A program made the translations under genes and the position numbers. A DNA stretch of 53,126 bases, filler included, from Dimargaris cristalligena (Eukaryota), in assembly GCA_003614675.1 (NCBI GenBank). It is 2 parts of 2 records of this genome, joined end to end, with 100 filler letters (N's around TTAATTAATTAA, not from the genome) between each part and the next. Parts side by side here need not be neighbours in the genome. Positions count along the whole stretch, not along the records: positions 26,625 to 53,126 come from ML002539.1; 1 more part is not named here. The stretch is one strand, 5' to 3'. Within the stretch, counting starts at the first letter, position 1, and every line of letters begins with the position of its first letter. The notes beneath the pieces are model-generated. The model ran no database searches. It was not told where the DNA came from and was given only the letters and a program-made list of their open reading frames with translations. This document shows positions 1-53,126 of the stretch, piece after piece.

Positions 1-244
1 GAGTTTAGTTCTTTAGTCTTTTAAACATCTGCCAATTTATAATCCCCGAGTTTTAGTATAAATACTCGGTGGAATATCTTATCAATAAACACAACTTTTT
101 AGTCGAGGCTGAAGAATTCACCAGATAGCACTTCTGCGGAAGTTTGATTTTGTTTTAGTTATTTTCGAGTACCCGAGGGTATTATTTCTATTATATTTTT
201 ATTTTATTACTATTTATGTTGCCCAACATCGTAACATTTTATAA

Positions 245-346
245 GTCAATATGGCCGAGTGGTTAAGGCGTCAGACTCGAACCTCTTCCTAAGAGCGTGC
301 AATCTGATGGGGTTCCCCCGCGCAGGTTCAAATCCTGCTGTTGACG
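245..346 (+). tRNA. tRNA-Ser (anticodon CGA) with 20-nt intron (282-301)
   Basis: Acceptor stem GTCAATA/TGTTGAC plus discriminator G; D arm TGGCCGAGTGGTTAAGGC; anticodon stem TCAGA/TCTGA around CT-CGA-A with an intron after position 37; long variable arm GGGG-TTC-CCCC; T arm GCAGG-TTCAAAT-CCTGC. Confidence 0.96.
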
Positions 347-350
347 TATA

Positions 351-355
351 TTTTT
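351..355 (+). terminator. RNA polymerase III oligo-T terminator of the tRNA gene
   Basis: T5 run 4 nt after the tRNA 3' end. Confidence 0.75.
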
Positions 356-2274
356 AATTACTTCTATTTTGGAAGGATCGTCTTTATATTTTTTCTGGAC
401 ATGGTAATATCGTGGAGAGATAGCTTTGAGGTGTTTTAGAATTGGTGTGCGATAAATTATTTATATGCCTTTAAAGACAGATGCTATTGCGTGGAACGCT
501 ATTCAGTAACATAGTGTTTATCGCATTCATTTTTAATGGGTGCTGCCAAATTTACCATTGGGCAATTCCCATTGTAGTTGCCGGCTGTGCCGCTATTGCC
601 ATTTAACTATTGATATAAACACTATGAAGAAGTCGTATAGAACCTATTAAGCAGTTGCTTGCCCAGTTTGGTTATATCGAGCTCATTTTGTCAAAGCCCA
701 TGGATGACGAATACACATCATTACCCGGGGGAGGGTAGATGTTTTATATCTGTACAGCTTTACGCCGCGGTAAAGACTTCAGCGATGGGCGTAGAGCAGG
801 GTTAGCGTTGCCCAGGAAGTTCCAAGTGGGAATAGACCTTAATCAATTAACGACCTGGGCCACAGTTCACATCTTTTTCAGTAGATTTGTTAGGCAAATC
901 CCACCTTCCTTAAATATATTATCAGGTTGGTTGGGCCATTCCTGCACGGACTTTCCATTGTCTAAATCCTATTGCGAAAGGCAGATTAGTTCTCCCGCGG
1001 GTCTATAGCCGCTACTAATAATAACCATTATATGGGGCCGTCACAAGGCCCAATTCATCATTCCTCTGGCCTCGTTTAACATCCGCGCGGTTCCAAAAAC
1101 AGAAAATGTGAGGGGAGGAGGATGCAAGGAAACTCAAATGGTTCAAATAGTCGGTAATGCACCCGTTATTTATGGAGTAAATTGACTTTCATTAAACCAA
1201 ATTCGGTTATTCTACATTCGCACAAGACAAGGTGATTAAGTACAGTGGATTCGGGATCGCCTTTGGCTTATACTATTATACGACTTGATTGGGATGGTCA
1301 ATGAAGCGGGAGGGTGAAATGAATGTTGAAAACACGAGAGTCATGGGCCCTATCCCTGACTTCAATCGATTCAAACAGTCATTAACCTACTGCATTATAC
1401 GACGCCTGGATTAAACCCGAAATTAAGCAAGCGACAGTCGAGATTGCGTGTTTTTTTTTATATATTTGTTTTTTTCGTGAATGTAATTTTATTTTATCGA
1501 CTATTGCTAATAGGAGACCAACTCTATACGCGTAACTAATTAGTTGCGATCATACGTGTCGAAATTCGCGACTGATTAAATGCCTCTCGGCGTCTTGCCC
1601 ATATATTTACCACCACGGACAGTTTAAGAGCCCAGTCCACAGTCATCACTCCTTTACTATCCATGGAACCCGCCGACCCTTTTGTAGAATTCTATTGGGC
1701 CTATTTTGTGCAAGCATGGCAAAGTTACATTGTTATAATAATGAACCAACGAATTTAATGAATTGGCTGGACATCATGTGCTGAATTTATCAGGAAAACC
1801 ATTCAAAAGGGTTTGGGTCGGTGCCAATAGGAAAAGGGGGGGGGATCAGATGTTAGTGGTTTGGGATTTTGGTCTTAAACGACTAAGTGGGGGGGGCGCA
1901 ACAGTAGAAGCAGCAGCAGTAACGCCTATAGAGATGGGGAGTGTATACTAAGTATGGGACGTTCAAAGGTGGGAAACCAATCTAGCCAAGGGAGGTGAGT
2001 AAACAAATTAAAAACAGCCTAATCTAATGTACGAATATGTATCATATGTTGGGGAATAATAGTCGCCGACTGCTTTACCTAGTCAATTCCGGAAGAACAC
2101 GGGAGGGGAGGGGCTATTGAGATGTACGCGCATAGTTCTCTCTATTTCTTCCATGCCAATATAGTTAATAATAATATAGGGCTGGGCACACACCAACAGA
2201 GTAACATTGATGGGGTTCAGAGCGAGACCCTTACTCAAGGCAAAGTAGTGGTATTCTAAATGGCATTTTATCTA

Positions 2275-2295
2275 ATATATATATATATATATATA
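2275..2295. repeat. (AT)n microsatellite
   Basis: About 10 perfect AT units. Confidence 0.9.
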
Positions 2296-5200
2296 AACCG
2301 CTTGAATTGACCGTACACTTTTCCTCAATAATATTGGCCCAATGAACCCGCGGCAAAGCAGCCCAAGTCCTGCTGAACCTGGTATGCCGTGTTTTGACAA
2401 CGATTTGATGGACTGGCTTAATCATGGATTTAGCATCATGCTGTAGATTAATCCTGTAGAGGTTTAGATCCTGGCTATGATAAAGACCCCTCTATGTAAA
2501 CGGTTCCTTTCCCTCCCCCCCCTCGTTAGTCCATCCACTTAGGTGTTGACGATCTCTCCCGTGTTTACCTTGATGTTTAGTCAAAGACGCGCTTTATTGT
2601 ATATACTTAAAGCGGTTGAAAGGATGCCCAACTGCTCATGCCCATCCCTACACCCACTGCTTTACAATTTCCATTAAACTATAAATGGGACCTTGAACAA
2701 CAAAATAAATAAGACGGAATGACAAATCCGTGGCCAAACTATACAATTCCGATTAGGGATTGGGACCATTAAGCGCGGCATTTTCCCGCGAGTCCGTCAG
2801 GTAGCCCATTTATTATTTTTATTATTTTGAAAAGAGGGGTATATTTAATAGACATGGGTGGGTGGGGGGAGGGACTCACCACCACCATCACGCCAAGGGA
2901 GATCGGTGTGAGGAGAATACAACGTAGGCCTTTCGGGGGGTATGGGAAAAAGGGCTCTGAGAACCAATTGGCACGAGGTGAAAGCTGATTGGTCCCTTGG
3001 GTTAATGAAATTTACAAATAGTCCCGGGGATCAAAGGTACACCAGAGAACTTCGTTTTATCTGGCATGTGGTGGATTCCCGTAGTTTATTCGTCAACAGC
3101 CAAGAAATGCCAATAAACACTTCCATTTGAGCATATCCCCCGGCCCGCTTGCTAATTGGAGTGGTACATGGCTTTAATCGCAAGTTCCCGATTCGACGCC
3201 GCTTGCGCCATAATAACACCCCAAAGCGGGAGAACCCCTCGTAATAGTGAGGGGCGAGTGAGAAAGGGGGGAAAAGGGAGTGGGCGAAAGATTCCGCGTA
3301 TTCTATATGACTGGAATTTTGTACAACCCCGTTAGAATATCCGCCGGTGTGCCCCCCCTCAACTGGCTCCACCAATTCCGCTAGTGTGCCCCCGTCCTTC
3401 CGCTAGTCCAGAGTTTCATATCACGTCAAACGTCTCACCCGAAGCTCTTTTAGTTCTAATGGAATTATGGACTATTTGCCTAATCAGACGACCGTTTTCA
3501 CCGGTATGCTTGCAAAAATATAAGGAGGACATGAATAATGCCCATTGGCGTTGATGATCGGTATATATGTTTGCTATGGCCTCTAAAGTAAGCGCCCAAT
3601 ACTCCTGATCTCGTCGATGTTCGGTATATACCGGATAATAAAAGAGCGAGAAGCGGGAGTACATAGGTCTCTAAACCTGGCTAGCCCCCCCATTGGCCTC
3701 TGCATTTCTCAACCGGTTATGTGCCAATCAACCAGTCGGAAGTATTTAATTACACTCAAGGGCAGCCGAATTAATTTGTATAATGCCAAATTAAAAGGAC
3801 CAACAGACGACGGCATGATGTCTAGTATCAAATTCAGTTCTCTCTCCTTTTGGAACCTGTCATAATCCTCGCCATTCCACTCATCAGAACGTGATGACAG
3901 GCCAATCAGTACCAGCAGATGTTACCCACGCCGCAAAGGTGATCAGCTGAATTGGCTGGGAAATAGGGGGGAGTGATGGTGAATAACTTCCGTACTTCCC
4001 TAACCAATTAACCAGTAATAATATTTTATCTCACCCACTTCGCCGGGTCTTTCCGACCAGGAGATTTTACTAGACGAAGTGGAGAAGAGGGTGGGGTGTG
4101 GTGTTCCGAAGACACTATACTGTACAGTATGGATAAAATAGATGACGTATGATACTAATGTCCAGGTCAAGCAATAATTCATGATGTTGGTTGAGCTGCC
4201 TAGATATACAGCTCTTTTTCCGGCGGGTATGTTGGATTAAGCAGCGCGCTAATTTTAACAGGCACCCAGGTACTGTAATGCATCGGGCTTTTCTGATTAA
4301 AGGAAAGGGAAGGTGGAAAGTGGGGTGCAGTCGGAAAGCGACTATGAAGCAATAACGGAATCAACATAAACTGGTGGGTTAATTTGAGTGATAGCATTCT
4401 AATTATGGCGGTGATACAGGAGTCACTCTGCAATAGAGAGAGAGAGAGAAACTCCAAGCCCCCCAAAGGAATCTATCAATTATGGCACCCTCCCCTCACC
4501 ATATCCCGAGCAACTAAACTATTCCCGATAAAGGACACATTCGCCCCGCAATGTGTCCGCACTGGTAATGACTGCATAACCATTCTTATTACAGCCGTAC
4601 TAATTAGGTCACTTACTCTGGCTTTACATTTTTTAGGTTTGTCTCTACCTGTGACTTGACGCCCCATTGCATAGTTTGCTCATAAAATCAAGGCGGCGGA
4701 ACGGGTCTCCCACGCCCACTGCTTCATAGCTGCGTTTAGGATACTCCCCGCCCCCCCCCTTGTTCCAACCCTTCACTATTCCCCATCTAGCAGCGGTCTT
4801 CGTGTGATAGTTTAGTTGGTCATGAATGACCGGTCCGGGTGCAGCAACGATGTCACTTTAGCGAAATGGATTGGTTCTTATTTAGGGGGGTGGGGCAACG
4901 AGTATGGGAGGAAAAGGGGGTACCGTTTCTGATGATGTTACATAGCCCCAGGCCTGGGTGACATAGTCACTTACATACTCTAGCCATTATTTATTAAGCA
5001 ACGTATTTGGCTAATCCGGGCGGTAGAGTTGGACATACCAATTACCTGCGAAGACCACAATCCTATTGTATGGTATGTATATGTGTATATACCTGGCCCA
5101 CCCGTTTAACCAACTTTAACCTTCAACTATATATTACCCACCCTTATATTCCAGCGTCTATCTATTGCCGGGTAAACAGACATTCGGAGGTACTCGTGCA

Positions 5201-8200
5201 ACGGGTGCATAGCGCATAAAAACAATGGTTTGCCGTGTGGCCCCAGTGACAAATGACCCAGTGATATATGTAAAGGGGGTGCGTTTGCGTTGGCGCGTGT
5301 GTATGTGAAGGGTACGCCAGCCTGTTTACTCCGCCGCTAAGCCATTCTGTGCCATTTAACCGCGCCGCGCAGGTTTATGAGGTCCTCTGGGGAGTTGGCT
5401 GTTCATGGCTTAGGAGGTGGGAGGGGGGGTTAAGATGAATGTCCTAATCCCCAATGGGGTATACGGAACGCAGGGTTCTTCCATCGAACTCCGTGTATAA
5501 TCTGTTCGGGCCTATTGTCGCGGAAAAGATAATCAAACCGGGGAATACCTCCGGGATATGCTGCTATAGGGTAGACATTGCAGACGACTAACATAATAAG
5601 CTGACTATCTGGTCAAAACCCAAGTACGGAAAATCGGTGAGATAATGGAGTGAATGGATTGTAAGAAATTGGACGTGAGGGGAGAGGAGGGATTGGGGGA
5701 GAGGAAGGGTAGCAAAGGGTTAACGAGGCAAGACGGAGGAGATGCTGCCTATTTATTTTTAATTTACACAAATAAAGGAGAGCGGGAGGATAGTCCAAAT
5801 CCAGGTGACGAATATAGATGTGTATGTCCCATCACAATTCGGTTAGTTAATTAACCCACCTAAGGTGCCAAGTGGCCGATTAATCGCTGGTGTGACCAAA
5901 CGTTCTCACCCAGAATTCCCCTTCCACTTGACGAATGGTTAAATTAAATTTAGGGAGGGCTGGGTTTATTTCTGCGTGTGAGGCATATATATATATATAG
6001 CTTTACAGATATACTAGCTGTTTATATTTAGCGGGTAAAAAACAGAAATGAAAGCATCATCTATGTGAGTGGACATGTAGTCCGCCATATAGTGGGGGTC
6101 ATGTAATTAGTGGATTTCGGCAGGGACTGCAGCATCGACTCATCACTGGGGAGTGGTAGATGGGGAAAAAGAGGAGGGGTGGGCTGATGGTTACAATACA
6201 ATCGATGCGTCTAGGAATGATAATTATTAAGAATATTATGATTGTGCAGGATATAGGTAGATTTCCTCCATAGCGGAGGTTGGCCCTTCGGGTGTTCCTG
6301 AATGAAGCCGAGCAACTGCTCCAAAACGTTAATCGGATGGTAAATACCGGGGGAGGGCACCACTCAACTCTTTATCGACCCAGGTTGGGTGGGCTATTGT
6401 AACACTTGGTCTAGGTTTCTGAATTAGCCAACGTGGTTCAATGGGCTGGTTCGGGAGACGATTAAAAGGCATTTATCCGCCATCGCCGTGGTGGAAGGGG
6501 CGCAGGCCCTGGGGACAATGTGACTAATGCAGGTTTTGGGCCTTATCAGTCACCAGAAATAAACAAGTAAAAAGGTGAGGGGAGGGGAAGGTCGCACTGA
6601 GTCACAGGCCGATAATAGGCCGTTTACGTCGGCTTTCAACTGTCTTGGCCCACGAGAGGCCAGAAGGGAGGAAGATGATAAGCTGCAGGTCGTTGATTCA
6701 TTGTGAACTGGCCGCGATGGTGCATCGGCAATGTATTAGTTGTGCATGTCATTCGCGAAAGCCCATTAGCGGTTAAATTAAACCAATCCCAATATCACCA
6801 CCACCCCTCTCTTTATCTTTGTTTCCTCGCTTTGCCTGCCTCCTTAGTTTGATACAATATTTGGTTATTGTTGACTGAAGAGGGTGGTGGGGTAGGTAAG
6901 GTAAGGTAAGTTAGGATACTTCCAGAGTCAGCAGGGTGATCAAAACAATACATGTGGATGCACCGTGGAAGGGGATAAAAAGGATGGCAACAACACTCTG
7001 TACCTGGTTGCCAAGACATAGTTCAGGAAACGGAGTTAACTAGGAATGAGTCTTTGTTTAGAAGGGAGGGTATTAATAGTTCATTCTCTTACGTCAAACT
7101 TTTTAATCTGGATTGGGTCACTTTAATGTGGGCATGAGGAGGGTGTATTATTGATTCCAAGGGCGACTGTGGCCACCCTGTTTACTTTTGGGTGTTTTTT
7201 ATTTGGGATGTGTAGTAGTATTATTCGATTCAGTCCGAATGTCCACCCATGTGTGAATAGACGCTGCGTTGAGGGGTCGGTATTTTTGGGTGGGCCATTG
7301 TACTCTACAATCATACTCAGTTCCCCTTGAACCGGTGCACTGAGTTGGGTAGGTTACTTTATTTGCCGAGATGTGGCCCTTTGTAGAGTATGCGGTGTGT
7401 GATGATCCCTGAGGTGGTTTCTATTTTATTTAGTTTTCCATTTCACAGTTAGGATTATACTACATGTGGTATAGACCCTTAATCCGACTCAATATTTTGG
7501 GCATCTAGAGCACACGGACCCAGTCATCCATTCACTTGATGCGATCAAGCGGAATTTAATCAACTCTCCTTGCCATATGCCCCTGGGCCCGGTCTAGATG
7601 ACATGGCAGATGGGGGATAAATGGGAATCCGGTTATCCCTCCCCCAGGACTTTGGGCCATGTTGGATGCTGGTCAGAACGGAAGGTGGCCGAGTAATGGG
7701 CCCGGTGTTCCTTGTAAATTTGCGAGCCGTGTTGCCGATGGGGTTGTTCTGGGGTTCCAGCCAACTGTCACTAGCTAATTGCCCAATGATTTCAAAATGT
7801 AGTGAGTGATTTTTTATGTTTAAAGAATCTATACGTGGAGTCCTGTTCGCAGTGTTTTTACCGGAATTTCCTTAACACCTACTATTGAGATGGAGGACAT
7901 TGGAAGATTTGTGAAACAGTTTAGTTCCGCATGAATAAATGACCGGTTTTTTACTGGTGGGGTTTCTTTCCTGGATAGTTGGCGACACAGGCCTATCCTT
8001 CGGCCGGGGAGATTGGTTCGGAAGGGCGGTCATTTGCATCCCCACTGGTCATAATGAATCGAGGAGTATGCGCCCTATACAACGAGCTAGGTGTGTAGGG
8101 TAGGTCCGCGGCGGCTGACTAGATGTCTAGCTGTGACCCAATTGAACTGAGCAATTAGGTTTAGACATGGCCGTGGAAGGTGGAATGCGCGACAACTGGA

Positions 8201-9364
8201 GTGGAAGGAACAACAATTGGCAGAAACTAATCAACAAGCCCCACTCGGTATCAGGTACACGGTATAAAAAAGGAAATAACGACGAAAGAGGGAGAGAGTA
8301 ACTTACTGTAGAGATGGTTTCTCGTTCAGCCGGTGACCCTAAATAGAAGGAGCGGAATTCTTTGACCATCAAACGCTGTGCAGACGGCTGGGTCCATATG
8401 GTATGTATGGTATAGCTAGCTGGTTTAGTGATAATGGAGGGCAGACAAGGAACATAATTCGCTGGGGAGTACCAATAAAAATACAATCCAAAGCCTGGAA
8501 GCCAGACGGGAAGGAGGGTGTGATATGATAGGAACGCGCAAGGGGATTCGGGAAAGTCCAGGGCAGGGCAAAAGGGATCGTCGCGTAGCCTGGCTGCCTC
8601 TTGGGTATATTCAGAACGGGGAGAACCAATCGCGCAGCCGCCGCCATTGGCTTGGGTGTGGTGGATTTCTAGCTGCTCGTGACCCTTCCCTCTCCTCTTC
8701 CTCCAACCTCTTCCTAACCTCGGCCATTTGCATTAGCAGCAACTATATAGCAGCGACTTCCTTCTATTTTCCCCTCTTTGCCGTGCCCCCCCCCCCACCC
8801 ATTAAGGAGAGGGGGTTGAAAGGGTACGAATTACTATTGACCCTGAGGGACACCCAAAGCCAGCGATTAAGAGAGGGCCCGTGGTTGGTTAATAGGGGAT
8901 GCCTTCTGACTCGTCTTAATTAGTGCCGGTTGGGTCGGGAAATGCGACAATGGACGGTAATGGCTAAGCCGGACCAGTCAGCACCCGTCGTTCTAGCGTG
9001 TGACAGCCCTATAGCATAAAGATAGACCATGAAAAAACCATAACAATAATGCCGGTGCATTACATTATATCAAGGGCCCAGCTACGTTAATTACCTTCGC
9101 TCACTATCACTATATTGTAAGAAATACTAAGCGCATATATTGTTGCTGGGGGGCGATTGATTCAACAGGGCTGAACACGCCCTAACATACAATGCCATCC
9201 AGTATCCCTCCTCCTGATTCAGTCTCCCCTATCAATTAGACTCCATCGGCCTGCGTATATTACAATAACCCGACCCCCCCACATCACCCGAAGCTTTCCC
9301 ATCCCCCTCCGTCTATATATTATATCTATCGCTGCATATAGTAATCCCTGTCTTCAGAATAGGA

Positions 9365-9371
9365 TATAAAA
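9365..9371 (+). promoter_or_regulatory. Putative distal TATA box of the homeobox gene
   Basis: TATAAAA followed by a CT-rich tract and about 900 nt with no ATG on the + strand. Confidence 0.5.
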
Positions 9372-10221
9372 GGCGCCCGTCTGGCCCTTCTCGGTCGCAC
9401 TTCCCTTCCTTTGCCTTTTGTTTCAGTATATTCCACTCTTTCCCTCGTTGTCGTTTTGAACAGCCAACCAACTATTCCGTTGAGTAATCTTGTCCCTCTT
9501 CTTTAGCCTGCCTCTCCCTTCCTCTTTTCGTTCGTTCGACTTCATCCCACCCTTCGCCGCCGCCATCGCCTTCGCAAACCCCGCCGTCCAACCCTTCTCA
9601 TTATCCCTTCGAATTATCGCTTTGTTACCACCTTCTATTAGCTTATATTCAGCCTTGCTCTTTCTCTTCAGTATACCCCCCTACCTACGCTCCCCGGTCC
9701 GCCACTAGCTTCGCTTATCCGGTGATCCGCTGCCCAATTTTGTGAATCCCCTGCTATTTGCAGTGCCTTCGCTTTGCACCAGGTTTGAGCCTCGCATCAA
9801 ATATTGGGCTTTCGTCTGCTCAAATTCGCCCAACGACTGTGCGTTTTGTCCTCCCCCTCCCCGCCTCTGTGCTCCTGTTGGGCGACCTTCTAATTCGCAG
9901 TGGCTGTGTCACCGCCACTTCTTTGTACATAATAGGTAAATAGCACACCTCATTGCTTCGACATTCCACTGTGCTGGACTCTTATCGGCCCATTCATTCT
10001 ATCCTCTCACCCACTCCCCGTCCCCAATTGCGTTGCGCCAATTTTGCAATTCAGGAGCTGCGTCACTCGCCTGTGGCTTCGGTGGGGTTGTGTCGAGTGA
10101 CCCTTCCCAGTTCTATTGTAGTGGTGGGCGGCCTGCCTGGCTGTTGATAGCCCTCCCCCTCCAAGTGGCTCCACAATTCGGTGCTCTTAAGTCACTTCCA
10201 CTTCATCGACAACCTCCCGAG

Positions 10222-10229
10222 TATAAATA
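10222..10229 (+). promoter_or_regulatory. Putative proximal TATA box of the homeobox gene
   Basis: TATAAATA followed by a second CT-rich tract, about 270 nt before the start codon. Confidence 0.4.
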
Positions 10230-10497
10230 GACCGGGGTTCCCGCCCCTCCCTTGGCTTTATTTCTCGCTTTCTCTCGATCCATGCACTTCATCTTCCCTG
10301 CAGTTCTCACCCCGCCTTTCCCTCCCCTGCTTCTCTTTCTCATTACCTGTTATTAACCTACTATCCGTCCCTTGTATACTTATCATACTCCTCCCTGTGT
10401 TCATTTTATACCGATTGACAACAGTCGCTTGCTGCGCCATACATAGCATACCGACATCATCTATCCTCCGACACTTATCATTGCTCCAGCCTAAGGC

Positions 10498-12342
10498 ATG
10501 TTGGACCACCCCGGATCACATAGCCCCTCCCAACCATCTACTCAATCGAACGAACGCATGTTAACCAACCCGGAGATTCCCCGACCCGCCGAGTCGAACT
10601 CGACCGGTAGTGGCCAACCGGCCCTCGCTCCCGCAACCGCGCCTGTCAAACCCAAGCGCCGGAAAGTATCCGACGAACAGCTTGTGCTGCTCGTCGAGGT
10701 GTTTGACCAAACCGACACGCCTAACCACGAGATTCGGGAGAACTTGTCCAAGAAATTGGGCATGACCAATCGGGACGTCCAGGTATGGTTCCAAAACCGC
10801 CGGGCGAAGGTGAATCGCGAAAAGGCGAGCGCCCAGGCCGCGCGGTATTCTGGTGACCACCACCACCACCACCACCTTATGAGGGCGGGTCGCTGCCGTT
10901 CCATATCCGACGCCAGTTCAAATATGTCCTACCAGTTTGTGCCTATTGTGAGCTGCGATAAGTCCAAAACTGGGGCTGCCATGAGCCAAAGTCTGCGGGG
11001 ACAGCGTTACCACCACCCGCCCCCGATTGCTCCAAGCCCCCACTCGTCCTATCCCCCAGGTAGCCCCGGCATGGGCATGAACTACCGCCCGACAGCTAGT
11101 GCTAGCGGTCCCCTTCGTCCGCGCCGCGGCAGTCACACCGTGGATTGTGGACCTGTCATGCGGGCCAGCCCCTACTCTATGGTGAGTTCGCCCAAAACCT
11201 CTAGCCTGGCCCCGGCTATGGCTGCTGTGAGCCTAAACTCCAATCCCAACTCCACCTACCCATACCAACCGACCCACCCCCATTCGCACCGCCCCGAGCC
11301 CCTCCAGATTGGACCGCACGCTAACCGTCCCTGGGGATCTCCGACGAGCGCGGCCTCCCATTACCCCACTCCTGGGTCATCCTCGCCACTGTCCCCTGGT
11401 TACCCCCCGCTCCCTTATTCCCCTGTTACGGCCGGGGCGGCCTATTCGGCCAGCCCTCCTTGCACGGTCCCCTTCCCCCACCCGACATCGCCGTATACCG
11501 CTTCGTCCTCTGAGCAGGGCCGTTATTTCGCCCCGCACCACCAGTATTCCGGGCCCTCTGCCAACTTCTCCCGAACTCGTCGGTCGTCCTTATCCCACTC
11601 CTACAGCTGCGGCTCCCAATACATCAATTCCACGGAGGGCTACTGGGCCCGACCGGATGCCGCCATCCCTTCGCCCTCCTTCCGCGGGGAACCGATGGGT
11701 CCCGGATCAGGCCCGCACTACCACCTCCTAGACGAGATGCCAGCTAGCTATGCTCAGTCCCAAGCCAACCCGACACCCATGTCAAGCGCCGCCTCGTCTG
11801 CGACCTCTCCCTACTCCAAGATGATGGACGCGCGTGCCAGACTACCCCCTCGGGAGGATTCAAAGTACCCGGTCGACTGCAAGGGATCCCCTCCGTTATC
11901 AACGTCGTCAGCCGCTTCCCCCGAAGTGGTTGCGCCTGATACGAATGGCCAAGATCCCTTCGATTTGCTGGCCACTGCTGCTTCGCTGGTGCACCAGAAT
12001 AATGGCGCGTCCGTTCCCCCATCCTTCCAGAAATCGATGTCTCCCCAGTTGTCACTGCCTCGCCCTGTCGGTGGCGGCCTGCCCAGCCCAAGCCAGTTGG
12101 CCTCTGCGGTAGCTACCAAAACCCCGCCGTTTTCATCGGGACGAGCAGTCCTGCCACCTCTGGCCGAGGACCTTGACTGGCACCGCGGTGAGGAATCCCG
12201 CCTGCCGGTTCGCCCGAGCCACCTTACCCGACTTCGTGGGGGCGAGTCAGCTCCCCGTCGCAACACCCTTAGTGGCCCCCACGATCACCTGCCACCTATT
12301 CGTCAGATTCTGGGAATCAGGGAGTCGGAACACCGCTGTTAA
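10498..12342 (+). CDS. Homeodomain transcription factor (614 aa, intronless)
   Basis: N-terminal homeodomain KPKRRKVSDEQL...LGMTNRDVQVWFQNRRAK with the WFQNRR recognition helix (Q50); the remainder is Pro/Ser-rich low complexity; ATG start. Confidence 0.95.
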   Translation: MLDHPGSHSPSQPSTQSNERMLTNPEIPRPAESNSTGSGQPALAPATAPVKPKRRKVSDEQLVLLVEVFDQTDTPNHEIRENLSKKLGMTNRDVQVWFQNRRAKVNREKASAQAARYSGDHHHHHHLMRAGRCRSISDASSNMSYQFVPIVSCDKSKTGAAMSQSLRGQRYHHPPPIAPSPHSSYPPGSPGMGMNYRPTASASGPLRPRRGSHTVDCGPVMRASPYSMVSSPKTSSLAPAMAAVSLNSNPNSTYPYQPTHPHSHRPEPLQIGPHANRPWGSPTSAASHYPTPGSSSPLSPGYPPLPYSPVTAGAAYSASPPCTVPFPHPTSPYTASSSEQGRYFAPHHQYSGPSANFSRTRRSSLSHSYSCGSQYINSTEGYWARPDAAIPSPSFRGEPMGPGSGPHYHLLDEMPASYAQSQANPTPMSSAASSATSPYSKMMDARARLPPREDSKYPVDCKGSPPLSTSSAASPEVVAPDTNGQDPFDLLATAASLVHQNNGASVPPSFQKSMSPQLSLPRPVGGGLPSPSQLASAVATKTPPFSSGRAVLPPLAEDLDWHRGEESRLPVRPSHLTRLRGGESAPRRNTLSGPHDHLPPIRQILGIRESEHRC

Positions 12343-14448
12343 AGGATAGGGGCAATGGCCACCTCCCTTTAGGCCTTTTGGCCCCATTCAACTGCTGTAA
12401 TTCTACTTTAACCATGCCTTTCCACCGTACATGTATACACATGCTCATATTAATTACCACCACCTTTGTGTATAGCAACCCTAGGTCACATTGACCATGA
12501 ATTTTCTTGGTGATCCTTTTTTTTTGCTGCTCCCAACTACTATTATCTCCGTGTATAATTTTTCTCTCTACCCCGTGTACACAACTCTAGTGCTGATTGT
12601 TTGATATCCCTGATTATACCTTTACTTTCCCCCATTTAACTATCTGGGGCCGCTCTTTGTAATACCGTGGCGGCTTCTGCAGCGAATTCCTTATATACTT
12701 TAAGACCTCTGGCTTTTGAATTATGGGGATAAGGGGACTACCCATTCTCGGCTTTTGGTCCCCCTCTTTGAACTGGGACTGCCCCCCGGCCTCACTCCAC
12801 TTTTTTCCCCACTTTCATTCTTGGCCTTACATTTCATAGCAGTACTTACAATGCGTCACCCATTTTTTGCAATGTACCTGTACAGTACTTTTTTTCTCTG
12901 TTTGACGTCACTTGATTTTATGTAATGGACCTACCATTATTATTTCTTAACCATGACCGTCTTTCTTTCGCAACATCAATGGCGATAGATAGTACAGCTA
13001 CCTATGATTATCATACTCATATCTTAATGCAGGCCCTCGCATCCATTGATATCATGTACTTGCCTATAAATAAATGAATATTCCTATTTGAACACAACGC
13101 CCCTTACTTTGCGGAGAAAGATTTATGAATGAATTTTAACCCATCGTCTGGAGTGAAATGGCCAGCTATGAATTTTCCGCAGTGCCCAGAAATATTAATA
13201 GCGGCCGTCTGTAGCCCGTATATCGACTATTAATCATAAATCGCCTGGTTTGAAACATGATTATCTACGCATATTCAACTACAGCATCCGTGTTGGCAGG
13301 CTGGCGTATACTAAAATACAGTTGACTGTGGCCAGTAAATATTATTATTCTTAAACACTCCTATTTCACACCATGCAATTTAGATTGACTTAGCCCAATG
13401 CAAATGGGGCGGACGTACAAAAAAGGAAATACCATCCCTAATGGGACGTGTGGGGAGACGCGCGCTTCATTCACTAAACCTGATGTTTGGGGTCTACTTT
13501 ATGTATTTCCCAAGCCCCCTTTTCCGCCTTATGCTAATCACCCTCCCACCCCGACCTCGGCCAAAACCCTCTATTACAAATAGAGGGCAAGTTATACCAA
13601 ATTATCCCTACGCTCACCAATAATGCGAATAATGGTGTAATGGTGTAAAACACCTCTTCAAATAAAAAAAAAAGGTAATTCAAGGCATTCTTCGGAATCC
13701 TCGTAGCAATTTATTCAAAATTGGACCACTCAATCACTGCCGGGAATGAATTATTATCGGTTGGTTATAGTAGGGCTAATCAGGGGCATTTTAATTTAAT
13801 TTATAAGCCGTTTATTGTGTGATACCCGGACGAGAAGACAGTTAAATATACTACAAAAAAAATAGATATCTACAGTAGTCGGCCCATTGACGAAGAATGT
13901 AATTGGTTATCGGTAATGAATTTCCGTATCCTAGATCAAGTTGGGTTACCAATATAGTACTACTCAATCAGGAGTAACAATAAGACAGGCCCTTATACAC
14001 TGAAGGCATTAGCAGGGGAAAAGGAGATGGAGTATACACGCTGGCTAGGGGAATCTAAATTAAAATACGTCTCGAAACGAGTGGATTTATCATCCCAATT
14101 TAGTTTGCTGAATATCCATGGTTGACCACTATTATACTACTACTGCTAATCCTACTTCTATAATCTCGGGCTCCCTGGTCTTCCGCTTAAATTACGCATT
14201 GGTAATGAGCGATTAACATGCATTGGGTTGGAAATAGGCAATGGTGATGATGGTGGTGGTGAAATAAGTTTCTATAGAGAAATCTATTTTGGGGCTAGGA
14301 GTATTCTCGAGCTTCCTATTCGGATAGCCTAGGGGAGGGGTCGTTTACACCATTATGGTTTTTTGGAGTTCAAGTCTCGGGGACTCGGCCGAGTGGTTGG
14401 TGAATTAAAAATCAATGACGACGACATTGACTTATTAGACTGCCCTAT

Positions 14449-14470
14449 TATATATATATATATATATATA
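14449..14470. repeat. (TA)n microsatellite
   Basis: 11 perfect TA units. Confidence 0.9.
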
Positions 14471-14911
14471 ATATATTCTAGTGGAACATATAGACCCAGT
14501 AGTCGAAGGTCCATACAGTATAATTCCCATTGCAGTGTGCATATTTGTGCGGTTGAGAAAAGTCAGACGAGGAGAGGTTCTCTGATACCAACATTTAGAT
14601 TGTATTAGACTATGTTCTTTACAACCCTTTAATCTTATAATCAACCACATTGTGGTGAATGGGGGGGGGTAGATTGGTTCTGCAGTCGTCATTGGTGGGT
14701 CCAAAGAAATGCCTGTTTCCCAGCGCACAAGCTTTGTGGGATTCGTCAGCCCAGTGGGTTTTACTACCCATGGGGAGAGAATGTCCGGCGTTAATTGATT
14801 TGGCCCGTAGTCACCTCATTCGGTCTTAATTTTTTGGTTACCTTTGTTAAGTTCATATTGTCGCCATTAGTGTAGCCCAAGGGATGGCCTCTAGACATAA
14901 TCTCGGCTGAA

Positions 14912-16414
14912 ATGACTCCAACCTCTCCGCATCGCACCCCGCCACCGAACCCGAACCCGACCTCAACCCCAGCCGTAACCGTAGCCGCAGCGGTAGTACC
15001 ACCACCGCTGGCCACGGTCCCCATTGAGGCCTCGCCCGGTCGCATTGCGCTCCCCGCTCTGGCTGGGCTTCAGCAATGCAAGACCCGCCTCCTCACCCAG
15101 GACCTCGTGAATAGCCAAATCCAACCCGATCCAGCTTCCAAACGCCAGGCCAGCCAAGTGGGGGTGTCCACAGCGGTGGTGCGGTCCCTTTTACTCAAGC
15201 CCCTGTATTTATGGTACCGTACCCCACTCAAACTCTTCCGTCCCCTGCGGGTTGATTATCTGGCCATTGCCCGGTCGTTTTCGGCTCTACCCGTGGTTAA
15301 CCCTACCGGCACCGGCCATCCCCCTTCAACGACCCCAACCCCCGTGGGTGGCGCTTCTGCTCCTGCTTCTGCTTGTTCTTCAACTTCAACTTCCACCCGT
15401 CAACAAACCAGCGGATCGAGCGTTCCCGGTTTGGACGGGGGCAGTAGTCGCCTAAGTCGATTCCAGGGTCGTTTCCAGAGTACCTCGTTGGGATTGATCA
15501 CCCATGTGGTACGGCAAAACGGATTCGATTTTTTACCCCGGTATGTCTTTCCGCCCCTGATTGCCAATTCGATGGTGGGGGCCGTCCTGTTCACCACCTA
15601 CGCCTACAGTCTACCCCGGTTTCAGAGCGCGCTCCTGGAGACGACGGCACCTTCACCCCACCACCACCCCTTACGACCCACCCTGTCCGTCGTGCAGATG
15701 GGCCTGGCCGGCGCTTACGCAGGTGCCTTGGCTGGAGTGGCCCAAACCCTGGTGGCCGTACCCTGCGATAATCTAAAGGCCCGCTTTCAGATGGCTGATT
15801 TACTGAGTGGCAAATACCCGAGCGTGATGGGATTCGTGCGATCTACCGTGCAGCAAACGGGCTTATTGTCGCTGTGGCGGGGCCTGGGGTTGACCATGAC
15901 TAAAGATGTGCTGGGGTTTGCCCTATTTTTCGGTCTGTTTGAATGGGGCAAACAAGTTGGGTTCCGCTGGTTCGTTCGGTCCGAATCATCATCATCATCG
16001 CCATCATCGCCATCATTGACAGCCCCGGCCCCCGCATCGACCCTCGCCGGGCTCCCCTTCCTAATCCAGCCCACCTGCGTTCTGCTGGCCGGGGCCCTGG
16101 CCGCCTTTGTCTACCAAATTGTCGACTACCCACTGGAACGATTCCACCACGTGCTACGCTCCGACCTGGCCCATCTGGAACTCCACCACCACCAACACCG
16201 CTTCTACGATACTTACCGCCTCGCCTGGCGCCATTGCCAACGGACCGCCGCCTCCGAGCTGTTCGGTAATTCGTACCGGCGGCTGTTTTACGCCGGGTTT
16301 ACCGCCCATGCTCTACGGGCACTGCCGGCTACGTCGCTGGGGTTCCTGTGCTTTGAAATTGTGCGGAATGCTTTGGAAGATAATAGTGAGCCGGAGTGGG
16401 GGCAGCATTGGTAA
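14912..16414 (+). CDS. Mitochondrial carrier family (SLC25-like) protein, divergent fungal type (500 aa)
   Basis: Carrier signature Px[DE]xx[KR]x[RK] as PCDNLKARFQ, followed by GLLSLWRGLG...FALFFGLFE; degenerate repeats TPLKLFRP and YPLERFHH...LFYAGF...LRALPA...FLCFE; hydrophobic helices separated by Ser/Thr-rich inserts. Substrate cannot be assigned. Confidence 0.85.
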   Translation: MTPTSPHRTPPPNPNPTSTPAVTVAAAVVPPPLATVPIEASPGRIALPALAGLQQCKTRLLTQDLVNSQIQPDPASKRQASQVGVSTAVVRSLLLKPLYLWYRTPLKLFRPLRVDYLAIARSFSALPVVNPTGTGHPPSTTPTPVGGASAPASACSSTSTSTRQQTSGSSVPGLDGGSSRLSRFQGRFQSTSLGLITHVVRQNGFDFLPRYVFPPLIANSMVGAVLFTTYAYSLPRFQSALLETTAPSPHHHPLRPTLSVVQMGLAGAYAGALAGVAQTLVAVPCDNLKARFQMADLLSGKYPSVMGFVRSTVQQTGLLSLWRGLGLTMTKDVLGFALFFGLFEWGKQVGFRWFVRSESSSSSPSSPSLTAPAPASTLAGLPFLIQPTCVLLAGALAAFVYQIVDYPLERFHHVLRSDLAHLELHHHQHRFYDTYRLAWRHCQRTAASELFGNSYRRLFYAGFTAHALRALPATSLGFLCFEIVRNALEDNSEPEWGQHW

Positions 16415-19400
16415 TGAAAAGAAAATGGTATAGGAGACTGCTTTTCTGTGTAACATAGATTAATAATAAATTGCTCGAATTAAATATATAAAGTGCACCC
16501 AAGAATGCCGAATAAGCTTCTCGTCGGATTGAACCGATTGGTAGCGGGCGGGAATATGCAGGTGCTCCAAGGTTTGGCTATTACGATTTTCTGGACATAG
16601 GCGGGAATGCCGAAAAAGTAAATTCTCCGACCTACCCCTGTGATGTATCTATAGATAGCCGCTATACTTTATCTGCGTGCGAATCGTTGCCATGTCTATC
16701 AATTGTCGGGGACCAAAGACCTGGCGACAGCACACTTTATATCCACTCGGGTATATAGGGAAGGGTTGGATGCCTGGGATATTTCCGCTGAAACAACATC
16801 AATAGTGCGGCATTCTAATATTACAGAAGTCGCCAATTTGCTATCCGCCGAGTGGATTGCTGTACACCCTGGTCAGACATCCGATTCGGAACCCTATATC
16901 CCCTCCCCCCCCCCCAATCCTCTTTCGGCATCCTACTTCCGGCCCTTATCACCCAATTATCACTACAGTGGTATGCCGATACAACAGTATCGCCTCGACC
17001 TGGTTCATCGGGTCCAATGATCCACAGTAAAGTCTAACTAAAAATAGCCGGCCAATTAACCAAATACGCATTAGTGGAATTTGGTAGGCCAATCCTGCCG
17101 TTTCCCTTCTTCCTCCGCCCCATGATGAGATGGATGACAAGGAGCCAACGGAAGCAACGGAAGCCATTTGCACCTGTCCATCCTTTACACGTAACCAAAA
17201 CTCATTGAAAAGTCCAGGGAAGAGAAGCCTAATATACCAGTGTGGAGTGTTTTGTTCGTGTGGGCCTGGAAAGGGAGGAAACCCCTAGTCGGACGATCCC
17301 CAGGAATCGCGTCAATCAAAAATGGAGCTAAGGATAGTTAAACATGTCAGTATTGCTTGCTACTCGGAGGGTCACTTTAGATGGCCCATCATTGGTTACG
17401 CTTTCGATAACGCTGTCAATGATAAGGCCAGCTGTACCCCGGCAAAGGGCCATCCCCCTTTGGAGAGGCCTATTCTTGACAGTCTAGTAGTGGGTAAGCC
17501 CCGCACCCGTCGAGTTTTATTTCATTCAGAGATGTAATACATTCAACGCGTATAGAAAACACGGTACCAATCGGGATATAACGACTTCGATTGTATACTA
17601 CGTGGGTACTATCCATAGCTGGATAGGTGGGCTATAGGCCTAGTGCACCACTGTATTCAGACATACTATTCACCCAGGGCAGCTGAAATGATGATGCGAG
17701 GCCGGCTAATGTTCTATCCTTTTACAATTGATAAGCCAATGCACGCATCTTTGCCTATCTATTTAAGGCGAGAAATATACAAAGTGTTTTATTTACGACC
17801 ATCTGTACTTATATCCGACTGAATAGGGAATGTTACCAAGGGAACTCCAGGGAAGAGAAAGGGTATATATCCATCGATAGGGTCTCAAAAGTACAGTCGA
17901 TGGGAAGCTGGGGTTATCGCCCGCCCAACAGGTGCCATTTGTAAATGATTAATTAAAAAATGACTAGGTGAATCAGCTAGCCTGAGGAACCTAAAAAGCG
18001 ATGGATTAGAGAAATATTAAAATTAAATATAAGAGACATGATAAATCAAAGGGCAATAATATAGTTAATGCCTGGAAAGTTGAGCACCTTTTTAAATCTT
18101 CTCTAATCAATACCCCTGCATTTTGGGATTTGGGCGAATGGTGTACCCTCTCTATATCTTGACAAGAACATGGGGTTTCCACTCTAACCCAAAAGAATAA
18201 ACGGGGGAGACCTCGTAATTTGGTGGGCGGGGGTCTAGATAATCAAACTGTAGTATAATGGAAGGGACTATCCCGTTGACTCCCAATTTAAGGATTTGCC
18301 CATTCTTCCATCACACCTACCGTCTGTATGTCGGATAAATATTCTCTTATATCTTTAGTATAGCCACGGCGAAGGATCCTGTGGGGGTAAATTACTCGAC
18401 ATATTTGGTTCAGTTATACTAAGGAGAGAGGGAGCGGGATCAGCTGTTACTCCATTTCCCCTATTCGATTGGCCAGCTTTATGAAAGCAATGGGCATATG
18501 ATCATCGCTATTATGCGGGCTTTGTTTAGTTCACCATGTAACCAATGTCGGCGGTTCAACGTAACCACCATTAGTGCGGCTAGCTGGGGGGAAACGGCAC
18601 CCGAAGAATAATGATGTATGGTAGCCATACCAAACCAGACGACCAAATCTGTGGGTAATGCCAAGGCAGCCTAGTGATGCAAAATGAGACGCCCTGGATA
18701 ATAGCAACATATGTTTTAAAGCCCTATCATTGACTAACTAAAATCCGGGAAAATCGTAGCAACCACTGCATTGTAAATGGAAGCATCTGAAGGAATAAGT
18801 CCTAAGCCACTCTTCCAATCTCTCCGGTAATGATAAGGGTATAGTGGGTGCGCAGGTGACGGCTGTGACTGACTTGGAAGGGATACTGTAATGGGGTCGA
18901 GGTGGACCGGGGGATTTTATCAGTAGGGTTCGAGTCCGAGGTGGGATAGGGTAATTCGGGCGAATTATGAATGTTAGTAATAAAGTTAAATATTTTATTG
19001 AAACACACTTTTCCTCGATTTTGCATAGCTTCGCTTAATTTATAATTACGCTTTCGATTACGGTTCTTCGGTTCCGGCGCTTATCGCGCTTGCTTCGCTC
19101 GTTGGGGGACCGGCCGGAGTTCTGTCACGTGATGGGGAGGGAGAGCGGGCCGGGGATTCGTCGGGCGGTTGCAATACTACCTGTTGATCCAGGGAATGTC
19201 GTATCACTGCACTCTATACTATATTACCGTGCCAAATTGGGCTTAGCCAGTTTGAAAGTATTATACCCAGAGTCAACGTCGCACTGTCTGCGATTAAGAC
19301 CTTTCCGATCCAAATGACTAACTCCACCACTGGCTTTATAAAGTATCTGGAAGGCAAACCGGTATATACTGTGAATGTACGCTAAGACACCCTGGGAAGG

Positions 19401-22126
19401 GTTGGATTCCCTTATTTGAATTGTGAAGGTTTTGTTATTAGGAATATTGTAATGACAAATAAATCCACACAAGAGCATCACGAGCCCGAAGCCAATGGTA
19501 TATTTGCAGCCCGTCCCTATTTGGTAAGCCTGTCCATTTTTTAAAAATATTATTAATATGCCTGTCAGTTTGGCCGAGTCAATGCAAAAATAAAACCATT
19601 GGCCATGGCTTTCGTAGAAATGTTTTGTTTACATAGCAATATGTAGAAGAAGCGGCAATTAGCAAATCTAACAGGTGGACTGAAATGGGCAATTACAGTG
19701 ACCGTGATTGGACGTGTACTATAGATTGCTATGGTCTCGCTCCTACTACCGCACTGTAGAGGCTGTTCGTTCCGAAACCCGTTTAGTCAAATCTAGTCTC
19801 CATATACACTATTTAAATAAAGGACTGTTTCAGAGGCCATCCGCCACCTGTCATTGTCTAAATGACCAATGGGTCCATAGACATTACGTCAACGCTGAAT
19901 AGCCTCTCCTCCGTACCTGCCAGATACCCAGGCCATGCCAATAAATACCCAGGTAGGTGTCTACGTAAACCAGCCGCCACAGGAAGAAATCTCGAAGGAC
20001 ATATACCAAAGGGCCACCCTCGCCAATATCGGATAAATAGTGGTTGGAGGGTGAAGGTAGAGGCGTGAAGAATTCCATAGTCTCTCCGTTGGCCGAGCCC
20101 ATGGTATCAATTCGGGATAATTATGACCCATCACTAATCAAATTGAAGCCGTGAATTAATGAAGTGGTGGCTGAACGGGGCTTTCTCCTTTTCTCGTTTC
20201 AAGCTATGTTTAGCCGATCCAGAAGATATGAATACAACTTCGCCAATACACATTAAGAAAATATATACATGGAGTATCATTGCAAGAAATAGTGAAGATA
20301 TTAAACGATAGGCCCACCATTTCCCAAGGGTAGGAAGGCGTTGCGGGCAGACTCTATAGACATTACAGCTCTGCCTCTCTTTAAAAGGAACGAAAGGGGA
20401 GTGGCGGGGGTCTTTAAATTCCTTTACTACTATCGAATGGAGAGTAAAAATCGGCAGTATGGTGCCGGTCTATCATTACCCCCCACGCCCAACCCATCAC
20501 TGTCATCGCATCTATTTATTTTTATCACATTACCTCTCCGTCCACAGTAGTAGGGATGATCTGAATGATGAGACCAACTTCACGTAATTGCTTTATTGGG
20601 GATGCTCTAAGTGTATACCAAACGGGACTAGTGGTTCGGGAAAATCCTGCACCGTGTATGGAGAATCTGGATCGAGAGCTTCACTAGTGTGCGGTTAATG
20701 AGTCGAAGTGGGGAGAGTGGTTGACTCTGGTGAATGGATTTGAAGATGTGAAGAGAAGCAGATAATATTTTGGGAGTTGGTGGCGAAGAGGGGGACGGAA
20801 CGGATGGCATAAAGTAATCGCCGTAACATTAATAAAGAGCCCTTGAGAAGGGGGCAATTCTCTCCGTCAATCCCCACCTTTCCCTTTTGATACGGCCCAT
20901 CCCTTTGGCTCGCTTACCAAAATTCTGTACTCCAAAACCCCCAATGACAGGTCTCTAGCCCAATTGTTATATAGGCGGCTTGCAAGGGGCAGTTCATGAT
21001 GCGCGCGGTGGTGTTGCAGGTATCCCCAATTCCGGGTCGCTCTAATGATTGTAGAGGGGCGGAAATAGATGCGAAGCAAGATGTTCCAATGGGCGGCGGG
21101 TTTACAGTAATATATGAAGTTGTTTTTTAGGCTAGCATTTGCTCATTGCCAGCGAACTCCCCTTCCTCTCTACTATTCGTTGGCAATGTGGGCGAACTAG
21201 ACGGGGGGAGGAATAAAAGGGCGAGCAGTACCTAGTAACAAAGGAGGTGGTGCTATTAACTATACACCCCCCCATAGAAGGATTTGGTGAGCGGGCTACG
21301 TTGGACGTGTTCCTTTCCCGCCGCCCTACTGCCTCTGGGTCGGCTATTTTTAACAGTAGAGCTATTATCAGAGATACAAAGGGCGGGGTATCGCCAGAAG
21401 AATGGAAGGCGAGTTAATGTATTGCACCCAACACCGGTTATCGGAGAGAAGTGTCCACTTTATTGAGGCAATAGTGTCGTGGTATATTTCCCAACGCTGT
21501 CCAGGCCCCTCGATTAGAATAACGGGACCTGGGTGCATAATTAATAGGGGCGAAAGTCGGCTTGCGCTGGGGTTTGGGGGTGAACGGAAGGGGGGAGAAA
21601 GAAGGAGAGGGGGGGGATGAAGTGGCCCGCGACAGTGTCTAATATGAAAAGGGAGGGAGCGGATATAAAGAATCGGCAGGGCCCCCCGTACATTCGGTTT
21701 GGTCGAGAGTAGTCTGGGACTCGATATAAATAGAGGCTCTCTCTTTTACCACCAGCATTATAAAAATATAGACGAACCACTAGCGCTGGTCGAAATCTAT
21801 TATTATCTGGGCCACCCGTGATTGGCGGCAGTGGACGACCCTCCTATTTACTCAGACCGTTGGCGCCAGCGTCGTACTTCAGAGGAGGAATATAGTCAAG
21901 GAAATAGTAGTGGTAATGGCTGTATAGGCGGAACAAAGGTGAGTGGGGGGAGGGAGATGGACCCAAATCACACCAAGCGGTAGGGCGAGTGAAAGCGGGA
22001 GGGGGGGAGCTCGCTCACTCCGCCGGGCTTCTCCTTTCAATCTGGCCCGATAATACATACGAGAGAGATGGGGATTGTCGGCTTGGTTCCCCTTTCTCTG
22101 GCCCTCTCCTCCTTCACTTATCCCCA

Positions 22127-22134
22127 TATAAATA
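22127..22134 (+). promoter_or_regulatory. Putative TATA box of the 22999 gene
   Basis: TATAAATA followed by a CT-rich region with no ATG from 22163 to 22998. Confidence 0.45.
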
Positions 22135-22998
22135 GCACATCCCTCCCTTCTCCATCGAGATGGTTCCTCTCCTTATCCCTCATTGGTTTTTTGCCTATAC
22201 TCTCGTCTTTCTCTGCTGCTCCGGTTCATTCCCTGCTGTCGGCATTTAATACCAGCTGCCTCACTCCTTCTCCATTGATATTAGATATTTCCTCTGTGAC
22301 TGACGATTATTTACCCCGGCTATTTTTTTCCTGCATTCTGACGCACTGTCCTCCATACTCTTCCGCATTTCCTAATAATCCCCCCCTACTTTCGCCCGAA
22401 CATACTTAGCTGGGCCTCTCCCTAGTACATACCGCTTCCTTTTTTAAGCCCCTTACGGCCTTGTCTTTATCAAACGCCCCTTATAAACCCAAGCCGCCTA
22501 CGTAGCCTTTAATTCGAAGCTACGCTCCGCTATAGACCTTATTACCCCTCTCCCCTGACTGCGCCCCATTTTCCTTCACTTGTAGTAACAAGCCTTTCCC
22601 CCTCCTAAACCCCGTGCTGTATAGCCAACCACTACTTCAACTGGCGCGTCATTGTTTGGATTGGCCTCATACCTTTCTCTCGCCTTTAACTCTCTTTCAC
22701 GACGACCATCCACTAAGCCCATTGGTGGCTCTCTCTTAGACATATACTCCCTTTGAGCGTTTCGTATTGGGCTGTTTATCCACACATCCACTTTTGGTTA
22801 GAGCCATAGTTCTTTTTACAGTATATTTATCAGCCATTTTACTGTTTCCCTCCCGCAACCATCACACTGCGTCCCATTTATTAGATCAATAATTAGAGGC
22901 AATTTCCCCGATACACTTACTTACGTAGAAATATATAGATATATATATATATATACAGATAACCCGCCTGGTCTCCAAAGCGGTCCTATTTGACTACT

Positions 22999-25245
22999 AT
23001 GAGTTCGCCGGTTCCGACCGAATATTTTCCTTTAAACAAGGCCTCCGCTGTGCTACAGTGGCTATCGGCCTTTAAAAACCAGTCCAATATCGACGATAGC
23101 GCCGAACCTGCCGACTTCACCATGCGCGCCAAACCCGGTCAGCAAACGAACAACAGCGCCCGGAACTCGTGGCGGAGTGTCCGGGTGGTCGATGGCGCGG
23201 TGTTGGACCAATACGAAATCGAACCGCATCACCACGAATACACCTCTTCGCAGTTGGGTGCTGCTCACACTCCTTCGCGGCGCACATCTAGTGGTACTCC
23301 TGAACCCCATACCTACGATGACACCCAGTATGACCTCCACCAGCCCCAACCTCAGCACCAGCATCAACGCCTGCACCATTACCAAGCGACTGGGGAAGAG
23401 GCTCAATCTGAGTGCGACCCGGACGATTTTATGACCGCTTACGGTGATGGCCAAAGGAGTGTCTTGGGGCTTGCCGCTGTACCAGCCAGTCCCCGCTACG
23501 CCACCTATATCCCTTCGCAAACACCACCCCCTCCCCCGTTACCTATTATCATTACGACCCACCGGGGGGCCGTGCCAAAGACCCCCGTCTCGGCCCACCA
23601 CCTGTTTTCTACTGACGCGGCTGACCGGTTCCCATCGTCGCTGTCGTCGACTTCGCCACCGACTTTGCTGTCATCATCGGCACCCTCCCCATCGTCGTCT
23701 CCCCCTAAATTCTCGAGTGCGCCCAGTATTCCGACCCGCAAGTCATCCATTTTAAACCTGCCGCTCCCCGTCCATACACCACCGATCTCTCCCGCCACCC
23801 ATCCCGCTACCTTGGCCGTACCACCCACCCCAGCCTCCGTTTGGAAATCGAACCTCCCCGTGCAATCTCTGGAGCAAGTGGACGCCGGAGTTACCCGCAC
23901 CTCCACCGGCCAAGCGCGGTTTATCCCCTGCAAGGAACTCGCAATTACGTTAGCTCCGCGGCGGAGTTCGGAGGACAACGTGGTGTATAACACTACCGCG
24001 GCCCGCCAGAAACAACAACAGCAGCAACAGTCGTCGCTGGCCAGCGCGTCCCGTCAATCTCTGAGTGCGATCACTGAATCCGGGGACCGGTTTGGGCGCC
24101 AGCCCCTCCGCCTCGTCGACCACAGTACCTTATTAACGGCCCTGGGTGGGAACGGGTCCGCCGGAAATGGCAAGCGGAACATGGCCCAGGGCACTTCCGC
24201 CCTGGTGATGAATTCAACGTCAGCGGCGGCTACCCCCACGTTCCCTTCGTTCCCCACCATTTCATCCACTACCTCCTCCTCTTTAAGTGGCAGCGCCGCA
24301 TTTTTGTCAACCTCACCACCAGCATCGTCCAATTTGGCCGCCTCTTCCTCCTCGCACGCTACGCCGTACTCTCTGGAGGACCCCTTGCCGTTCAGCGGCC
24401 AGAGTCACGCAACCGGTTGGCCTCGGCCCCTGACCCGCCACGTCCTGCCGTCGTCGTCCAAGCTGGGGAAACGCGGATCATCGAAACCCAATATTTCCGC
24501 TCCTCTTCCGTACTACCGGAGCCCCATTCAGGATTGCGCTTCTCCGTCGGGCCTGAACGGCGAGCACAGTACCCACCCCTACCTGCACCACCACAACCAT
24601 TCAAGCCACACGATGTCCCAGGCCCCCGGCTCAGCATCGACTTATTCTTTGGCCAATGCCGCGTCCGCTTCCGCCTACTCGATCCACCAGGGTAATGTCA
24701 ATCTGACCATGACGCCTGGGTCGACACAGGGTGTACTCAAAGCCGAAAGCCTCATCACCAAAATGTACGGCTACTGGGCCCAAGAAATCGCCCTTCTCCA
24801 TAGCTCTTCGAGTGGTAGTGGTGGTAGCAGTAGCAGTCATACCTATGTCTCCCCTACCCCCAAAATGCCCTCCACCCCGGCCTTTCCCAGTAATCACTCC
24901 GCCGCTGCACCCCAAAGCCCCCGATCCGACGCCTCCTTCTGGACGCCGCCCACCTCCCCCACCTTACCCCCATCGGCTCTGGGGACCCGAACCTACCTCC
25001 TTCCCAATGGGACCAGTAACCACCTCCCCGCGTCGGCCACCGACAGTCAGGTTGACTTGAATCAGTCCGTGGATTATAACGAAGGTAGCCGTATGGGCAG
25101 CAACATCCGCGCACCCGTGGGGTTAGAGTTCATCCAGCAGCGGAGGGTCCTTAAGCATATCTTCTTTGAAGCTCTGGTGTCGGATCCGACAATGGCCAAT
25201 TTGACCATCCAACTGTCCATGCGGTCCACTGATATGGAATGTTAG
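22999..25245 (+). CDS. Hypothetical Ser/Pro/Thr-rich, largely disordered protein (748 aa)
   Basis: 2.2 kb open frame with GC-rich coding-like composition; first ATG is at 22999 (the track starts at an upstream TTG). No recognised domain; only short ordered-looking segments at the N-terminus, around LITKMYGYWAQEIALL and at the C-terminus. Confidence 0.8.
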   Translation: MSSPVPTEYFPLNKASAVLQWLSAFKNQSNIDDSAEPADFTMRAKPGQQTNNSARNSWRSVRVVDGAVLDQYEIEPHHHEYTSSQLGAAHTPSRRTSSGTPEPHTYDDTQYDLHQPQPQHQHQRLHHYQATGEEAQSECDPDDFMTAYGDGQRSVLGLAAVPASPRYATYIPSQTPPPPPLPIIITTHRGAVPKTPVSAHHLFSTDAADRFPSSLSSTSPPTLLSSSAPSPSSSPPKFSSAPSIPTRKSSILNLPLPVHTPPISPATHPATLAVPPTPASVWKSNLPVQSLEQVDAGVTRTSTGQARFIPCKELAITLAPRRSSEDNVVYNTTAARQKQQQQQQSSLASASRQSLSAITESGDRFGRQPLRLVDHSTLLTALGGNGSAGNGKRNMAQGTSALVMNSTSAAATPTFPSFPTISSTTSSSLSGSAAFLSTSPPASSNLAASSSSHATPYSLEDPLPFSGQSHATGWPRPLTRHVLPSSSKLGKRGSSKPNISAPLPYYRSPIQDCASPSGLNGEHSTHPYLHHHNHSSHTMSQAPGSASTYSLANAASASAYSIHQGNVNLTMTPGSTQGVLKAESLITKMYGYWAQEIALLHSSSSGSGGSSSSHTYVSPTPKMPSTPAFPSNHSAAAPQSPRSDASFWTPPTSPTLPPSALGTRTYLLPNGTSNHLPASATDSQVDLNQSVDYNEGSRMGSNIRAPVGLEFIQQRRVLKHIFFEALVSDPTMANLTIQLSMRSTDMEC

Positions 25246-26524
25246 ATCTGGAACAAACCGGTTTTTTTATAGTCCATTGCGCCATGTAACCCTTCCCCTC
25301 CCCTCCTTACAACATCCTCTTCCTTTATCTCTCTGACACAGGGGTTATCCGCACCTTTCCTCGCGCCTCACCTACAGACGCATCTGAAGGAACATAAATC
25401 ACCATCCAGTATTCTTGTTTAAAATCACTGTTACTATTTCCTGCACCCCTCAATTACTCGTAAAATATGACATTGATGGTCATATCAAGTAGCTAACCAC
25501 TCTATCATTATTAGGTTTACAATTGCTACGGACATTATCTTTCTTTTCCTATTTCCCCCCATCTTTCCATGGGTCATCCCAAAATGGACTTTACATGACG
25601 CTTACATCTTAATGACCACCGATATGCTATAGTATTATTTCGTCCAGGCCACCTACTTTTGGTTGTACTTTAGTTCTCTCCCGATCTGAATTTGGCTACT
25701 AAAGGGTGGGTGACTTACTCGACTATTTTATGTTCTATCTATACCCAATATATGTATAACTATGTGCCATAATATAAACCACTTATTAAAAAAGCTCTGT
25801 TAGCCACACATAACTTCAATGAGTGATTTACATCAGGTAATTCTTTGATATAAGGTCGATTCCAACGTTCGCGAGAAGTGAACGCTAACAGTACTTTTTG
25901 ATTTTTTGTGGATATTCGCGCCTGGATTGACATGAATCAATGCATATTTTCAGCCACCCTCACAGCTCTTTTTTTCTGAACCATTCACTTAACGATGCCA
26001 GTTGTATAAACTAAGGCTAGAGAAGGGGTCGAGTTCTTTACAACTGGGACTGCCGGATAACCCCATCAAGGGGTGGGGGGTTCGACATACGACCCCAGTG
26101 AGTAACCGGGATCGTTCTATTTTTCAATGTACACATGCAGTGGGCACTATAAAATACGATTTAAAAGGGATTCGAAATCATATTGATGAGCAGCCCAACT
26201 GATCAGCGGAGTTGACTGATTAAGGAGGTGATGGATTATCCGGTTGCATATATATCACTGCAAAAATTGCCATATATTCACTAGTTCGACTTTCAACTGG
26301 CCAAGTAACAATATTCATCAGTTCACTGTTAGACTGGCGAATCAACGTATAACACGTCCATCGAAATTGATCACTTAATACGGATTGCATACTTTTAGCG
26401 TAGATTCTATATAATTATTATTAGGGCTGGCGCGCGCTTTTTTGAGGCTTGCCAATCTATTTTTCTAAAATGGAACCCGGGGGGGGGAAATAGGAAAAGA
26501 AAGATAATGTCCGTAGCAATTGTA

Positions 26525-26624
26525 NNNNNNNNNNNNNNNNNNNNNNNNNNNNNNNNNNNNNNNNNNNNTTAATTAATTAANNNNNNNNNNNNNNNNNNNN
26601 NNNNNNNNNNNNNNNNNNNNNNNN
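26525..26624. other. Artificial contig/scaffold linker (N44-TTAATTAATTAA-N44)
   Basis: Exactly 100 nt and symmetric; the central 12-mer places stop codons in all six frames. Confidence 0.97.
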
Positions 26625-26653
26625 ACTGATCCTCGATTTATAAGTAAGAACTA

Positions 26654-26690
26654 TGAATACTGAATACTGAATATTGAATATTGAATATTG
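26654..26690. repeat. 7-bp tandem repeat (TGAATAY)x5
   Basis: tgaatac tgaatac tgaatat tgaatat tgaatat tg, next to the contig end. Confidence 0.85.
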
Positions 26691-28488
26691 GAAAAACGGC
26701 CTAGTCATTGAATGGCTTATAACTGGGTGGGAAAAGATGAAGACTGGTATTTGGTGATGTTCTTCATCTTCCTAAACTAAAAATAGTTTGGCCGGGATAT
26801 ACTATTAGAGATTAAGCAGGCCCGGCCACAACAGGGGATAGGGGAATTCAAATAGCCTGATTTTTTAACTTTTGCAAATAGAAAACCTGTGTGACTAGTG
26901 TACTTTTCTAATGTAAAATTACATAATGGTTTGTGGAAGTACGTGTGGTATGTTTGAGGGATATACCAGATGAATGGGTGGACTCACCCGTAGTTACAAA
27001 TTGATTTATCGAATTCAATGGGGGCTGTTGAAAAATATGTCTGAACAGATCTATTATTTTCTCTTGTTTCTGACTAATTACATTAATTTATTTAGTTATT
27101 CTTTGTCCTCTCATTTTAACTATTCAAAATGACCCCTACCAACTACACTATTTTATAGAACTAGCCACCTAGAGGCACCTGCCATCCTCTAGCCACTTTC
27201 TTTCATTTTAACTATTTTTATTAACACTCCATTAGTATTTTTATTAAATTCATCAATAACCATTTATTAATATATTTATAAGAACTGTGCCCCCTTCCTG
27301 ATAATGGCTATTTTCAGGTATTTCAATATTCATTTATATAACTACCAAACTCTACCCATCATTATTATGGGGTCTCAAAGGGCCTATATGAGGATTATTC
27401 TACATTACATCTAACTAAGAAATTTGAATGTATTGTACTTAATAATCCATAGGATTAAAGTCAACTAACTATGAAGGACTAGGCGCCATCACCACCTAGT
27501 TCTATCAGTGAGGCGCGGGAATTCGGTCTTGTTGAAGGGTCACCTTCCTTCAACCATTCCTGCCACTCAATTTGCCTATTCCATATATCCCCTTCATTAT
27601 ATATCCATATATTATTAACTATTCATTATACCACTATCTAGTAGCGTATTCTAGCATACCTTACGCTGGCCCAATGTCTTTATCATTAGTTCCCTCAGCT
27701 ATATACAGCCGAGTCAATTCCTATAGTTATTCTTGAGTAAATGACCATTTATTCTATACCCCCTTTTATAGTTAACTTGATCTATTTGATATTCCCGTAT
27801 TTCTTATCTATAAATCGCCCTTCCCATCAACTATGTGTGTGTTATTTTTTGTAAACTCGTCCAAGATGCGGACACTTAATCATCCCTTGGATTATTGTCT
27901 ATGACAGGATGGTTAATATAAATAGAATATCTAATCTTTCTATGAAACCAGTGGCATCCTTTATTATTTTAGCTCATTCCTGTACTGCTCACCTCTAACC
28001 AAATAGTTTTGATTCCAATAGCTAGATAGCATATGACGGATATGATATTTAGAGCCCCCACTATTTACACTAATGGCTTTATGAGTACCTGATTCAGAAT
28101 GGGCCCAAATAATAACCAAAGCCCCAAACATTTCCTTATTTATCTACAGGATAAACATAACCCATTCTACCCATAAAATGGTGGTTTTCCAAACCCACCC
28201 TTTGTAATTGAAATTAATTTACTATACATTCCCAGAAACCTATATTCCCTAGAGAAAAGAATGTGACAGACACTGGCCCCAGTTCCTATACGTGTATGCA
28301 TCGACGAGTTTTACATCAATCAAAACAAGTCAGAACATAACATAATTTATTAAACCGAAAGATTATAAAGGAAAAGTTGACCCAAATAAAAGGTGGCCGT
28401 CCGAAAATAGAAGACGGGTTACAGTCAGTGAGACCATTTGAGAGTGGTGAGACACATCCCAACTGGCTTAACCTACCGATGGCTGGTG

Positions 28489-29178
28489 TTATTCATTGCT
28501 GGGCGGGCAGTTTGCTTCCTGACCACAGCTACTAGAACCTGATTGATGTCTTGTTACGTAATCCTTACGGGGGAATCTCTCACCACACCCCTCGCAAGCA
28601 AAGGGTTTTTCACCCGTGTGAATACGCAGATGACGATTGCGATCATAGGCACGGGTGAACTTTCTTTTACATACTGGACAGTCAAGTCTATTTTTCAGTG
28701 TATCCGCCGTCTGCTGATAGATGGGTAGATGGCTATCATCCCATGCCTGCACTTCGGCGTCGTCCCAGTGTGGTGACATGGGTGTGCGAGGCAGGTGTTC
28801 CGGAACCGGGAGGCTACCGCTCCCCGAACCAGAACCCGAACCACGGTGACCTTCAGTGGAATGGTCAAGGGATGCATCCTGTCCGTAGATGTGGGCTTGA
28901 CTAACTTCCGCATTGTCCATGTAGTGTTCGAGCGCTCTAATGTACAAGTCCAACTCGTAGCCGTTAACTGATGCAATATACTCGTAAGTTTCTGCATTTG
29001 ATGCATCCCTGTAAAGGGGACCCTGGATTAGATGCATAGCTGCAGTTTCGTAGGGGATATCAGGGCTACTGGGATTGATGTAGTTATTGAGGTTGATATC
29101 TTGGGCATTCTGCTCGGAGGCGTGGCTGGGAGTGAGTGCGCCCAGGATGAGCAGGCATGTCGCTCCAAAGAGGCGCAT
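28489..29178 (-). CDS. C2H2 zinc-finger protein with predicted N-terminal signal peptide (229 aa)
   Basis: C-terminal CPVCKRKFTRAYDRNRHLRIH-TGEKPF-ACEGCGERFPRKDYVTRHQSGSSSC (C2H2, canonical linker, C2HC-type finger; 28525-28680); N-terminus MRLFGATCLLILGALTPSHA has signal-peptide architecture; start context CCAAATG. Confidence 0.9.
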   Translation of the reverse strand: MRLFGATCLLILGALTPSHASEQNAQDINLNNYINPSSPDIPYETAAMHLIQGPLYRDASNAETYEYIASVNGYELDLYIRALEHYMDNAEVSQAHIYGQDASLDHSTEGHRGSGSGSGSGSLPVPEHLPRTPMSPHWDDAEVQAWDDSHLPIYQQTADTLKNRLDCPVCKRKFTRAYDRNRHLRIHTGEKPFACEGCGERFPRKDYVTRHQSGSSSCGQEANCPPSNE

Positions 29179-32100
29179 TTGGCTGAGGATAGACAGGGGT
29201 GGGCGGAAAACTGGAGGCAGTAAGGTCAGACAGGTGGGGGGATTCCTGTCAAGCGAAAATAATAATAAAAGAAGTAATAGACTCTTGAAGTAGTTAGAGG
29301 TGAAGAGCTAGCGTAATGGTGAATTAGTTGGCAATGAAACCGGCCAAAGTGTATCCCAAGTGTAGTGAAGGGTGAAGTGGATGGCGTTCGAATATGGAGG
29401 CGAACCTGAGTCTATTTAAATAGGTTTGAAAGAGGACTCCACTTGTTCGATTGGTGTTTTTGTTGAGCCTGGATAATTCCCAAAGGACATTCCGCTGCAG
29501 TCTCTTCGCCCCCGAATCTACTATTAAGCGTAGGTCGGTCACACTAAAGTATGAGGGTGCCTTCATTGAGTTTTATATGGGGGTACATGGTGTGCTCGGT
29601 TGCATATTAGTTAGGCCAGGGACTTACAGAAATATAATCATCACCATGTAAATATGCTTCGTCTCGTCTTTATCCCTCGAAGTCCTATAGCACATTTCAC
29701 TAACCCCCCTTTCCTCACATAATACCCGGAAGGTTGTACTACTAAGCTACAGTTGCCGGTGGGTGATACGGCTGTTGCAAAAGTAAGTATGACCCGTCTC
29801 GTTGACCTATGAATCCACCTAAAACACTTTCCCTCGTTGCCGAGATTTCTGCTTTTCACAACCCCCCGTTGGCCTCAAAAAGGCCCGGGTTCCACTCTTT
29901 GCTCGCAAGCAAAAATTATATACCTATATTATTGTGGCGTAGTACCGGAAGTTTGAGAAATCATAATACCAGCCACTTCAATCTATTTAGGGCAGACTCG
30001 TTTGCTTTATTGGCTTGAAAATGACTTTTTTGGGTTCCATGGAATAGCCTGTCGTCCTCGCCCCACCACTGTGCGGATGCGGTTACTGAAACTAGGCGGG
30101 TGAATGTCGAAAACCAGCGGTGTCTATTATTAATATAAAAATAAAGAGGAAAAGGAGGGGGATGGCAATGGCAATGGCAATGGTTCTCAGCGCTGGATGC
30201 CAGCAACATAGTATGGCAATTATTATATTTTATTGGAGCAACTTCGGAGGTAAAGCGAAGTCGAACGATATTGGAAAGGCATCTCATACATTGCACGTAA
30301 CAGTAGATGAGCTCCAATGTATAAGGCAGATGCGGCTGGTTAGGTAGTGGTTACTGATAGGTATGCATAGAGTACTTAACTATTAGTAATAGCGTTTATT
30401 CTAGAAAGTGGTTTCCTAATAGGATGCAATAGTATGATTGCCACATATGGGGACCGCACTGGACAGACCAGGATACTGGGTTTATCAGCTGGGCCATAGA
30501 CCAGGGTAGTAGATTGCTGAGTGATGGCATCCCGAATGTCTTCCAGCCAAGAGGGATACAACTCATCTATTTCTTCGATATTCAGCCTAGTACCCAATGG
30601 GAATAATCAGTATCATGTCTAGGATAGTTCATTAGGGTGCCCGACTCCCATATCTATAGCCTACTTGGCCAATTCTCCCAATTATACCAGGCCGTTGTAA
30701 ACATTACCATTTAATTCCCCTTGGAACAGGCGGTATATTTCTGACATTTATGCGAGCCTCTTTCTACATGCATTCCCTTTAGAGACTTGCTTTGGAGTGC
30801 AGTTCTATACGTTGATATATATCCCTTCCCGGCAATTGGCCCAGGCTGACAGGGGGGCCAGTCTAATAGGTTTTTACTCGAAGAGCTCCAGTGTGACCCT
30901 GGCATGATAAACCATCTTGACTGTAGCCTAAACAAGCAGACATACATAATAGTGAATGAATACCGCTGTTTGCGTCGTACAGTATAATGTCCAATTATAT
31001 ATAAAAATCCCAAACACCCATTGGTGGCAATAATTTGCGATTTTTTTGGTGGAAAAGCCTCAGTTTATAAATGAACGCAAGGAAGAGATGGGGGATACTA
31101 ATTCGCACATGGGCAGATTGATAAAATTTCGAGCCAAGTCGAATAAGGGGGGGAGAGATAAAATGAACATATGCAAATGATCATTTCGATTTGCGACAAA
31201 AGCAATACTATAACGGATTTGTTAGTGACACCATGGGCTTTGGTTCCGCACAGCAGGCAGCCTGGTCGACACGGGCTAGGGCCAAATCTATCGACACTAG
31301 CAGATCAACTGAAGAGAAATATATATGCCTGATGGGGTAGGTGATGGTTACTACCAGCGTATCAATATGGTAGTACGGCAAAACTAGGATAAGAGGGGTA
31401 TCATCAACAGCCAAAAATCCAAATGATGACAGAATTTACATCCTCCTGTAGAGGGATAGTGGGGAGGGAGTACAATTGTAAATAATGGGAGTTGGGGGGA
31501 TGGTGCATAAATTCAAATGTGATCGGATAATGGGTGATATGGTGGTGGGTCAGTGGGGGCCTAGATTCGGTGTTGAACCTATTCAAGTCGAAATGCCTCC
31601 AACCCCTTTGGCAGCCATTAAAAATGATTTCGGATACAATTTCTATCAGGTGTGCAGATAGGAAGTGCTGGGCTGCTATACCTTTGATGTCCTAGGCTTA
31701 GAAACATGAGGTGCAGGCTTAGTTTTGTTCTCAGGATGTTTACATTTCAACATGGAAGGGTCAACCCCGGCTAAGAGGTACAGGGTTGACTGAGAAGGCA
31801 GATGGGCTGGATTTGAGGGCATCAGATCTCTAAAGGTTGATTAAAGTGGAGTGTAGGTAACCAAGAATTAAAATGGCCAAAGTACTCGGAAAATACTAGT
31901 GAAAATAATAAGGGTTTATTTTTAAAATGTATGGTTTCAAAAATACAACTTCCACTGGATAGACTGATGTTTTTATTTCCTTCACGGGATTCCAGTGTCT
32001 ATTATTTGCAAACTAGGATGCTATGCGAGCACTAATTGCTTTACCAAAGACAACATCAAAAGACAATCAGTAAAAGTGATGATGATATGCCTGCGTTGAA

Positions 32101-33578
32101 AAAACCTGAACAATTAAACGCATCGCCAAAAATTAGTCACAGCATTGCTAATATGGAAACGGACAGAATTGCTGTTGGATAAATACAAGCAAGCTAAACC
32201 TGGGATTACTGGATTAATCCAAGGCAGCGAGATTGGATGTCCACCACTGACGGTTCAGCTTGGCCTGCCAGACGGCTCTACAAAATTATTCACTAATGGC
32301 ATATCCATAATTCCAAAAACCATTGAATTCGGTGGTTTGATTCGGCTGGCTAGTAGATAAACGGAAGGGGTGGGAGGGTTGAACTCTACCCTAAAAAGGG
32401 TTACTTATAAACGGACCTCGGGAGTTTCATGTGCTGGTAGTTAATGACCTATAACCGCAACATCAAACGAAGCCACAGCCAAGGAGGATCCCGAATAGGA
32501 GGACCAGGACCAAACTAAGAACCGGAAGGACCCAGCAGCTCTCCTCAAAGGATGATAAATTTATATTCAGAAATTGAACAGGAATAGGCGGAATTAGATA
32601 TCCTTTGATGGATACCTATTAAGCCTAAGGTATTGATAAACAAGGAACCGAAATTCCCTAGATTTCGGGTGCTATTTCTTAAAGTGGGAATAGTTTGATG
32701 ACGGATAATCGGGGGGTTTCCTTTCGAAGATTTTCTTACTGGACGGATTTTGCGAAGGCTAGTGCCCCAACCCCCTAAACACATCCAATAAAAGCAGGAT
32801 AGAATGCATCAATTGTTGCATTAATAAATATAGTCACCATTGCTCATTAAGTTTATTTATTCAAACTCCCAGTCAACCAGTGACTAGTATAAAGATATTG
32901 CAAGAGAGAGAGGGGGGATGGCCATTATTACGTTATGGTAATTAACGCTTAATATAACACCAGACAAAAACTGGGAGGTGGGGGAATAACAGGTTACTTG
33001 CGAGTCATGGAAAAATCAAATCATGATGGGAAAGGGAGGGAATCATCATGCACATCAATGAATAGCTAGAGTACTAAGGACATGGTAGAGGCAGGCGGGA
33101 GAAATGGGGAGAGAATTAGCATGGCCAAGACATTAACAAGTAGGATATATAAAGGGCCACACACCACCATCATTCAGGCGAAGGGGAACAGCAGCATGCC
33201 TAGATGGTAAGTAAATAGTTGTCAACCAGGGTGCCGCATTGATGACCACAGTTGACCTAAAACCCAATAAGAGATTAGGTGATTATATACTCAAACATGT
33301 TGGAATATAGGTTAAGAAATAAAGAGCATATGTGCTATATATATATATAAAGATGTGTATAATATATAGGAATGTAGGTGTATGTACGCATCAAAACGGG
33401 TGTGTAAAGAGAGATGGATGGGGTAGAGAAAGGCCGAGATTACGGAGATGGTTACAGACGGAGAGTACCAAAGATATGAGCAATCTCATCATAAATACCG
33501 AATATAAATATATAAACTATATGGAATTGTTATTTTTTTAGGGTAGAAAGGCCACCATTGTTCCGTGAGATCTAAAGC

Positions 33579-36500
33579 CTATTCGATGGGGATTGTGGAC
33601 TTGAGGTGGTAGTTAACCAGATTGAGGGGATTGCCATTCAGGGGGGCGGCATTAGGCGACACAACAATCGAAGGACTACGGCTGCGGCTATGGTTACGGG
33701 AGGTAGGGATGGTACCTCCTGACATTGAAGGAGACCCCATATCCGATGAGATATGGTAGTGATGGAGCACCTGCTGTTGCTGGTATTGTTGGTGAGAAGC
33801 AGCACCATCCCCATGACCAAGGGCATCTCGACTTTGGCCGCTCACCGGTCGGGTCCCGGAGGGAGCTAACGAGACCAACCCACCATTCCCGTATTTCGAT
33901 AATGAGGACATCATGGGTGGAGGCGGCATCGTGCTACTTGAGAACATTAACGGGGTAGTCGATCCCCCACCTACAGCGCCTACCAATTTGGAAGGATCGA
34001 CCGGGGTGGAAGCTGCGCTAGAAATGCGCACTGTTCCGGAAGAACTCGTTGATGTACAGCTACCCGACCGCGACGAACTCCGCGGATATTGCTGGGCGCG
34101 GGCGCGGGCCTGCTGGCATAATGTCGTGTACCGACCAGCTTCGGCGTAAAGTCGGTCGAATTCGCCACCAATCTCTTCACGCACCCGGCGGTTCCAATTG
34201 GGCAACGTTGATGACAAGCAGGGGTGCGAGTGACCAGACAGCGACGATGATGACGAGGATGCCGACGACCGATGGCCACCCTCTGCATCACCGGTGGTGG
34301 TTTGGGGGCCAACATGGCCAGAGATCGAGGCGGCTGACGCGGATAATTGGTCGCTTTTAGTTAAGTTGGCGGTTGGGGGAAACGAAGCCGACGAAAGCGG
34401 AGCAGTCTCGCGATTAATCATAATCGCTTCGTAGTCGGGGCGCAGTTTACGGAACTCAGTAAGCAATTCCATAGTGAGGTCGAGGAACAATTCCAGGTCG
34501 CATAAGGGATCCCGATGGAAAACCTGCTCCGCAGCCACCGTTACATAAGCCAAGAGAACATTGGTGGTGGAAAAATGCCGGGTGCGATTGAGGGTTGCGG
34601 CGGCGGCAGAAGGAGCATTCGACGGCGTGGAAGTAGGAGTGTTAGAGGCACCGTTCGAGCCTGATGCGGAGGGGGTAGGGGGCGTTGACAGCGACTTTAT
34701 GGGTGGAACCGGGGCCTGCTGCTTCCGCTTTCCGGCTTCGGCTTGCATAAAATGGGTGAACACTTCCTGCCATGGTGTAACGGAAGCGGTCTGGGAATAG
34801 TCTAATAAGAAGTAGTCCGAAAAATACGGCCGGAAGTGTTGGGCGTTACTACTACGTCGGGAGCCGGCGGGCGTGCTGTTGGAGGTGGGCGACTGTTGGT
34901 CATCCTGCACGAACAACATGCGGGAAAGTAGGTGGGAGAAATCAATGACCAGGTTGATACAAAAGCCGTGCAGTTGGGTCACCATATCGTTGATGGATGA
35001 TCCGCCATCGTCACCCACACCACCTTCCGAAAGCGCAAAACTAGTGGTTGAGTACCCCGGGGTAAGAGGTGCGGCGTGACCATTACTGCTGGGAGCCAGA
35101 GAACTAGATCCATTCGACAAGATTGAGGTGTTGGAGAAGGAGGCGATGGACGAGTGTCCTTCAATTTGAAACATAGTTGTGATCCCGAGGTCGTGCGCTT
35201 TCATCAAGGCCTTATCCAAGACCCGGTTCAGGGGCGTAAATTTCCGGGGATCGGGTGGACCCCGCCTGAAGAAAGGACGGAGGTAGGGCAGGTTCTCGTG
35301 GAACAAGAACTCGATGGATTCCTTGGGGTCGGTCGTTAAGAACAAGTGAAGTAGCATAGGACAGGTGAGAGTGGTCGCTTGGCGCCAATAGTCCAAGTGC
35401 AGCTGGCCGTACTTAATGAGACAAAAGTAAAACATATCGTCCACCTCTAGGTCGGATGAGGTGAGGAGATAGACTGCCCCCAGAAAGGGTGCCGAAACGC
35501 TTAATTGGGCCAGGCGGGCTAGTTTGGATCCATCAAGCCATTGGAGGTCGTGGAACATCCAGGGATTGGGCACCTCGTAGAGCCGGGCCCGCTCGTTACC
35601 GTAGAGGCAAGCATTAGACAGCTGATTCACGGTTTCGGAGGAAGAGTCCTTGGCCAGGTAGCGGAGGCGATCGAGCCCCTTCAGCGCAATCTGCTTTAAA
35701 CTGGCCGACTGGCGGGCAAGCAGTAACAGTGCGGAGATTTCGCGCAGACAGCGCACTCGCTGTTGGGTGGTATTAGCGGACGAAATAGCCGTCAAGCGAA
35801 CCGACATTTTATCATCCCGATCGATGATACGGTGGTGCATGCCGTCGTTGAGCAACAGGTTGAGGCAGCACCCAAAGGCGGATGCCTTATCTTGTGTGTC
35901 GAAGACAGGGGAGTGAATGGAGTGACAGAGAGGATTGGCGCAGTGAGGAGTGGAGCAAATGATATCGCGGGTAGAGTCATACACCATTATCCGCAGATTG
36001 ATCAAAAAGAGGCGATCCAGGATCGACACGTCTTTCTCGCGGGCCAATCGGCCGAGATCCCATTGAGTGATTGCATCCATGTCAAGCCTATCAGTACATG
36101 GTCCAATATTAAATGGGGCATGCGCAGAGAAGTATACACAATGGTAAAGGAATAGTGGTTAGTGAATGAGCCAACTAATTCTTAAATGTGACACTGGAAA
36201 AAGCAATCATCACCAAGTGCCTCAAAAACCAGCCGAGTGTGTAAACAACGAAGTATGAACAAATTAGAGGTGACGGCCAAAAAAAAAATAGAAACAACGG
36301 CTTAGTAGAGAAAAGGGAGAAAGAAATAGAGGAAGTAGGTGGGCGAGGATTCAAATGAGAAATAGTGACCAATATTCGCAATTGCCTATTCTGAGATGAA
36401 GGTGGATGGGTGAACCCATCGCTCCACAAGTCCCTCCTGGTATGTAGCCAACATTGGTGGCAGGCGTAAGCCACAAATGGCGAAATAAGTAAAAAATAAT

Positions 36501-38004
36501 ATATAAAAATGGATAGAGCGGATAACCCCAATCCCCAACCCACAGTTCGTCACCCACAGACCAAAAATTGGAATCTCTTGGCCATCCCTAGGAATAGGAT
36601 TGGATTGACTGACTGGTAATACTTAACGACCAAATACAGTGGGGGAGGGGGTCCGATTACCACAAACTAGAACTTCTCCACTAGAAATTGGCCAATAATT
36701 GTAGAAAATAAAAAAAGGAAAAGGCCGTCTGTAACCACAGTAACCTAGGGAATCTACCCCCCCCAACAGGTAGGTTGGCAGTTATGGTAGGCGGTAGATT
36801 AAAAGTAGAAGAATTAAAACTTACGAGACATTGCGAGTGGCGCGTACCACCATGGTGAATACGCTTGCAAGATAGTCGGGATGATTAACGTGGGCGTTCT
36901 TTTGGACGCGGGATAACAGTTGATTTTTGAGATCGGCGTAAATAACTTCCTCTTGACAGAATTTACGGAATACGATGTCCCACATTGCCTTGGTGAAAGT
37001 AGCGGCTAGTAGGCCATAGTGATGGGGAAGGAGGGGGTGGAATGAGCCGGGGCAGAGTGGATAGAGAAATGAATACAGGGTAAATCCGAAAGTTAGTGAA
37101 CAAGGTAAATTGGGGTGCGAATAAAGGGTTCGGGTGTGTAAAAGGATGGACTGAAAATACATGAATCCAACGGGGGACACAGCGGCGTCACCTTGGGGGA
37201 AATAGCTCCTCCGGTAGTACAAGATTAAAGTGAAAACATCACAAGGTTGTGGATAGAGAGAGGAGGAAACATTCAACGGCCATGCGACTCCGCTAGGGGC
37301 AAAGTCACAAACCGGCGGTCACCATGCTTTTGCATTAAACAGCCGGTCTATCGGATGGGAAGAGAAGCAAGACTTGTGTAGAAAAGAAGTATAGTAGAGG
37401 GAGGTGACTTACGCGATGTTATTACATTCGGGTTGCTGGCCCGACGCACACCAGGCACGGCTGCCCGAGCGGTAACGGGGGAGGGGTTTTCACTACTGGG
37501 CGCTGATACGGAAGTACCGGGACTGTGCCGCCGCCGTTGGTCGGCGGGCGGAATCCCCTGACGCAGCGACTTCAGCCCTAGGGTGGTCGAGGGGGTGTGA
37601 GTGCCGGATGGTACCCGCGCTTGGGACCGTGACGGAGGAGGGTGGGCGGACATTGAGGTGGGCACCGGAGATTGGGGGCGCGACTGACTGGCATGCCCCA
37701 GGGTTTTACTATTAGGTGACTGGCGCATGGGAAGGTGGTTGTCAGTGATAGTAGGCAACACGTACTTGGACTCGTTAGCGGAGTTTGACGGGGCGTCGGT
37801 CGAAGGCTGGGCCCGTATCCGGGTGCCCGAGACTAGCGAGGTCATGTACTGCTTTTTGTGGGTCAGCTGGGACTGGCGGGCGTCACGAACAAATAAGAGG
37901 CTCTCTTCGTCTAGATTAGCGGTCCGCGGTATAAGCCGGGAGGTAAGGCGAGTGGCGGTATCGCCCTTTTCGGAGGGGTTGTAAGAGAACTGACTAGTAT
38001 TCAT
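33579..38004 (-). CDS. Three-exon hypothetical protein (about 1093 aa); exons 38004-37413, 37005-36825, 36087-33579
   Basis: Joins three track ORFs. GTAAGT donors at 37412 and 36824, TAG acceptors ending at 37006 and 36088, each with an upstream CACTAAC branch site and pyrimidine tract. Intron phases (1, 2) match and the total of 3282 nt is in frame. The 833-aa last exon is secure; the upstream exons are a manual model. No family recognised. Confidence 0.72.
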
Positions 38005-41000
38005 ATAGGCTGGTGAGTAACTGTTGGGGGGCCCATAAGGGAATTGGAAAAGAGGGGGAAAATAAAAAATAATACAGAGGATAAATAAAATAGGACGAGA
38101 GCGAACAATAGTCAAAGAAGTTGGTATGACCAGCGGAGGACAGGTATAATTAGTAAATTGAATAGAAAGAGGAAGAAGAGAGGACCAAGAATGAAAAGAT
38201 AATTGGGGAAAGCGACAGAGAAGAGGGAGCAGGGTGTTTCGTTGAACAAGCGATTATTATTAGGCGGCAATAGGCCGAAGGAGAGGGGAAATCGATGTCG
38301 TGATGGTAGAGGGATGGATTATACGTGGGGGAGCGGGCGGAAGAGGGAGATACGGAGATGAAAGAGACGAGGACGGATATGTATATAGACAAGATTGGTT
38401 AGTCAATGGTTAGGGGGAGGAGTATGAACGGGCGACAGAATGGACAGGTCACTCAGTACGGAGAATAGTTCGACAGGTATTGCGTGTAAATGTACAGAGG
38501 AAATTTGGAACAGGGGCAAAAGAGAGTAAAGGGTGAAGGAAAGCTGCGGACTGGTTTTCTGAGGGGCAAACTATCACTCAAGAGGTCGCTTTAGGAATAC
38601 AGCCGAGGACAGGTGTATATATGAGAGCAGTAAAAAGTGCCGACGGGGGGAGTGGGCGGCGAATGTGACAATATATAGAAAAGCGAGGGCCCAAGCCAGA
38701 CATGGTGAAAGAGGTGAAGGGGGGAGTCCATTACTATGGTAAGGTACTGCTGCTACTATTACTAACACCAGCCTCCCCGGAACCCTTATAAGCCATCACG
38801 ATATAGAAGGCTCAAAACAGAGACCCGCCACGGGGGAAAACTGGGCAGCCAATTAGGAGAGCCACCCGCAATACAGCAGCGCGGCTCACCGCGATGGACA
38901 AAGGCGATATGCAAGTGTCAACAGAGCCACAGTGGCCAGGACTAAGGAACAATAATAATGCCGGGGGGGTAGGCTCACACGCGGAGGGAAAGAGAGGGCA
39001 GGAGATTGAATAACGGAATGCCAAAACCTCGGCGTTTGATTGGGGAAATGGTGTCAAGGTGGGGGAGAATAAGCCTATCTTCCACCAACTGCATGGCAAT
39101 ATGATTTGCTGGAGGGGGGAGGAGAACAGTGGAGGTAAGTCCACAGATTAAAATAAGCCCCCCCCCCTTGGCTACTCATTTATGAATTCCGCGATAACAG
39201 GGTAAACCCCGCACCTCTACTTCATTTGTACCCAAACGACGGGTTCCGACTACCCTCTAAGTCCCCTTACACACCCACACACTCGAGGACATGCGGGGCC
39301 TATTCACCGCTCCTGCGTAGCCTACTCCCGAAACGGTCGATGGTTTCGCCTGGAGCCACCCCCCTTAGTAGGTCTTATCGATGTAGTATGGAAAGTTGAG
39401 CCAGCCATGGCAATATAAAAAGAATAATAATAATATTATTATTAAATAAATAAATGCAAACGGAAAACCCACCGCTGGCCACGGTGGGTCCAACTCGCTT
39501 GGATAACTGCACTTACCTACAGCCGTAGTTAATCGCCAACACTGATCGTGTGCGTAAGGGAATGGGTGGGTGGGGAAGAGAAATGTGACACTGGTTGAAT
39601 GGGCCTAGGTCGCGGGGGTGGGGTCAGAGACTGTGCTGAACGGGCCTTGGGCTGGTGGAAGGTTGCGAACAAAAGGAAGCAGGTATCACCTGTGTGTCCG
39701 GCTCTTCAACCACAGTGGGCTGGGCAGGCCTCTGTAACACAAAGGAAACGTGAGGGATCGGTGAGGAGGTGTAGCCCTTCTTTTGCTGGGAGAACTGAAG
39801 CTGGCCGAGACGTAGCCCAAGTACACGTTTAAGTACAAGCACCGACAACAATGTTATTATAAAAGGAAAGAACAGGAAAATAGATACAATAAATGCTCGA
39901 AAAATGAGCAGAACAAAGAAGCAGAAGGAGTGGACGGACCATCCAGTAAGACTAAAAGGGACAATTTTGGCAGGAAAAACACCCAAGGGAGAAAGATTAG
40001 ACCGGTGGACTACACCACGCGGGAGGCCGATTAGACTGGCGAAGGAGCGGTGTGTGAAAATGCAAAGGGCTGGCTGTATGCACGCAGGCCTAAACTGTCT
40101 ATATGCGGATTGGTTGTTGTTATGCGCACAGTGTGCCTAAGGAACAATGCAGTGTGAAGTCAGGCAACGGGTGGACTTGGCCGTAACAGCTGAGTAGCGA
40201 CTATACTCAGTTAGTCTGTTTGTATGTCTGTAGGAAGGTCTGATCGAACGGTTGGCTACAGAGCAACGGTGTAAAAGGGATAATATAGGGTAAAAAGCGT
40301 GGGGGGACAGTATTTCCGGGTGGTTAACGTAGAAAGCGAATGCAAATCGAGAATAATCCAAAAGGCAACAATAGTTGAAAGAAGAGATAAGAAGACAAGA
40401 CAAGATGGACGTCAGACATCTTCATCTGGGTTTCGATGGAAGCAGCTGGAGGTGCACACCCCACTATACTAAACTGTACTGTATTATACTATATTATGCA
40501 TCGTGGAGGGGCCGTCGCGTCCAGATTGGAGTGAATGGGGGGGGCACTAACTCAACTCAGCTGGTTTCAGATGGCGAACACCAGGCCGGATTCGGACCCT
40601 CGATTTCAGGGGTCACTTTCAGCACAGTCTAATACAGTATTGTATAGGTTGGGTCAATGGGTGGTTTTTAGGCCCGACCGGATATTATCGATCACGCCAA
40701 ACCTTGTCTGACACCGCTGGGTTCAGGAGCGTCGCCCTGCTTTTTTAACTTTCTATTATCTAAGGCTGGTCCATAATGATGGCCCTTCGTCGGCACTAAG
40801 ATCTACCATGGCCTACCTGTATACTGTACTTATATTATTATATATCATTTACCACCCGTGCCCGGTCCCGAATCCTATCACATCTGTAAACACGACAGCG
40901 GTTCGTCATTACATTTAAACCCCAGCGTGATCGTTTGACCAACGGGGGATCAGATCAACACCTGCCGCGCTCTGTTTGATTGGCAAGCAGGAAGTTGCCA

Positions 41001-42058
41001 AGGGAAGGGGGCGGTGGTGGATTTCCACCACCTATTGTGGCCCCGTAACTTGATGAGAACCCTCCCAAGTTTCACGCCGCTTGGTCTTTGTTAATGATTG
41101 TGATGACGGGGTTGGTGGAAATTAGGCAAGCACCGCAGAACGCTTCCTTTCCCCCATCCCGTGTGGATCCTTTTCTCTTCCAGATATTGGGTTTCAACTT
41201 TCGGGTGGGTCAGTTACCACCCAAATGATAATATTGTGCAGCAGGAGCGGTGTGCGCTGTCCCGCGAATGGGCCATAAATAGAGGCGGGTGTTCATCAGT
41301 GCTATTATTAGGTTTCATCGACCCTTATACTACTCCTACTACTATTAATAATAGTATTAATATGAATAATAACCCCCTGAAGACAATAGTGCGCGTGATA
41401 TTCACACTCTGTCTGTGGAATGGTAAATACGGCCCATTCCAGGGACCGCTAGCATGGCCAAGCAAGTAATGCTTCGTTGTACACCCCTCTAACCCTGCCC
41501 TTTCATACCACAATACAGTAGCTGGATTTAACAGGGATACGTAGGAGCAGGCTGCTTCTAGTTCTAGAAGAGCCACACTGGATTCCGGAAAACTAAACTC
41601 CGAAGACCATTTATTCCCTTGGACCCATTAGGACAATGGACCTGTTAGCTCGCAAGCGCTTACCTTATCGGATTGCCCAGCCGTGTTCCCATGAGCTCAC
41701 TACTACCACTACTACTGCTACTATTGGCTTGGCGTGCCTTTTTCTATTGACAACGGTGTTCGACAGGGGGTTGATTGACTAGCCGGCGGTTTCAGTAGCT
41801 AAACTCTCCAAGGTCGTCATCATCACGAAAGGCTCTGCATAAATCTGATGTCATTCTTCAAGACTCGACTAGTAACTCCGAATACACTGTGTCTCGGCAT
41901 AGGTGTTGGTTATTCTCCCTTAGCATCATCTCTCCACTCTCGTTTACTTCCCCTTTCAACCCAGCTTATCATTCATAGCTACGGAGGCTGGCTGGTTGTC
42001 CTGCCACTCTCTTTATTTACTGTTGTTCGCTGTGGTTTCACCTGCCCATATCGACGAC

Positions 42059-45000
42059 ATGGGCTATTTTGATTATACCATTCGTCACACCGTAGGCAAA
42101 GGCGGCCGTGGTACGGTGTACCTGGCCGAGCGTATCCGCCGTCGCCCTGATTCCAGCCCCATCGATATGAATGCTCCCCTCTCGCCACCCCCGCTGTGCG
42201 CCATTAAACGCATGGCCCATCGACCCAACAATCATACTTCACTGACTCGCTCCCCCTGCGCCAATGGCCAACTTTGGCTGAACGAGGCTCGGATGCTCAA
42301 AATCCTCCATCACCCACACATTATTCGGCTCCATGAATCCTTTCAAACCCCTCGTTTCTACTATTTAGTCACCGAGTATGCTGAAGGAGGTAAGCGCCAA
42401 GAGGAGGAGGAGAAGAAGAAGAAGAAGAAGAATGGCCGGTTGGATCAGGGACAATATCTCATTTAAAATAATTTTACTATCGCTAGTACCACTATCGTAG
42501 AAATGATGTGGTGACTAGCCGCAATTTAATTTAGATGAGTGGCTGTGGATTAAGGGCTAGCCTCACCAGCTTGGGCCGTAGCCCAGCAGTAGTAGTAGTA
42601 GTTCCCTCCTCTTTTTTCCAAATCCCTTGTTATTATAGCCCCTGAATTAATTTCACCCTTACTTGGCCAGCATCGAAGGTCGCAAGGTTTAACCACCGAT
42701 GGCCACGTTCAAATTGGCCTGGGGCGCACGTTCGGCCGGACCTAAAAATAGCGTCATCGCCGTGTTGGCCGTTTTCAATCAACCATCCCGAATTCGCAAG
42801 GAAATTCCTATTACCCTACTCTCTCTCTCTCTCTCTAATTCGATAAAACAGGGTGGTAAGGTGACTGGGTACGCCTTCACTTACTTTAATTACCATCTCC
42901 GTTTATTACTATATTGACTCTACGAAAAGGCGATTTCGGCGCCCTTATCGACAATTGCCCCGACCGCCCCTTTAGCGAATCTAGAATCGTCGAATGGGCT
43001 AACCAACTTACAAGTGCCTTGTCTTACCTCCACGCATTAGCCATAATTCACCGAGGTAGGTACTGAGAGGAGAGCTCTTTCTCTCTCTCTCTCTCCAACT
43101 CAGCCTTATAAAAGAATTAATAGGCCAAGTCGCCTGCAAACCCCACTACTTTGGAGGCTACCGGAATCGGCCCATCATTTATTTTTTTTTAAAAATAATC
43201 TATTATCCCCCCTAACCGTGTCGCGCTATATATTTGAGAGGATAGATGGATTGTGGTCGCACGTTCCGGGATTCCAATTTGAACACCCCCCCATTTTGAA
43301 CTGCTTTACCCCAATGTCACCCCACTACTCTCCCCCACTCCCCTTATCTACCGCACCTACTTACCACCTAGATATTACTCCTCGCAATATACTTTGGCAG
43401 CCGAAGTGTAGCCGACTTCTTTTGTCCGATTTTGACCTCGCCGTCCAGCTGTCCAATTCAACAGCGCCGTATTATCTGGATAAAGCCCTAGTGGGTAAAT
43501 ACATACTTTCGCTACAAACTGCTATATATAGCAGCCGTGTCGTAAATGGTGCAACACTATTTATCCTTGCCGGAACCATTGGTGCTTTTACAAGGTCCAG
43601 GCTCAACTATTCGAATAATCTGGACAGCTTACTAATCACTACTAGGTGGACGGCTATACCTATCCATTCAATTACCCCATCCCCCTGACCTATTTTCCCC
43701 TTCAAATTCCCCCAGGTACACCCAACTATATGAGTCCGGAAATCTACCGTGAGCGAAAATATCCTCAACAGCATACCCCGCTTCGTGTTTTAATCGGCCC
43801 GATAGAATGGCTTCTGTGGATAGCACTAGTCTACGTGCACCCAGCGTTAGGCAGCCAGTGACTTCCCTCATGTATTTAATTGTTTGGAACTTTCTCACTC
43901 CAAGTGTGTCTTTAACTCTACCCATATAAGCCCCTCTACCTGTACCTCTATGTAACTACCTACTGTATCCCCCATATATTCCCCGGCCATACTTGATTTT
44001 TAAACACATACAGCCCAGCTAGTGACATTTGGGCGCTCGGCTGTTTTCTGGTAAGTCACCCAAGGATTGCATATCCAATATACGGCCCAGGCAAGAGCAG
44101 TAGGAGGGGGGTGTGGATATATTGCATTAGTAGGGTAATCATTTGTCCGTGCTTGAACTAAGAGTGATTCAATTTACTCTATTGGATTATTATTATTACC
44201 TCTATCCACGCACCCATGACCGGCATCCGGGAAAGTTTGAATTAATTGAGCTGCGCATCGCCTTCGTCGCATCGACCACGGCCGTTTTGGCCAATAACAT
44301 CCAGGTCCAGCCACTACCCCGAATAGTAAGGTAATCGAAATTCCGGCTTATATAAAGTATTCATGGTATATCCCCGATCGACTAGCCGAATGACTAGGAT
44401 CGACCCTTGCTCATCGGCAGTCGCTCGCCATTCCCGACCATCACAGAAGAAGACCGTCTTCTCTTTCAAAGTGCTCCTTCGCTCTACCAAAAACCAAAAA
44501 AAAACCCCCAAAAAAACACAGCAGAGGTAAAATAATCTGGCATAAGCCCTGCTTAGCTATATAGGGGGTTGAATAAAACATTGGTGGTAAAATAGGCAGC
44601 ATTTTTTTTAAATAATAATATATATCCAGTAAACCTCCCCTCCAAAAATACTACTGTTTGCTATGCAGTTGCTGTGAAGGAGTCCCACTTAATTAGCTTA
44701 AACCGGTTATTTGAATACGTGCCTTTTCAGTTGCATAAATACATAATATGTACATATATATCTGCGTTATTGTGCTTGATTGAACAGGCCCGTAGCATCA
44801 TCCTTGGCCCAACTAGTCCACCGAACTTTGGAGCGCCAACCCCTAAATCGGATTACCCTTCAGGCCATTCGTGAGTCTTTGACCCCACAACAGCAACAAC
44901 ATCACTACCACCACCTTGGTAGAAACCGACCAACTAGCCCTTCCATTCAAGATGGGTCGCCGTGGGCCATGACCCAACATCGACAAGGGTCTTTACACCA

Positions 45001-45202
45001 CGGGCCGGGGCAGTGGTCCAGGTCGGCGGACACTCAGACGGGGCAGGATTTTGGCCGTCCCTCTGCGCTGACTTACCGGCCCCATAGTCGACCGAAGGCT
45101 CTACCCTCATGGTCACCCGGTAGGTGTCAAATAGACCGACATAGTAATATAATATTGATATATATATATATTCTTGTGGTAGCAGATATCATACTCTTTT
45201 AA
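42059..45202 (+). CDS. NEK/NIMA-like Ser/Thr protein kinase, seven exons (42059-42389, 42930-43055, 43372-43494, 43716-43758, 44008-44050, 44236-44330, 44788-45202), about 391 aa
   Basis: Spliced product has all subdomains in order: GKGGRG, CAIK, NEARML...HHPHII, TEYAEGGDF, FSESRIVEWANQLTSALSYLH..IIHRDITPRN, LSDFDLA, VGTPNYMSPE, YSPASDIWALGC, FELIELRIAF, LERQPLNRIT. All intron phases are consistent. The 3' end is uncertain (possible extra donor GTAGGT near 45120). Confidence 0.87.
43759..44007 (+). other. U12-type (minor spliceosome) AT-AC intron, 249 nt
   Basis: 5' end ATATCCTC, branch-like TACTTGAT (43990-43997) with its A 11 nt from the 3' end, terminal CAC; removal restores SPEIYRERKYSPASDIWALG in frame. 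Confidence 0.85.
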
Positions 45203-45594
45203 AAGATATACAAAAGCAACGCCTTTAACTGGTATGGCCTGCTTTTACATCCATTGACTCTACAATATATATATATATATTCCATTCAACCCACAATCGA
45301 TAAATTGTCGTAGAATTTCCTTGGATTCATTTAGGCGAACACCCAACTACAACCCACCCACGGCCTAGTTCAACTGAGCGATTAGAAAGCCGTATAGATG
45401 CCCTTACCGCGGCAGTCAACCCTTCTCTATTTGCATTCCTATACCAGTTAGCGCGTCATGGTTGCGCATACCACGTGGCTATGGCGACCTTTCAAAAGGT
45501 GCACGCTAAACATAATCCAGCAAGTGTGGTCAGCCCCGATTGGTGGTCCAAATTGTTAACTCTTAGTAAGTAGGCCGGTATTTAACATACTAAT

Positions 45595-45614
45595 GAGAGA
45601 GAGAGAGAGAGAGA
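45595..45614. repeat. (GA)n microsatellite
   Basis: 10 perfect GA units. Confidence 0.9.
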
Positions 45615-46043
45615 ATAGTCCGTTTAGTGGAAAAGCTAAGTTTTGACTGAATACTCAACGTATGTTCACTACAATGGTGTAGTTATAGGAAGTTGTGGTT
45701 GCGTTTTCATATGGCTGGATTCTAATCAGCGATAATCTTTTTATCTCCGTGTCAATATGCACCAAAATAGTACGCGAAGAGAAAAACGTGTACGGTACAA
45801 TCCGAGTTAATGGTATTGACTGATACCAGCCGGTTTTAGCTATATGTCCCCGCATCCGATTGAGGCTGCTATTAGTTATAATCTTAGTGTCCCTATGTTA
45901 CCGAACCTCGAGGTGATTTCCATATATTGACACGCAATGTTAGCCGTTTATAGGAGTGTGATTAAAGTGCCACGGTGTACCACTGCCAGTTCTCTAAGAT
46001 GATCATTAGCTAACTCACCAACGCCCAGTCAGAACTAAACTGA

Positions 46044-47078
46044 ATATGGGAGAAGTTCATTCAGGCTGTATAATGAAAAATCCATTGGATGAGGCCAATA
46101 TTACTGGTTAAAAGCTATTCTCCCATATATTTGCACATATACGTATTATATAAACCCTTATACAACTGGTTTGAACTTCATCCATATAGTTGATGAGCGG
46201 TGGGTGTTTGCTTCCTACCTAGTTCTAGTGGTCAATATTAAAAGTCTGACACATACGAGAGTTTATTTGCGATTTATCTCTAATGAGGGTGGAAAAAGGG
46301 AAAAAAAGGAGAAGGATGGTAATCTGCATTAGTTTAATAGATATTGTATTATATTCGGTCGATCATCAGAAACAGCCTTCATGCACTGCGTGAGAGGAGC
46401 ATTACAGGAAATGAAATAGTCGGCGACTATCTGTAGGAAATATAAAATAAGAAACTGTTACGTGTATAGCGATACGAGATAATTTATAAATAATAATAAT
46501 TATGAGCAAGAGAAAAGGAAACCTCCTGGAATCATTAGATGGAGCGGAGGTGCTAGTATATAGTAAAAACGGTATCCCCAGGATGTTACCGTTGGGGATA
46601 TTGGCTTATTCATCATAATACCGAAAAGGAATGATTTGCACTTTACAAAACAGACAAGCCTGGCATTGCGTCGCTGGATAATCCCCCTTGGGTTTTTACA
46701 GATTGTATAATGTCGGAGAATAGGGTACCCCCCAGCTTAAGCCCCATCACCACTCCTTTTACTTCCCTGCTTCCGCTGTCTACATCATTAAATGGTAATC
46801 TACAGTTAATAGAACAGATTGAAGGGAGTTCCTTAATCAATTAGCGACATTTCCCACTTTATATTCACTGATGTTTTTATTTATCTTGGGAATTCTATTC
46901 AGAGTACACCCCCTACCATGTATTACACATTAGCATATGGGTGAAATTCAAACCAGCTGTATAAGGGTTTACATAATGCGTGCATGGGTGAATATATGGA
47001 AGAATAGCTTTTAACCAGTAATCTTGGTCTCATCCAATGGATTTTTCATTATACAGCCTGATTGAACTTCTCTCATAT
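46044..47078. mobile_element. Non-autonomous DNA transposon (MITE-like) with about 144-bp imperfect terminal inverted repeats
   Basis: 46044-46187 is the near reverse complement of 46935-47078 (e.g. tcaggctgtataatgaaaaatccattggatgag / ctcatccaatggatttttcattatacagcctga); the AT-rich interior has no transposase ORF. Confidence 0.8.
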
Positions 47079-49394
47079 CTAAAATTTAATAGCTATGTGG
47101 CCTGTAATCTAGAAGTGCCCCTTAAAATCCACTTGGTGACCTACAGCCCAAAGCTACTAGTCCACTTCGCCATATATAGTCGAGCATACAGTTATCCCTC
47201 ACTCCTTAATTAATCAGTCGTTTACTTCAATTTCCCCGTTCCTTGTTAACCCATTGCTTAATAGATATCAGTAACCCTGTTTTTGCCATCTTATTTAGAG
47301 CACCTCCCTTCCTTATATTGGGACTCAGTAAGTATACTATGTCTAGACAGGGGAAAATCCCGGAAATGACTGGAATACCCTACATGATCCGACACTTGTT
47401 GGGATACTGACGCCCTATTATATTCTGTCCGCCGTTCCATTGTCAGTGCCGCCCACTTCACTGGGGAGACTATAGGCATAACCATGAAGTATGCCCTCTG
47501 GTAGTCTCTTTAATTTCCTAAATTGAAAGATTTGCAGCTCCCTTAAGGTCCAGTTACCTTTTTTCCTTTCGTGCCTTTTCATATATATATATTTTTCATG
47601 GGGGATCCTAGTATAACGTATGGTCGACGATTGCTGTATATCTGGATCAGAGGGAGGATTTTTTTTATAGGTTTACACGATTAGTTAATAGTTTATGAAC
47701 CGTATTTACGATATCAGTTCCCGTTTTTAGCAGGGGAGATTTATCGCTGTCCGTGACGTACATTCGCCACCAGATTAAACATTGGCCCAACCTGGTTGAT
47801 ACCACTTTGTTTGTTTACTCGCTTTCCAACTGACGGCAAAACCCCGGTGGTTTCGTCCATTCACCGATTCCTAGCGCTGCGGCAATTCGTAATTGAATTT
47901 GCCATACTTAACCTTTCGGTCTCTATCGCTTACTCGCTACGATTTGCCATTAGTCTTGCACTCGCTGGCGCTGTATAAATACCGCCATATTTTCCATTCT
48001 CCTAATAAAGCAGACCATTTGATGTCAGCATTTCCAGGAAAACGAGTTCCTGCTTTGCGTAGTCTTTTAGTGTTTAAGTGTCATCCCGAGTATTATTTAG
48101 TGTCTTACGAGTATTGTCTGAGTATCAGTGTTTTCCGAGCATATTTATTACCGGGTATTTATTAGTATATCCCAACATCATTGATGACAGGAAACCCTTC
48201 TGCCCTCAGTATCCTGTCCCTCGCGAACTCCCCACAACAACCCCATACCCCCACCACCCCAAAGGTGATATATGTATCAGTTTAAAATATTATTTTTTAT
48301 TAAAACATGGGGAACCCGGGTTTCCGAGTAATAGGCTCGGTTTTATACCCCCGGTTCGTTTTCGTGTTCGAGCGGGTCGGTAAACCTGTTCGTTCGGTGC
48401 TTGACGGGATATCCTGGGATGATGGGTCGCGTGGCCTGTTCGGTTTCACGGGTGTTCCCCATACTTAGCTGTTCCACTAAGCCATCCGCCTACGCGGTAT
48501 ACCCCATTCTATCAATACTTTGATGTCATTTTCCTTTGTTGCTTTATTGTAATCAGCCTTTTTTCCACCTACTGTATTACTATGCCTGTAATGCATAGCA
48601 GCCATGCAAGTAGTATACCAATAAAGGTCTGTTGATAAGATGTTAAGGAGAGCCATGCTTCTTCTGTGATGATTGGGATAGGCAGACATGGGTATTCAAA
48701 ACGAGTATTTCTAGAATCTCAGTGACTCATAGATTACTTGATATTCGACTGCTATTGTAGGAATGGCCCTCAAATACCGGTACTAGCGTGAAAATATGCA
48801 CCTCATTATTCGGAACGTGCTGTCGCCAACTCTTCCAACTATGTCATCTGAGGCTACCATCTCTAGCAACTGGTTGCCAAGCAGATGCCTCATCCTGACT
48901 AGTCTAACAATGGCTTACCTCCGAGTCAGATTCAGAACAGGGGGGTAGGTATTTAATATCCACAGCATATGCAGGAGAGTACTGGACAGCATAACTGTTA
49001 GGCATGCAAAGTAATAATTGCAGGATGAGCTGTCCCAATGCATAAGCAAAATACGTGGCTAATTAGCCTTGCGACCAGGGCATCGTGTCAACCGTTGTAA
49101 GAGAATAGGTATATCGGTCCGCCGGACCATGAATGTTCCAGTTAACCCGGCCACGAGGATCCAAGGGAATTGGACTCAGGTAGTTTCCCAAACGACAACC
49201 TCATCGTGTTCCTAGTTGGGTATAAATAGTGGCAATAGAACCATCGGCATAGGCAAGATCCGTAAATCAACCCCCTATTCTCTGCCCTCAGAGTCTCTAA
49301 TGCTTAAGTAGTATCTTACATTTTTGTCCATCGCTAGTATTCACCACCACCCAATTCATTTAGTTACTGTTACCCCGGTCTCGATTTATCCACC

Positions 49395-52300
49395 ATGTTC
49401 GGCTCTACTTTTACCCCCAATTCCCCCCGCATTCACTTGCCCGTAGTCCCCGCAGACTACCAACCGACCTTCAGCCTACCCCTCGGCAAGCCCCGCTCCA
49501 ACCTATCGGGCAATGCTTCCTGGTGCTATGGTGTTTCCTGCCCCTATTTAAAGGAACTACTGCGTCAAGACCAGTTCAAACAAGGGGTTCAGTTGACCAC
49601 TGCCATTATCCTAAGTCGGTACTACCGCCAGCCTGCAGTCGCTTTTGCCCACTGGTCGGGCCAGTTCGGACCAGGTGATATCATGGACCAACCTCTGGAA
49701 AAGCCTGAATTGGTTCTGGCGCAGGTGAGCCCCGATGCCCTTTGTTCCGCTGCCCTCCTGCAAAAGCCCGCCCCCAGTGGTATTCCTGACTCGTTGGGCC
49801 CAATGGTCGAAGTTGTGCTCCACACTGACGAGGATAGCACCAGCGTAACCACTCCCTGGTCCGAAATCGACGATAGTCACAGTCAGCCCAAGGAGGCCGA
49901 GGCAGACCCGAAGATCGTCCATCTACTAGCCCGAAGTAACGCCCATTTGGCGGTTAGTTGCACCCATAACCAGGTGCATGTCCAGGTCACGATTACCTAC
50001 GCCCGGGCTCAGTATCGTAATTCAGCCGTAGCAGAGTTCACCAGTCAGTTCGTAACTGTCTTTTCAGTTGTTGCCCAAACATTGGCAAGTGGTCAGTCTA
50101 ACCTTGTGCGCGATATTTCGTGGGTTAGCGACCGGGAACATGCCCGCCTGTTGGAGTTCTCCCAAATGGCCAAACCAACCCAAGGGGACTACCGGCCTTT
50201 CCAATGCCAATTCAGTGACTGTGCCCAACGCTTTCCTGGCCATATTGCCTTAGTCCGCGGCGGCGAAGAGTGGACCTATGCCCAACTGGACTACGCCAGT
50301 TCGGAGCTGGCCCGCATTCTAGTTGATCAATACGGGTCCTGTCCCGAGGTCCGAGTCGCCCTACTCGTCCCTAAGTCGATTGCCTATAATGTGGCCATTG
50401 TGGCTGTCCTCAAATCGGGGGCCGCCTACGTACCCCTCGACCCCGACTACCCAATCGACCGAATTCAGTATATCCTGACGGACAGTGACGCAGCAATGTT
50501 AATCGTGGCTGAATCAGTACTCGGAAAACTGCCCGGTCAGACTACGCTACCTACTGTGATCATTGACCCGTTCGCCCAGAAGCCGGTATTTACGGATCCA
50601 TCCGACTTCCAGTCCTTCCAATCATCCCCCAGCGATTTGGCCAACGTCATCTATACCTCGGGTACGACGGGCCGCCCCAAGGGTGTCTTGCTCGAACACC
50701 GCGGCATAGCCAACATAGCCTCTGATCCATGTTTAGGGGATACCTATGGCCTGGGCCGCCGCGCCCTTCAAACTGGGTCGATTGCCTTTGACGGCGTGCT
50801 TGTGAATACCCTCCGGTCCCTTTGCACCGGCGGTACTATCGTGGTCTCATCGGACAATCTGCTGGAGGACCTGAAGCATGCTCATACGGGGTATCTCATG
50901 ACGTCATTCCTCTCTCGCTTGCATCCCCACGACACTCCGGAAATGAAGGTATTTGGGGTCGGTGGAGAATCCCTGCTACCGGAACACCACACCCGCTGGA
51001 CCCCTCACTGCTACATAGCCAACCATTATGGGCCGACAGAAACCACCGTCTACTCCAACCTAGCCTTGATTGGCCCAGATGATGATATCAATGTTGGTAA
51101 GCCTACCCGCAACGTTTTCAATCTCATCGTGGACGAGGATCTTCAACTAGTGCCCGTCGGGGCTCCCGGTGAGATACTCATTGGCGGGGCGGGAGTGAGT
51201 CGGGGCTACCAAAACCTACCGGAGCTGACTGCCGCTAGGTTTATTCTGAACCCCCATGGACCGGGTCGCGTATACCGCACCGGTGATTACGTTCGCTGGC
51301 TCCCGAATGGAACGGTCGAGTATATCGGTCGTATCGACAACCAAGTCAAGTTACGAGGGTACCGGATCGAGGTTGAGGAGGTTGAGAATGTGGCGATTCA
51401 ATTCCCCGGACTTAAACAATGCGCAGTGGCCGTGGTTCAGGAAACCTTGGTCATTTATGCCAGTCCCGCAAACATCGATTCGGCCGGCCTATTGAGCTGT
51501 CTAAGGGATCGGCTTCCTAAACAAATGATACCCGAGTTTGTGGTGCCGGTAGTGGACTTTATCTACACTGCTTCGGGCAAACTGGACCGTAGGTCGCTGC
51601 CCTCCGTTGATCACTTATTGGCCAGCCATGCACTGTCGTCCACTACTAGATCTGAAATTAACGCCCCTCAAACTGATATAGAAGAAGAACTTCGCCGGGT
51701 CTGGGGTCAGATTCTACAGTTGGACCCCGATCGCATCAGCACCACTGACCACTTTTTTCGAATCGGCGGTGACTCTATTTCGGCGATTCTGCTGGTGTCC
51801 AAAGGCCAACAGTTGGGATATCAACTAACCGTGCCATTAATCTACCAGTACCCCGAGCTCCGACAGTTGGCCCAGCACACTGAAAAGACTACTAGCCGGC
51901 AAGCTAATGTGAACGCCGCCTACCAGGAACAAGTCCAAGGCGAGGTGGCTTTGACGCCTATCCAATGTTGGTTTAGTGAAATTGGTCTTTGTAACCCCCA
52001 CCACTTTAACCAGTCCTTTACCCTGAAGGTCAATTACAAGGCCAATTTGTCATTGACGGCCATTTATGACGCCTTAGTGGCCCTGGCCAACCATCACGAT
52101 ATTCTCCGGGCCCGATTTTGTCCCAATGAGGACAGTCAGTCATGGGTCCAGACGATACCTACAACTAGAGCCGTCCCCACTGACTTTCTGGTTTTGGAAG
52201 AGATGGTTTCGTCCGAAAACTATGCCGACTTTATCCTGCGGGTCCAATCCAGCCTTAATCTTACTACGGGACCTGTGTTGGCAGTTGCCCTGATCCACGA

Positions 52301-53126
52301 CCCGGACAGTACCTCCCCGCCCCGCTTATTCATCACCATCCACCACATCTTGGTGGACCTGGTTGCCTGGCGAATTCTGATTGAGGATTTGAATACCCTG
52401 CTCCGAGGTGCCTCACTTCCGCCGAAGACATTGCCTTTCCAAGTCTGGGCTTCCCAGCTCGATAATTATGCAGCAGCTCTGTCGGCGGATATATGGCCCA
52501 CCCAAGTAGACTCTGGCCGGCTCACTCCCGATATCCGGGCCCTCCTTCCACAGCCTGAATTGGGTGCTACTTGTACTCAGGCTGCCCGTCTCTCCACGTC
52601 TTTCGAATTCGACTCTGAATCCACGCACTCACTATTGTTTCAATTGGCCCCACAGCTACGCGTCACTCCACGCGACTTGCTTCTGGCTACTTTCACCCAG
52701 GCCTTTGCCACTGCCATTGGGCTCGACCAGGTTACTTTTTGCATGGAGGGACACGGCCGTGAGCCGTGGTTATCTGATCAAGACATTACCCGAACCGTGG
52801 GCTGGTTTACCGCCCTCTACCCCCTCGTTCTTCGGGTTCGGTCTGGTCAGTCCATACTGGACCTGTTACGCCACACCAAGGAAACACTGCAGCAAATTCC
52901 AATGAAGGGGTTTCCCTATTCCCTGTTGAATTACATGCCAGGGGTTTCCATGGAAGAGCGGGCCAAGTTGGAGGCCCAGACCCCGACTCGCCTAGATGTA
53001 CAGTTTAACTACTTTGGTCGTTTCAACAATACCGGCGGTGACCAAAGCGATGATATATTATCCATTGAATGGTCGGACTACTTTGGTCTACATGACTTTG
53101 CCCCTCAGGACAAGGTTATTTATGAT
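49395..53126 (+). CDS. Non-ribosomal peptide synthetase, 5' part (partial C - A - T - E), truncated by window end
   Basis: Open frame of 1244 codons from CACCATG to the window end, absent from the track because it has no stop. A-domain motifs WTYAQL, LKSGAAYVPLDP, YTSGTTGRPKG (50652), NHYGPTE, GEILIGGAGVSRGY, YRTGD, GRIDNQVKLRGYRIE, SGKLDR; T domain FFRIGGDSI (51765); epimerisation motifs LTPIQ.WF, HHILVDLVAW (52341), EGHGRE (52746), RTVGWFT, FNYFG. Confidence 0.96.
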   Translation, partial: MFGSTFTPNSPRIHLPVVPADYQPTFSLPLGKPRSNLSGNASWCYGVSCPYLKELLRQDQFKQGVQLTTAIILSRYYRQPAVAFAHWSGQFGPGDIMDQPLEKPELVLAQVSPDALCSAALLQKPAPSGIPDSLGPMVEVVLHTDEDSTSVTTPWSEIDDSHSQPKEAEADPKIVHLLARSNAHLAVSCTHNQVHVQVTITYARAQYRNSAVAEFTSQFVTVFSVVAQTLASGQSNLVRDISWVSDREHARLLEFSQMAKPTQGDYRPFQCQFSDCAQRFPGHIALVRGGEEWTYAQLDYASSELARILVDQYGSCPEVRVALLVPKSIAYNVAIVAVLKSGAAYVPLDPDYPIDRIQYILTDSDAAMLIVAESVLGKLPGQTTLPTVIIDPFAQKPVFTDPSDFQSFQSSPSDLANVIYTSGTTGRPKGVLLEHRGIANIASDPCLGDTYGLGRRALQTGSIAFDGVLVNTLRSLCTGGTIVVSSDNLLEDLKHAHTGYLMTSFLSRLHPHDTPEMKVFGVGGESLLPEHHTRWTPHCYIANHYGPTETTVYSNLALIGPDDDINVGKPTRNVFNLIVDEDLQLVPVGAPGEILIGGAGVSRGYQNLPELTAARFILNPHGPGRVYRTGDYVRWLPNGTVEYIGRIDNQVKLRGYRIEVEEVENVAIQFPGLKQCAVAVVQETLVIYASPANIDSAGLLSCLRDRLPKQMIPEFVVPVVDFIYTASGKLDRRSLPSVDHLLASHALSSTTRSEINAPQTDIEEELRRVWGQILQLDPDRISTTDHFFRIGGDSISAILLVSKGQQLGYQLTVPLIYQYPELRQLAQHTEKTTSRQANVNAAYQEQVQGEVALTPIQCWFSEIGLCNPHHFNQSFTLKVNYKANLSLTAIYDALVALANHHDILRARFCPNEDSQSWVQTIPTTRAVPTDFLVLEEMVSSENYADFILRVQSSLNLTTGPVLAVALIHDPDSTSPPRLFITIHHILVDLVAWRILIEDLNTLLRGASLPPKTLPFQVWASQLDNYAAALSADIWPTQVDSGRLTPDIRALLPQPELGATCTQAARLSTSFEFDSESTHSLLFQLAPQLRVTPRDLLLATFTQAFATAIGLDQVTFCMEGHGREPWLSDQDITRTVGWFTALYPLVLRVRSGQSILDLLRHTKETLQQIPMKGFPYSLLNYMPGVSMEERAKLEAQTPTRLDVQFNYFGRFNNTGGDQSDDILSIEWSDYFGLHDFAPQDKVIYD

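Follow-up and report, generated by a model that had tools for sequence, protein, structure and literature searches.

A candidate secreted C2H2 zinc-finger effector of the haustorial mycoparasite Dimargaris cristalligena

C2H2 zinc fingers joined by TGEKP linkers are normally nuclear, and each classical finger reads about 3 base pairs of DNA. In the stretch of Dimargaris cristalligena DNA analyzed here (53,126 nucleotides, filler included; hereafter the window), one reading frame places a pair of such fingers behind what looks like a signal peptide. The initial annotation took the product to be a transcription factor that may be exported into another cell, for example a fungal host, and considered it the best candidate for an undescribed system in the window. 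Is this a real gene, would its product leave the cell that makes it, and what could its fingers do elsewhere?

The gene and its predicted product

The uninterrupted 229-codon frame of the initial annotation was found again as a single-exon coding sequence (P0001; 28489..29178, (-)) that stays open to a TAA stop. Its product aligns with the paralog P0032 over the full length, and no intron is required for this. Upstream of the start, the nearest in-frame stop is 44 codons away, with no ATG in between. Sequence matches alone place a TATA-like TATTTAAATA (29413..29422, (-)) 235 nt upstream of the ATG and an AATAAA (28346..28351, (-)) 138 nt past the stop. The contig of a second study carries four differences within 27853-30200, two of them inside the ORF: a synonymous change at H187 and the substitution T175A (2 substitutions in 690 nt). 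The frame of 229 codons is intact in both studies, and one synonymous against one non-synonymous change is too few for any statement on selection. T175A is also the one residue among 229 by which the hypothetical protein H4R33_002199 of D. cristalligena differs from the window protein. This match names the producer, and the earlier suggestion of a mycoparasite with haustoria is supported, as members of its order, the Dimargaritales, are described as parasitizing Mucorales and Ascomycota by means of haustoria (PMC3734964). In the best explanation overall, the ORF is a real single-exon gene of this mycoparasite.

The protein opens with a signal-peptide-like stretch (residues 1-20; 29119..29178, (-)), MRLFGATCLLILGALTPSHA, made of MR, a hydrophobic core and TPSHA. 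Its sole Arg is at position 2 and is followed by an uncharged run of 16 residues (3-18). With cleavage after A20, where we infer it, Pro falls at -4, Ser at -3 and Ala at -1. The most hydrophobic stretch of the entire protein also lies within these 20 residues. The Arg n-region, hydrophobic core and cleavage site described before are thus borne out as sequence features.

Behind the presumed cleavage site lies an acidic N-module (residues 21-112; 28843..29118, (-)), which is lineage-specific, common to a family of related proteins and free of both Cys and N-glycosylation sequons. It leads into a GSGSGSGSGS linker (residues 113-122; 28813..28842, (-)), with similar runs in the paralogs P0003, P0028, P0032 and P0027, and then into a Pro-rich spacer (residues 123-160; 28699..28812, (-)) that is weakly conserved among the paralogs. 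The spacer contains the acidic-aromatic stretch WDDAEVQAWDD (residues 138-148; 28735..28767, (-)). Residues 21-160 together have a pI of 4.31 and a charge of -17.8. The acidic-aromatic middle and the Gly-Ser linker of the initial annotation are therefore both present, but their order is reversed, the linker coming before WDDAEVQAWDD. The idea that this stretch is an activation domain was dropped because it is poorly conserved in P0003 and P0032. For the N-module there was no Pfam family, no PDB sequence match and no usable Atlas match (Atlas query, residues 22-160). An AF2 model built from an 8-row family alignment reached a mean pLDDT of 43.5, with residues 1-147 below 50, and the module is probably flexible or helical. 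Outside the fingers, the window protein matched no known protein in Pfam, the Atlas or the PDB sequences.

The C-terminal part, residues 161-229, is basic (pI 9.27, charge +6). Taken together, the sequence features suggest a small secreted protein whose mature part would combine the acidic N-module, the Gly-Ser linker and a basic two-finger C2H2 region, a reading that we favor with some reserve.

The zinc fingers and the family

Finger 1 (C167-H187; 28618..28680, (-)) has the spacing C-x2-C-x12-H-x3-H and includes KRK at 171-173 as well as T175, the residue that is Ala in the other isolate. A TGEKPF linker (residues 188-193; 28600..28617, (-)) connects it to finger 2 (C195-H211; 28525..28596, (-)), which reads C-x2-C-x12-H and continues with QSGSSSC, without a second His. 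The previously described pair of TGEKPF-joined fingers is consequently only half canonical. The linker and finger 1 fit the consensus, but finger 2 has Ser in place of the last His and no His within 3-5 residues. C218, at H+7, is a possible fourth ligand judging from its position, and finger 2 also gave a weak zf-C2HC_2 match (residues 195-213, E 0.0084). By eye, finger 1 has R180 at the usual core Leu position. The basic KRK patch noted earlier is present, but it lies inside finger 1.

Despite these departures, Pfam zf-C2H2 (PF00096) scored 39.7 bits over 2 stretches (E 4.9e-10), where the curated cut-off is 25.2. Searches of PDB sequences gave 136 matches at E <=0.001. The best 60 of the 136 all map to residues 150-216, and the matches among those listed are DNA-binding arrays (ZNF568, Aart, Zif268, KLF4 and WT1). 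Residues 162-216 align with Zif268/EGR1, ZNF568, KLF4 and WT1 with a best E of 6.8e-36, a value summed over repeats. The window protein shares the C-x2-C-x12-H spacing and the TGEKPF linker with these classical arrays. In contrast to them, it has only two fingers, the second without its last His, and an Arg at the core Leu position of the first. It also has a preceding putative signal peptide, which the nuclear factors do not. Fungal factors of the Crz1/Msn2 type have a C-terminal pair of C2H2 fingers, and the window protein likewise has its pair at the C-terminus. The initial annotation had likened the pair by eye to Crz1-type factors; the matches to the fingers were all generic C2H2, and the nearest Atlas clusters in feature space were unnamed fungal C2H2 fragments. 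For both fingers AF2 drew short strands and a helix, at a pLDDT of only 67-75.

Relatives were sought with the N-terminal part of the protein. An exhaustive phmmer search with residues 1-160 against 1.84 billion representatives gave 8 matches, and 4 were kept as relatives. P0024, P0025, P0026 and P0029 were rejected as repeat or low-complexity matches, in which short stretches are repeated 6-12 times and neither the signal peptide nor the module aligns. Profile searches with word seeding, two in number, brought P0032 into the family and bore out P0027. The signal peptide and N-module define a family of at least 7 dispersed loci, a count to be read with the fact that one profile search missed the known members P0022 and P0023. 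All members are filed under D. cristalligena names, save one sequence (P0030) that is also filed under Syncephalis pseudoplumigaleata. A single-protein scan of JGI metagenome contigs gave 154 pattern matches, none of which was confirmed.

The members differ mainly in what follows the module. The window gene/P0002 (229 aa) has two fingers, as does P0032 (238 aa), whose fingers are both canonical (Pfam E 2e-9). P0003 (190 aa) ends within finger 1, and there are no fingers in P0022 (123 aa), in P0023/P0030 (156 aa) or in P0028 (175 aa). In P0027/P0031 (1491 and 1554 aa) the module heads a long protein whose residues 1292-1481 are an AI-2E_transport domain. Over the 7 loci, the annotated models therefore give a finger pair at 2, a cut in finger 1 at 1, no fingers at 3 and a membrane protein at 1. 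This variety may partly reflect truncated or fused gene models. The similarity of P0027 and P0031 to P0032 stops where the fingers would begin, in both annotation sets. These models reflect a genuine fusion, or else gene prediction has joined two genes into one. P0023 and P0030 are one identical 156-aa sequence under two accessions, one filed under D. cristalligena and one under S. pseudoplumigaleata, a mycoparasite of a different subphylum. Cross-contamination of assemblies seems a likelier reason for the double filing than gene transfer.

P0032 is 36% identical to the window protein overall and 29% in the mature module, and both share the order of signal, module, Gly-Ser run and finger pair. 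A chance fusion, a wrong start or a gene-model artifact is unlikely, since so diverged a paralog keeps the full architecture. P0032 is thus a second family member with both peptide and fingers.

Since 4 of the 7 loci are annotated as finger-less or cut, and a membrane protein is joined to the module at one more, the family may be able to do without its fingers or be in the course of losing them. The two departures from the consensus, together with the finger-less and shortened paralogs, weaken the case for DNA binding as the core function of the family, as judged from the sequences. One explanation is that the family is secreted and works through its signal peptide and N-module, for instance at the interface or in the cell wall of the parasite, the fingers being vestigial or decaying, or else an extracellular Cys-rich or metal-binding part. 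The six Cys of the C-terminal part could indeed form disulfides instead of binding zinc. A complete finger pair in only 2 of the 7 loci, with P0003 cut and none in P0022, P0023 and P0028, agrees with this explanation. So do the two residues missing from the window copy, the core Leu in finger 1 and the final His in finger 2, both of which P0032 has, including a canonical HQSIH at the site of the lost His. Likewise, the module at the head of the AI-2E_transport protein in P0027/P0031 would face the lumen or the outside. On the other hand, two paralogs have kept the finger pair although identity between their mature N-modules is down to 29%, the window fingers still score above the Pfam cut-off, and nothing is missing from the TGEKPF linker, a hallmark of DNA-binding arrays. 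In addition, the short models may be truncated predictions. We consider this explanation unlikely on balance, but it survives better than the other alternatives.

The putative export signal and the start codon

The signal-peptide-like start was compared across the family with a crude rule of our own (an uncharged run of at least 12 residues and a 9-residue Kyte-Doolittle mean of at least 2.0). All 10 family sequences passed, and none of 22 unrelated proteins did. Ala at -1 and Ser or Asn at -3 are present in 10/10, and the uncharged, hydrophobic run is 13-19 residues long across the family. The initial annotation had named relatives without the hydrophobic N-terminus as evidence against export; every one of the 10 has kept it. 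The signal region is on average 58% identical, compared to 37% for the mature module (15 pairs, six paralogs). An export signal that is better kept than the faster-changing mature part is the pattern of fast-evolving secreted families. None of the 7 loci has an ER-retention ending, and no N-glycosylation sequon occurs anywhere in the window protein.

Whether the annotated start is the true one bears directly on secretion. The initial annotation had pointed to a CAG just before the ATG as a candidate acceptor, and it is there, 5-7 nt before the ATG at the end of a pyrimidine-rich tract (29183..29210, (-)). From the sequence, the tract and its CAG are a possible 3' splice site, which would imply an intron in the 5'-UTR or an upstream exon. 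This is one of the observations that would fit an ordinary nuclear factor of Dimargaris, whose hydrophobic N-terminus would be no functional signal or whose real start would be a different one, in an upstream exon or at a downstream Met. The established nuclear role of TGEKP-linked C2H2 fingers would fit it too. The exact window protein was also absent from the protein collection, such that the annotation of the window may differ or omit this model. Several findings argue against this alternative. In two annotation sets (locus tags BJ085DRAFT and H4R33), each of the 10 family sequences starts at the equivalent Met and shows one common 20-residue pattern, and no part of the family is better conserved than the signal region. 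The next Met of the window protein is residue 48, which is inside the conserved module. No family protein matches anything upstream in the window. Moreover, a hydrophobic run of 13-19 residues is too short for a membrane anchor. An ordinary nuclear factor is therefore improbable here, more so than a family that works through its N-module.

The family leader was also compared with those of known translocated effectors. Oomycete RXLR and Crinkler effectors have a conserved N-terminal leader and a variable C-terminus. The Dimargaris family resembles them in that its leader, the signal peptide and N-module, is common to loci annotated with different C-termini and is better kept than the remainder. 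It differs from them in that no RxLR, dEER, LFLAK-like, LxAR or CHxC motif was found in the first 160 residues at any of the 7 loci. A single YFC was seen in P0028, outside the N-module. One might speculate that the signal peptide and acidic N-module are a Dimargaris-specific delivery leader that takes different cargoes across the haustorial interface, the members with fingers acting on promoters of the host fungus; we regard this as a long shot. If it were true, neither a nuclear effector translocated into the host nor a translocation module would have been described before for fungus-fungus parasitism or for a zygomycete lineage. The shared leader could be tested as a delivery module.

Proposed action and genomic surroundings

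The most likely mode of action, which we propose by analogy and only tentatively, is that of a secreted C2H2 effector acting in the host nucleus, as for MoHTR1-3 of Magnaporthe oryzae in rice. The mature protein would enter the secretory pathway, be released at the haustorial interface between parasite and host, and reach the cytoplasm of the host fungus. Inspection of the window protein by eye, against the consensus, gave no classical NLS. With the 20-residue signal removed, the protein is 23.4 kDa, and the passive limit of nuclear pores lies above this size. Passive entry into the nucleus is thus possible, and small size could suffice for the mature protein to enter the host nucleus without a classical import signal. 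There, the fingers would bind a short DNA site, and the acidic part might activate or otherwise disturb host transcription.

We weighed several observations for and against such an effector. The intact ORF, the signal features in 10/10 sequences, the signal as the best-kept region, the restriction to one species and the isolated position of the gene were counted in its favor. So were the lack of an ER-retention ending and of sequons, the N-module without Cys, the full architecture of P0032 and the finger matches to DNA-binding arrays. The degenerate fingers, the poor AF2 model, the lack of a translocation motif and the CAG before the ATG were counted against it. The zinc fingers would also have to fold in, or survive, an oxidizing secretory pathway, which is a further point against it.

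The initial annotation had presented a secreted zinc-finger factor as an undescribed system. This did not hold up, because secreted C2H2 nuclear effectors, MoHTR1, 2 and 3, are already in print (PMC7672089; PMC10189765). As described there, M. oryzae is predicted to secrete 20 proteins that carry a DNA-binding domain, which is of the C2H2 type in half of them, and MoHTR1 and MoHTR2 are secreted and were seen in rice nuclei (PMC7672089). These two were chosen to test DNA binding through the C2H2 domain, and binding sequences were sought by protein-binding microarray (PMC7672089). MoHTR3 is described as a signal peptide, an NLS in the middle and a C-terminal C2H2 domain (PMC10189765), and the parts of the window protein (putative signal peptide, middle region, C-terminal fingers) follow one another in the same way. 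Going by the published descriptions, MoHTR1-3 and the window protein are alike in being shorter than 300 aa and lineage-restricted; all begin with a signal peptide, in the window protein a putative one, and end in a C2H2 domain. The differences are also clear. In the published descriptions MoHTR1/2 are likened to the single-finger GAGA factor, whereas the window protein has a TGEKPF-linked pair. Its host would be a fungus rather than a plant, its lineage is Zoopagomycota, and it has a conserved N-module common to finger-less paralogs.

The window protein is, from its sequence, a credible candidate secreted effector of a kind already described. What would be new compared to that kind is the fungal host, the Zoopagomycota lineage, the linked finger pair and the leader module shared with finger-less paralogs. 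The literature that we searched held no paper on secreted zinc fingers or nuclear effectors of Dimargaris or other mycoparasites, with the caveat that secretome supplements may list the gene. It also reported nothing on host control by haustorial mycoparasites of early-diverging fungi. If the family were delivered into host cells, it would be an independent second example, after rice blast, of a parasite that exports a C2H2 factor of its own. It would also provide a small, testable set of candidate effectors for fungus-fungus interaction.

The surroundings of the gene are sparse. It is the only ORF of at least 130 aa in 25245-33579 (8.3 kb), and searching the window by tblastn with six family proteins gave this gene alone, the one further match being 17 residues long (E 0.77). 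The DNA downstream is AT-rich, with a GC of 0.29-0.38 at 26501-28500. In both runs the summed depth of contigs climbs from 63-181 to 460-7000 at two places, about 27700-27950 and beyond 30178, where contigs also break off with loose ends. The rise in depth and the breaks indicate dispersed repeats on both sides of the gene. GC3 of the gene is 0.507, compared to 0.59-0.67 in five long ORFs nearby, which also counts against an effector.

The least probable alternative is a young, unexpressed or dying copy with no present function in a repeat-flanked, gene-poor stretch: GC3 below that of the neighbors, the degenerate finger consensus, the truncated family members and the repeats on both sides would agree with it, but a 229-codon frame that is intact in contigs from both studies and differs between them at only 2 of 690 nt, TATA-like and AATAAA motifs where expected, and a domain order common to the window protein and P0032 make it very doubtful.

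Some other features of the window were seen along the way. Two 44-N runs (26525-26568 and 26581-26624) lie on either side of TTAATTAATTAA, and a perfect 43-nt inverted repeat (25518-25560 / 26482-26524) runs right up to the first of them. Together, the N runs and the inverted repeat have the look of an artifact (a scaffold join, or a chimera formed in assembly or amplification), not of a biological feature. The two long ORFs that border the gene-poor interval, at 22963-25245 (+) (760 codons) and 33579-36158 (-) (859 codons), are Ser/Pro/Thr-rich and matched no Pfam family at E <=1e-5. The genes elsewhere are ordinary ones. There is a 615-codon frame (10495-12342, (+)) with a homeodomain at residues 52-105, as well as a mitochondrial carrier and a kinase fragment. 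A long ORF running off the window end (49338-53126, (+)) has AMP-binding, PP-binding and Condensation domains and is NRPS-like, which fits the description of D. cristalligena as rich in secondary-metabolite genes (PMC9866270).

Follow-up and report, generated by a model that had tools for sequence, protein, structure and literature searches.

The closest described counterparts of the intron reported here are the U12-type AT-AC introns of early-diverging fungi. According to the available portion of PMC2846911, the U12 consensus comprises /RTATCCTTT and UCCUUAACU, and U12 introns together with the corresponding snRNAs are present in Rhizopus oryzae and Phycomyces blakesleeanus, with none in Basidiomycota. 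In the accessible part of PMC10639083, 205 minor introns are given for Rhizophagus irregularis, 249 for Basidiobolus meristosporus (Zoopagomycota), and none for Dikarya. [quoted passage not shown] Minor snRNA components have been reported in Mucoromycota and Zoopagomycota (10.1101/2022.10.12.511939, in the portion available). For Dimargaris and Kickxellomycotina, no printed report of minor introns was found in the full-text literature, and among the 20 of 707 papers listed for Coemansia none mentions this genus; survey supplements may list D. cristalligena.

The window, that is the whole stretch of 53,126 nt of Dimargaris cristalligena DNA analyzed here, contains a mitochondrial-carrier frame with 100% identity to a protein of D. 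cristalligena and 49-61% identity to proteins from other Dimargaritales. The source is accordingly D. cristalligena or a near-identical strain, in Kickxellomycotina (Zoopagomycota), which agrees with the early-diverging host outside Dikarya assumed in the initial annotation. The GC content is 0.59 at positions 10001-12000 versus 0.35 at 26001-28000, and the most GC-rich part of the window harbors a frame encoding a homeodomain protein (10495-12339, +; PF00046, E 6.4e-17). Two open frames of 760 and 859 aa (22963-25242, +, and 33582-36158, -, respectively) have no Pfam match at E<=0.01. An intron-free NRPS frame with AMP-binding, PP-binding, and Condensation domains (49338-53126, +) is still open at the window end. 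The Atlas clusters closest to it come mainly from bacteria (Bacillota) and in part from Ascomycota, and they were uninformative as to the taxonomy of the host.

On the plus strand, the segment extending from A43759 to C44007 is probably a genuine U12-type AT-AC intron, namely the fourth intron in an eight-exon gene for a NEK-like Ser/Thr kinase of 450 aa (Table 1). As far as the available portions of the surveys characterize the introns of Rhizopus, Phycomyces, Rhizophagus, and Basidiobolus, the Dimargaris intron resembles them in its AT-AC termini, its /RTATCCT 5' site, and a TCCTTRAY-like branch site near the 3' end. Further shared features are the lack of a long pyrimidine tract, a non-zero phase, the occurrence as one among GT-AG introns, and a host outside Dikarya. 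It differs from these introns in having a C at +8 and one mismatch in the branch site. In addition, the introns of the other fungi rested on ESTs or RNA-seq and on snRNA searches, whereas the Dimargaris intron is known from genomic sequence alone.

Table 1. Coordinates of the kinase gene model and of the signals in its fourth intron
Feature	Position	Strand	Description	Basis
Exon 1	42059..42389	+	start codon to ...TEYAEG + 1 base; subdomains I-V	Pfam Pkinase E 1.3e-8; tblastn of P0012 42071-42391
Intron 1	42390..42929	+	GTAAGC...AAG, 540 nt, phase 1, U2-type	
Exon 2	42930..43055	+	GDFGALIDN...AIIHR	tblastn and orthologue alignment
Intron 2	43056..43371	+	GTAGGT...TAG, 316 nt, U2-type	
Exon 3	43372..43494	+	DITPRNIL...SDFDLA...KALV; catalytic loop and DFD	tblastn and orthologue alignment
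Intron 3	43495..43715	+	GTAAAT...CAG, 221 nt, U2-type	
Exon 4	43716..43758	+	43 nt, subdomain VIII, GTPNYMSPEIYRER + AA (two bases of Lys codon); CAG acceptor before	tblastn and orthologue alignment
Intron 4, candidate U12-type AT-AC intron	43759..44007	+	249 nt, phase 2, four in-frame stops	
5' splice site of intron 4, ATATCCTC	43759..43766	+		sequence match
Branch-site-like TACTTGAT in intron 4	43990..43997	+	putative branch-point A43996, 11 nt from the final base of the intron	
3' terminal AC of intron 4	44006..44007	+	CAC/A; segment ends AAACAC	
Exon 5	44008..44050	+	43 nt, subdomain IX, A (third Lys base) + YSPASDIWALGCFL	tblastn and orthologue alignment
Intron 5	44051..44235	+	GTAAGT...AAG, 185 nt, phase 0, U2-type	
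Exon 6	44236..44330	+	FELIELRIAF...PLPRIV	tblastn and orthologue alignment
Intron 6	44331..44787	+	GTAATC...CAG, 457 nt, U2-type	
Exon 7	44788..45119	+	subdomain XI and low-complexity linker	orthologue alignment
Intron 7	45120..45313	+	GTAGGT...TAG, 194 nt, U2-type	
Exon 8	45314..45573	+	to stop codon TAG; C-terminal region common to Dispira orthologues	tblastn 45319-45465; alignment

The gene model was built from a tblastn search of the window with P0012, a 432-aa relative from Dispira parvispora that was found by an exhaustive search with exon 1 and marks every exon. A search by shared words, with exon 1 as query and longer proteins as targets, returned 41 candidates, none of which scored. 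Two Dispira simplex proteins, including P0088, were added as relatives; the Dispira proteins carry PF00069 and bear the NCBI name 'Nek4'. The protein accessions for the orthologous loci are KAJ1969054.1, KAJ1653388.1, KAJ1658746.1, KAJ1912223.1, KAJ1923041.1, and KAJ1989083.1. The spliced model is identical to P0012 at 161 of 400 aligned positions and to P0088 at 154 of 410. The alignment with the Dispira orthologues is uninterrupted at the AT-AC join and at the neighboring joins, with homology extending as far as the C-terminus. Each of the eight exons is open, and the product contains the motifs GKGGRG, AIK, HRD, and SPE, with DFD in place of DFG; the part encoded by exon 1 matches the Pkinase domain PF00069. 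Open exons and kinase motifs argue for a gene under selection.

Among the PDB matches of P0012, the kinase domain of human NEK1 (4apc_A) is the best (E 1.9e-26), followed by NEK2, with AMPK, BRSK2, and RSK within about 10 bits of these two. The alignment with NEK1 is gapless over the stretch containing the join, so PE and D(I/M)W stand at the canonical distance of 11 residues. The NEK family, as represented by NEK1 (PDB 4apc), and P0012 have an identical GTPxY(M/L)(S/A)PE ... SD(I/M)WA(L/F)GC spacing, whereas the Dimargaris kinase, like its full-length orthologues, has DFD instead of DFG. Beyond P0012 itself and P0088, the best match in the search with P0012 is 30% identical (E 9.5e-17), and the other close matches seen are solely truncated models from Dimargaris and Tieghemiomyces. 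For this reason, the kinase looks restricted to Dimargaritales, its subfamily being uncertain. A metagenome scan with the Dispira alignment gave 93 pattern matches, of which 0 were confirmed.

The suspicion that the gene is mis-annotated was borne out, as both public assemblies carry fragments of 114 and 139 aa of the 450-aa model. The public D. cristalligena model (P0010, 114 aa) consists of exon 1 spliced to a four-codon exon and is 100% identical to exon 1 over 110 aa. The partial model of the second assembly (P0207, 139 aa) does not splice at the end of exon 1 but continues into intron 1, from which it skips to the AG at 44013. Since the public models break upstream of intron 4, the AT-AC intron is not demonstrated as the cause of the truncation. 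At the start of intron 1 (42389-42466, +), a GAG/GAA/AAG repeat gives an in-frame read-through rich in Glu and Lys, and this stretch was taken as coding in P0207. The orthologue of Tieghemiomyces parasiticus is likewise annotated as fragments that read into introns (P0011 and P0208, 106 and 161 aa), while the Dispira orthologues are full length in both species.

Fragmentary models at this locus could also mean that the segment is an unspliced insertion and that the gene is either a recently dead pseudogene or one encoding a truncated protein, so that the short public models would reflect a broken locus. The four in-frame stop codons of the segment and the DFD in place of the catalytic DFG would fit such a history. 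Against it, four of the eight exons lie past the segment, and all are open and aligned to the end of the Dispira proteins, while DFD is common to the full-length orthologues and is therefore not a sign of decay. The segment is single-copy in the window (next match E 0.44), and an insertion is unlikely to bear both minor splice signals at exactly those borders that restore the frame. A broken locus is thus highly improbable. Retention of the segment within the coding sequence, in turn, was rejected because reading 43759-44007 in frame yields four stop codons. A self-splicing or mobile intron was also rejected: the fold of the segment has a z-score of 0.62 with 137 of 200 shuffles folding at least as well, the window holds no second copy, and there is no Rfam match.

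The position of the join was derived from the protein. All pairs of cut points leaving an open frame were enumerated (donor 43725-43899, acceptor 43850-44039), and each of the 2056 resulting join products was scored against the matching stretch of P0012, for which the reference self-score is 157. The top score of 126 is shared by five of these stop-free in-frame joins, all of which represent one 249-nt removal in equivalent placements because ATA recurs at both borders. A single one of the five placements has the termini of a recognized intron class, namely AT-AC, starting with ATATCCTC. Removal at 43758/44008 joins subdomain VIII to subdomain IX without a gap relative to the full-length Dispira orthologues, and this join alone gives the orthologous protein. 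The window has PEIYRER before the join and YSPASDIW after it, corresponding to PEIYNRQRYSPASDMW in the orthologues. With the 5' site unchanged, 3' ends at AC 44005 or AC 44011 were discarded because of a shifted frame (lengths 247 and 253). A 3' end at AG 44013 would keep the frame but was discarded because two conserved residues are lost and because its distance to the branch A is 17 nt.

The set of joins includes 22 with GT-AG or GC-AG termini, the best of which is GC-AG 43771-44013 with the donor GCATAC; its product is two residues longer (...RERKYPQHPASD...). With a best score of 109 versus 126, all of these fall well short of the AT-AC join, whose borders are those that the protein alignment requires, and the claim of the initial annotation that no GT-AG pair connects subdomains VIII and IX with normal spacing holds for these 22 joins. 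The rival donor it had named at 43749 is a real GTGAGC and is in frame with the AG at 44018, giving a product seven residues shorter; its suggested pairing with the AG at 44013 falls, as this shifts the frame and is absent from the stop-free in-frame joins.

These sites would matter if the major spliceosome removed a canonical intron, either GT-AG 43749-44018 or GC-AG 43771-44013, and the ATATCC were coincidental. GTGAGC is a decent donor, a short T run precedes the CAG acceptors at 44013 and 44018, neither join shifts the frame or brings in a stop, and in the public model P0207 the acceptor is the AG at 44013. The two joins nevertheless score 83 and 109 versus 126 for AT-AC, and the seven-residue deletion resulting from the former falls where the orthologues align with NEK1 without a gap. 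The codons for Y-S-P-A, which lie upstream of the AG at 44018 and would become intronic, match the orthologues and are therefore exonic. Next to the GTARNN sites of the gene, GCATAC makes a poor GC donor, and the coincidence of ATATCCTC with a correctly spaced branch site would have a chance of about 1e-6. Removal of a canonical intron is, on this evidence, very unlikely. As a separate observation, the AT-AC 5' site is preceded, at a distance of 10 nt, by the good U2-type donor GTGAGC (43749-43754, +), and the two CAG acceptors (44012-44018) are found just past the 3' end. Possible roles are those of cryptic competitors or of a regulatory switch; as these sites adjoin the junctions and could compete, they are counted against the U12-type reading.

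The signals at the borders of intron 4 correspond to the minor class. Direct reading of the sequence returned the same coordinates and the same description of the segment as the initial annotation, including the U12-type signals it had listed: ATATCCTC at the start, TACTTGAT with an A 11 nt from the end, and no long pyrimidine tract. Of the 8 positions of RTATCCTT, the 5' site matches 7, and it is covered by the more permissive RTATCCTY; its C at +8 is counted against the U12-type reading under the strict rule with T at this position (consensus from the available portion of PMC2846911). TACTTGAT departs from TCCTTRAY at a single position, with A in place of the first C, which is counted against the U12-type reading as well. 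Downstream of it there are just five T, followed by AAACAC. In U12-type introns, the optimum for the distance between the branch site and the 3' end is about 10-15 nt. The other six introns of the gene are all of the form GTARNN...AG (GTAAGC, GTAGGT, GTAAAT, GTAAGT, GTAATC, and GTAGGT), and the ATATCC of intron 4 falls outside this U2-type donor pattern. Minor introns are known to be biased against phase 0 (accessible part of PMC10639083), and the phase 2 of intron 4 agrees with this, which is weak evidence.

The motif as such is not enriched in the window: RTATCCTY was seen 2 times versus 8.98 expected, and every one of the 100 shuffles contained 2 or more occurrences, a result counted against the U12-type reading. 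The same applies to the lack of a second U12-like intron at the sites checked among the 12 RTATCCT sites of the 53 kb, coding context being seen for the site of intron 4 alone. Of the other sites checked, 32598 is without evident coding context, 50470 lies inside the continuous NRPS frame, and 4744 on the minus strand offers a 66-nt GT-AG possibility with no open frame around it. ATATCCTY occurs at 2 of the 106,252 strand positions of the window, and the probability of TCCTTRAY with at most one mismatch in a 7-position slot is about 0.01. From these window frequencies, and allowing for the five equivalent placements, the probability that both signals fall at the protein-defined join works out at about 1e-6 to 4e-6. 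What is improbable is the placement of the motifs at the single join that the protein alignment requires, not their occurrence.

AT-AC termini also occur in U2-dependent introns, which were reportedly described by Dietrich, Incorvaia and Padgett in 1997. U2-type AT-AC introns keep a U1-like 5' site of the ATAAGT type. Such introns share the terminal AT and AC with the Dimargaris intron, whereas they retain a major-type 5' site, a distant branch, and a pyrimidine tract in place of the ATATCC and the branch A 11 nt from the end. The AT-AC segment might accordingly be excised by the major spliceosome or by another route, the minor snRNAs having been lost from the lineage. This would be in line with the 'other AT-AC introns' that appear beside U12 introns in an EST survey (PMC2846911, Table 2, available portion) and with the strong loss of minor introns in the Zoopagomycota ancestor (PMC10639083, accessible part). 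The Dimargaris segment, however, has TCC at +4 to +6, unlike every other donor of the gene, and its 11-nt distance between branch and 3' end and its lack of a long pyrimidine tract are features of the minor type. U12 introns and U12 snRNAs, moreover, co-occur in the species studied (PMC2846911, in the portion available). Excision by a route other than the minor spliceosome is thus very improbable.

Rfam searches yielded no minor snRNA in the 53-kb window, whether the gathering threshold or a cutoff of E<=1 was applied, a result that speaks for the window alone. The matches obtained were one tRNA at the gathering threshold and two chance-level miRNA matches at E<=1. The tRNA match (245-346, +; 53.3 bits, 102 nt) is probably an intron-containing nuclear tRNA gene; ARAGORN predicted no tRNA in the window.

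From the signals and the protein alignment, we infer that the transcript is spliced in vivo at 43758/44008 and that the minor spliceosome removes the U12-type intron. In this process, U11 would pair with the ATATCC 5' site and U6atac would do so later, while U12 would pair with TACTTGAT, bulging A43996. The AC located 11 nt downstream of A43996 would then be selected as 3' site by its distance. Excision would create the Lys codon AA/A and restore the 11-residue spacing from SPE to D-I-W. Taking intron 4 as excised in this manner suggests that the lineage keeps a second, minor spliceosome.

As far as the available portions of the surveys document them, minor introns are known from several early fungal lineages, including Basidiobolus of the same phylum, and the AT-AC intron of Dimargaris would be an addition to these. 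A more far-reaching scenario, which we consider unlikely though conceivable, is that Kickxellomycotina, whose presumed Zoopagomycota ancestor had lost most minor introns, maintain a minor spliceosome to serve the few that are left, one of which lies in this kinase confined to Dimargaritales. In Dispira, where the orthologues are full length and gapless at the site while the models of Dimargaris and Tieghemiomyces break, the intron may in this scenario be lacking or of the U2 type. The locus would then represent a recent gain of a minor intron, or the loss or conversion of a U12-type intron caught in the act, within one small order.

The corrected eight-exon model describes a NEK-like kinase of apparently restricted distribution and defines one precise junction. 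Annotation-based surveys undercount in such cases, as classifiers of annotated introns cannot see an intron in a gene that both public annotations truncate. If spliced as proposed, the intron would be direct genomic evidence of a minor spliceosome in a fungus of the Kickxellomycotina and would add this lineage to the patchy map of minor splicing in fungi.
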